DNA from: Sphaerodactylus townsendi
Taxonomy: Eukaryota
Assembly: GCF_021028975.2 (NCBI RefSeq)
Contig: NC_059425.1
Span: 117,242,001 to 117,306,000 of the forward strand
DNA length: 64,000 nucleotides
Direction: 5' to 3'
A program made the position numbers and the translations under genes. The first letter of the stretch is position 1. Every line of letters starts with the position of its first letter. Positions 1 through 64,000 of this stretch are shown one piece after another. Under the pieces are notes generated by a model. It was not told where the DNA came from, made no database searches, and saw only the letters and a program-made list of their open reading frames with translations.

Positions 1-42
1 ACAACATTTTTGAAGCTGGTGAATTTTTCTCCTAACTACTGA

Positions 43-1236
43 ACATAAGAACATAAGAACAAGCCAGCTGGATCAGACCAAAGTCCATCTAGTCCAGCTC
101 TCTGCTACTCGCAGTTGCCCACCAGGTGCCTTTGGGAGCTCACATGTAGGATGTGAACGCAATGGCCTTCTGCGGCTGTTGCTCCAGATCACCTGGTCTG
201 TTAAGGCATTTGCAATCTGAGATCAAGGAGGATCAAGATTGGTAGCCATAAATCGACTTCTCCTCCATAAATCTGTCCAAGCCCCTTTTAAAGCTATCCA
301 GGTTAGTGGCCATCACCACCTCCTGTGGCAGCATATTCCAAACACCAATCACACGTTGCGTGAAGAAGTGTTTCCTTTTATTAGTCCTAATTCTTCCCCC
401 CAGCATTTTCAATGAATGCCCCCTGGTTCTAGTATTGTGAGAAAGAGAGAAAAAATTCTCTCTGTCAGCATTTTCTACCCCATGCATAATTTTGTAGACT
501 TCAATCCTTATCCCCCCCCCCTCAGCCCGCCTCCTCTCCAAACTAAAGAGTCCCAAACGCTGCAGCCTCTCCTCATAGGGAAGGTGCTCCAGTCCCTCAA
601 TCATCCTTGTTGCCCTTCTCTGCACTTTTTCTATCTCCTCAATATCCTTTTTGAGATGCAGCGACCAGAACTGATTACAATTTCCTCCCAAGTGCAATTA
701 GCACCACTGCTTTATATAGGGGCATGACAATCTTTGCAGTTTTATTATCAATTCCTTTTCTAATGATCCCCAGCATAGAGTTTGCCTTTTTCACAGCTGC
801 CATGCATTGAGTTGACATTCCCATGGAACTATCAACTAAGACGCCTAAATCCCTTTCCTGGTCTGTGACTGATAGCACTGACCCCTGTAGCGTGTATGTG
901 AAGCTTGGATTTTTTGCCCCTATGTGCATCACTTTACATTTTGCTACATTGAACTGCATTTGCCATTTCTGAGCCCACTCACCTAATTTATCAAGGTCCG
1001 CTTGGAGCTCTTCACAATCCTTTGTGGTTCTCACCACCCTACATAATTTGGTATCATCTGAAAACTTGGCCACCACGCTACCCACCCCTACTTCCAGGTC
1101 ATTTATGAATAGGTTAAAGAGCACTGGTCCCAAAACGGATCCTTGGGGGACACCACTCCCGACTTCTCTCCATTGTGAGAACTTCCCATTTACACTCACT
1201 CTTTGTTTCCTGTTTCTCAACCAGTTTTGTATCCAG
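43..1236 (-). mobile_element. CR1 LINE, 5'-truncated young copy (ORF2 reverse transcriptase C-terminus, 3' UTR and (TTCTTATG)n tail)
   Basis: Minus-strand ORFs 675-1562 and 233-697 contain CR1 RT motifs (SGVPQGSVLGPVLFNLFINDL, KFSDDTKL, QFWS.HLKKDI..IEKVQRRATRMI). The octamer tail is at 43-60. Confidence 0.95.
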
Positions 1237-1449
1237 TGATCAATCAGTGGAATGTGTTGATGGTCACAGATTTTTCCTACATTACCTGTTTTCCAGAAGT
1301 CCTTTCTGATCCCAGAAAAGTTTATTCCTGGGGTAATTGATTCCCCATAGTTCAAAGGGGGAGAGGATGAAAGTTTGCCTTCTTCATCTTCCATCAGCAC
1401 AGCAGTACATAGTACATAGATGATGGGTCCCACAATCCAGCAATAACAG

Positions 1450-1625
1450 GGATGGGCTTTGCACGCTGAAGGTCCCAGGTCCAATTCTGGTATGTGCAGT
1501 AGAAAGGAACTGGCAGTAGGTGCAATAAAAGGTCTCAGTCTAAGACCCTGGAGAGCCGCCACTCGTCTGAGTAGACAGTACTGACTTTGATGGGCTCATT
1601 TAGCATAAGGCACTTCATGTGTGTG
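1450..1625 (+). mobile_element. tRNA-derived SINE with CR1-like tail (Squam2-like), degenerate
   Basis: B-box-like GGTCCCAGGTCCAATTCTGG, body 'gaccctggagagccgcc...gtagacagtactgactttgatgg'. A related copy lies at 56110-56275. Confidence 0.55.
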
Positions 1626-1871
1626 TTTCTTCCATCTGTGGGTTGCTGGATCTAAAGCAAAGGCTAGACTGTTTTACACCAAGCTATGACCACTGTGTAT
1701 AGCATTGTGAAAAATAAAACACAAAGCTGAGGATAAGCAAACATAAAAAAAACCACAAACTCACTCAGCTGAAACTTGTAAACACTGAAATGTGTACATT
1801 CAGAGTGCAATATCAGGTTCTTGAATAGTGGGAAGCCATTTAGGTTCGTTCCTAATGGGTTTAGGCTACGG

Positions 1872-2016
1872 CCATGGTGGCGAACCTTTGGCACTCCAGA
1901 TGTATGTACTACAATTCCCATCAGCCCCTGCCAGCATTGCCAATTGGCCATGCTGGCAGAGTCTGATGGGAATTATAGTCCATAACAACTGGAGTGCCAA
2001 AGGTTCGCCACCTCTG
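1872..2016. mobile_element. Palindromic hAT-type MITE (~145 bp)
   Basis: Near-perfect foldback TGGTGGCGAACCTTTGGCACTCCAG...CTGGAGTGCCAAAGGTTCGCCA. Imperfect 8-bp TSD ggctacgg/gactgcgg. Confidence 0.85.
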
Positions 2017-2211
2017 GACTGCGGTATGCTTGCTGTGGAAGCAGTAACACATGACATGGAAGTAGACAGGGGAAACCGGCTATAAAGGCTCTTGCTCCCC
2101 TAGCTTTCCACAAACATCAGAATGGAATTATTCAAGAGGGCTTTTTGCATAGATAAATAAGACCCTGTTATAATGAAATGGTCAGAAAGTTTCATTGACA
2201 AAGAGATAGGG

Positions 2212-2304
2212 CAGTGGTGGCGAACCTGTTGTTGGCCATGCTGGCAGGGGCTGATGGGAATTGTAGTCCATGAACATCTGGAGTGCCATAGGTTTGCCAC
2301 CACG
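2212..2304. mobile_element. Internally deleted copy of the same hAT MITE
   Basis: Same termini as 1872-2016. Perfect 8-bp TSD agataggg at 2204-2211 and 2305-2312. Confidence 0.85.
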
Positions 2305-3691
2305 AGATAGGGATTGTGGCCAACAATTACTGTATTGCTACCTGTCATTGTAAATATGCTTCAGAATGTCCCACTAAATGTGTCATGTTTAAAGCTTGTG
2401 CTTTGTTTCAATTCTGTTTGAGATTTCTGTTCTATATTGTATTGTTTATTGGATGCCCCATCATATTGATTACACTTGATCTACATTATGAAATCTTTCT
2501 TGTATCTCAGCAAGAAAGCCAGACTATAAACAGCAACAACAGCAACCAATAACAGCAGCAGTAGCCAACACTATAATTATTCTTTGCATGTCAAGCATGG
2601 AATCTTTGGAAGGGTGGTGGTTGTGCATATAATTGGTACACTAAGCTTGAATATAAAACCACTCACAATCTACACTTTTTTTGTGCTCTTAATACCGTAA
2701 TTCCAACAGCGCTGAAATTTGGCTTGAAAACTGGAAGACTTGTTGCTTTCTCTCCAGGCCAGGTTTCTTTGTACCCCCTTCCACTTGGGGAAATAGTCTC
2801 TTATCTTTTCCAAGTACAGCCACTGCTTATCTTTTGCTTTAAGAAGAGCCCTGCTGAATAGGTCCAGTGGTCCATCTAGTCCAGCATCTTGTCTCACACA
2901 GTGGCCAACCAGTTACTACTGGTTTTGCCAGGTGGCTTGTGGGGACACTATCCTTGCAGAAAGGCAATAGGAAGCTCTGGCCATAGAGTTCCTGGTGATT
3001 CTTAAAGTTACCAAGAAGTGAGAAAGGGTAGTTCTAGGAACTGTCAGAAACTCTGTGGTAATGTTAGAGCTATAGAAGTTCTGTTGGTTCCTAGAGCTTC
3101 CTTTGTCATTTCTGGCTGGCTCAAAAAGTTGCCAGAAATTCTTTAGCCAGAACATCTTGTAAGTAGATGAGGCTTAATTTTTCTTCATGATTTTTCTCCC
3201 CAGAATGATTGTTTCCCCCCTCCATTTGACCCCAATTTCTGTCTACCAACCAGACAAGCAGGGACAGGCAAAGGGCTGCCGTTACTGGAGGTCTTCTGCC
3301 ATAAGCAATGATAATCTGGTACCCAGAATTGTCAGGGCCTGAGAATATATAGTCTTGGTTTCCCAGGTTGCTCTGTGAAGTGCACAGAACTTTGTTTTGC
3401 AAGAGTTCTTCCCTATTAATCTCAGTGGAAAATGAAGATGCACAAAGTGCATCTCTCAGTGCATGCAGAGCTGTCAAACCCACTGGCCTAAAATGTATAT
3501 GTGTTTCATATGCACACCAGAGCTTCTACAAATATCATAACATACTAGTGAACATACCATGGGAATGTACTGTCCATAGTTAATATGCATCCCACCATTA
3601 TAAGCATTCACACTTGAATGAATGAAAGTGGAATCATTAGTAGTGTGTCATAGGTTTCAGATGTTTTTCCTCTCTGTTCCAATTCTAACAG

Positions 3692-3812
3692 GCAGAACCA
3701 GCAAATTAACCTTTTGCACCAGAAGATTAGGGACAATGAATTGCGAGCTCAGCAAGCAAGACTGGGGCACATTGTGAATTGTGAAGACTTTACTTTCATG
3801 AGTAGTTTCCAG
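3692..3812 (+). CDS. CEP85L: CEP85L internal coding exon (first in window): [40 protein letters not shown]
   Basis: Acceptor ttctaacag|G, donor CAG|gtaag, 121 nt. Resembles recalled CEP85L ...[21 protein letters not shown]... Confidence 0.92.
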
Positions 3813-5448
3813 GTAAGATGGAGGCTTGTATTTATGTTTGGCCTGATAAAATCTCGAAAGTGCATGATATCCTGGAAGACAACTTTCGTGCTACTACAGA
3901 CTAGAAGTCATTTCCTGGAAATGTACATTGTGTTTCAATAAATGCAGTAGAATCTTTTGTCTTCTACATTGTTTTAGACTGTTGTTAAATCAAATAATAT
4001 TGACACATTCTCATTTCCACATAGTCTCTTTCGTCAGTTCTGGCCCCCAATTGCTTTTTGGTTTATCCCCTGATTTTTTTTCTTTTTTTCTTGTTTTTCT
4101 CCTAGGGTTTTTCCAGCTCTTCTGAAACCACTTTTACCTCAGTCTTTTTCTGGAAGCTAATTTTGACTCAGCTTTTTCCTAGCCTGTGTGTTTTTATTAG
4201 GTTTTTTGTCTCACCAATCTGGAGATTTGAATGTTGTTGTCATTAAACTACTTTTCCACCAAGACCACCTGTCTTTCATTTTTTTAAAGACCCTAAAATA
4301 TCAATATATCACTGTAGTGTTGTAATGATAGTTTAAGCAGGGTCTCAGAAATCCCATTTCATTTTTTAAAAAAGACTCTAGCCTGCTTCCCTCAGTGAGG
4401 TATACCCATCTCCTTTTATCTCCACAAGGTGAAGGGCTGGGGACTTATTTTTTTTACATAAAAGCTGGGAATTCAGAGAATCTGCTTAAGCTTTCTTGAC
4501 AACAACAAAGTGATGTATCAATAGTTTAGGTCTTTTATTTAACAAATAAAGGCCTGCTTTGATAACACTAATAACACCAATGATGACAGCATCATCCCTT
4601 GAAAATCCTAATCTTACTAATCTAACAAAAAAAGTTACCTGAGAATAAGTATCAAGCAACAAAACATGTGTTAAAAATGTCAGGACTTGGAGTCTGTTGC
4701 TTCATAGCAATCATTCTGCTGAAACTTCAAGTTAATATTTTTGTTAGGTTTTGTCTGACTGGGACATGCATTCTGGCTGGATATGTAAAAATACCTTTGT
4801 GGGAAAACTAGGGTGAATCGTTCAAGCATAGCTTAATCCTAAATGGGGTACTTTTCTAAGAATATTGAAGGCATTCAGATAGACAGTGCCCAGTTTTCTG
4901 TCTGATGCAATACAAGCTCAGTTTACCATGACACCTTAATCACTGTCAAGACTAATAATCTCAGTCCCTCAGATGCCATGAAGTGGGTTCTCTCCAGGCA
5001 GACATTTATATTTGAGTTACAAAAAAATAATCCAACAGCAGAGTTAAGTCTTTGAAATACAGGAAAGCAGACTGAGCTGTCATTTGGCTCTCCTGGAGCT
5101 CATGTGCCTCCAAATAAAGTGAAGTATATGAATTCAACATTCTGCCTCATTGCAGAAGACCATTTTAACTACATTTTGTCAACCTCAACTGTTTTCTGCC
5201 TGAATAGATTGTAAAATTGTATAGAATCTGTTCTTCTATAATCTGGAATATAAAGTTGTTTGTGTGTATGTTAATCTGATTCTGTGCCTTAATTGTTGTA
5301 AGGTCATATGTCAGCAAAAATGTAATCCATTTATCACCTATATCTGCCCCGGTTACTATGTCTAAGAATGCATGTTGCATTATTTGCTGCTAAAGTGTTT
5401 GCTAGGCTTGGATACTAGTTAAAAACCAGATACCACTCTTTGTGTATG

Positions 5449-5810
5449 CCACAGGTTCCCAATATAGTGCCTACAGGTGCCATAGTACCAAAGGACACCT
5501 TTTCTGCCCCCCCCCCACCCATTTTGGGAAATGGTTTGGGCCAGGTATGTTTTAGTTCTATAAGGCTTCTGACTGATTACTGGAGATTTCATTGGGTGTG
5601 CAGATTAGTTAAAATAATTGCTTTGACAGCAGCTGCCACCACAGCACAAGGATCTATACTGTATTGCTGAACTTAAGCTGTGACAATCATTTGTGGCTGG
5701 CTCTGTCTTCTGTGGAAGCCATTTTGTGGCAGCTAGTTTGTTGTTGTGCCCACCATGTGACATCAGAATTCCAAATGTGCCTGCAGACTCAAAAAGGCTG
5801 AGGACACCTG
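5449..5810. mobile_element. Old hAT-like non-autonomous element
   Basis: Degenerate TIR-like ends (caggttcccaa ... aaggctgaggacacctg). Confidence 0.4.
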
Positions 5811-5993
5811 GAGAATGCTATAACCAGTGACAGTATGTTTCTTACTATTTGTTTCTGCTTTTTCATGTCTATATACAACATAGACTACCTTATTCCAAAC
5901 GTTACAAGAGAGAAAGTCTACCTTAGGAAACCCATTCTGGATGTGTGAGTATAATACTAGTAGCCTATTTATTGCCTCCATTTTCTTTCAAAG

Positions 5994-6176
5994 CATCCTC
6001 AGTATGAGAAGACACCAGTGCAGCCTCAGTTTGCCGAAAGATCTGTGCCTCATTGTGAAAGGGAAGAGCTGGAACGAAAGCTTGCATCAGTACAGAGTAA
6101 GGAACTGCAGCTCAGCGAGTTCCTCAAACAAATAGCAAACAAATCCAATGAAGACAAGAAGAAGATGGAAGAGAAG
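5994..6176 (+). CDS. CEP85L: CEP85L coding exon: HPQYEKTPVQPQFAERSVPHCEREELERKLASVQSKELQLSEFLKQIANKSNEDKKKMEEK
   Basis: Polypyrimidine tract with aag| acceptor, donor AAG|gtggg, 183 nt, phase 0-0, coiled-coil composition. Confidence 0.88.
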
Positions 6177-7044
6177 GTGGGTTTCTCATTGAGCTTTCTA
6201 AGAGAACTTTATTGATGTGATGGAAGATGTTATGGATCAAATAGCATCATGGTTCAAATATCATGTAAAACCATTAATTAAACTAGTTGTTGTTAATGTA
6301 ATTGTTCCAATGTGAGCCAGTCCACTAGCTGTGGTTGCTTGATTAGGATACATAATACCTTGGTTTTGCATTACATCGCAACTGTTCTGAGTTCAGGCAT
6401 AACATAGTATCCCAGCTGGTATCCTGGGCTGCACTGTTCTGAGGACAGCACTGGGGAACAAACCAGAATGAACCAAGGTGTCTGTATTCATATATCACAT
6501 GAAATTATGGTACAATTAACTGATGGTGCTTCTTCAAATGATTTTTGAGCCCAGTCATCAAGAGATGATGGGTCATTCACTCAACTGATCCTATCCTATT
6601 CAGCTGGCACTGTGCAAAATCTTCCATTCTCTGGAGAAGTTTAAATTACCGCCTCTCATCCAGGGCTTTTAACCAGTCCTTGGGATTTTGGTCTCTTGTA
6701 AATTGTCAGTCAATCAGAGCCCATGAAACTTCACTGGATGGGAAGGAGTGAGCCAGCTTCAGCTTAGATGGGGGACATTTTTCTTGTGGAGGGGATTTTG
6801 TGGCACTGAAACGGAGTGTCAGTTTAGCAAGGCTTTTATTTGGCTTTCAGAGTTTGGGGGTTGGCTTAGGGAAGAAGGCTTATTATAGTGTTACAAATAA
6901 GCATCCTGTTAAGGGCCCAGCATTCCAACTGGTATATGTAGGTTCTGTAGAAAGATATTCTGTGTGGGAAAAGAGCAGCTTTGGACCTGCTGAGGTAACT
7001 TGACAAGGGGTGGTGGTGGATCACAAGTCCCTTCAGGGTTTATT

Positions 7045-7176
7045 NNNNNNNNNNNNNNNNNNNNNNNNNNNNNNNNNNNNNNNNNNNNNNNNNNNNNNNN
7101 NNNNNNNNNNNNNNNNNNNNNNNNNNNNNNNNNNNNNNNNNNNNNNNNNNNNNNNNNNNNNNNNNNNNNNNNNNNN
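7045..7176. other. Assembly gap (132 N)
   Basis: Run of N. Confidence 1.
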
Positions 7177-7646
7177 TTATTAGATACTTTATTTTCTGTT
7201 AAATAAATTTTGTTATTCATCTCCAACTGTGACTTGACTGTTGGCTTCAATTTTTTGCAAAGCTGAAAGGACAGCTAAATTTTTTTAAAAAATCACTTGG
7301 ATTCAATTGTTTTCAATCCTACACCAGTAGAAAGCTAATAATCATAACTATTAGTGTGCTTTAAATAATAATTCCGTGATCTCTAAACTGCTGGTTTAAA
7401 CAAAGTGAAAGCATCCATGTGTTCAACTACACTAGAAGTGTCTTTCCATAGAAATGGTAAGCAAGAAATCTTAGTATCAAGAAAAATAAATACAATATCT
7501 CCATGTTTATTTTTTAATAACAATGAAATAATACTTGTATGGTATTGTGGAACTGGTATTGTGAAAATGAAATATCTTTGTTCAAATTACCTTGTGCATA
7601 TATGTTTCTTGTCTCACGTAATAAAACATTTTTATTCTTTTTCTAG

Positions 7647-7811
<165 letters not shown>

Positions 7812-8217
7812 TGAGGTATACATAAGTCAGAAGAAAGAGTTTTTGCTGGGTACTTATTATAAACCACCATATGTAATGTTTGCACATGCTGTACTCTGGT
7901 AAAATTTTAATAAGGGCATAATCCCCTGAAAATGCCACTGCATAAGCCCCTAGAAATGAAACAGAAATGAAACAATGGCGCTCACACAGTGGAGGATTTC
8001 CAGTGGATTGTGCTCAAAGTTATTTATTTTTAAAAGCTTTAAATATGGTACACTGCCTATTCCGTGGGTCGAAAGCTCCTTCTGCTGGAGGAAAGCTTTT
8101 CTGCCAGCAGAACAGAACCATTGGTGCAACCCAGAGGGTTTAACTATTGCTGTTTCTCAAACTTAAAATACGCCATTTTTGAGATGGGCTATTTAAAAGG
8201 CTACAATTATTTGATTA

Positions 8218-9083
8218 CCATATATACTCATGTATAAGTCGAATTTTTCAGCACATTTTTAATGCTGAAAAAGCTCCCCTCGACTTATATGCGGGTCATT
8301 AAAATTTTGTGTGTGTTTTTACTTTGCTGGCCAGAAGTTTTTATGCTAGAGGCACCAAAATTTCAGGGTACCCTCAGAAGACTCTCCTGATGAGACCAGC
8401 CAAGTTTGGTAAAGTTTGGTTTAGGGGGTCCAAAGTTATGGACCCCCAAAGGAGGTGCCTCCATTCCCCATTGTTTTCAATGGAAGCTATTAGTAGATGG
8501 GGCTACCCTTTTGAGGGTCCATAACTTTGGACCCTCTGAACCAAACTTCACCAAACCTGGCTGGTCTCATCAGGAGAGTCTCTTTATGATACCAGCCAGG
8601 TTTGGTGAAGTTTGGGTCAGGGGATCCAAAGTTATTGACCCCCAAAGGGGATGCCCCATCCCCCATTGTTTACAATGGAAGCTAACAGTAGATTTTTCAT
8701 TTCTGATAACATCCCTCTTAAAATCTAAGTTGGGTTACATTTGGACATACAGATGATGATGAGGAATCCAGTTTTGGAAGATTTTAACTCTTGTGTTTTA
8801 GCTTGGTTGCTTGTTGAGCTAAGTTTTTTGTACTTTTAAAGTTATTGTTGATACCATATTGTTCTTGTTGACCCCCTCTTTTCCACTTACAGAGCCAGTT
8901 TACTGTTTTTCTTTGAAATAAATATTCAAAAACATTTAACCTAGTGATGCCTCAATTGATGCTGCATTTCCCACCCTTGACTTATACGCGAGTCAATAAG
9001 TTTTCCCAGTTTTTTGTGGTAAAATTAGGTTACCTCTCGACTTATATGTAGGAATTAGAGCTTATACTGCCGAGTATATACGG
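8218..9083. mobile_element. Tc1/mariner-superfamily (Tc2/pogo-like) non-autonomous element with internal repeat module
   Basis: TIRs CC(A/G)TATATACTC...GAGTATATACGG flanked by TA on both sides. Subterminal CGACTTATA repeats. Confidence 0.8.
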
Positions 9084-9284
9084 TAATTGACCTGACAAAT
9101 ATTAGTTATTTTTAAAACATTTATTAGAAAAAACAAAATGTGCTTTAATTACCAAAAGGTTTCTTATTTATGCTCTTTACAAAAGCAAATTAGTTAACTG
9201 TTATTGTGAAAAACATGAAATGAATTTTTTTAATTCTTCAGCGAATTATTACATCCTTTAGCAAGGCTAGGGAAGGTTACATTA

Positions 9285-9520
9285 TGTTCTTATGTAGTTT
9301 TGAAATACTTCTCAAGGGAAGCCCCATGTAGAGCACATTGCAATAATCTAATCTAGATTTAACTATGGCATGCACCACAATGGCCAGATCTTTTCTGCCA
9401 AGGAAAGGCCGCAGCTGACTAACCAACTGAAGCTGGTAAAAGGCACTCCTGTCCACAGCTGCTACCTGCTTAAACAGCAGTAGGCCTTACCCAAGAGCAC
9501 TCTCAGATTACCCATTGTGA
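9285..9520 (-). mobile_element. L2 LINE RT fragment
   Basis: The minus strand reads SAFYQLQLVSQLRPFL...VVHAIVKSRLDYCNVLYMGLPL. Confidence 0.75.
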
Positions 9521-9783
9521 ACGCTTCTCTTTTACCAATGGTAAGATTTCCTAGGCATGTTACTTTAGATTATTATATAACGATTACTTTATGGCTATAT
9601 GGTCCCACTCCCACCATTCTGCTGGGAACCGTTTCCAAGCCCAGTGGAACAGTGGGCATCCCAGCACAAATCATAATCTGCCTTGGTTACTCTCAAGGGA
9701 CCTTTTAAGTACACTGTCTTCTTCACTGCCTCATTCCCTATGCTTAGCTTGCCTCAGTAGATATGTATTTTGCTGTTGTATAG

Positions 9784-9938
9784 TTGCAGGTTCTAGAAGA
9801 AAAGAACAAGCAACTGCAAGCTACCGTGGCTGAGCTAGAGAAGGCCCTTGAAGAATCCAGAACACAATGTACAGAGAAAGAATTGCAGCTTGTGAGTCAG
9901 AAAAAGAAAGAAAAAGAATTGGTAACTTCAGTACAGAG
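9784..9938 (+). CDS. CEP85L: CEP85L coding exon: [51 protein letters not shown](S)
   Basis: Acceptor gtatag|, donor AG|gtatga, 155 nt, phase 0-2. Confidence 0.93.
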
Positions 9939-10044
9939 GTATGAATATCTTAATTGATCACCAATTCAAGACCATTATTCTGAACAGGATATTTGAAACA
10001 ATGCAGTTCTGTGTCTCTCTAGTGACAATGCGGTTCAAGTGGTT

Positions 10045-10848
10045 CAGTCACAGACCAGGAAAGGGATTTGGGTATCTTAGTTGATAGTTCCATGGGAATG
10101 TGAACTCAATGCATGGCAGCTGTGAAAAAGGCAAACTCCATGCTGGGGATAATTAGGAAAGGAATGGATAATAAAACTGCAAAGATTTTTGTGCCCTTAT
10201 ATAAAGCAGTGGTGCGACCGTGCTTGGAGTACTGTGTTCAGTTCTGGTCGCCACATCTCAAAAAGGATATCGAAGAGATAGAAAAAGTGCAGAGAAGGGC
10301 AACGAGGATGATTGAGGGATTGGAGCACCTTCCTGGAGTGGCTGGAGCATTTGGGACTCTTTAGTTTGGAGAGGAGATGTCTGAGGGGAATATGATTGAA
10401 GTCTATAAAATTATGCATGGGGTAGAAAATGTTGACAGAGGAAAAAAAATTCTCTCTCACAATACTAGAACCAGGGGGCATTCATTGAAAATGCTGGGGG
10501 AAAGAATTAGGACTAATAAAAGGAAACATTTCTTCATGCAATGTGTGATTGGTGTTAGGAATATGCTGCCACAGGAGGTGGTGATGGCCACTAACCTGGA
10601 TAGCTTTAAAAGGGGCTTGGACAGATTTATGGAGAAGTCGATTTATGGCTACCAATCTTGATCCTCCTTGATCTGAGATTGCAAATGCCTTAACAGTCCA
10701 GGTGCTCGGGAGCAGCAGCAGCAGAAGGCATTGCTTTCACATCCTGCATGTGAGCTCCCAGAGGCACCTGGTGGGCCACTGCGAGTAGCAGAGAGCTGGA
10801 CTAGATGGACTCTGGTCTGATCCAGCTGGCTCTTTCTTAGTTCTTATG
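10045..10848 (+). mobile_element. CR1 LINE, 5'-truncated young copy; same subfamily as 43-1236, opposite orientation
   Basis: ORFs 10113-10364 and 10377-10661 encode the CR1 RT C-terminus. The tail is ttcttagttcttatg. Confidence 0.95.
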
Positions 10849-12367
10849 AAATATGGTGGAGTTCTTCAGACACCTGAAGGGCTGTCACTTGGAAGAGGGC
10901 AAAGACTTCTTTGATGCTACAGAGATGCTACCACCAAGTTTTATACACAGTGGCAACTGCTGTATTCTTTTTCAGATTTGCTAGTGGAATTGCACTCAGC
11001 AACCATACAAGCATCTGCTATTACTTCCATGGTAATGAGAGCAATTAGAAGGCATTTGCAGTGAAACCTTTTATCTCCTCTTTCCTCCTCTTCTGTTTTC
11101 TTTGGCTTATCAATGCATACCAGCTGACACATCCTGAATAGGAAGTTTTGCAGTAGCTGCCATGCCACCTATGTTTAAAATAACATTCGGAACAGTCCTC
11201 TTACTGGTGCTCACCTTAATGATGCAGGCTAGCAGGTGAGAGGAGGGAATGATACAGACTGGCATAGGGAAGGAGGGCAGATGATATATGAGTAGTCAAC
11301 CAGCTTTGGGTGTAGCACTAGGATAGCCCATTGGCAAATTTAGTTGGTGATCACTGTGCTGAAGAATTCATTTCTGGTTACTGGTAGAAGTTGTGTTCTA
11401 GTAGCTGGATGTTACAAATGGTTCTCTGGGATCTGAATTCAAGATCTTATTTAGCAGTTAAGCTGTTAAATGAATCCAATCACAGCAACCTAGCTCTCTA
11501 ACAGTAAAATAGAATAGTCGTAAGCTTTTGTCACAGTGGGAGCGGAAGGAAATACATAAGAAGGACTGCAGTTTGCAAAATAGAAATGATATGGCAGTTA
11601 TTAAAATACATGCAGGATTATTCCTTTGTATGTTTGTAATGAAGCAGGTGAACATGATAGAGAGGCTTTAGCTATGTACGGTGTGTGCTTTCTGTGTACA
11701 TACATAATTACAAGGGAATAAAAAGTTGGAAGATTGAAGTTGAACACTAGATGTTAGAATCAGAATGTCGTTAAAGAATAACTTCTTTTGGATTATGCTT
11801 TTAGTAGTTTTAGGGTAAAGTTCTAAAGAAACACAAAATTATTCAAAATTATGCAATAAAACAAAAGTGGGGGCAGAGTTTTATTTCCAGTGGTATAAAA
11901 AGGGTGGCTTATCACTTTGTGACCCTCTGTTATTGAAAAGTACATACCACAAACACTTTGCCCAGACGATGAAAGGTTAGGTATTTGGGACAGTTGGCCA
12001 AATCACTGAGTGCATTGTTTCCATCTTACTTCTGGTGGCTGTTGTATGTATGAGTGTATAATGTACCCAGCTGGCATTGTGCTGTTCTAAAAGTCTATAG
12101 ATACTTGAAGCAAAGTCTTGTTTCTAAATTTAAATGACAATTGTCATTGTCATAATTTGGTTTTATATTTGATGGTTGACGGATGTGAGGGCAAGTAAGT
12201 GCGTGTGTGTGTTTTCTTTTTTGTTTTGGGACTCTTGTATATCATTGATGGTGTAGATTAGAAGTTGAGCTGCAGAGGTTTGTAAGACAAACTAAACCAA
12301 TGAACATTAAAAAGACATGAACGACAGTTTGTGGAGGGGAGGGATAGTGCTTGCTGACTTTCACTAT

Positions 12368-12795
12368 GGCCGTTTCCGCACGGCCCATAAACGACGGCCT
12401 GGGGGCGGTAAAAACGCCGCCCCCAGGCCGCCGTTCGCACAGGCGCCGCTGCTGCAACGCAGCAGCGGCGACCTGAATGCGCTTCCCTCCCCCCAGGGCG
12501 GCGTCAGGCCGCCCTAAACAACAACCCTTTAAAGGGTTGTTGTTGGGGAGGAAGCGTCTTCGGGTGAAGAGCAGGGGTCGGAGGGCAGCGTGGGCGGGGC
12601 TCCGACGGCCAGCAGGCGACGACGAGGACATCGTGAGTAGAATGGAGGAGAACGCGAGTAGAGGCGGCTCAGTGCGTGTAGAACGCCTCTCCTGCGGCGG
12701 CCTCCAGCAGCCTGCTTCTGCACGCTTGACGCCATACCCACGCCGCCAGCACTCTTGGCAGCGTGGGGGCGCAAGGAGGCCGTGCGGAAACGGCC
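12368..12795. mobile_element. GC/CpG-rich PIF/Harbinger-like MITE
   Basis: Perfect 18-bp TIR GGCCGTTTCCGCACGGCC/GGCCGTGCGGAAACGGCC, 3-bp flanks TAT/TAC, internal palindrome AACAACCCTTTAAAGGGTTGTT. Confidence 0.85.
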
Positions 12796-13757
12796 TACGT
12801 GTTACGATTTTACAAGTGCCTGCTTCATTCAGTCAAGCAAGAGTTAAATGTTGAAATCTCATGCCTAGAATCACATGAGCTTCTGGAAAGATCTCTCCTT
12901 TCTTCTTCCAGTGAAAAGCAGAGAGACAGACACAGACAGACTGCACAGATACCCAAACTGGGCACTTGCATAGATAGTTTTCTGTTCCTATGTTTAGTGT
13001 AAATTCATTTGTTATCTAGTAAATGTCTACAAAACAGCTCACTTGCATCTGTCCTATTATTTACTCTGCTCATTCATTGCCATACCAACACTAGGCCACA
13101 TGGATATGGACAACATAAGCTTGAAGTCACCTTGGACTTTTAGATGTAATGGTTCTTATTTAGTCATGTTACTGCTTTGCAAAATAAGTATATAGAAAGT
13201 TTTAGGTGACAAAAATAGACATTTCCAAATACGGAAAATCATGTCAAATACTGATCCTTAAAAACACATTTTAAAAGCAGCTACTTCCACTTGAAGAGAG
13301 GACATTCTGAGACGTCTGGAGACTCCTTAAGATCTCTGGAGGCAAAAAGTAGGTCTTGTTCCACCTCCAGTGGGAAGGAAATGCCCACCATCTTCAGTTT
13401 TTTTTATTCCTGCTCTGATTTTTCTCTCTCCTTGAGTTCTTAGGTTGCTTCTTCTTTTTTTTAGTGTCTCCCCCCTTTCTTTACCTCTGAGCCATAAAAA
13501 ATACTTCTCTCCATTTCCCCATTTTTCTGCTTTTTTTGGCAGGAGCTCCTTCAAGTGAAATAAAATGCAGAGATTGGAGCCTGAGAAAAAATGGGGGAAG
13601 GGGCAGGCCCTTTCTGGGACTTGTGGCCTTTGAAGGAGGACTCACTGAGGCCAGGCCTGATAGCCACCACAAGGCAACTTGATACCACAATTTAGCTTGC
13701 AAAACTCACCCAGAACTAGCTGTTTGCTAGGATTTAATAGCAGCGACTCCATGAAGA

Positions 13758-13958
13758 CTCCAGTGTGGTATAGTAGTTGGAGTCAAATACAATCTAACAG
13801 TCCTAGGTTAAAATCTCCACTCTTCCCTAGAACCTTGTTAAGTTACCTAAACACAGTCAAATACAATCTGTCTAACCTGTCTCACCCCATTGTAGTGAAG
13901 GTAAAATGGAAAAGAATGCTGCTTTGGGTCCATGGTGAGGTGAAAGATGGTCAATAAA
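13758..13958 (+). mobile_element. Degenerate tRNA-derived SINE (Squam3-like)
   Basis: A-box-like cagtgtggtatagtagtt. The 3' body resembles the copies at 38190-38448 and 39979-40150. Confidence 0.5.
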
Positions 13959-13959
13959 T

Positions 13960-14025
13960 GATAAATATCACTGGATATGGGGGTGGGGAGATAAATATCA
14001 CTGGATATGGGGGTGGGGAGATAAA
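13960..14025 (+). repeat. Perfect 30-bp tandem duplication
   Basis: GATAAATATCACTGGATATGGGGGTGGGGA twice. Confidence 0.95.
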
Positions 14026-15811
14026 AGGTAGGTTGGTGGGTGGGAAGGAGAGGATATGGGGGCTGCCAGGACGAGGGGAAAAGGAAATAGTATGGGGAAG
14101 AGGATGGAGGAGAAAATGAGGTGTCCCTCACAAGTCTTGGCAAGTTTCCCACCATGTGACTGGGCCAGACTTTTCCCAAGGAAAGGCTGCCAAGAGTAAG
14201 AGGGGAGAGAAAAAGGAAGATGGCAGGGATATAAAGGTAGGTTGATTGGGGAGTGAGAAAGAGAGAAAGGGCAGAGAAAGTAGAGAGACGATGGTGACTT
14301 TCAGGGAAGAGTAAGAATAGTGGGAGAGGGGAAAGTACTTTATGTCCTTGTGAGTTCCCCACTTGTTATCTCATGACTTCAAACACCATACTGTCATCTA
14401 TATGCATATGTATGTCCTCTAAAATTAATACTGTGTATGATTTTGCTGAATGTTATTGTAACAGGGAATATTAGAATTGACTATTACAAGTTTCTCATAT
14501 GTAATTGTTGGCCTCCAGCTGATAGCTTTGAACTATGTCTTAATTTCTGTGCTTGTCTAGACATTCTTCCCATTCTTAGACATTTCTTTCTCTTGGGCTC
14601 CAATACATACTGATACCTAGTGATATAAGTTAGATTTCTTTATAATCTGCTAGCAGCCATATTATGCTTTGCCCCTCCTCAGTGAGGTTCTGTGTTTCTT
14701 GAATCGCTCCTTTGGTGTGTCCCATCATTTAGATGAGATACGAGGCCACCTCTTATTGTGATTTGAAGAAGTTCCTTCCGTAATCTTTGGAAGGCAAGGA
14801 ATCATTCCTCTATATTTCTGGCCATGTTTGTGATGTTGATCATTAGGAGGCAGTCTCTGCTGATCCCAACTAAGTGGATATTTGCAAGTCTAATTTTAGA
14901 AATGCTCCATTTTGTGACATAAGCACAGGAATAATTCTTCTGAGTTTAAGATCCTCCTATGTAAAAGCTTGATGATGCTGTGGCAGCTCTTATGATGTAA
15001 TATTTGATGCCCAACAGGATCATTTTTTAAACATGAACTTGTGAACCCAAAATGTGTGAAAATGCTATATGACTGTTAGTTATCTACAAGCTGGGTCCCT
15101 ATAAATACTCATAAAGAAAATAAGCCCTATTTTCACCCTTGCTGGCAGTTACAGCTTCTCACCACCACTTGCTCTCATCCTCTGTATCCTTGCTGTCTTA
15201 TTTTACTAGCTGCCTCATCTCTTCATTGTCCAGACCACCATCAGTTTTTGTGTGCCTATTTGAATTTCTATAGCAGTCCAAAATGCCACTCCAATATCAA
15301 TGACTTAATTTTATGATGTCTATGTGTATAGCTATTAACTCTGAGGATTATCCCAAATTAGATTGTGTTTAAATATTTGCTGTGGCTGGCCCTATTGTTT
15401 AGATTTGGTTATCCCTCTTCTACAGAGATATAATTCTCTGATGCATGAATCTGTGAGTTACAATGCAGTGACTAAACTGTATTATACCTTTCTAAGTCCA
15501 TTACACCCTTCAAAGTCCATTGAAATGAATGGGACTTAGAAGAATGCAACTCTGGTTTGGAATCACATTGATAGATGTCCACTTTGGCTTTGGAAAATGA
15601 ATGCAAAATAATATCGTTTACTACTGGTAATTTAAAAATTCCACATATTTTGTTCATGGATTTATTTCAGAGTGATCATCTCTTGAACACCCAAAAACTT
15701 TCATGTGTTGGAGTACCTTTTTTTAAAACTTCCAGTTACATTGTGTATTGCAGTTTTTCTTCCTCCTCTTGCACTTTCTGAATTTGTTTTCTTATCAAAT
15801 CTGAACTGCAG

Positions 15812-15929
15812 TCTGCAACAGAAAGTAGAGAAATGCCTGGAAGATGGTGTACGCCTTCCTATGTTGGACACAAAACAACTTCAGAGTGAAAATGAAAGCC
15901 TCAAAGAGAAACATGAGAAAGCCAGCAAG
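15812..15929 (+). CDS. CEP85L: CEP85L coding exon: [39 protein letters not shown]
   Basis: Acceptor ctgcag|T, donor AAG|gtcagt, 118 nt, phase 2-0. Carries the CLEDG.RLPMLD motif. Confidence 0.95.
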
Positions 15930-15979
15930 GTCAGTGCATTAAATGAATTAGATGGTCGCTTTAATAACATTATTACAGG

Positions 15980-17470
15980 CAAATGAAGTTCAGTGTTGGT
16001 AAGTGTAAGGTGGTACACATTGGAACAAAAAAATTCACCCAGCTTCAAGTATATGCTAATAGGGTCTGAACTTGCTGAGACTGAGGGGAAAAATCTTGTA
16101 GTAGATAGTTCAATGAAAGTGTCAATTCAGTGTGCTGCAGTGGTTAAAAAAAAGGCAATCATTATGCTGGGAATTATTAGGAAAGGGACTGAAAATAAAA
16201 TAGCTGATATTATAATGCTCCTGTATAGATCTATGGCTCAGCTTCATTTGGAATACTGTGTGCCATACTGGTCACTATATCTCAAAAAGGATATCGCATT
16301 GTTGGGAAAGGTACAGAGGCGGGCAAACAAAATGATTGACAAGGTGGAGTACCTTCCTTGGGAGGATAGACTGAGGAGTCTGAGATTTTTCAGTTCAGAA
16401 AAAACAACAACAAAAAGATGTGATGGAGGTTTTTTATATTAAATATGTGATAGGGAGAGTTAATAGTGATCTTTTGTGCACAACGCGAATGAAATGCATT
16501 TTGGGGAGGAAGTTTGGACAGCTTTTTCCTCAGGGGTTTTTGAGAACGCTAAATGAGCAATCTTTTTCCCCAGGACAGCTTGAAGACGTTTCCTGCTTGC
16601 TGTATGAAGATCAGGAAACATTTTATTTTTCCTGCCCAAGTTTAAAGCTCTCAATTGCAGTATCTCTGCAGCTTGTGCCCGGCATTTTCTGCTGCTAACA
16701 GGATCCTCCATGCAGCCCACCATTTGCTGAAAGGTCTCCCACGACTGTTTGCTTTGCTTGCGTCACAGCTGGCCACTATTTCAGCTTGTAAAGTATTTAT
16801 TTTATTTATTTATTGTATTTATAAACCGCCCTCCCCCGAAGGGCTCATGAATAAACTTAGTTTTCCCTGCTAATGATGTGCTCATGTCGGGTTTTTCCCC
16901 CCCAAAATTGTTTTCAATTATGTGTCTTTGTGGCTTGAAAAAAAAAGGAAAAACAAACACATCATCAGCAGGGAAAATTAAATGTATTCATGTACTTTAT
17001 AAACTGAAATAACTGCTGACTGCAATATAAGCAAAGGAAAGAGCCCTGGGAAACCTTTCAGCAAATGGCGGGCTGCATGGAGGATCTCTGAAGTGGAAAA
17101 AATAAAGCACTGGCAGTGCTTTATTTTTCCACGTTATCCGAACAAAACAAAGTAAAAAATAGTACTTTTTAAAACATCTGCAAGACATTTTATTTGTGCT
17201 TTGCAGGAAAGACCAAAGAGACCTACTTTTCCATCTCTCAAAATGCTACAACTCAAGGGCATCCAACGAAGCTTATGGGCAGTAGTTTCTTTATACAGTG
17301 AATGATTAAAATGGGGAATGGCCACAGGCATAGCCAACTTTAGAAGGGGATTAGACAGATTAATGGAAGGTAGGTTTATTAGTAACTATTAGCTGTGTTG
17401 ACTAAGAGGAAATCCCACATTCAGAGGCAGTAAACCTCTGAATGCCAGTTCCAGAGGGGGCAAAATCGGG
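15980..17470 (+). mobile_element. Older CR1 LINE interrupted by a foldback insertion (~16465-17215)
   Basis: ORF 15993-16442 has CR1 RT motifs (HLEYCV.YWS.YLKKDI..L.KVQRRA). CR1 3' sequence resumes near 17220 (tttagaaggggattagacagattaatggaagg). Confidence 0.8.
16465..17215. mobile_element. Large palindromic (foldback) non-autonomous element, unclassified
   Basis: Arms ~16700-16880 and ~16957-17087 are reverse complements. Related sequence lies at 45590-46080 and 60830-60990. Confidence 0.65.
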
Positions 17471-17799
17471 GGGGGGGGGGGGGCTTCTAGAGGAACTGAC
17501 TGAGTCAGGATGCTGAATTTATAGTCTTGTTTAGGGTTGCTGTTTTTATATCGGTCATCTTTTTCCATGTGTGTTGCAGATTGAAATTTATTCATATGTT
17601 TATTAAACATTTATATCCTGCCTTTCATTCTGGTTGAAGGAGGCTTACAATAATAGCCAAAACCAAAATAAAATAGCAAACACAAATACCTGTGTTAGTT
17701 TATTGTAGCAAAACAAAACCGAACTCCAGTGGCATGTTAAAGACTAACAACATAGCATGAACTATACAGATGCGATTATTTGTCTCCTTTTTCCTACAG

Positions 17800-17850
17800 G
17801 TCATTGACAATCAACAGAATCAGATAGCTGAGATGACTTTAGAGATTCAG
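17800..17850 (+). CDS. CEP85L: CEP85L coding micro-exon: VIDNQQNQIAEMTLEIQ
   Basis: Strong acceptor tttttcctacag|, donor CAG|gtaagg, 51 nt, phase 0-0. Confidence 0.92.
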
Positions 17851-18041
17851 GTAAGGGAACATAGTTTTACAGATTTTGATATGTATTAATTTTAAAGCTA
17901 AAGGTTAGGTATTAATTTATGCCATCACCTGGAGATTGGGAGAAACAGGTCAGCTTGGTTGGTAAGATAGGAGATTCCCTTCACTGTGGCCCAACAAAGC
18001 CTCAATTGTGTCAGTGATGTGAGTACTGAATTGCAGTATTC

Positions 18042-18456
18042 TGTTGAAATCATGTCCCCTGATTCACAGCTGTATGGCCTGTTTACAAAATTGTACCTTG
18101 CTATTGATAAAAGAGTATAGAAGCAATATCTTTACAAAGACCACTAGCACAAATGCAACCCTCTCATGGAAGCGGGGTGGGGGATCATGCCCGTCACACG
18201 AGATAACTGTACATCTTACTATGCAAGCATTCCCATCTTCTCTATCCCAAATAACTGGTTCTTATTCAAGACAGAGTTTATTCAGAGACAGATAACAGAC
18301 AATTAGAAACAATCCCTCACAGACTCCCAAATTGTGCTAGAGAACTCGATGACCAATGCAATGTCCACGCTCTTCTTGTTTTGTGAATAAACACTGTTTA
18401 TTTATTCCTTTCTTACCATACATGTTTTTGCTGCCACCAGGAAATTAATTCCAACG
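18042..18456 (+). mobile_element. Probable old solo LTR
   Basis: Inverted termini TGTTGAAAT...ATTCCAACG and AATAAA at 18386-18391. No clear TSD. Confidence 0.4.
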
Positions 18457-18476
18457 CCCTTTTTAATTTCTCCTAA

Positions 18477-18968
18477 AGTAGTGTGTCCAAGCTTTAAAGC
18501 AGTTTTGAAGGGCTACGTGGTCCTGAGGAGGTTACTTTTTTTTCTTTTTACAAGAAATAATTTACAAAGAATAAAACAATCTGAGGCATAATTTCTGTTG
18601 AAGTGGCTTTCACTTCAAATCAGCCCATTCTCTCCTTTATATTTCTGAAACAGTATTCTGATTTGGTTCTATTTCTAGTCTCCCACTGTTTTCTACCTAT
18701 TCCTTTGGGCAGTTCTGCACTTCATATAACACTAGGAAGGACTCCAGTCAGAAATCTGCTTTCTAGGCTGTTAACATCACACTGTACACAGTCTACCTCA
18801 GCCCCTTCACACTCTCAGTTTAGTGCAGACTAACTGTCTCCCTCTGTCTGTATAAAAACCCTTCACAATCTATCTTCAGTGTCAACCAGTCACCTCACTC
18901 GCTCATCCCACTTTCACCCCTCTTCTTCTACAACTTATCTCTCATTTTAAAGAAACGCACACACTACA
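18477..18968. mobile_element. Probable second solo LTR
   Basis: Inverted termini (A)GTAGTGTGT...ACACACTACA (9/10 match), LTR-like length. No clear TSD. Confidence 0.4.
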
Positions 18969-19832
18969 TTTTAAATTGTTTCAGAGAGGCACACAAATGC
19001 ACATTGAGTATAATTACCTAGTCCAGGTGCTGTGCACCGAATGAAGAGTCGACTGTTTGAGCAGGATGGCTCCACCTATGGAGAGGGATAGACCCTGTGC
19101 AATTTGTGAAGCAGATCTTTATACCCTGTTACAAACAAGCGCTTTATGGGGCCACTGTGCACAAAATTACATGTTCTGTCCATGATCACGCAAAATTACA
19201 TATTCTGTGCAGGCTGTAAGTCTCTTAGCTTTGGGTGTTCAGGCTACTAGCAAAGCATCAGACTGACCCCTGCGTCTTCCCATGAGCAGCTGTTCCCAGC
19301 CACATGAAAAAGACAGTCTGCTCCAACAGTCAGAATAAGTAGAGGCCACAGCAGCAGGATATCCACACCACCCCCACCCCCATACATTCCTTCATTTTCC
19401 CCCACTTTTATCCTAACTCTTTCTACCCCAAAGCACCCAAGACAAATTACAGTAATAATAAAACACTATTGGTACCAACATATTCATTATAGATGCAACA
19501 AAATATAAATGTTGACACAACTAGTATAGGACTGTGTAAATTGGCTGTGTGTAAATTGCATATGAATATACCTGCAAATGACCATAATATTTATATTGCA
19601 GCAAATGAAAACCTGCAGGGTTTTTAAAAAACCAAATGATAGCAAATATGACCCCATGTGTAACTTACCTAGAGTAAAGTATTATAGGGCACGTTTAAAA
19701 TATTTTTTGAAAGAAACACAATACTTCATCTACATAATAATACTGTATGATCAACAGTAAGATATATTGTTAAGAATTTAAAAGCATTTCAGCATCTGTT
19801 GAACTGTTCCAAAACTATCTCTTTAATCTCTT

Positions 19833-19987
19833 CAGACCAGGGGCTGGGGAGCAGCAGCAGCAGAAGGCCATTGCTTTCACATCCTGCATGTGAGCTCCCA
19901 AAGGCATCTGGTGGGCCACTGCAAGTAGCAGAGTGCTGGACTAGATGTACTCTGGTCTGATCCAGCAGGCTCTTTCTTATGTTCTTT
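19833..19987 (+). mobile_element. CR1 3'-end fragment of the young subfamily
   Basis: Closely matches 10694-10848, including the ttcttatgttctt tail. Confidence 0.9.
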
Positions 19988-22630
19988 AGTGCTGTTATTG
20001 TTCTCTGGGAGGTATGAGACAGTTAAGAACAAGTTTCAAAGAATTGGTTTAAGTAGGTACATAATTGATAAGTTTTAATGCAGGTTTAAGAGTGTGGTGC
20101 TGGACTTCAGATAAGAAAATAAGTGACCATATGTGCTGTTTGCTTGTGTTAATTTTTATTTCTATCCCTCTTTTCTCTCTGACTGGGGTCACTGGGGTCC
20201 CCAAACCATTTTTGATATCCTTCTCCTCCACTTGATCCACACAGCAACAAGCCTGTGTAATAGGTTAGGTTGAGGGATTGTGGGGGATCCAGGGTCACCT
20301 AGTAGACATAGTAGTGGTTTGTTGTGGTGCTGCATATAATGGCTACGATTCTGGTTTAAATGGAAATCTGGTCATGAGAAACATATGGCCAATGTCACAC
20401 TTAAATTGGACCTCATAATTCTATAAGAATGTAATTCACTAACAAACACCATAATTTGAAAAGTCCTTGTTTAACATGAATCTGAGACAGTCAGTCTTCA
20501 GAGAAAAATGTTGTATGAAGTAAATTGTCATAATTCTATCATGTTTCAAATCCTTTCCTGGGATTTGAAAAAGACATTGCCTTCTGAGCTGTGAAGTTAA
20601 AACTCCAAATTATTCCCAAAATGAGATTTTCTGTGGCAGAACCTCCAGTTCTCTTTCAAGTAAAAGAAAACTGGATTTATTTCAGAAGAAAGGGGAGATA
20701 TATAACAGACTTTTCTTACAGATATTCTGACTAGAGCTTGTGGTAGACCTCTGGGCACACTGTGATGCAGCATGCAAGAATTGTGACTAATGGTACAATC
20801 CTGAACAGTTACCTCCTTATAAGCCCATTGACTTCAGCGGACTTAGAAGGCTCCAATGCTGCTTAACCCTGTACTGTAACTCTATTAGTATGAAGTGACG
20901 AGGGTCCCTCTCAAAGATTTGCAGCAGTGGAATGAAGTAGAAGTTTTGATGCTCAGTGGCTTTGGTTTTGTTAATGGTCAGAGTGAGGAAGTTCAAACAT
21001 TTCCATTTCTAGATCTTAGCCAAAAATGCATTGCATATCAGCCTATCAGCATGGATATATGAGAAGCTATTTTGCCCTGGAATAAGACCTTAAATTCAAC
21101 CAAGGGAGGGGGATACAGTGTCCTTAATATGTAATGATTTTATATCAGTTCCTTTTGTGAACTAATGAGTATATACATGTGAGAATCATGCCATGACCAT
21201 AACTTATTGTTAGTACTTCTCACAAAGTAGAAATGATAATCAGGAATTATTTATGTGTTTTTACATTATCAGACTATTGGGGAAATGTTGGCAAGTGATC
21301 ACATCTCACAATAATGAAAAGAGAGAAGCAGGGTTGAAAACATATAGCCTAGTGCTTTGAAAGAACTGGCATTTGGTGAATGGAGTGTTGCTGAGTCACA
21401 TGGTCAGCGGTATAAGAAAATTCTTTGACTAGCCATTGCAAATTCAGAATTGCCCTAAAGAAGCATTATGAATGAACAAAGGTGCCCATGAAGCAGTTGA
21501 AGCTGATGACAGAAATACAAAGCATAATGTCCATAGCTGGCTTACTGTCACCTTAGTATAAATGAGGGCTGGTTTATATGTAGCTCTTTTATTTGGTAGC
21601 TGTAACCACATGGTGAGTGTTACTGGCTTCCCACTCTGCTGGAAAGCTTTTTTTGTGGCTATTTGCGGTAAGGTGACGAAAAAATAGCTCAGTCTGCTGG
21701 TAAGCAGCTGCATGTAAATAGTTCCGCACAATAACAGTTGTCTCATGAAGTTATTTAAAGCACCTGTGAGGTAGCAACAGCATAGAGCCCTGACCTAATA
21801 TACTTGTTTAATTGTAATCATAATGTTTTGTAACTGATTGGGTTGAACGTAGAGTTGCAGGATAAAATGCAAGAGATGTACTCTGAAGCTTAAAATGTTA
21901 CTCCTTTTTATAATGGTTAATTTGTAAACTAGTTTCAGAATGTTTCTAGGCTTCTGTCATGGGAATGAGAGTGTTGTTAGGATGCCCCACACATCATCCC
22001 TCTTCTATTCTGCCCTCTTCAGCCCCAGATCAGGCAAGGGACTTGACTGGCTGCCATCACTTTGGTTCAAAGGCTTGACTGGGGAGAGCCCAGACAGCTT
22101 GTTGTTCAGTCAGGGTGTTCCCTGCTGAAAGGCCAAGTATGAAGTGTGAAGGTAAAGTGAATGGAAAACGCTGATGTATTAGCAAAAATCTCACACAAAG
22201 AAGCCAGCCAAAAAAAACAGTAGACTGTTTCTTTCTCTGTAGGTCCATCTTACCCTCCTTAAGTGAAAGATCATCTCTGCTGCTTATCTTCAGGAAATGG
22301 GGAATCCCCCTTCTTTTGAAGGGTTTTATATGTGCCCTCTCAACACTCGACATCCTTAACAGCTATGGGCTTTCAACTGGACTTCCCATGGAAGTTTGTT
22401 CAACATTCTCATTACCACCACAGAAAAGGCCTTGTGCATGGTAAATGATAACTGCATTAAAACAACAGAATCAGAAGCTGAAGAGATATATTCCTTGAAA
22501 TATATTCCTTGGCATTCCTTGAAACAGTTGTGAAACTAGTCACAATTATGAAACGGCTATATTTTTTTTAAAAAAGAAAAACTCTGTTTATCAAAGATTT
22601 GCAAATTCAAGTTCAAGTTGTGGGAATTCT

Positions 22631-22958
22631 GGGCCAAACTAGATGTTATGGTGACCTCAGGTCTGATCTGTTGATGCCAACAAGTTAAAGCTTAATGAGA
22701 TGATTGGCTGTGAGGGCCGTGAGGACTGATCAGACCCACAGCAGGGTAGGATGAGGCACCCTTGTTTTCCCCTCCCATGCCTTTCAAATACTGGAACAGC
22801 CCCACTGTAGCTGTTTTTGTGCTTAGAATGAGATGGGGTAGAGAAACAAGAATCCTTCGTCCTCCTGCGCTGCAGACCCAATCGTTTTTAAGTCCCTTTG
22901 TTAGGCATTAAAATGGTGATGGTTTAACCCAAGGGTGCTGTCATGTCTAGTTTAGCCC
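22631..22958. mobile_element. Old Harbinger-like MITE
   Basis: TIR GGGCCAAACTAGATG / CATGTCTAGTTTAGCCC. Confidence 0.5.
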
Positions 22959-23499
22959 ATCTAGAGTGGGAGAAGTAATGCAAGATCAGGATTGGGTCGA
23001 GGAAGCTTTTCAAGAAGATACTAGAATTCAGAGCAAGCAGCAGACTCAACATTTATAGGAAAATATGTATGTGGTTAAGAGAAGCAGAGATTTCAGGGAA
23101 ATAAAGCTCTGCAAGTCAGATTTTCTTTGTCCATTTCCTTTTTGTCAGGGATGGCCAGGAAACTGAAGTCAGGCATCCTCATTAGTCCCAGCTACACAGT
23201 GGACAGCTGAGAGTGAGCCTTAACAATGGCGAATGACAAAATCTCTTGCTTCTTGCCTTCCAAAGTAATAGCTGTTCAGCTCTCAAGAGCCTATGAACAA
23301 TTAATTCATGGACTATAAAATTGCTGCTTTTGCCATAGTAGAAACAGTCTAAAACTTAAGTAGATATTCGATATGAACTGAGATGCAGAATCAGTCAGCG
23401 CTTTTATTTCAGTGAGTGGAAATTTTGCTAAGTTCCTAATAATGGAAGGATAGACTTGAAAAGAATTTCACCCTGCTAGTCACGATTAAATTAGCATAA

Positions 23500-25600
23500 A
23501 TTTGACACTTGGTGGGTAAGACACAAAGTTTGGAACAGATTGTGTTGAGCAGTAATTTTAGACACAGTGCAATAGAGTTTATTCTGAGTTCCTCAAAAAG
23601 TCACTGGTATTCAGCTAATCCAATCCTCTCTCAGGAGCGTGATGTGGACAGATGGATGAATCTTCCTCTTCTGTATCCAACCATTTAGACTTCAAAGACT
23701 ATTTATAATTATGGATTCAAGGAGGGTGTCCTCTCTCCAGTTAGTCTTTCTGCCAGAAAGAAGAAATGCAAAGTTTGCAGACTCTTGCAGCCTACAGTAT
23801 TAGAGACCACAGTTAGGGGGAGAGAACTCAAGGCCCATCTCTGCCCCCATTTTCTTGTTAGCCAGCTAAATAGGCCTTACACTAAGGAAGGGATGAAAGT
23901 ATGAGTAAGAGAAAGAGATAGGTGGCAGGAATGCCAGGAAATTGCATAGTTCAGTTCTCCTTCAGTAAAGAGTTTAGAACTGGGGCTATACAACTAGAGT
24001 CAAGGGGACCTTTTAACCATATACAATTCTTATTTTTTCATGAGGCAAGTTTTTCAAGACTGATGTATATGTATCTGGTTTTCTTTTCAAGATTACGTTT
24101 CACAGACAACAGTTATCCAAGCCTTGTCATTTCTTGTCACAAAATTCCCAACCTGTTCCAAATGCTTGTGGATTTTCCAGGAAGAATTTCTAGCACAGTG
24201 GAGCAAAGCAGCAGGTCCCTTCATATTAATATTCAAAGATCAACAGACCATCTTCTTAATCCTTGGGATAATTAACAGGAAAGTGTGCTAACATTTATTG
24301 ACTTGAATGAAGCATATCTCTACGTTCCAAGCCACGAAATGTTTGCATATTAAATCTACCCTTCAGTTTATCATCACCACCAAGATGTTCTTGAAAGTCC
24401 TTGTAGCAACTTGCCTCTAACAAAGAGACAGCAGATGACCTTACCTGGATAGCTTGTAAGATCCTCCATGACGTAGAGATAGTCCTGAATATCAAAACCC
24501 TGAATGCTTCTGAGTTTGCCAGCTGGAAGAATTCCCAGTTCCATCTTCCTGACTTTTCTGTCTTGGCATTGCTGTAGACACATAGGAAGAATCCCAGAGC
24601 TCCTGGTGAAGGACATCTTCAAATGACATCTGCCTCACCAACAAGTTCTAATCAAACCATATGTACAGTTTATGCTAGACTCCAGGACACAATAATGTCC
24701 TGTAGTGAGACCTTATAGTGGGCTGAGTCCTCATTTCAATCTCTCTAGCTGTTTCTCTTCCCTGTTCCAGAGTTAGATCTTGAATAGCTGAGAGTCTGCT
24801 TATCCAGGAGAATCGTTGTTGGTGATTCACTCACAGGCAGCAGCAATTCTGCTTCGAAAGCCAGAAAGGTCTCACTGCACTTTTTGTATAGGTCAGGCAG
24901 TCTGAACCCTTAAGGACTGTCAAATTAGCCTCAACTGGATAATGAGCCTGCCAAGCTAGCTTACGTCTCTCATTTTCTGTCTGGCTATATTGGACAGTGT
25001 TTCCGCTGTGGAAAGTATTCATTTCTGGGGAGTACTGAGATCAGCCTTCCTTATTGAAGGAGGCTAATCCAGGAATCAGGGAGCCATCTATGAAAATGAT
25101 TTCTCTGAAGGAACTCTGAGCTCTGCGACTTCATTAGAATGGATGGATATTCTGAGTTTCAGAACCTGTCTTTAGTGGAGACATATGGGGACTTTTTTGC
25201 TCCTCCACTCATCTTTCCTAAGGAGGGTGATCTTGTTAACCCTGAGGCATGGCTTCACAGGCCCTGGCTTTTGAACTTTACAGACTATAAGCAGTAACTG
25301 CCTGTAGTGCAAACTCCTCTGCAGGTACATCTCTGACATAATCTCCATAAATTGGTCTCCTGTAAGAGAACAGCTGATAACATGATTTTACCTTCCACAA
25401 CAAATTTCCCCTCCTTCCTGCTGAGCTCAATAGCCAGGACCCCATATTTTCCCCCCAGCATGTGACCCTAAAGGCATCACACAGCAGAGCATGCTTTAGA
25501 AAGTAATGTCAGGTCCATCCTTGGGAGTCTAAGCCAGGAAACCTATTGAAGATAATTGTTTCGACCTTATACTATCCTATTCTGCTATTGGTTAAGCTTG
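23500..25600 (+). mobile_element. Heavily decayed DIRS-like (tyrosine-recombinase) retrotransposon; boundaries approximate
   Basis: Broken RT motifs in order: LTFIDLNEAYLYVP (~24288-24330), LPFSLSSPPR/FLKVLVA (~24356-24410), PYLDSL (~24439-24456). A later WLHRPW-like motif (~25250-25268) resembles the DIRS WPxxxWF. Confidence 0.5.
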
Positions 25601-26140
25601 TATGTATTAGTACATTATAATTCCCTATAGTTAACTAGTTTGAAGTGTGGCAGTAATGTAAGTGACCATTTTTTATAGATTTAGATCTTTCAGCTTCAGT
25701 ATATAACCTAGGTAGCTTCCTTTCTCAGTTTCATTTGTCTGTCAGTGTTCTCCGAAGTTATGCCTGTTGAATGCACTAGAAAAGTCTTTGCCAAATGACT
25801 GCACTGTACTCCTGTGGAGAATCATAGAGTTGGAAGAGACCACAAGGGCCATCAAGTACCCTCTGCCATGCAGGAACACACAAAGCACCCCTAACATTTG
25901 TTCATCTAACCTCTGTTTAGGTGGGAAAGTCATCAGGTGGGAAACTCATCACTTCAGAAACTATTGCTTCATTTTCTTTCTTGTCCAAATTTTGCCAAAA
26001 TGAACAACTGTGCTATGCAAAGCTACGTATAGTGTTTCTACGTGACAGAAGTTCAGGAAGAACGTGTTCAAGACAGATATTGTTCAGTCTAACCACTTGT
26101 TTGTTCTGTAAGTTTTAAGGTGATTTTTCTCCCTTCCTAG

Positions 26141-26248
26141 TCTGTGCAAGAAAAGGCTTTGCAAGAAAAACTGATAGCCCAGAAGCTGAAAAATGAACTT
26201 GAAGAAAAGGATAAGAATATTCAGCAGTTACGTAAGACTCTGCATGAA
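26141..26248 (+). CDS. CEP85L: CEP85L coding exon: SVQEKALQEKLIAQKLKNELEEKDKNIQQLRKTLHE
   Basis: Acceptor cccttcctag|, donor GAA|gtaagt, 108 nt, phase 0-0. Confidence 0.92.
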
Positions 26249-26596
26249 GTAAGTTTTTTGGATGTGACAGACTCTAAAACAAACTTAACCCATCTTGCTC
26301 TGTGCATCACAAAATTAAGTTCCTCTGTTGAGAGCAAGGGATGAGGGCAAGCCAATTTCATGTCATGTGATCGGCAGCCAGCTCCTTCTTTTTCAGAGTT
26401 TTTAGAAGATAGGAGAGATGCTTCCTGTAGTTCCAACATATGAGTTTCTGTAGTTCCAACATATTTATGCTCATAATGATGTATATGCTGCTATTGTCAT
26501 GGCTAACACTGGCATCTTTGGCATCACCTTCTAGAAGTGGAAAAACTGCACCTGGATTTAGTCATGGCAACTTCAGATAGCATATTGTTGAATATA

Positions 26597-27420
26597 ATTC
26601 ATTCATTCATTTATTCATTTAAAACATTTATTATCTGCCTTTCTTCCTTGTGGAACTCAAGGTGGTTTACAATATTAATAAAACAAATATAGTTACAGGG
26701 TCACAGTTTAAAAACTCCAGTTGGGACTGCCAATAAATAAAAATGAAATCAGTCAAATGCAGTCCTAAATAAAATGGTCTTTGCCTTCTGAAGATTGACC
26801 CGGGGGGAGGGGGGGCACCTCCACTAGGAGAGAGTTAGGATAATCATGAGGATAATCGTGAGGCTGCCACCAAAAAGGCCCTTTCTCGTGTGAGCATCAT
26901 ATAAACTTATTTAATTGGTGGTACAGTCAGGAGGGCCTCTTCCACCAATCTTAACTTGCAGCAGACCTTCAGACTCCCCAAGCCATGTAAGGCTTTAAAG
27001 GTCAAAACCGATACCTTGAATTGTGCTTGGGAGCGGATCCGTAGCCAGTATAACTTCTGTAGTATTGCGGTCATATGGTTCTGGTAGCTGGCTCCTACCA
27101 GCAGTGTAGCTACAGCATTTTGCACTAGCTGCAGCTTCTGAACACTCTTCAAGGGAAGCCCCAAGTAGTGCAGTAGTCCAGCCTAGATGTCACTAAGCCA
27201 TGAATCACTGTGGCTAGGTTAAACTGAGGTAGGCACAAGCTCAGCTGGTGCAAAAACAGACTGAGCCACCTGGTTTTCAAAGGGACTGCTGTGTCAAGCA
27301 GCCCTCCCTCATTGCAAACCTGATTTTTCATGGGGAGTTTAACCCCATCCAGGAGAGGGGAGACCTGAAGTCCCTGGTCATAGGAGCGCTGCTTGCTTGG
27401 TGACCAGTATAAGGGCTTAT
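26597..27420 (-). mobile_element. L2 LINE 3' portion
   Basis: ORFs 26907-27164 and 27149-27526 read VTSRLDYC...GLPLKSVQKLQLVQNA...FKVSVLTFKALHGLG. A (TGAA)n-like tail lies at ~26597-26620. Confidence 0.85.
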
Positions 27421-27498
27421 AGCACATGTAGCAGCACTGATAAGTATACATGTGCTGGAATCCAAAAATCTGAAAACCTATCAGGCAAACTATTTTTT

Positions 27499-27556
27499 TA
27501 ACTGAGGGAAGTTTATGGTATAACACATAACTGAGGGAAGTTTATGGTATAACACA
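27499..27556 (+). repeat. Perfect 29-bp tandem duplication
   Basis: TAACTGAGGGAAGTTTATGGTATAACACA twice. Confidence 0.95.
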
Positions 27557-29025
27557 AGGGTTTGCTGTTCAAAGGGGGGGGGGGTAAAAATCCTGCCTTC
27601 CAAATATGAAGCCCTTGGGTACTCATAAAGGAGCACCTTCTATCCTGGCTGTGAACTTTATCTGGAAATTTGTTATTTACATAGAAATTTGATCCTATGT
27701 TCACAGTACTTACTAGCTACTGAAAGTTGGCTTAAATAAAACATTTTGAAGGGTGATGGGATTTCTGTAGTCATATCATACATGGACTGAGTTCACTGTT
27801 GTTTCAGTTTGTGTCATTATTCATTAGATCAGAATGAGCCTAAATTATGGCTGTAAATCTGTAGCACCTTTCTAATCATAGTTTGTTTGGATCATTTCAG
27901 TTTAGTTTCCCTAAATTCTGTTGACAAAATCCTTGGGACTCTGAAAGTAATCACTTGTAGCCTAGCCCCTTGTGTATTGAGATCCCAATCCAGAAAATAA
28001 TGAATGTCTTGTTATTGAAGAGATCTTTCCAAGGCCCTTGAGAGAGGCAATTAGCACACTTTTATTTTAAAAAATCTCATGCAGATAAGTAGCTAATTGA
28101 CCACTGAACACTTATGTCAAAACTGCCTTGTCTAGGAAAAATTAAGTCGGGGGTGGTGCAGCAACTACAGGTTGTCTTGAATGACAGATGTGCCCTTGAC
28201 TTTTAAAATCGGGCTTTAGGCTTGGATTCAGGAGAGACTACTTTGCATCCCCTGCCACTTTTATTAGCTCTTTTGGCAGTTTTTGACACCATGAACCGTA
28301 TCATACTGCTTGAAATGTCTAGAAAAGAGGATAAGTGTAGGTAGAATGGAATTGATATGGTTTAGGTCCTTTAACAGGCTGTTCTTCAAAGATGATAGTG
28401 GAAGATGTAAAACCAGATCCATGGGAGGTGCAGTGCGGAATCTGGCAAGGATTTCTGTGGATCTTTTCTGCATCTTTTTGTTACCAGCCTCTGATTGTCT
28501 GGTGAAAAGTAGATATATTTACACTCAAATAAACAACTGGTTTACCTATTGAAACACAGAGAATCTTAAGAGGATTTATCCTGATCTCCTGCAATGCACA
28601 ATAAATAACACAGGAAAGATCATGATCAATTCTTTATTATAATTTCTTGTTTGGGAGAATAACACATTTCATGTATTCAAATACATGCATATTTGAGAAA
28701 TTTTCTGTTAATATGAAAGGCAGGATAAGGTGAACACAAGATGTGTCTCACTACATTACAGCCAAGCTCGCATAGACCAGCATTCTCTTTCAAAGACTAG
28801 TCAGCCAGATGTCTTTGGAAACTGTGAGGCAGGATATTACGGCGATGGCTAGTTTTCCACAGCACCTAGTTCTCAGAGGTATGCTGCCTATGAGCACAGA
28901 AGATTCATTTAAATACTACAGCTAACGCCTTTTGATAGATCTGTATTAAAAATGTTCTGGTGAAATGAATAGTACACATAAACAAAATGATGGGGTTTTT
29001 TTCTATTTTTGTCTTTTTAATGAAG

Positions 29026-29239
29026 AACCAAAGATTTCTGGAAGAAAATGCCTCTTTAAGAGAACAGATGCATCAGATAGAACAGTCCAGGCAGCCAGTG
29101 GCTGAGAAACTGCCTGTGGCTGACCAGTTGTTCAAGGAGATGTCTCACTGTTTGTTTGACTTGAAAGCACTTTGCAGTATTCTTACCCACAGAGCTCAGG
29201 GCAAGGAGCCTAACCTGTCTTTATTGCTGGGAATCGGAT
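29026..29239 (+). CDS. CEP85L: CEP85L penultimate coding exon: [71 protein letters not shown]
   Basis: Acceptor tttttaatgaag|, donor T|gtaagt, 214 nt. Start of the conserved CEP85-family C-terminal coiled coil ([15 protein letters not shown]). Confidence 0.96.
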
Positions 29240-30146
29240 GTAAGTAATATTAATACTGCATTTTTTTTTTTTACATTAAGATACCATAATCTACACAATT
29301 AAATTTCATGCATTTCACGGGAAGAGAGTAAGGAGATGCAACAAATTGACGTGATTTCTGGTTATTTTTCAAAAGACAAAATAGATGTTTTCCAGTTTGG
29401 CACATAATCCCTCAGGAATTGTTCTTAGATTTCCTTTTTATGTGCCCAAGATTAGAACTTGCCGTGCCACCAACAAAAGAACTAGAAGATGTCCATGTAC
29501 CATTGTAGGTAAGCATGAGAACAAGTGTGGTTTAGTAGTTAGAGAGTCAAACTCAGATACAAGAAACATTTTAAAAAATGTTCCTGTGTATGCCTAGAAA
29601 ACCATAATATTTGCTTTCATATCTTTATATCTCTCAAAAGAGAAGTCTAATGTACAGCACAAATATATTCATATATTTCTTCGGTATCTCCAGTTATGGG
29701 TATGTGTTTTGAGAGAGAGAGAGTTCACTAATATCTTGGGGAAGGAACCTGATTGGTGAAATAGCTCTAAGAAGAAGAGCAGTTTTTAGAAGTCACGTCC
29801 TCCTGTTAAATTAGGTAGATTATTTTTGCGATCTTACTTTGATAGTAAAAATTACTAGCAGAGTTGAAAATAGTTTCTATGGTTTTGTGGATTGGAAAGA
29901 AAATGGCTTTTTGAAGTAAAAGAACATTCTTTTTAAAAGGGCACTAAAGAAGTCAGCATGAAGTTGACCTTTTAGACAAAAACATGAATTTATCTATGCT
30001 GTAGATTACATTTTTATGTAATTTTTTTATTTTATAATATGGGGGGAGGTTATGTGTATCTCATATCTGTGTGGCTCCTTCAAAATTCCTGTAACCTAAT
30101 GTGAAGCTCCCCCAGGCTTTTCAAGTACCTGTTTTGTTTTTCATAG

Positions 30147-30307
30147 CACTGAACAGTTCAGCTGAAGATGAGAACTACCACAGCACAGAAAGCCTCTCAA
30201 AGAAGCTCTCAGAAGTCTGTCAGCTACGAAAGGATATTGATGAGTTGAGGACTATAACATCGGACTGTTATGCTCAGGACATGGGAGAAAATTGCATTAC
30301 ACAATGA
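30147..30307 (+). CDS. CEP85L: CEP85L terminal coding exon: (S)[52 protein letters not shown]
   Basis: Acceptor tttttcatag|CA, phase 1 matching the previous exon, TGA followed by TAA. VCQLR.DIDELRT...NCITQ fits CEP85L better than CEP85. Confidence 0.96.
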
Positions 30308-30659
30308 TAAAAGGTTTGTCCTCTCAACAGCAGTGACTGAGTTATTAAGTGCTGTTCCGGTGGTAGTTCCTTGTATTTCTGTTATGGAGCCATACTGTAA
30401 GATGTGCTCTTTGAAGCAAGTCAAAGGATTTCAGATGCTTGCTCGTGGTGATGAAGCAGTCATTAGTGGAAGAATATGGTACATGCTGTAAGGAAAATGT
30501 GATTTCTTCAAAACTACTGAATGTAGGTCCAAGCTGTGAAGAATGTGCTACTGTTGATGGAAGTACAGGATTTTGATTCTTCTCTGATGACCCATAAATA
30601 TAACTGTCCACATTGTATCCTGGAGTCAAAACATATGTCCAGAAGAGGGCACTAATTAC

Positions 30660-30904
30660 TGCTGTGTTATCTCTTCCCCCCCCCCCCCCCCCAATAATAG
30701 CATGGGAGACAAGATGAGCGCTGAGAATCCTGTTGTGGAAAGTACAGAGGCGGAGCGAGGGGAAACTGCGCCTGGGGCACACACACGCTCTGCACCCCTG
30801 CTGCAGCGTCGCCTGCCCCACAACACCCCCTTGACAGCCCGGCCATTCCTCCGCCACTGCTCCGCCCAGGGCGTCCCCCCACCCCACCGGCGCAGTGACA
30901 CTGG
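30660..30904. mobile_element. GC-rich DNA-transposon-like fragment inside the 3' UTR
   Basis: Abrupt GC/CpG-rich block in an AT-rich UTR, ending in the hAT-like terminus ...GGCGCAGTGACACTG. Confidence 0.5.
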
Positions 30905-33900
30905 GAAAGTAGTCTAAAGTTCCTGATTATCTGTGGGCATTAAATCTGTGAACAGTAGTATGGATACTCCTGCAAAGACCTCTGTAATGTGGACAGGCAT
31001 GTTGAATCAAAATAGCCTACCTATTTGCTGTCTCAGTTTGGTAAGGGCTAGGGTTTTTTAGCAGTTAATTGTCAATTATTATCAGTATTTTTCTCTTGCG
31101 CAAAGCAGAAAAGCACCGTCCACAATTCAGGCTAAGTAAGCATAAGCTGTTCTTAGAATTAACCACCATCTTATTGAGTTGATCTTTTGAGCTGTTTTAA
31201 TGTTTGATAAAGACTGTTTGAGGGATTAAGATGTAAAGACTAGAAAAGATATATATTTTTAAAGGCACACAACTAAAGGTTAGGAGAATGTTGCCTCTTG
31301 CCAGTTAATCTACACTTCAGATGTGTTCAGGGACTCACTCTGACATCCAGGCAGATTAAAAACATGGAAAGCAATGCTTCCTGTCCACAAGACCTGAAAG
31401 CAGCATTTCCATCTAGTGATTAGATGCCTAGGAATGCTCAAGAACTGACAAATGGTTAACCGAAAGCCACTTCATGACTTGGGCGTTATGCAAATCTGTT
31501 TTGCTGCACTGAAACATATATATCTTCTGTCAAGTCAAGTTTTCTGTAACTTTATTCTGTGACAATCAATTATGTACAGAAAGGAATACTTTCTTTTAGA
31601 AGAAAAAGAGAGAAAGAAGAAAATAAGGCACATTTTGCTTGCTTTTATTACAACTAGTGTGTACAAGGCTTGAGATTGCTCTTTCTAGTAGTCATTGCTC
31701 AAAGAGAATACAAGTTTGTACTGAGTGAATTGTCATTTTCTGTTTCTTGTGTTAATTTCTCCAAATGTCATTTTTATAAGGCTAGCAACAATATTTTTTT
31801 CAAACATTATGAGAGTTAAGTTTAAATATCATGTGTATATTATTTTAATTATTTTAAAAACAATTGTCGGTATAACAAGCTTTATTTATTTATATAGATG
31901 TTCCTTGTTATACTGTTCTGGCTTCTGTCTGCGTAAGTTTATTTTAACTACTGTTCAGTGTTTCCAAGTGCAGATTTGTAAATATTAGATTGAAGCAGCT
32001 TCAGGCATGAAAAACAGTATTCTTCAATGTTCAGTGAGCTAACAATACTGTATATATTAAACAGCCAGAACTTCAAAGTACAAAGGTTTAGTCTTAAGTG
32101 TAGTCACTGGGAAATAAGGCCAACTTAATTCCATTAAAGTCCGACTGAATGGCACTTACGTTTAAAACTGGACTACAAGTCCGTTTCAGTGCAGATGGCT
32201 TAAAAAGACAAAATTAGTTCTTATAGATTAGTTTTTATTTCAGGAAACATTCAAAAGTGAGAGAAACTTATACAATGTGCTGTGCTGTTTAGAGATTAAC
32301 AGTCTGCACTACTGTTTTAAACAGCTTTTTCCATTTACACCTTTGGCTTGCCCCTACAGTGACACTGTTTATGATATTTCTGCCAAGAATTTGGTACTGC
32401 AACCACACTGTAGAGCCATAAAAAGTTCTTTAAAAGATTTGAGGATGTAGCTGGTTTATGTAAACAGTTCAGTTCTTGGACAAATACATATTATTTCACT
32501 TTTAGATTGCTTGCAAAGACAGGGCCTTCAGTTAACTGACTAAACAAAACAGGCCTCAGCTCAATTGCATAGGTCCTTTCCTGTGTCTTAACACTTTTAG
32601 TACTTGGGGAAGATAGCAAATTTAGAATGTTCTTGGGTTCAGACTGTGTTGAATTATAGGGCAAAAGGAATTGGACTGGGGAAATTTTCAGGGCACCACT
32701 CCACTGACCCAGCCTTCATTTACCTTTTTTCACTGCCAATTTACACACACTTCTTTCACTTTGGTCCCATTTTTGTTCATAACAAGCTTCTTCCTAAAAC
32801 TGGGTACCACATAAAAAACATGACGTCATGTTGTCACAAGCAGATCTGGTTAACATTGCTAAGTGGACAGCCCAATCCGGGGGGGGGGGTAGATCGGGGC
32901 CGGGGACAGCACTGCCAGACTGTCTCCAAAGAGACATTCAGTGGCGCAAGTGCCAGGGGAGAAGGGAAAAATCTCCCCCCCCTCCCCGGGAAAAGTGATG
33001 TATGCCACACATTTTGGTGGCATAAGTCTGCACTGCTGGGAGGGGGCTTTCCTGGACTGAAAGTACATTGTGAGCCAATTAATGTCACTCCGCCTCGGGA
33101 ATGCTACCTATTATGCTGGTGGAGGCATTTGTGGTGGAAACCCACCACCATAGGCGCCAACTTCCAAGTTTGGCTGCTATGCAGCCGGGTGGTGACCCAA
33201 CACCAAGGTAAAAAGCCCAATGCTGTCGTCCATGCCACTTTGTGCAGTGCAGTGGGCATGGATGTTGGCATAGGGCATCTGCCACTTCCAATGCAGCTGC
33301 AGCCCCTCCCCCTTTAGATTTCACTGTTAGAGTAAAGGGCCATGTTGTATGCCATCATTCTGAATTGGGAAACATGCCTCTGGTTTACAGTGGCTCCCAA
33401 AAATATTCCTCCCAAAAGGAGTAATATTAAAAGTCTCACAAATTTTGGCTTAGTTCTATTTTCTGTTTGATTTCTTTTGTTTAGCATTTTTCATTGTGGA
33501 AGTAGTTTATTTTTAATTAGCTCATGTTTAAACCACAGTGCATTTTTTGTAGATAAATAGAATATTTTGGAGCACTTAACTTTTAAAGATTGACCACTAG
33601 AAACAAAAAGCCTTCAATAGTCAATTGTAGAATGAAGAAGAAAACATCCAAATGTGCTATAGACAATGGCTGTTAATTTTGAAAATTATACAAGTTTTGC
33701 ATGCTCTGCTGTTTGTCAGGAGTGTTACAATACAAGGGTATACATTAAAGAGAATAACTTGTTTATTGTTATGCATAATACATTAAGTAATATGTATGTG
33801 CAATACAGTATAAAATTACCAGTCCTAGCTGAACAGAATTTCTAAAAAATTAATTTTCTTAGGGGTAATGATGGAATAATTATGCCATTTTAGATGGTAT

Positions 33901-36081
33901 GTATACATTCTGTATAAAATGCCTTCAGGACCTTTGAGTTAGAAAGATAGCATAGCAATAGGTTAAGTAAATGCATTATAAATAGTATACCTCTAAGAAA
34001 GCAACAAGGTCAAAATACACTGGGCCATTTGCTAAAAGTAAAACGAGTCCTCTAGAGCACTTCGGATGCTTTCTTCTCAGTTATTGTGACTAGCCTGATG
34101 GAGCATGTAATTGCTTGTTCAGAGGAGAAGGGTGGGCTGAGTTCAGTGCCCCCCCCCCCACCCTCAAGAGTTGATTGATACTGTCAGAGATCCCCACCTG
34201 GTTTAGTCCAGCATGAGGGACAGAATATGAGCACATCCCTGGGTGTTGGGGGCAGAAATATAGCAGTGGCAGCTGCATGGCCATATTCTTTCCGGTGCAG
34301 AAGAAACTTCTGTATATTAGTGACTAGTGTTTTCTGCCACCTTCAAATTAAAGCAACAGAAGAAGGTGGTAGCCAAAGAGAGCAAAATTAAGCAAGTAAA
34401 AAAACTCAAACTTCTTTTTCCTTGAAATTAATTTCTTACAATAGGACCTGCAATTTAAGAAGCTGAAGAGCCTGATAGTTTATAGTGGTGTTTAACTAAC
34501 TTGAATGTTATATAAGCTGTTCATGGGCTTTTCAGCTGCTTAAAATGTATGTCTAGTCCCATTCAGTACTTTTATGAGAAATCGCTAATATTAAAAATGG
34601 TATTAATGAATAAGCTGATCCAGTCATGTCAACCTTTTGACATATTTGAAGGAGACAATCTCAAGGGCTAAAGTTTTGTCTGGTAACAAACATGAAGATT
34701 GATGGCAATTTTCATATAGCAGGTTGAATTTATAGAATTGTATAAATGACATGTTTTTGTAACTACTGTAATTCAAGAATGTATTTCATAAAGCTGTTTG
34801 AGAAGTGGTGGTGTTCACAGATAACTGATACTACTATTTATATATCAGATAAAATGTTCATACAGGTTTCATTTAAGTTAGTTGAGCAAATTTGACTTTA
34901 TAGTCCAATTGGTTTCTTTGTTACAATCCTGCACACTTGTACTTTGAAATAAGTTCTCAAAATAAGCCCCAACTCACCAACATTTTATAATTATTATGTG
35001 TAGGATATGGTGTTAATTTTTCAGCTTCTAATTTGAAGGTTTAAAAGCAGAATAGATCTGTATTTTTAATAGGTTGCCGCTGTCACCCACCCAGGCTAGA
35101 GTCTTTTTAAAAACAGGACAGAATTAGGTGCATGAACTAAAGTTGCTTTTGTCTTCCATTACTGCAATTTGTGTTATAATTTTCACTTTTCTGAAGGAAA
35201 TGGACATGAATTATTTCTTGCCAGATTCCAAAATGCAAAACAAGGTACACATCAAGTTTTCTTTGTCTAAATCTAAGCTGGGGCTCAGTTGATTCAATCA
35301 CCGAACACCACATTTGTCATTCACTAATGCCTCCATAAATCGGTTTATTTTATCATATTGGTTTGGTACAACATTCTGTATTTGGATTAACCATCATTCT
35401 GAAATGAAGGAAAACTTATTACTTTGGGAAAAGACAGTGGATATTAAAAATTGGGTCACCAGATCAATCCATCAAGATCCCCTTTTAGCAATATGAATCC
35501 CTCTGTGCCTTTTATTTTGCTTATGGCTCAAATAATTATCTCTCATTTCTGAACATTGTGAGGAAGTATCAAGTTGTTGCACTTTGTTTCCTCAGCTTAG
35601 GGATTTTTTTAGCCTGTTAGACTTTTGAGAAACAACTTCCATAAAGAGAAATATTTTGTAAAATATGTGGATGAACCTTTGAAAAGAGAGCCTGGTGTTT
35701 AGAACCCAGATTTTCTGTTATTTGGGTAATGTGTAGAAGGCTCAATCAGAATGTATTCATTTTGTATATATTATCTGTAGTTTGTTATTGGTAATCAGTG
35801 GGAGAAGACAAGGGATGCTCTTTAAAAGCACAGTTGATATGTCCTCATCAGTCTCTGTAGACTGGTAGTTTTTCAAAATGGGGTTCAGTTGAACCAGTCA
35901 GAATACCTCATGTGTAAATAGTGTTGTCATGACTTAATCAAAATGCATTCAGTATTTTTGTTATTATTAAAAGAGCCACTGGCTGGCTTGCCTCCTCAGG
36001 CCTGTCATTCTCGCCTCTTTTTGTAACCTTTTTTTTAAAGTAGAGTTTACAGCTAGAATTTTGAATGCCAAAGTTCTATTT

Positions 36082-36177
36082 ATTAAATAATAAAGTTTTC
36101 ATTGTTAATTACTAGTATTTTTCCACTCAATTTGTTTGTTTGATGTTTAAGTTTTATATTTACAGAGCAAAAATAAA
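36082..36177 (+). promoter_or_regulatory. Probable distal polyadenylation signal cluster of CEP85L (3' UTR ~30308-36200)
   Basis: ATTAAA 36082-36087, AATAAA 36089-36094 and AATAAA 36172-36177 with U/GU-rich flanks, at the end of a long AT-rich, TE-poor stretch. Confidence 0.55.
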
Positions 36178-36543
36178 TTTTGTTACAAAATCTGAAAATG
36201 TTCTTCTTTACTGCGAATTAAAATTAGGAGCTCAGTGATCATTGCTGAATACCATGCATCTGTTCATAAAGTGTGTCTTTACCCAAAAACACAGGGGAAA
36301 GGGCATGAAAAAGGAGAATCGGGCACACAGTTCTACAAATGCAGCTGCTTAACCTCTGTGGAAGGACACCAGTGGAAGGGCAGTGTCACCTAATTCCCCA
36401 CTCTGCACTACTTCCTTCAGTTCTGTATCACATTTTCTTGTGACCCTTCGCCTCAGTTTTTTAGAGCTCATGAGGCTGCTGAGGGAAGAGGGAAGTCGGG
36501 AAAGATCTCTATCTACAAGGGCCCTTGTGCCCGCAGTTTACAC

Positions 36544-36705
36544 CAGTGGTTCTCAACCTTCCTAATGCCGCGACCCTTTAATACAGTTCCTCATGCTGTG
36601 GTGACCCCCAACCCTAACATTTATCCATTTTACAGATGGAGAACACTGATGCAGAGAGTCTTAGGCGACCCCTGGGGGTCCCGACCCACAGGTTGAGAAC
36701 CACTG
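36544..36705. mobile_element. SPIN/URR1-type hAT MITE with internal deletion
   Basis: TIR CAGTGGTTCTCAACCT/AGGTTGAGAACCACTG. The 5' arm TCCTAATGCCGCGACCCTTTAATACAGTTCCTCATG is as recalled for URR1/SPIN. Confidence 0.85.
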
Positions 36706-37425
36706 GTTAAGAGGAACTAGCCCTTTGTTGGGCATTAATAAGGCCTTGGAATCTCTCTTGGGAAGTATAGCCTTTGACATGTCTAAAAAAATGACCAAAG
36801 CAAAAAATGGAGAGGGTGGGAGAGAGTGAAAGAGGTCTAGGTACAGAGTTGCATCATATGTTTCTGCTTTAAGGCTTATGCTATGTTTGCATAACTTTTC
36901 TACCCAGTAAAATTCTGAAAATGTTGCTTGTATACTTTATGGCCATCATCTAGTGCAGCATTGTCTGTAAGCGTGTGAAATGCCATCAAGTCACAGCCAA
37001 CATGGTGGATTTCCGATGAAATGTAATATGCTTATGGCTGTGATCGAATATAGTTGATAGGTGTATTATTTCAAAATTCTAGGTAATTTCCCCATTAAAG
37101 TTATACTGAGGTTTACAATTTTAAATGATTACAAATAACAAGATAATAAAATTAAAAGAAATTAACAATGAAAAGTCTACTGGCAAAGCGAGAAAATATC
37201 AGAAACATATAACTAGGAATTTTAACAAACCTGGCAAAAAATGAAAAAATCTGTTTGCAACTAAAGGCTCATATCCTGGCATATCTGTCAAGGAACAAAT
37301 TATCCATCAAGGAACAAGAGCTACAGCACCATCACAAAAAGATGTGCCCCTCTTTCGATTAAGCAGATGCCATAATTTCTCAAAGTCCAGAAAAACTGGA
37401 AGTGTTTCATCAGAAGTATCACTAT

Positions 37426-37639
37426 GTCTGAAAAGTAGAAAAGAGCAAGAATCCAGAGGTACCTTAAAATCAAACAAAATCTCTTGCAAGGTATGAGCTT
37501 TCATGACTCACAGCTCACTTTTTCAAATACAGATATCTGAACAAGTGAGCTGTGACTCATGAAAGCTTGTACTTGGTCAAAAAATGTATTAGTCTTTAGG
37601 GTGCTACTATACTCTTGCTTTTTTTCTACTTCTACAGAC
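37426..37639. mobile_element. Palindromic Penelope/Neptune-type terminal-repeat relic with two inverted degenerate hammerhead motifs
   Basis: The arms are reverse complements. The right arm reads CTGAACA-AGTGAGCTGTGACTCAT-GAAAGCTT. Confidence 0.6.
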
Positions 37640-38189
37640 TAAACCAGCTACTTATCATGATATGTTTCTGAGAAGCTTATCTTGGATTCATTATGGAACA
37701 TTCAAGGGGAAGGAAAAAGTTGAGTTTCCTTTAAGAGTATTCTGGGTTGGAAAAATGCATAGTAGAATGGAAGAGCCCAAAAAGGGAAAGTATTATGAAT
37801 CAAGTTATTGTAAACCTGGTCCAATAGGTTATTTTAGTTGTGTAAAAAGAATATGTGAGAAAATAAACCCAAATATATTTCTCACTAATCTAATGTCATG
37901 AAGGGCGTATGTTTGGCAAGGAGAAAAATGCCATGCAAGGCCTTTTAACTTCCAGTGCCTGTGACAGACTTATGGTCTCTGGTTCAAAAGAGGTTGACTC
38001 AACTGGTTTCCTCAGGCAAGCCACTATCCAATTAAAGTTACTAGTATTATAGCCCAATCCAGATTGGGGGGAGGGGGAAAAAGCTTGGTGCAGTTGGGGA
38101 CAATGCCACAAAGGCAGCACCATGCCATCTTCAAAGGAGCTCCTGGCAGCCCAGCAAACTGGGAGTGGGGTGGGGGGCAGAAGAAGAAG

Positions 38190-38448
38190 AAAAGTTTGGA
38201 TTTATACCCTACCTCAACGTGGCTTACAAACTCATTTCTCTTCCTCTCCCCACAACAGACACCTTGTGAGGTAGGTGGGGCTGAGAGAGTTCCAAAGAAC
38301 TGTGACTAGCCCAAGGTCACCTAGCAGGAATGTAGGAGTGTGGAAACGCATCTGTTTCACTAGATAAGCCTCTGCCACTTAGTGAGAGGAGTGGGGAATC
38401 AAACCCAGTTCTCCAGATTAGAATCTTAACCACTATACCACACTGGCT
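38190..38448 (-). mobile_element. tRNA-derived SINE (Squam3-like)
   Basis: Minus-strand head AGCCAGTGTGGTATAGTGGTTAAG (A box), GGTTTGATTCCCC (B box) and a (CTT)n tail. Confidence 0.8.
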
Positions 38449-39280
38449 GCTGCCTGGATAACCCCATTGGGAAAACAAACCTATGCTGTGTGTTATCGTG
38501 GCATAAGTTGAAGGGCTACATGGGGCATTCCCAGGCTGAAAGCTTAGTGGAAGCCAACTGAAGTCGGCTCCACCTTTGGGAACACGCCAAGCCTACTCCA
38601 ACCATTCCAGTGTCTATCTTTAGGCAAGCACAGCTCTGTAAGGGACAGGCTCTTCCAGGTTGGGTGCCACAGAGCTGTGCGGTACCCACTGCAGCCTTGT
38701 TTGCCCTCCCTGATGATGTAGTTGCCACTTACACCAACAATGTGGGCAAACATGCCAGCACGACCCCATGCTGGTTCCAGGAGCTGCACTGTGAATCCCT
38801 GGATTGGATTGTTAATGTACTTTACACGTTTGAGAGAATACAAGTAGAGTTTTTTAATATTGTAAAATGTTATACAAATGTTAAATAAGAGTAGCTGACT
38901 CTAGCCCTCAATTCCCATGTCGATGACCCTGCTTCTATACAAGGTGGGTTCTTGCCTTCCTGCCACAATGTCAGGTTTTCACTGAGGGGAGGGTCTCAGC
39001 AGAATTCTTGTTGACAACAGAAGTCAGACAAGGTATGGAAATACGGCAGATCAGCTCCCTATTTTGTAAGGTATTTGTTCAGGAGCTACAGCTTCCCCTG
39101 AGCAATGCCCTGCCTGTTTTTTTCCTAAAAAGCTGGTTGGCCACTGTAGACAACAAGATGTTACACCAAATGGGCATCTGATCTAATCTCATAAGGCTCT
39201 TCTTATGCTTCTGGATGTCTTGAAGGAGGAGCTGGTTCAACTTTGAAGGCTTCTCATTCACAACTGCATGTATCTACATA

Positions 39281-39512
39281 CCGTGTTTCCCCGAAAATGA
39301 GACAGTGTCTTATATTAATTTTTGCTCCCAAAGATGCACTATGTCTTATTTTCAGGGGATGTCTTATTTTTCTGTGTTCTGTTCGTCGGGAATGCTTCCA
39401 AACAAAAACTTTGCTACGTCTTACTTTTGGGAGATGCCTTATATTTCACACTTCAGCAACACCTCTACTATGTCTTATTTTCCGGGGATGACTTATATTC
39501 GGGGAAACAGGG
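39281..39512. mobile_element. Tc1/mariner (Tc2-like) MITE
   Basis: TIR CCGTGTTTCCCCGAA/TTCGGGGAAACAGGG, TA on both sides, repeated GTCTTATTTT subterminal motifs. Confidence 0.85.
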
Positions 39513-39978
39513 TATCACTATGTAAGTCACACAGCGAATACTTTTCTTATTAGTAGAACTGGAGAAGAACAAAGGTACCATACAACTCTGGGGAGGAAAG
39601 GGAAAATGGAGAAAATCCTGGTTTACATGCATACATTCATGTGTTAATTTTGGTAACACCAGAACCTGTAAAGGTTGCCACCTGCGGCTAACATCAAGGA
39701 TTGATGGGGCAGCTCTGTAATCAATGTGCAGGTCACACTTGGTCATGCATCTAATTAAGTGTGCTCTATTACATGAACACAGTAAGTTTACTAGTTTTCT
39801 AAAAGGTACGCAACTCTTTATTTGTGACTGGGTCTCATATATATTGATTTTAAAATGGTTCTATCCCTTTTACTTCTACCTGCTTTTAGCATGTGATGGT
39901 TGAACAGAGAACATCATGTATTTTTTAATTCTAAGGACCCTACTGTTTAGTTAACTTTTAAGTTCTTTGTTAAAGTAC

Positions 39979-40150
39979 AGTGTAGTAGTTAGTCTGTCAG
40001 ACTAGATTCGAGTTCCCAGTCTTCCATGAAAGGTTGCTGGGTGATCTTGGATCAGTCACTCTCAGCTTAACCTAGCTCAGAAGATTGTTATGAAGATAAA
40101 ATGGTGGGCAGGAATGCATCATCTTCAGCTCCTACAAGGAAGGATGAGAT
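39979..40150 (+). mobile_element. Degenerate tRNA-derived SINE
   Basis: A/B-box remnants (gtgtagtagtt, gattcgagttccc) and a body related to 38190-38448. Confidence 0.55.
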
Positions 40151-41660
40151 TTTTTTTTAAAAAAAGTTAAAGCTACCCTTAAGTTATCCTCTTTTATGTC
40201 CAGTTTTAGCAGTAACAGGGAAAACCACAATGGCTTTGAAAAAATTGAACAGTGGAGAAATTTCTAGGACATGTAGATAATAGCAGAGATCTAACAACCT
40301 TCATGTGCAAGCAGAAACACCATGATGTACACACACAACACTAACTGATTGCCCTTTGGACCTTCACCAGTGATTTTACAAGAAACTGAGCATCATCACC
40401 TTTCATTGTAGTTATCACTGAAAAGTAGTTACAAAATTGCTCTGAAAGAGTAAACATCTTAGTTTGGATACGATCTGAAAGAAAATCCCTCATGAAGAGT
40501 CTTTTTAAAATCAAATTTGGCACGAGGAGGAAGATTCTGGCATGCCTCTTGCCTGTCTTCAATTTTATCCCCACTGATTAAGGGGGGGGGGAGGAATGAG
40601 ACTAAATCCATACTGAATTAATCTGCTGGTGAAATAGTCTTGGACCCATACAAAAATGCAGCTGCATTTAAGTCAATTCATTTTATACATACTTCTACTG
40701 ACAAAGGAATTCTTGAATCTGAGAACTGTATGGATTATGCCTTTCAGAAACAATTTCTTCCAGAAGGTGTCACCAGAACACAACCAATGCTTAGGAGCTA
40801 CTCTTGTAGTAAATACTGGTAATCAAAAGATTGAAAATTATAGGTTTTTTAAAAAGCCTCTAAAGACAACATAAAGTACTTCTGAGTGTTATGTTAAAGC
40901 TGTTGTTAATTAAAGCCAAGAACAAGACCTTGGGTCAGTCCAGCAAGACTTTTGGCATATTAATTGAACTGAGAATGCAAAAAGACTGCCTGCTGCCTGT
41001 GCCCTTGTGAAACATTTAGAAAAACCTTTGTTACTAAAAACAAATACAGATTATTGTTTCAAACCATACTCCACTGCAGTCAATGATGCAAGACTTGGCA
41101 TAACAGCAAACCCCATTGAAGTCTATGGTGGAAAAAACAATTTTTCCCACCATAGAACTTGCTAAAGAGAGCTGGGAGGTTCTGTGAAACCAATGGGGAA
41201 TTTCTGGGAAAGGGCTATGGGGTGCACATTTTTCACGGTAGAGGCACATAACCTTCAGAGCATCTTCAGGAGACTCTCCTGATGTACCCTCAAAAGGGTA
41301 ACACCAATTTCCTGTTGACTCACATCGCAAACAATAGAGGACGAGGCAACCATTTTGAGGGTCCATAACATTCCCTCCCTGACCCAAACTTTACCAAACA
41401 CAGAGGGCATCATCAGGATATTCCCTGAACCATACCATGAAATTTTGGTGCACCTATCTTTAAAAATGCGCTACCTGCAGGCCGAAATGTGAAAAGCCAC
41501 CAAATAATACAAAAAATTCAAACGGACCCAATTTTTTCGGATACACCAGAATATTCGGGCATATCCGAATATGTTATTTGTCTTATTTGGGCATACAGAT
41601 AATTTTATGGCTGAATAATTCTGAATTTTACCCAATTTTTAGGGTATTTATCAAGCAGAG

Positions 41661-41740
41661 TTAGGGTTAAGGCTGGGGCAGGGGCTTAGTTTCGGGTTAG
41701 GGTTACATTGAGTTATAGGGTTAGAGTTTGGGTTCGGGTG
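41661..41740 (+). repeat. Degenerate TTAGGG-like repeat patch
   Basis: ttagggttaagg...ttcgggttagggtta...tatagggttagagtttgggttcggg. Confidence 0.6.
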
Positions 41741-42824
41741 ACTATGACTGTAACTGTTCGGGTGACTATGACCAAACTCTTGGGGAAAATTGAGCCATTC
41801 TAACCCAATGGCATATTCCAGAATGTTTACAACACATAAGACTACTACATAAAAATTTTATACAAAGATTCTTGGCTCAATTTCATTTAAATTAAAAAAA
41901 TGAATAGTTCAATCAGGGAGGATTAGACAAAATAACGTGTTTAAATAATTTCTTCAATTTTGAAAACAATTTGTTTCATAACTTCCATTAATTTCACAAC
42001 TAATTCTATCATTTTCTGGTTCCTATAGTTTTGCAGGGATTTGGTCAATTTAGTACCTTTTAGATGACTATAATTTATTTCAATAATATGGTGTCCAAGA
42101 GGGCTACATAAACAATAAAAATTTTCCCAGAGTACAAACAGGTAAGCAAGTGTGTCCAGAACATTATATCTATGCAAGCACAATCTCTCCTAGAGTGGTA
42201 CTTGTTTGTATCTGCCATAAGAAATGTTAGGAAAAAAATGTTTAAACAAGCCAACAAAAACGCTTCGTGAGCAGAGAAGGAACTTGATAGTAAAGTAGGA
42301 TGGTAAAATGTTGTAGGAGAGGATCATACTGTGGATTTGTGGTGAACATATTCTTTGAGTGGCAGGCTCCAAGATTGCTTCTTCTGATCCTCCAGTCTCT
42401 CAGTTATCAGTCTCAGTATGGATCTTTCCTCATAGCCTTCATTTCAATATCACTTCAATATCAATTCCTATGTGGTCCAATTTTTGTAGGATAGTTTTAG
42501 ACCAGCATGATGCATAAGGGTTTCTCATCATGCGTATTAAGCTCATTGAGTAAGCATGAAAATCCTACGTTAGGTTGGCAGTGTGCCAAAAATGTTTATC
42601 AAGCCTGGCTATATTGTCCACCAAAAGTGATGTGGTAAACAACAATAATTATGGCTGTGAGAAGTTTTGCTGGGGGGAAAAATGAGAAAAGTTCAATTGC
42701 AGTAAATTCTCTGTTGTGTTTCCCTCTTACTGGAATGCTGATGGTTTGAGATTGAGAGCATTCTTGCCATGAAATGGCTCCCATCATGCTTGAGTTAATT
42801 AAAATATGTCTTCCTAAAATCTAA

Positions 42825-42944
42825 GGCTGATTCCGAATGGGCCAAAAACAGCAGTGTGAAAACAGTGTGAAAATGGTGTAAAAGGGTTTATACTGTTTTC
42901 ACACCGTTTTCACACCACTGTTTTTGGCCCATGCAGAAGCAGCC
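42825..42944. mobile_element. 120-bp palindromic Harbinger-like MITE
   Basis: GGCTG..ATGGGCCAAAAACAG / CTGTTTTTGGCCCAT..CAGCC with flanks TAA/TGA. Confidence 0.75.
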
Positions 42945-43018
42945 TGACATACATGTCTGACCGTGAACTCCCTTGGCTCCTGACAGCAAAAGGAATTCCA
43001 GGAAGACATGATCACCCT

Positions 43019-43471
43019 TGTAGTCGACCCACGTGGTCAGCGTAAGAACGAGACGAGACGCGGAGATAACATCTGGTGGAGATCGCCAGCAGCGGGAGCC
43101 CGGAGGTCCGTGTTCCTAGCGAGTCTCCCGCGTGCCGGTTCCTGGCACCTTTTATTGTTATTCTATCGGGGGCGTGTAGGAGGGAGGACCGGGGGGAGTT
43201 CCGGGAGAGCGGGAGGCGGGAGGTCGGGAGATCATCATGTGATGCATGATCTCACCTGGCTACGTGCGGAGAGGAGCGTAAGCGTCTGAGCCTAATCCTC
43301 ACCTGGGGGCAAGACCATTGTCCCTGCGCCCGGTGACTGAGCCAGACAGTTCATGACCCGTGACTCATAGGGGGATGAGGAGTGGGGGTGCGGTGCGACC
43401 AGAAGGCCGTAGGTCCGTTGGCGTTCCAACGTTCTACCACGGTGCTGCTGGGTCAGCAGTGCATTACTACA
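43019..43471 (-). mobile_element. Solo LTR (453 bp), CpG-rich, with 6-bp TSD
   Basis: Termini TGTAGT...ACTACA. TSD CACCCT at 43013-43018 and 43472-43477. AATAAA on the minus strand at 43151-43156, from which the orientation is inferred. Confidence 0.85.
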
Positions 43472-45459
43472 CACCCTGAATTCCCCACCACCTTAATAAA
43501 TCGCCCATTCTTCTTAGGGAAGTCATCTACTCTCTCATCTCTCTGACTGGTCTCACCATCACGATATAGGGCCTCATGGCTTCTGTTAATGAAATTCTCT
43601 CAATTGTGATCTCATAAAGGGTAGCAATCCAAACCTCCAGGCTCTGAACCTTCGCTTCTATGAGCCCAATTCATAGATATTAGATAAGATAATTTCAAAG
43701 TATTTATTTATTTATTAACAATGTAGATGTTAACACTAATTATTCCTATTGTTTAAAAGATGTGTTGATCATATATGTAAATTATATATGTTAATTACAT
43801 ATGTATATTATGCGTGTATATTATATATGATAATTATGTATAAAAAGAAAACTATGTCTACAATATATGGAAGGTGTCGTTTTGTACTTTTTGCCTCCCT
43901 CCAAAAAATGTAGATTTGGCTCTGGTATACTGCTGCGTGCTTAGCTGCATAAAGAGAACAAATTGAAACTGCTACCTAATTCTACTTTCCCCCACCTCTG
44001 TATATCTTTCCCAGCTTCCTTCTGTCAGATGCTACTCCAGGAAAAGTATCATTACAGGCCACCAACACTTGATGGCAAGTGCAACAGGTTTCACAGATTT
44101 TTTTCACAGTATAATGGAAATGTAAATCTGACATACTTTCTCTAATACTCATTCCTAGACTGTGAGTTTTAGCTACATCAGGGTGTGATAAATTTATTCC
44201 ATAAACAAGTCAGCTCATTGCTACACATAATTCTGTAGCTACATATACAAGATCACATTTGCTATGCTAAATTAATCCAAAGTGCTACTATCCCCGGATT
44301 GCTCATTCACAATTTCTAATGTTTTTGGAGACACAACTTCATTCAGAAGCATTCTTTGAAAAAAATATTTTAGTCACTCTAAACTTCTTCGAAGTACTCC
44401 CAAAATTGCAATTAAGAGAACAATATGGTAATTACAAAGGATAAACAGTCCATTTTAAGAAACCTGAAATGTGTGTATAATTCAACTGACTGCCAGCCTG
44501 TTACCTGCAAATCCTTCCCCTTCAGTATTTCAAACTACAGTGGTGTCAGAATGTTCACAAACTTTGCAAAGTACGAATCCGAGTCAAGCTGAGAATGTTG
44601 TAGATCACTAATGCTGCTTCACTAGCAGTTCATTCTTGATCTGGCAGTTTGCCTTTACATTTAAACTACAGGGACCAAAATAAAGTAATGGGCAACCCTA
44701 TCCAAGTGGGAGTTGGCAGGCCACATCAATGGTGTGGCATTATCCCACCGTTCCATAGAGGCTTCCCAACAGCATGGGGAGGTTCACAATGTGCAAAAGT
44801 CTCTCTGCCGATGAGAAATCTCAAAGGGCTGCAATGAACATACCCCACTCCAAATGCTGGCTTAAGTACGAACTGATGCCAGCTGGCGTAACACTGGTAT
44901 AGGCCGAGGGGGAGCTAACTAAGGCTGGCTTCTCCCCAGGCCATGTCCGCAGTCAACCCCCAGTCCACTGGCTGTGGCAGAAGGGGCCCTGCAACACTGG
45001 CACAGCATCCCAGAGAGGGCAAATCCACCAGCATGGTGGCATGCTGCTCCAAAGAATGGATTCACCTTCACCACCACCCCTTTGGGCTCTCAGGATGAAC
45101 GAGAAACTGTGAAGTTGGTGAAACAGGCTGTGTGCTTTTGATACGAGAGAGATGGAGAAGGACTGGGAATATTTGCAGTTTCAAAGATTTGTACATATAA
45201 ATTGTTCTTCAGAATAATTTGCAACTTATTCAGAAGCCCCACACAGCCAGTGAAATGGGAGTTGATTCATCCTGTGGTGTACCTCCCCATACCCTGGAAT
45301 ATGTGTATTTAAAAGTCAGGTTATTCCTATCTGATGCCCTAACCTAGTTAGCTTTGCTCTAACCCGGTTGTCTACTGTTATTTTCCTTGATAGAAAAAAC
45401 AAATGCAAACATTGGTCCTTTCTGAAGAGCATAAATAAACCGTTTTCGCTTTTTTTGTC

Positions 45460-46130
45460 TGCATAGCACTTTCCCTGGCAATACTCTTTTTGTCTGCACA
45501 GCGCATTGCCAGGGAAAGTGTGTCCCCCCCCCCCCCTTAGCTCTCACTTCCATTTTCACTGCAGCTTGTGCCTGGTGTTTGTGATTTGTGCCACCTGCCA
45601 TTTGGTGAAGGTTTCCCTCAGAGTTTTTTTCTGCTTGCAGCTCATCTGCCTGCCATTTCCATGTTAAAAGTATGTGAATAAAGTTAGTTTTGACTGCCAA
45701 CTGTGTCGTTTTTTTCTCTTTTTTTAATTTGAGGGAGGTATCTTCAAGTCTACAATGACATGATATGAGAATCTGAAATATATGCATATTTCAAGTCATC
45801 GCAGCTTCAAAGACACCTCCCACAAAAAAGGGGGAAATGTCACGTGCAATGAATCAGCTGTCAAAAACAACTTTATCCGTGTACTTTTTACACAGAAATG
45901 ACAGGCAGATATGCTGCAAGCAAAGAAAACCTTCAAGGGAACCTTCTGCAAATGGTGGGCTGCATGGAGAATCCCTGGAGCAGCAGAAAATGGTTGGTGC
46001 GAACTGTGAAAAAAACAAAAGTGAGAGCTTTAAACTCAGGTGGTAAAAATAAAACACTTCCTTGCTCTGTACAAGATAGCTTGTTTAGTGTTTTCTTTAA
46101 AAACTGGGTTGAGAAGAAATAAAATGTCCT
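45460..46130. mobile_element. Foldback element related to 16465-17215
   Basis: Arms mirror around ~45775 and share the motif ACCTTCTGCAAATGGTGGGCTGCATGGAG with ~17053-17082. Confidence 0.6.
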
Positions 46131-48254
46131 GAAGACATCTTGGGGGGGGGGGGGAGCTGTGTGGAGTTCCACCCCAAAATGCTTCTTTTAATGAGATCCA
46201 ACAGGAGAAGAAATAGTTCTTCCACTAATCAAACTGCTTGAAAGGAACTGCAAAAAACCGATGACTATGAAAAACCTTTGGCTAAGGAAATAATTCATAA
46301 CTGGTGTGAATGACTAGTGATGATGAGCAATTGAGTTACTCTGCCCAGTCAAGCATTCATTTAGATCTACATCTCCAAAGCAAGTGCTGAAAATAAGACA
46401 CCTGTTTTAATACTTTGCTGAAAGAGCATCCAGACTGTGCTTCTAGTCAAATAATTTCTTGGATCATATTAACACTTTTGATACAGAACGTGCTGATTTG
46501 CTTCTGTGCTTTGATTGTATCTAATATGAGTTAACCTGAAAGGGTTCAGGCCAGTCACAGTTAAGCATCATACATCTGACTAATTGCAATGGAAGTGTTA
46601 AGTGAGTGCATAATACTCACTCATGAAAATTACAGTGTGTGGTGCAGATCATTAAATAGAAGATCACACTAAGATTTGTCAGGAAATTCTAAGTCATAAA
46701 CCATGATATGACAGCAAGCTTCACAAAATACACTGGCATTTTTTTTGCAGATATTCCTTTAATTGTGCAAGGAATTATTTTGATTGAAATCCCCAAACCA
46801 TCAATGCATTTCAGTTAGATTTCCTGGTCCAGCTGAGGTGATTTCATATGCACAGAAAACCCATTTCCCAACATATCCATAACACAGGCTCGTTAATCTG
46901 CTATTTGAAATGGGTTGCACATAAAATGGATATGAAGCTCTTAAATGACAAAAGGGAAGGCACTCTTGTGTGGTATGAAAACTTGAACAGACATTTCAGC
47001 AAACATGCATGACGATGGGGTGATTGCATAAATTAATAGCACACCAGAAAACCTTCTGATGCGCTGTGGCTCCTAACAGACTGACAGAAACAATCAGGTC
47101 CTTCCATTGCAAGTGGTTGGGGTCTGGGAAATTCATCAATTTCTGCCTGATCTGCCTACTGGATAGGGTTGGCTCTGCTTCCAGTAGCAACAACAACAAA
47201 AGTCTCATATGATGGGTGTGGTCAGCTGTGAATGGTTGTGCACGCTGTAAACATGGTGATGATGCACACTGTTGGCACTATACCAATGTAAACATGGTTT
47301 CCAGATAAGACAAGATTTGTCTCCCTGACAGCGTGGTACTATAGTACTGCAAAGCAAGAGACAAGCATTCCAGCCATGATGGTGGCAAATCTATTTTTAG
47401 AACCATCACGAAATTCTTTTTACAGTTCTATACTATTTGAATGCAGCTTTCTTGGTCAATTTTTTATTCAGTTTATTTAACACTGTAGTGGGATATTACA
47501 CCAAAGGCATAAGCAACACTCTGCCCTTTTCCTACTAAGTGTAATAACAGTTATATGAAGAAGAAGAAGAAGAATTTATATTCAGAAGCTGTACACAGGG
47601 ATTGCTAATGCAGACTGCTAGTAGCTAAATATATCTCATCTTAGCCAATGCTTCAAGACAGTGGGCTAAAATAGCTGATTTATATCTGATTGATGATGCA
47701 AGTTTTTTAAAGGCCTCCTTTATCTGTGACTGTAAAGAAAAGATGGCAACTACCTCTTCCTTTGAGCAAAGCAAAATCTTTCTGTCTTCCAGGCCTCAAA
47801 CTGAAAAAAGCAACATTGAACACCCCTAACAACAGACTGCACATTTGAATTCTTAGTAGCCAACAACCAATTCCCCCCACCCCAACAATCTTTGAACTGA
47901 CACGAATACTTCAGATTCCTAAGCACTAACATCAGGATTCTAACTGCTCAAGATTATGCTATCTCATTAAGAGAAAAAGATGCCATTATTTCTACATCGC
48001 CATCTTTTCTCTGCCCAAACAGCTGAAGGTTTTCTACTTGAATAGCTGATTTGTTCTTCAAAACACAGAGGAACTTTTGTCAAGACTGTACCAGCTTTTC
48101 CTCATGGAAAGTGTTAGAAGAGAAATGTGAACATCTGCTGGAAAATATATTTCAAAATACACATATTAGAAGAGTATTCTGGTAAATGGGAAGGGATGTT
48201 CCCTCCCTGATGGTACAGGCTTGGGAAAGATTTTTTTAAAATTGCAATTGCCAC

Positions 48255-49490
48255 CAAAGAAGTAGCTAGGGAAAATGGAGCGTAGGGCATAATCTGAGTT
48301 TTCCACCCCCCACCTCGCCTCACCCCCGTATGAGTGGCCACCTTCCCCCATCATGACCAAACAAAGTTTTTTTGCAACAGGTCATCTCAAAGTCACCATC
48401 ACATTATAGAACATGCCCTAACTCACAAATCTGGGTAAAAGCCGGATCCAGAGGATTTTAAACAGATTCTCATGAATTTATATGATTTTTCCATTGAAAT
48501 GAAATGAAACCACCATGAAACTATAGAACATGTCTTAGTCTACAGGCAGCACCAAAACAATCACACATCCCGCGCTCTGTGGCACCGCAGTGGTGCAAAA
48601 AGCTGCTTGGAAAACATGGATTCTCATGATTTTTGCACTTGGACACCTCAAAATCACCAGCACATCACAGCTCATGCCCCTGGCAACATGTCTGAAGACA
48701 ACGATCAAACAGCCAATGCTCTGTGGCACTGCAGTGGCACAAAAACCTGCTTGGAAACACATATTCTCAAGGATCCTCATGAGTTTTGCACTAAGTCACC
48801 CCTAAAACACCAGCACATCACAGCTAAAGCCCCTGGTTAAATGTTTGAACACAACAATCATGTGTCCCATGCTCTGTGGTGCCACAGTGGCTCAAAAATA
48901 TGCTTGAAAAAAAAGGGTGGCAGGGGGTGGCTAGAGGTGGGGGGAAGTGGCAATGAGTGGTGGGAGGGAAGGCCTCTGCCAGGCCTCTGTGGGCTCTGCT
49001 GGCCTTTGAGTATGGCATGGGAGGAAGGGAAGGCCTCTGCCGGGCCCTCGCAGGCCCAACTGACCCAACTGGCCTTTTGCCATGGCATGGGGGGAATGGA
49101 AGGCCTCTGCCAGGCCCCGCTGGCCTTTTGGCATGATGTGGGGGAAAGGGAAGGCCTCTGCTGGGCCCCTGCAACCCCCACTGGCTTTTTGGCATAGCAT
49201 GGGGGGAGGGACCAGGCCGTGCCCCACCCCCATGCCCCACTTATCTTAGGCAGTGCAGTGGCAGTCTCGGGCAGCCTGGTGGGGCCGGCCCAGGCCTAGC
49301 AGTGCTAAGGGGCACCAGATTGCAGCGCCATCAGGCTGCTATTTCAGCAGCAGTCTGGAGGGGCCAAGCCGGGCTGAGTGGGGAAGGAGGAGGTGTGTAT
49401 GTGGGGGGTGATTTTTCACCCCCACGTGGCCCAATGGCAGCATGCCTGGGGTGTTTGTCCCCACCTGGCCCTGTTATAGCTATGCCTCTG
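48255..49490. mobile_element. Non-autonomous hAT element with internal tandem arrays
   Basis: Termini CAAAGAAGTAGCTA / TAGCTATGCCTCTG, 8-bp TSD attgccac/attgccat. About 2.4 units of ~145 bp (48550-48910) and 4 units of ~55-60 bp (48965-49205). Confidence 0.75.
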
Positions 49491-49655
49491 ATTGCCATTA
49501 TAGTGGCCTTTGGAATACACATTCCTTTGTTCCATCCTAATTCTAGTCAGACAAGATTTGCAACTTTCTGAAGCACTACAAAAGTTGTTTAGCTGGAGTC
49601 AGTTGAGGATACAATGGAAGAGATGATGGTGAACTCATAGTCTGAATCTCCCTTA

Positions 49656-49935
49656 GGCCGTTTCCGCGCGGCCCTTTTATGGCGCCCTGGGGACGGCAAA
49701 AACCCCTGGAGGTCGGAGGGCAGCGTGGGCGGGGCTTCGGAGGCCAGCAGGCCGACGACGGGGACAAGGTGAGTGGGACAGGGAAGGGGGCAGAGGCGGC
49801 TCCATGCGGAGCCGCCTGTCGTCCGCCGGCCTCTCCTGCGGCCGCTCGCACGCTTGCGTGCAAACGGCCTCCGCCCCCACGCCGGCAGAATTCTTGCCGG
49901 TGTGGGGGCGCCTGGGGGGCCATGCGGAAACGGCC
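49656..49935. mobile_element. PIF/Harbinger-like MITE, same family as 12368-12795
   Basis: TIR GGCCGTTTCCGC/GCGGAAACGGCC with perfect TTA TSD. Confidence 0.88.
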
Positions 49936-50044
49936 TTAGAAAACTAAAATCTCTCTACAGCTTCAGTCACACACACTCACTAGAAAACACCAGCTTTGTT
50001 AATGGTAAGATCACTCCCATGATCCTAAGGGGCAGTTATGAGAA

Positions 50045-50145
50045 TGTGTATGCATGTATGTGTATGCATAGTGTGTATGTATATGTGTATGTAAGTATAT
50101 GTATAGTGTACGTGTGTGTATGTGTATGTGTGTGTGTATGTATAG
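50045..50145. repeat. Imperfect (TG/TA)n microsatellite
   Basis: Seen directly. Confidence 0.9.
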
Positions 50146-53018
50146 TGAAGGTTTGTTTTAAACAAGGCTCCAACAGGGACAAAATAAAATCCAGGCAGAA
50201 GACAGCTGGCATCTAAAGAGGACTGACTCAAACATTAACCTCATAATTCCTCCTCACACCCTTAGTGAAATACAAGCTGCAGAACAATGGATCACCTGCC
50301 AGAAACTACTTATCTCATCATGACTGATGTAATTTCCTCTCTCTGAAAATATCTCTTGAATAGAGCTGATACTAACATACCCCTTGCAACAGTCATCATT
50401 TAATAAGGACCATCAATATTTTGCCTCACCTTGAAACCATTTTCGAAGGAATTGGATTCGGATGTAGCTGCTTAATGTGTTTTTTCACTAAGACCAAAGA
50501 CCACTATTCAGAAGTCTCTGGGAACATGCAGCACACTCTGATACTCTCAACAACCCATTGTTTTAATGAGGCATGCTCATCATCATTGCCTCCGGAGACA
50601 TTTCATCCTATAAGGTACAAAATAAACTTCACACATCATCTTTCTTCCTGAGTCAATATGTGCCAGTTGTGCATTGCTCTCTGTCCTTGGTCCTCTGGAC
50701 AGGGAACGTATCACGTAAACCAATTCCCTTTCTGTAACCCTCAGTCTACTCTTTATTCTCTTAGGCTCTATGTGCAACACTCTGTAATATCACTTCCTTC
50801 TCAATAAAATTCCTTATGATTTTCCTTGTTATTTCTGGGTCTAAACTCTTAACAAAGGTTCTTGATATACATTGGTGGAGCATAACAATTATAAAATACT
50901 TCATTCTCTGTACTTCCCTCCCATGTTCCAGCAATTTGAGGTATAAAGTTACCTTGCACGAAAATGCATTGTTCAAGCCATTTTATGTGAATCTTATTTG
51001 CACTTGTCTACCTGTTTTTGTTCCCTGTACTTCTGTCTCTCACTCCTTCTGGAGAGAATGTTGTCAGAAATAAGAGGTGTAAGCTAGAAATTCTTCCTAG
51101 GAAAGCCACCTCAATTCCAACCATGGTTCCATCTTAATTTTTTTTATTATAAACATCACAGTCTGTTAGATTATTTAATTTAAAGAATTTGTGTTGATGT
51201 TATTAATTTACATGAACTCGGCTGCAAAAATTAATGGTTCTAGGAATTTGGAGAATGTAGTTTTAAATTATTTGGAATGGATCTGAACAGCATTGTTACA
51301 AGGGGAAGCTAATGCTAGTTGAAAAGGGGAGTTACTTAATTGGTAGCATCCACTAATTTACACTTTTCTTGTTTTCTTTCCCAGTTTTTAGCAGAACAGA
51401 TTGTGCTGAGACTGTGTGGCCCGAAACACTGTCTTTATCCAGAAAATTGTTATTTTGGTTTCCAACAAGAGCAAAATAAGAATAAAGGTTAATTTAGTCT
51501 ATAAGACTAATAAAATAATAATAAAATGTCAAAAGAGACTTGTCAAAACAAAAAGAAATATATTGGGAGAGAGATCACATTAAATTATGTTCTGGAAAAG
51601 AGTGTTGATATGAAGGCTTGGATCCAGTGCAGCTTTTTCATAGGCAGAACCGTGGAGGGTGATTTTCTTATCCTCTCCTTTTCTACTGCAGCACAAAATG
51701 CCTCCCCAAATGCTAATCCTGGGGAACAAATAACCATTTCAGGGTCATTTTGACCTGCAGTAGGAGACAGAAGAGAAGAAAGTTGCTTCCTTCACTCAGC
51801 AAAATTTTCAGAATGTTATTGGGTCACGGATGAAGATATCAGCTCTTTTCCATTTCTGTCTTCATGAATGTCAAACTTTATTCCAGACTCCAGTACAAAC
51901 CCCATTTAATTCCTTCCACATGATCAGTTATTTGATATAAGCGCTTCTTGTAGCTGCTTGAGGCACTGGGTCCTTACTATTCAAGGATGTGACCACATGA
52001 AATAGCATGATTTATACCTCATCTGTTGGTGGTCTGTCTGCACTGAAGATTTATGGGAATTTGTTTGGGACAAGTTGCCAGTGGGCTACAACTCATACTA
52101 TGAAGAGGAAACAAATTTCCCTTCTTCAGGGGAATGACAAAAGCAAACCAAGTTCACATATCCCTACTGACCCAGAAAAAACCACACATTAGTATAGGAC
52201 TTCTAATGACAACTTCTAATGCTAAAACAACCAGTGATACAAATGTACCACAAATACAGGTCATACCCTAGTGCTTCATGTGCACTCCTAAATGCCTCAC
52301 AGAGCTCTTGTTCACAAAGAGCTTTCATAGTCACATGAATGTTGACTCAAGCTACACATGGGCTTTTTTTTAAAGATACAGAATTTCTGTTGCATTGAAA
52401 CTAATGAAGAATGTATTATGAGAAGAAGAGTTTAATGCATGCAGTGGAGCTCCTGTCCTTAGAAAGATTACACGATTGAGGTGCAGTGTTGACCAAAAGT
52501 ACACACAAGTGAGCTAACCGGCAGGACAGGCATGTTTAGAGCTTTGGGTTAGAAATTCCAAACCTCAATTGCAGGGTCACTTAACAGAAGTGTTTTTTTC
52601 CAGTCTTCCTCCAGTGGCCTTTCAACGTTGAAAGCTGATACAAGGGCTGGAGAAGGCACTTGGAGTAGATGCTATGAGGCCAAGGGGGATGTGGAGTCAT
52701 TGCCCTATGCGCCTTTCTTACTGCAGCCACTACCTTTCTCCTTGGCATTTTATCCATTAGGCTTTTTTGACTCCCCAAATCTGTTTTTGATCTTAAAATG
52801 CTGCTGATAGAAGGGGAACCCAGCAAAGAACTGTATCTGCTACTACCTTTTATTTCTTGTTCATAAGATCCAAGGCACTATGCAAAAAAAAAGTGTTAGA
52901 ATACGGTCATAAAATTCTAGACACTACTGTGTCAGAATATAGAGGGAGTATATTTGTAATATTTGAATGTTCTACACATCAAAAACCCTCCTTCATGTAG
53001 AAATCTAGCACACTATAG

Positions 53019-53204
53019 CAGTGGTTCTCACCCTTCCTAATGCCGTGACCCTTTAATACAGTTCCTCACATTGTGGTGACCCCCAACCCTAACATTTATC
53101 CATTTTACAGATGGAGAACACTGATGCAGAGAGTCTTAGGCAACCCCTGTGAAAGGGTCGGTCGACCCCCAAAGGGGTCCCGACCCGCAGGTTGAGAACC
53201 ACTG
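53019..53204. mobile_element. SPIN/URR1-type hAT MITE
   Basis: TIR CAGTGGTTCTCA.CCT/AGGTTGAGAACCACTG. Perfect 8-bp TSD CACTATAG at 53011-53018 and 53205-53212. Confidence 0.9.
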
Positions 53205-54568
53205 CACTATAGTAATACTTTATTGTGGTCCTTAATTTATTTGCTGGTTAACTACCCATAGGGAACATTTTGTATTAGGAAGCATTTAAAACTATAACAT
53301 CCCACTAGAAGAAACACAGTTTGAGAGCCACCCTCTCAGCCTACAACCATCTCTCATGCAGATAGGCCCTTTAAATATATCTGCACATGTATGAAAATGA
53401 AGTTGGAAAGCTAGCACAACAGGGAGATGGGTTGTGCCAGTTTTCTACTTGCAGGGAACTTTCTGGCTAAGAATATGACTGTCCCATCTGCTGTCTTACA
53501 TGACACCATCCACCTAGACACTCTACCACTGCATTTTCACCACTTTCAGGTGAATGTATAGATCTAGCCTTTTTTGTTTGTTGTGAGTAATGTTTCTCTC
53601 AGCTGAACACAGCTTTTCAGGCACTATCATTTCCCTCATTTAATGGCTTAGCTATCTGGCTCAGTGCCTGGTATCTTTTGATGCTTCTTTATCTTGTGTA
53701 AGCAGAATGGTTACACATATGCAAGCAAACCAGTCACAAGACTCATTACTCAGGCACATAACTGCAAGAAAGGCCCTGCTGAAGCCCTATCGGCAAAATG
53801 ATTCCAAAATCAATCAACACCCAAGACTAAAAATGCCCTTTCATTTGTTAAATCGGAGGCCTAGGGGATTATGTTGGTCAGTCAACTATGTTCTTTAGAG
53901 TGTACACTTTTCATGATGATCTACAGCATTCAAAAGAGAAACCTAAGAGAAGGAACACTGCACAATCTCCTTTTCTGAAGTGTTGGCTACAAAGTCATAG
54001 GGTAACTTTTAATTATTTCTGCAGAGAAATAAGCCAATAAATAATTTGCAGAGGAAAATTGTTGGGAAAGGTTATTTTACATTTTGTGTTTACAACACTC
54101 TTCATGAAAACATACACACACCCCTTACCTGGATGGTTTGGCTTCAGGATTCCCCTGGGCCTACCACAGTGTTAATTTTGCCAGAAACAGCCAAACCATA
54201 CATGTCTAGAGTACTGTGCTCCCATTTGGGTGCATGTCCATAGATAGGGGTGGTATAGACACTAACAGGAGGTGCTTGGCCCTGCTCCACCAGCTAATAT
54301 GTGCCAATCCATTCATAAACAAGGGAACCCATAGGAAATTCTTGTGCCTGTGTTCCTACCCTCTTTCCAAACGTAGATCCAGTTCTGTCTGAGTTCCCTG
54401 AAAGGATTATCAGGAAACGGTTTAAGAGGTCTAGAAAGTAAAACCTTAGGGCTCACTTAACACGCACACATGTACAGCTGGGGGCTACCCGCAAAGTGCT
54501 ATGTGAAACTGGCTATCCTATCAGATGCAGGAGGTGTGTCTTTTCAAATTCAGGTAGCTTTAGTCATT

Positions 54569-54820
54569 GTATTGTTGAAGACTGTCACAACTGGAATCTA
54601 CTGGTTGTTGTGGGCTTTCAGGGTCTAGTAGTTTTTGCTCTTAACATTTTGTCTGCATCAATGGCTTAAGCACATTTAATGTTTTGCATGCATCTATGGC
54701 CATGGAGAGAAACACGTCTTACCATGACATGCCTCTAAATGTCCAGCCATACATGCAGGCAAAAAGTTAACAGCAAAAACAGACTCTGCCACACAGCCTG
54801 AAAAACCAACAACAGCTAGT
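54569..54820. mobile_element. Decayed inverted pair of Penelope terminal repeats
   Basis: The left arm resembles 61299-61410 and the right arm its reverse complement, with a broken hammerhead (cctctaaatgtccagccatacatgcaggcaaaaagtt). Confidence 0.6.
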
Positions 54821-56109
54821 TTTAGTCATTGTTGTTTTTAGGTTTTTGAGTTTTCATTTTTCATTTCAGTTCCATTAAATTCAACAGGAAATGCACTCTC
54901 AGGTGTAATGGTTTTTTTCTCCATATGGCTGAGATAAAATTCTTACAGACTGTAGTCTTCATACAAGATATCCTTCTTGCTAAGGGATCAATGGCTGGCA
55001 ATTCCCTAAAAACCAACAACAACCAAGAATGGCAGCAGCCTGCACAATACCAATATAAGGAATATCGATATTACATGTTAAGGGCTAACCCCACCCACCC
55101 CAAACAGCAATCTTCATTCTTGGCTTGGTAGAGAATGACCTAAAAAGAGTGAAACCCCAAAGTAAGAGGAAACATCGGGGTTTCCCTGCTCTCTCTAATC
55201 ACAGGGCTTCCAGGAACAGTGGCACCATAAGTGTAAGTGCATCTGTATAGAAATCTCTGCCACAAAGGAAACATTCCCTTGCTGTTTGCCAGAGCAACAG
55301 TGTATAATTGGCCATAAAGTTTTTCTTATTGTTATTATTTTGCATTTGGATTAGTTGAGCCATTCTAACCCAATGGCATATTCCAAAGAGCAGTAGAAAA
55401 CACAAACCAACTTCACATTTGTTTCCATCTGTTAAATTAACACCGTGACTCTTACATCTTAAGATATAATATTAGAGACATCGGATTGTATTTTCAAATT
55501 CTGTTGTGCAGATCCAGAATACCACTACATAACTAAATTGCCTTTAAAAAATTATTTATGACAAATCACATTAACAAGTTCTGCTTAATGTTTAAATAAT
55601 TTTCCATGTTGTGATATTCTAGCAATGATTTCTAAAATGACCCTCACTACTTATTTGATTAAGATTGGGTTTGACATGTTTTCCAGTTCTCTGCAGTGGC
55701 TCTCAAAGCAGCAATGTGTTTTGGACATCCTATCATCCTGTTCGCAAGCTTCTTAAGGAATAAATCCTCTGCTTGAATAATCACAAATGAAAAACTTAAG
55801 CCCTACTCTTTTTTTCATTCTATATTTTGTATTGAAAAGCATGTGCTAAAGTAAAAAAAGCTTAATGAAACACACACACACCATCCTATCCAGATATGGA
55901 ATCTACAGGGAAAGAGAACATTTCTGATGCAAATCAATTTCCTTAAAACAATTAAACATTCTTTTGTTGGAGTTCTTGGATGTAATTATGGCTTCTCAAA
56001 TAAGTTTCAAGGAATTGAGCAGAATTAAGTGTATTTTCAGTACAACAACACTTTAAAGGAAGAGAGAAATATTTAGGGAATCTATGGTAAAAATGATCTA
56101 CTACCGGGG

Positions 56110-56275
56110 AGGGGAGGTCTATGGCTCAGTGGCAGAACACACATTTCACATGCTGAAGCAGGTGCTGGAAAGGATCTTTGCCTGCTTGGATCCTTGGAGA
56201 ATTAAAACCTCAGTGTGGACATTACTGAAGATGGACCACTGGTATGACTCTGCAGAAAACAGCTTCAAGTGTTTT
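56110..56275 (+). mobile_element. Degenerate tRNA-derived SINE (Squam2-like)
   Basis: A box TGGCTCAGTGGCAGAAC and a CR1-like tail 'gatggaccactggtatgactc...cagcttca'. Confidence 0.55.
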
Positions 56276-57080
56276 TACATACGGAGGAACAATTCTATCA
56301 TTTAGGACGAATTGTACTCACAGATCAGTCAGTAAATATTAAGAACCAGATCCCAGCATTCTATCTCACCTCAACATCATACCAAGGCCAAGTTTTTAGC
56401 ATAGTAATTCTCTAAGCAGGGGGAAAGGGAAGAAACTGCTCCCAATTATTCTAAAAGTATACCATGCCAAGGTTTTCGTATTTAGAAAATTGTCAAATGT
56501 ATGCAGCTAAAAAACTATTTGTCAGCTTTCAAACAGTTCACTGAAAAGTGTTGCCATATGATAGCTGTTCCAGAAAAGAGCAGCTGTGAATCAGGACGAC
56601 TGCAGTTGCTGCTCGGGATGGGCAGGAAGGAGTCCCCGGCTCCAGCCCTGGTAAAGGCAGAAGTGGACTTTTAGCCATACCATGGCAGGGCAGACAGGCA
56701 TCGCGGTGCTTCCCCCACGATGTCATCAGGAAAGGAGGCTGGCCTGAACCTATAAAGGTCCTGGTCAGCCTTTGTGCCAGCCATGTGTTTGGGTTTGCCA
56801 CAAACCATGCAGAGTTAACAGCAATGACATTTTCTCCCTGGTGTCAGGGGGATGCTATCTAGGTGATTGAGATACATTCCCGGAATCATGTAACTGCTTA
56901 AAATAATAAATTGCTGCTGCCTTAAAGATATATGTAACCAGCCAGTTATATGTATCCACTGCCATCTGCACATTCTTTCCTTGATCTTTGCTTTATAGCT
57001 TCACACACTTGTAGATAACTAGGCTTCCCCTCCTATCCCCTGGCAATTATGTTATATCCACTATCTCGTGGGGCAGGGAG

Positions 57081-57272
57081 CAGAGGTGGGATCCAACCAA
57101 TTCTCACCACTTCTCTAGAAGTGGTTACTAATTTTTTCTGAGTGCCACGAAGGGGTTACTAAAGCAACTTCCCTGCCCAATAGGAACTGGAGGTGCGAGT
57201 GTGCAGTGGCACCACTATTTGAATCCCACCATCATTGGAACCTGTTATTAAAATTTTTGGATTCCACCACTG
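57081..57272. mobile_element. hAT MITE
   Basis: TIR CAGAGGTGGGATCCAA/TTGGATTCCACCACTG with 8-bp TSD gcagggag/gcagagag. Confidence 0.8.
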
Positions 57273-57939
57273 GCAGAGAGCCAGGTTTTTCACAAACTGT
57301 TGGGCAAAAGGGAGGGGACTCTCTCTGGAGATAAAGAGGACTGTGAATGCCAGCTTCGTCAGAACTGGCTTTACCAGTGTGGTGCCTATTCAATAATCGC
57401 TACTGATCAATACTTCAGAGCCCGTTTATTGGCTTAAGGGTCCAATACCTAACACTTGGTTATCTTTCATGCAAAGAAATGCTTGCTGCGAGCAGTGAGC
57501 ACATCATTTGTAGAACAGATCCCAGTTTATATCCTGAGAATCTGAATACAATTTGCCGTCCTCAAACCCCACAAGGAGGGTGGTAAAACTAACCCAAAAT
57601 AAAGAGTTTGATCATCGCAACGTAACTCTCTTCAGAAAGATATTGCCTAATAATGATTTTTCAGGCTTTTACGATACAATGGATAACACCGATATTTCTA
57701 TAACTTGCGTCTATGTAAAAGTCACTGGCTGGGATCCTGTGCAGCCATTTCCTTCTGCCCTCAAAGTATGACTTTCTTGCCTCTTCCTGCCCACTTCATC
57801 CCAAAATGCTGCTCTCCCAAATGTGTTTCCTGGGGTTATACTGTGTCTTCAACCCACAGAAATGCTGCATTTGGATCAAGGATACACCCGTCCCTTTCTT
57901 TTTAGACCTTCTGGACAAAGCCAGAAGAATAACCCCACT

Positions 57940-58480
57940 AGAACACCCCTGTCTGAATGGTGTATCAGTGGAATATGTATTGGATCACTGCTATCTAATG
58001 TACTGAAACCATCTGACAACATATTGAATGGTGAGGTAATCATGCGTGCAAATGATGCCAAATTCCTCAGGTAGATGAAATTCAAGGAGATTGCTTAAAA
58101 CGCCAAGAAGTTTTTTCCAATTTGAATAATAATAACGGATATGATTCAATGCAAGTATGAAGTGATGTATATTGAAACAAAAACAACTTCACATGTATAT
58201 TGATGGGTTCTGAATTGACTGTGACTTGCTAGGAAGCAGAACTTGGGGCACAGAAGACTGTGCACTGATACAGTGAGCAACACAGTGTTCAGAATTATTA
58301 GAAAATATCTGAAAATAAGATAATAAGGATCCTGTCACAGAGAGCTTTGGCATAGCAATGTTTAGAATGGAACTGTGTATTCTTCCATTTGTCTAGTCTC
58401 AGAAGAATAACAGCGGGGAAATGGTATGGGAAAGTAAAACTATGACAGTCAAGCAGCTGGATCACTCTACCTCTTTCATT
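57940..58480 (+). mobile_element. Ancient CR1 RT fragment
   Basis: GEVIMRANDAKFLR aligns to CR1 ..KFADDTKL, followed by decayed FN..K..VM.I motifs. Confidence 0.55.
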
Positions 58481-58769
58481 ATTTTTCTGAACTAGAGTTG
58501 TCAGGGATGGCTGATTGAGATGGAAAACAGTAACAGGATTTTTCTTTGTACTCTTACATACATAACAGTCTGTCCTCTAGTAAACCTGATCACTCTTTAT
58601 TTTATGGCAAAGATTTCACACAGCACCTAAATTAAACTTGTGAAATTCACCAGCACAATATGACGGTTATTAGCTAGGTTTGAGGGCGGGGGGCAAAGGC
58701 AACAAAACATGGCCATTGTGGCATCTGGCTAGTTAAGGATCATTTTCTCACAAATGTTCCTGTCCAGAA

Positions 58770-59095
58770 ATTAAGATCACAAGAAGAAGTGCTCCTGATT
58801 TTTCCATCCATCAAAGAAGCTCATTTGGTGGGGAAAGAAGATGGGGACTTCTTGGGAGAAGTCCCATGGTGATGGAACAACCTCCCCAGGGAGATAAGCC
58901 TGCCCCCCTCTCTTTTGATCTTTAAAAGGCAATTGAAGATGGTTTTATTTAGGACTGCATTCTATTAAATACACTATCAGTCCTATTGTAATTTTAAATT
59001 TTATATCTTTAATATAATTTATTTTATGTTTTATTTATGTTGCAAGCTGCCTTGAACTTCACAAGGAAGAAGGCAGCTAATACATTTTTAAAACA
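58770..59095 (+). mobile_element. Old L2 3' end
   Basis: Decayed L2 end (tggaacaacctcccc...tttaaaaggcaattgaagatggttttattt) followed by an AT-rich tail. Confidence 0.5.
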
Positions 59096-61298
59096 AATGA
59101 CTAAATATTGCTGAAAACAGAAAGAAGAACCTTGGACTGATCTAAAGATCATTTATCCAGCACAATGAGTCAAAAAAAATGCCCAAACTAACATCATGGC
59201 AATGGCAAAAGTACTGAATTTTTTATTGTTCTGTGTTAAAAAAAATCTTGTATGCATTTATTAACTAAGTAATTAAAGCATCTATATTCCACTTTCCCCA
59301 GAGCTCAAAGCAGGTTACAATACAATACATTAGAACATCATACAACAATGAACCCCCTATTTCCCCCAATGGAATAACAATTGACAAGATATAAGAAATC
59401 AATGTAATGTCTGCTCAAGGGGGCTAGGTTTCCCACTATGGGTATGTGGGGGTGGGTGGGAATGGGGCTATACCAATATTGCTCTGACATGCAAAATCAC
59501 TGCTGGGAAAAACTGGAAGTGATAGCATGACATTCTAGGATTCAGCCTGAACTTTATAGTTTAATCATAGCATTTTGGATGAACCCTACAGTATTGCATT
59601 CAGCATCATGACATCACTTCTGGTTTTTCATAATTTTTCCAGGTCCCCCTGCCAGCCAGCACAGGGGTGGGTTGGAATGGAGTTGTTGCCAGTGATGTCG
59701 CTGTGACACCAGGCTTGACCTTTCACCACTGCCAGTAAGTTCCCCCACCAGTCAACTGATTAGCAGTGAGGGCAGTAGCTGGGGATCTCCCCCCCAGCTC
59801 TGCAGAGACTTCTCAATCCTAGTTTTTCACCAGAAGACACATTGCCTGTTGGCTGAACTGTCCCTCCAACATCCTCCTGGCAGGTTGCTAGATGCAGCGG
59901 GCAGCCTTGCCCCTGCCACCTTCATTCCATTCAAAGCTCTGCTGAATAAAACAGCCTTATAGCAATTTTTGAAATGTTCTCCCTTGCGGAGTTAACTTGG
60001 ACAATCAACTATAGTTAGGAGGTGCTATTAAAATTCTATAAACGTGGGAAATTGAATTGATTGATTAGTTAATTGAATGATTGAGAGCTTTCTTCTCAGA
60101 AAGGGTGCTGTCAGAAAGGGTTCCTTGCTTATTTGTGCAGTAAGATACTTTTATGGATTGATGCAATTACTCTACTTTAATTATCTACATAACCATGATG
60201 GATAGTATATATATCTTTAATTCAGTCAGTATTAAGAATGCAATAACTATGTTTTAATAAAGCTCAGCATGGAAGCAGAAATTCTCTAATGGTATTATAT
60301 CCTAAATAAACCTAAATGCTATTGAGATTTGGCTCTGGTTAGGAGTTAAATAATCTGATACAGGAAAGCTACATAGACCTCTTGGGATTTGTAAGTGTCT
60401 ACCTATCTGGATCAGGCCTTACTAGACTCCTTTTCTCTAACCAGCGATTCTGGTGTTGGTATCTTCTGACTGTTTAGGCAGACAGTAGCAGCTAGTTCAC
60501 TTCCTGTTTTTGGAGCTGCAGCCTAAAGATAGATGATGCCGTGTGCATTTATTGAGGGAAGACTTTATTGACCTCAGTGGAAATGGCTTCCAATAAACAC
60601 AAACAGGATTGGAGATTAAGTTGTCTATATACTTTGAAAGCTTTTCTGCAACCTAACTTGTCTAAGTGATAACAGCATGTAGGGGGAATATAGCAAATCA
60701 GAATTTATTCAGCCTTAATTCAGCAGCAGTTCTTATATGCGTTCCTGCATATCTTTGAATACAGCTCCTCCAAAATAAAATAAAATAAATAGGAAAACTG
60801 TATATTGCCAAAATCAGGAAGAAGCGCTAAGTACAACTATGTACTCTTTGGGTGAAAAGGTGCCCAGGATTGGAGCCTGCAGAGCAAACATACTGGGGCA
60901 ACCTTCAGCAAATGGAGGCAGGGAGAGTCCCTTCAGCAGCACATAAAATGTTGAACTCAAGCTGAGGAGGAAACTGCCCAGAGAGCTTAATGAGACACCC
61001 TGCCCAAGTGGCAGCTTCCCTGAAGCCAAGCCTCAGAGTCTGCAGGGAAAGGAAAAGATGAGTGGGTGAGTGAGTGAGTGAGTGAGTGAGGGGGACGATG
61101 GGCAGGGGCAGCACGGCGGCAGCGGTGGTGGGTGGCTCGCGTATAAATGTGCTGAAAAAGTCGACTTATACGTGAGTATATACAGTAAATAAAATAAAAG
61201 TTTCTAAATAAATACATGTGCTGGTTATCAGTATTTAGTTACTGTTCTACAGAGTAACACATCTCATCAGATCTTGGCTGCTAAGCAGGGTTAGCCCT

Positions 61299-62286
61299 GT
61301 ATTGTCGAAGGCTTTCATGGCCGGAATCACTAGGGTGCTGTGTGGTTTCCGGGCTGTATGGCCGTGTTCTAGCAGCATTCTCTCCTGACGTTTCGCCTGC
61401 ATCTGTGGCTGGCATCTTCAGAGGATCTGATAGTTGGAAAGGAAAGCAAGTGGAGTATATATACCTGTGAGTAAAGGTCAATAGGTGAGGGCATCTGAAT
61501 AGGAGTGGCCTGGCAAGTGAGTAACAATGAAGTGTAGCATGTGAGTAACAGTGGAGATAGCAAGGTCAATAGTGGTGAGTGCATCTGGAATAGAAGCTTT
61601 TAGTCTGGCCTTTGTTCCTTTCTTTGGATTGGTTCTATAGCTTCATCCTGTGTCTGTGTGGGAGCTCGATTAGTCACTGTTCCTTGACTCTAGTGTTTTT
61701 TTCAAAACTGGCAGTTTCTCAAATTCTGTTCATTTTCAAGGTTTCTTCCTTTCTGTTGGAAATTGGTCCATGTGTTTTGTGGATTTCCAATGGCTTCTGT
61801 AGGGTTCAGAATTTGCTTCCAGGATACTGAACCATACTCATTCATTTCACTGTTTCACCAGCATGGCCATCAATAGGCCATGCTGACAGAGGCTGATGGG
61901 AATTGTAGTTCCTGGAACATCTGGAGAGCCGCAGGTTCCCTACCCCTGGTGTAGTCTGAGATAGTGGTTGTCAGAGTGGTCCAGAATTTCTGTGTTTTCA
62001 AATAATATTCTGTGTCCAGGTTGGTTTGTTATGTGTTCTGCTATTGCTGATTTTTCTGGCTGAAATAGTCTGCAGTGCCTTATGTGTTCTTTGATTCGTG
62101 TCTGAGCGCTGCATTTGGTGGTTCCTATGTAAACTTGTCCACAGCTACATGGTATGCGGTAGACTCCTGCAGTAGCTAGAGGATCCCTCTTATCCTTTGC
62201 TGAACATAGCATATGTTGATTTTTCTTAGTGGGTCTGTAGATTGTTTGTAGGTTATGCTTCTTCATCAGTTTTCCTATGCGGTCAG
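61299..62286 (-). mobile_element. Penelope-like retroelement, 5'-truncated: GIY-YIG endonuclease remnant plus terminal repeat; interrupted by a MITE fragment at 61858-61948
   Basis: ORF 61940-62266 reads AGVYRIPCSCGQVYIGTT...RIKEH.RHCR...KSAIAEH, the Penelope GIY-YIG domain. The 3' repeat ends ...GAAAGCCTTCGACAATAC. Confidence 0.92.
61383..61425 (-). ncRNA. Minimal type I hammerhead ribozyme in the Penelope terminal repeat
   Basis: Minus strand: UCCU-CUGAAGA-U-GCC(agccacagaugca)GGC-GAAAC-GUC-AGGA. Both core boxes, stem I, stem II, the GUC site and a palindromic minimal stem III (ACGU) are present. Confidence 0.8.
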
Positions 62287-64000
62287 GCTTTAATGAGGCA
62301 GTTCACTAGCACATTTGGCTTTGGCATCTATCAAATCATCCAATAGTCCCTGATTGGTCAATGCTTTTCTTCCTTTCCTTGGGGAAGGAACAGATTGATA
62401 GGTCTAGCCAGTGGTATTTCTATGGAAAATAGTGCCTATGGCACATGGCATCAGCATGTCCCTTAGGTACTAGTGATCGGTCCTCCTGCTGGCCAGCCAT
62501 GTGCCTCTGGTGCATGCCAGCAACTTCACTGTTGCAAGTTGCAAACCATGGCCCTATTTATACCAAGAAGGACTGTGGTGGAAATGACTAGTACTGGACA
62601 CCTGTCCTGCTACTGCCGGGGCCCCTCTGAGCTTTGGCATATCTCTTCTGCATGTATAGATCCCATCAGGGAGCTCTATAAAGGCCCACTTTCAAGTGTG
62701 GCACTGGACAGGAGAGTGGGAAACTCCTGCATATTAGCTGCATGTCCCCTTTGCCTCCTGCAGGATGCTGCTGCTCCTGGTGCCACTCATCAGCCTCGCA
62801 CAGCGCTTCTGGGACCTCATGCCATTTGAACACAAAGGCAAGCCTGCTCTGGCCCCAGTAAACTTTTCTTTGCCTCTCTCTCCCAGCCAGCACTGTCCAA
62901 AATCTCAGCTCCTCCACTCTGCATGCCTGGCCTGTACATGATAGAATTCAATGGGAGAGGGCAGAGTGGGGAGAGGGCAGATCAGCCTAGTGCCTGAGAC
63001 CTCAGATTCTCCCTCCCACCCCTCCAATGGCCATGAAGAAGGGATGAGTGAGAGCCAGTCAAGAGCTCCGCCCAGTCAAGCTGGTGCAAAAGTGAGTGAA
63101 AGGCAAGGGCTCTCAAACAGGGATGTGGAAATGGCTTGTGCAGATGGCTTGTGGGGCAGGATGGGGGAGATCCAGAGCGGGATGGATTATTCCAGCTCCC
63201 TGGCTATGTCCTACATGCAAATTTCTCACTCTTGCATGGGTCTTCAGTCCACCTCTCAAGTTCAGTTTTCTCTGGGGAAACCCTCCTCTAGCATGTCCTT
63301 AAAAGCCTGTTTTTTCTAAACTGTGGCAGATGGGCAAGTAGGCAGAGATGGTGCCCCCTCACAGGTGGCATCCAGGGCATAGTCCATGCCTGCCATACTT
63401 TAGATATATCACTGAGTCTAGCCAAGCGTCCACTGACCACTCAGAGATTCAGAGGGAGCTATAAGGAGGACTATCCTTGTCCAATGAACTAGCATACTGG
63501 TATGGATAGGACTATTGTTCTTCTTGAATTATAACTGTGCTGAAGACTACAGTGATCAGTGTCCCTGGAGGAAAAAGCAGATTTGGAGGGCAGACTGCTT
63601 GGCAACAGGTGAAGGCTAAGGGAGAGGAGATATGGGGATGCATTGTCATCTGTACCATGTGAGAGGTAAAAATGTTGCTTTTACATATACCAAAGAGGTG
63701 TTACTTTTATAAACATAAGTATACACGGGACAATGATTGCCTTATAAGTTATAAAAGAAGGTATCTTTAGGTGTTTTCATAAGGTGCAAGACTATATTAA
63801 GTTATCTACACACATAAACATATTTTAGTGCACAAATATGGGATTTAGAAGTCAAGCAAAGCATAAACCCCTTCCCACAGAATCACAAGATTTGGTAGGT
63901 GAACCTGGAATATAAAGTCTATGTATAGTAATTCACACTTGAATATACAATGAGGTTGGAAAGCCTGTTAAGTTGGATGGAATCCAAAGAGAGGATGGGA

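Follow-up and report, generated by a model that had tools for sequence, protein, structure and literature searches.

A likely chance pair of inverted CR1 copies around exons 5-8 of gecko CEP85L, with the potential for pre-mRNA pairing and some circular RNA

The window analysed here is a stretch of 64,000 nt of Sphaerodactylus townsendi (GCF_021028975.2, NC_059425.1:117,242,001-117,306,000, forward strand), from whose sequence a 13-exon CEP85L model yields the 794-aa RefSeq protein exactly. On the plus strand, exon 5 (3692..3812, 121 nt, phase 2 to 0), the prospective back-splice acceptor, is followed by exon 6 (5994..6176, 183 nt) and exon 7 (7647..7799, 153 nt), both phase 0 to 0, and by exon 8 (9784..9938, 155 nt, phase 0 to 2), the prospective back-splice donor. 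Exon 9 (15812..15929, 118 nt, plus strand, phase 2 to 0) would provide the acceptor if exons 5-8 were skipped in frame. Introns 4 (15,819 nt) and 8 (5,873 nt) adjoin this block and carry one CR1 copy each, so that the two copies do bracket the four exons, as the initial annotation had it, from the immediately flanking introns. All eight splice sites of exons 5-8 are canonical AG/GT, including the ends of the block, where AG precedes 3692 and GT follows 9938, and the three RefSeq isoforms all retain these exons. The sole Pfam domain marked in CEP85L is CC4 (residues 602-681), and residues 374-577 are presumably coiled coil. A hidden coding exon beneath the run of N at 7045-7176 is unnecessary, because the model reproduces the protein without one, and an inversion of the enclosed segment is ruled out by the collinearity of 13/13 exons on the plus strand. 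Exon 7 shows holes and low depth in the contigs of three of four sequencing runs; these records are filtered, and hence we do not regard this as a finding, nor can summed contig depth across CR1 serve as copy number.

The upstream copy (43..1236) is a 5'-truncated CR1 LINE on the minus strand, antisense in intron 4, with its pairing arm at 44-872. It contains the end of ORF2 with a piece of the reverse transcriptase (Pfam RVT_1, E 7.7e-14), the 3' UTR and a short tandem tail (43-60). The downstream copy (10045..10848), likewise 5'-truncated, lies in sense orientation on the plus strand of intron 8 and starts 107 nt past the exon 8 donor, exactly the distance noted before. It begins beyond the reverse transcriptase part, its two ORF pieces are without Pfam match, and it was identified through its DNA likeness to the upstream copy. 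Tails are present, and the family is dispersed with a common 3' end, the position of which is common to most of 21 young copies; that this family is CR1, rather than another LINE clade, we assume in line with the initial annotation. No target-site duplication of at least 5 nt was found at the upstream copy, and the downstream copy has one badly placed 5-mer; in the CR1 clade such duplications are often short or absent. Both junctions of the downstream copy are present in contigs of four out of four runs from one study, with unique flanks entering at both ends, which rules out an assembly artefact. These runs include a second organism (B) that has diverged by ~1% and carries this copy too, which is therefore tolerated. 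Further downstream, an old CR1 fragment in intron 9 (15978..16395, plus strand, 66% to the upstream copy) is a weak alternative partner bracketing exons 5-9, and a short CR1 3' end in intron 10 (19833..19986, plus strand, 154 nt, 89% to the upstream copy) is another, bracketing exons 5-10, a block that is not stop-free.

The complementarity of ~800 nt claimed for the two copies was recovered by blastn, which aligns 44-872 with 10848-10044 over 830 columns at 89.5% identity with 26 gap columns, or at 91.3% over the 805 ungapped columns. Ungapped pieces are 91-96% identical, and one of 172 nt at 93% agrees with the ~93% previously obtained by hand over 195 nt. Perfect complementary runs reach 73 nt, and the duplex is predicted at -1410 kcal/mol. 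The arms are separated by 9,172 nt, with 2.8 kb between the upstream one and the acceptor of exon 5, and no same-family competitor was found inside intron 4 or intron 8. In the 1.254 Mb sampled, this is the strongest inverted pair: of 624 inverted matches, no other reaches 700 nt with its arms no more than 50 kb apart, and the duplex is therefore a good candidate. Within CEP85L, 17 of the 23 inverted pairs of at least 100 nt bracket exons, in nine different blocks. CircRNAs formed by intron pairing are expected to have reverse-complementary sequences in both flanking introns (here 4 and 8) and an exon block bounded by a canonical acceptor and a canonical donor; both features are found here, and the analogy with inverted Alu pairs drawn earlier is right. 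Judging from the sequence, the two copies are likely to pair in the pre-mRNA, and this known layout could give some circular RNA.

Calling the two copies members of the same subfamily was loose: they are complementary and 91.3% identical over ungapped columns, but a tree of 14 copies places them on separate branches. The 90 other pairs among these 14 copies have a median identity of 92.6% versus 91.3% for the pair described here, with 62% being as alike or more. Closer relatives elsewhere (best 97.4% and 95.6%) rule out a local inverted duplication or gene conversion, and the copies are likely to be independent insertions. Neither unusually similar arms nor pairing-keeping changes, the marks of a selected RNA structure, were found in a comparison of low power: mismatches show no wobble-preserving bias (25 G-U-keeping versus 18 A-C, p=0.36, from 43 transitions in one pair). 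As such, the pair appears to be without sign of selection, by a test that is weak. Genome-wide, the CR1 family numbers at least 3,978 first-look candidates, the 40 best genome matches are 95-96% identical and spread over many contigs, and 21 copies at 84% or more occur in 1.254 Mb. A Poisson estimate, which is based on eight copies and assumes random placement, puts the number of inverted pairs that 700-nt copies form at distances of up to 10 kb at ~370 (68-1,430) for the genome. The chance for a single locus (introns 4 and 8) is ~0.002-0.003, yet hundreds are expected per genome, and the pair is likely to be a chance arrangement.

The frame arithmetic put forward for a circle of these exons was recomputed and is correct. 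Exons 5-8 total 612 nt and run from phase 2 to 2, the doubled block has one frame without stop, and in-frame ATGs lie at 3798 in exon 5 (weak context) and at 6165 in exon 6 (strong context, A at -3 and G at +4). Such a circle would thus combine a length that is a multiple of three, a stopless frame and a start codon, as expected for rolling-circle translation. A hexamer reported to be IRES-like precedes ATG 6165, and AAGAAG occurs twice in the circle. The stop-free frame follows from the exon phases and not from the repeats: 25 of 66 internal exon blocks of CEP85L are stop-free as circles, as are, in the available part of PMC9242994, ~14% of catalogued human circRNAs. Skipping of exons 5-8 likewise stays in frame, with Arg as the junction codon and CC4 kept.

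We favour, at a probability of roughly 0.6, the reading that a chance CR1 pair leads to an edited pre-mRNA duplex and a low-level by-product circle. Two truncated copies of an abundant element would have inserted independently and in opposite orientation into introns 4 and 8, and their arms would pair as a duplex of ~800 bp that attracts A-to-I editing. A little exon 5-8 circle may be back-spliced as a by-product, likely without selected function, and the product of rolling-circle translation, if any, is likely to be scarce and subject to degradation. In the accessible portions of the respective papers, the repeat edited most in chicken is CR1, owing to the 3' end that its copies have in common (PMC5625713), circRNAs flanked by young repeat dimers are mostly judged mis-splicing noise (PMC8516420), and rapid degradation is described for some rolling-circle products (PMC9242994). 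The strong context of ATG 6165 and the IRES-like hexamer before it speak against a by-product, as do the tolerance of the downstream copy in organism B, the standing of the pair as the sole one of its length in the sample and the short distance of its arm to the donor, owing to which the effect could exceed background. Conversely, the pair could be silent if co-transcriptional splicing removes introns 4-8 ahead of the synthesis of the downstream arm, leaving no duplex, editing or circle above background. Editing drops as the distance between inverted repeats grows, and the wide spacing of the arms, the remoteness of the upstream one from exon 5, the eight canonical splice sites and the retention of exons 5-8 in all RefSeq isoforms agree with such silence. 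We nevertheless hold it to be rather unlikely, as it has to contend with a long and strong predicted duplex for which no same-family competitor was found in either intron.

Stronger outcomes are less probable. A splicing switch, in which a sizeable share of transcripts would go to the circle and to a 590-aa isoform lacking residues ~374-577, with CEP85L activity lowered or modified in the gecko lineage, fits the in-frame Arg junction and the retained C-terminal CC4. In lissencephaly patients, exon 2 is skipped in frame in ~10% of transcripts (PMC8391275, available part), and CEP85L may therefore be dose-sensitive; however, that sensitivity argues that strong skipping would be purged. The skipped isoform is absent from the three RefSeq isoforms, and no skipped form occurs among 222 proteins, 135 of which span the region, a search that is weak because it used the best 120 of 714 matches and a deleted form would rank low. 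We consider such a switch improbable. Even less credible is rolling-circle translation yielding a concatemer whose unit is the central segment of 204 residues and which would function at the centrosome, a reading that would need four putative steps in succession. The stop-free native frame, its two in-frame ATGs and the AAGAAG motifs would permit it, and rolling-circle translation is reported for human circles and chicken circRUNX2.2, largely from vectors in the accessible text (PMC9242994, PMC11545863). Stop-free frames are common in this gene, however, and a coding sequence as rich in Lys and Glu as this one (40% A) should contain AAGAAG in any case. A protein of permuted order was found in 0 of the 222 (best 120 of 714 matches), and the searchable supplementary files of the study on human circRNA peptides (PMC9242994) contain no match to CEP85L/C6orf204. 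We also give very little credence to the full proposal that a lineage-gained CR1 pair made an abundant circCEP85L of exons 5-8, translated repeatedly from ATG 6165, along with the 590-aa skipped isoform. What survives of the original reading is its anatomy, its frame and a strong predicted duplex, but the frame follows exon phases and the pair shows no sign of selection.

If the by-product reading holds and the pair is ordinary, a few hundred long inverted CR1 pairs like it are estimated to exist in the genome, and its value is that of a test locus, a long and clean LINE duplex free of same-family competitors found in the flanking introns, for the question of whether CR1 in squamates is equivalent to Alu in primates. 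If instead the circle were abundant and translated, two insertions would have created a new protein form in CEP85L, splice variants of which cause lissencephaly in human, and a brain-development gene of a squamate would encode a lineage-specific protein that owes its existence to a transposon.

There are published precedents for back-splicing driven by repeats, for the editing of CR1, for circles assisted by CR1 in chicken and for translation by rolling circle. A search of the literature outside subscription papers found no gecko or squamate circCEP85L, and CEP85L has no match in 12 small supplementary files of PMC8516420, which are not its full circRNA lists. The circRNAs with dimers of Alu, B1, ID and other repeats in that study resemble the gecko case in having young, species-specific repeats in opposite orientation in both flanking introns, and in host genes that are long and low in GC with canonical exons. 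They differ in that their repeats are SINEs, while the 800-nt arm in the gecko is part of a truncated CR1 LINE. In human, the same host gene yields circles (hsa_circ_0077736; PMC5567231, PMC12463802, bioRxiv 10.1101/2022.01.26.477946), described in the accessible text as a miRNA sponge; the likeness seen is that of the host gene, the exons not being stated in the passages available, and the human circle does not owe its formation to the gecko CR1 pair. The human circPSAP, circPFAS and circABHD12 (PMC9242994) and chicken circRUNX2.2 (PMC11545863) share the multiple-of-three length, the stopless host frame and the internal ATG, but for these, in the parts available, there are reads across the junction as well as data from peptides or reporters, whereas the putative gecko circle is read from the genome. 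Inverted CR1 hyper-editing in chicken (PMC5625713) likewise involves two 3'-end CR1 fragments per pre-mRNA in SINE-like pairing, although the massively edited LINE that the available text names for lizard is Penelope. For chicken circRNAs with reverse-complementary matches over CR1 (PMC12658333), CR1-assisted circularisation was already reported. These have the same repeat class and the same proposed route of intron pairing, and deletion of the matches is said, in the part of that paper available, to lower circle formation; the gecko pair concerns a different gene and is known from sequence alone.

A model of 13 CEP85L exons, built with 200 kb of DNA upstream of the window, gives an exact translation of the 794-aa isoform, one of three RefSeq isoforms (799, 794 and 780 aa) whose differences are confined to the N-terminus. 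By this model, the four exons between the CR1 copies are exons 5-8 (3692-3812, 5994-6176, 7647-7799 and 9784-9938), the second of which matches Sphaerodactylus townsendi CEP85L at 100%, and the end of exon 4 lies 12.1 kb short of the window's start. The initial annotation had these exons flanked by an inverted CR1 pair, which we can confirm: in a self-comparison of the window, 44-872 matches 10044-10848 inversely over 830 columns (89.5% identity including 26 gap columns, 91.3% over 805 ungapped columns). The minus-strand copy (43-1236), which holds a reverse transcriptase remnant, lies in intron 4 (15,819 nt) and the plus-strand copy (10045-10848) in intron 8 (5,873 nt), both directly flanking the block, and no competing copies of the CR1 family were found within either intron. 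The predicted duplex energy is -1410 kcal/mol, versus -511 to -575 for pairs around exons 3 and 4. The CR1 pair is real, unusually long and in the right introns. Intron 6 contains a 132-N run (7045-7176), without which the gene model is complete. An ORF of 52 codons, located in intron 3 some 28.7 kb before the window starts (minus strand, 1231-1389 of the upstream stretch L003) and encoding a hydrophobic C-terminus, is presumably phospholamban (PLN), nested antisense in CEP85L like in mammals. CEP85L splice variants cause posterior lissencephaly, according to the excerpt consulted (PMC8391275).

Exons 5-8 add up to 612 nt with phase 2 at each end, and the doubled sequence forms one stop-free frame with in-frame ATGs at 3798 and 6165. 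An mRNA that skips the block would also stay in frame and, by the gene model, encode 590 aa. The frame arithmetic proposed initially, for a stop-free circle with ATG 3798 and for a frame-keeping loss of 204 aa, is accurate. In exon 6, another AG in the same frame lies nine bases 3' of the annotated acceptor (5994 and 6003); splicing to it would cost three residues and leave the frame of the circle intact. An endless frame arises in any block of coding exons whose two ends have the same phase, and 25 of the 66 internal exon blocks of CEP85L are stop-free as circles. For human catalogued circRNAs, an excerpt of PMC9242994 gives ~14% as readable by rolling circle in the host frame, and describes rapid proteasomal degradation of some such products. 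Given that intron positions are generally conserved, we infer that the exon phases are older than the CR1 insertions. The endless frame adds little.

Pairs were counted in five blocks totalling 1,253,868 bases, where among 624 inverted matches the focal pair is the only one of at least 700 nt within 50 kb, and seven inverted pairs reach at least 300 nt at 85% within 25 kb. The block on the window's own contig (454 kb) was centred on the focal pair; that on another contig, C4, was picked at round coordinates after the genome search for CR1 copies, and includes one of its top-40 copies. This search gave 3,978 first-look candidates, which is a minimum figure. The sample holds 21 CR1 copies at 84% identity or more, ten of them at least 700 nt long, and the eight besides the two focal ones extrapolate to ~11,500 long copies per genome (5,000-22,800). 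Assuming random placement, the genome should contain ~370 inverted pairs (68-1,430) no more than 10 kb apart. If 38% of blocks are stop-free and 10-40% of the pairs are taken to bracket coding exons, one expects 13-55 loci at which an inverted pair encloses a stop-free block. Young neighbouring copies within 30 kb form eight same-oriented and three opposite pairs, too few to show depletion; the upstream focal copy takes part in two of these three.

Among 14 CR1 copies, the 90 other pairs have a median identity of 92.6%, above that of the focal pair (91.3%), and 62% of them equal or exceed the focal pair in likeness. Since each focal copy has closer relatives elsewhere and the two sit on different branches, they probably inserted independently and at different times, without conversion. 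The downstream copy also occurs beyond the assembled animal, as contigs cross from unique flank into both its ends in all four runs compared, including a second organism that differs at ~1% of sites.

Across CEP85L, 17 of 23 inverted pairs bracket exons, in nine blocks, and inverted repeats of other families likewise enclose exon 3, exon 4 and exons 4-7. A SINE-sized repeat (270-310 nt) has four copies, 90-96% alike, in introns 2-4, at distances of ~51.1, 40.0, 17.8 and 9.2 kb from the window on its upstream side (stretches L006, L004, L002 and L001); these make up inverted pairs around exon 3 and around exon 4, neither of which alone is phase-symmetric. The high-copy element at 8207-9090 in intron 7, likely a non-autonomous DNA transposon, carries internal inverted repeats (8353-8459/8501-8607 and 8496-8577/8579-8660) and is related to 41245-41465 and 61142-61197; it could fold locally within the predicted loop, and has an inverted partner at 80% in intron 3. 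A family of short MITE-like palindromic repeats occurs at 1875-2017, 2232-2302 and 61858-61949, with a perfect-looking hairpin at 1903-1984, and the copies in intron 4 are a possible local editing substrate. GC-rich stretches lie at 12350-12800 and 48550-50200, the latter with tandem-like repeats (48556-49207); they are partially alike (12576-12796 and 49711-49936, 74%).

How, then, should this arrangement be read? With a probability of about 0.62, we favour a chance pair: two CR1 copies would have inserted independently in opposite orientation, their arms would form a long pre-mRNA duplex while intron 4 remains unspliced, ADAR would edit this duplex, and back-splicing from 9938 to 3692 would affect a minor fraction of the transcripts, without any selected role. 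No squamate circCEP85L was found in the literature searched. Among 222 fetched proteins, 135 of which span the region, there is no CEP85L protein with exons 5-8 deleted or permuted, a weak negative given that one search behind it covered the best 120 of 714 hits. That the pair is simply silent is unlikely, if the most plausible of the alternatives. Of 43 transitions between the arms, 25 would still allow G-U pairing in the pre-mRNA, versus 18 that leave an A-C mismatch (p=0.36, low power), and neither this test nor identity among the 14 copies gives evidence of selection on the pair. We consider it improbable that the pair is a real splicing switch. We give very little credence to a functional rolling-circle protein from the exons 5-8 circle. 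One point favours translation: ATG 6165 is preceded by A at -3 and followed by G at +4, and stands directly after a hexamer found to drive initiation, per the same excerpt of PMC9242994, yet that hexamer is expected anyway in an exon that is 40% A and Lys/Glu-rich.

The layout has parallels in known systems, as far as the excerpts consulted go. Human CEP85L circles have been reported (PMC5567231, PMC12463802, bioRxiv 10.1101/2022.01.26.477946), and dimers of young repeats in the adjoining introns drive circles that are species-specific and, in the authors' judgement, mostly mis-splicing noise (PMC8516420). In chicken, a circle with rolling-circle translation is described (PMC11545863), CR1 is the main hyper-edited repeat because its truncated copies have a common 3' end (PMC5625713), and reverse-complementary matches overlapping CR1 assist circularisation, according to a review (PMC12658333). 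Exons 5-8 of CEP85L make a fair candidate locus of an already known kind.
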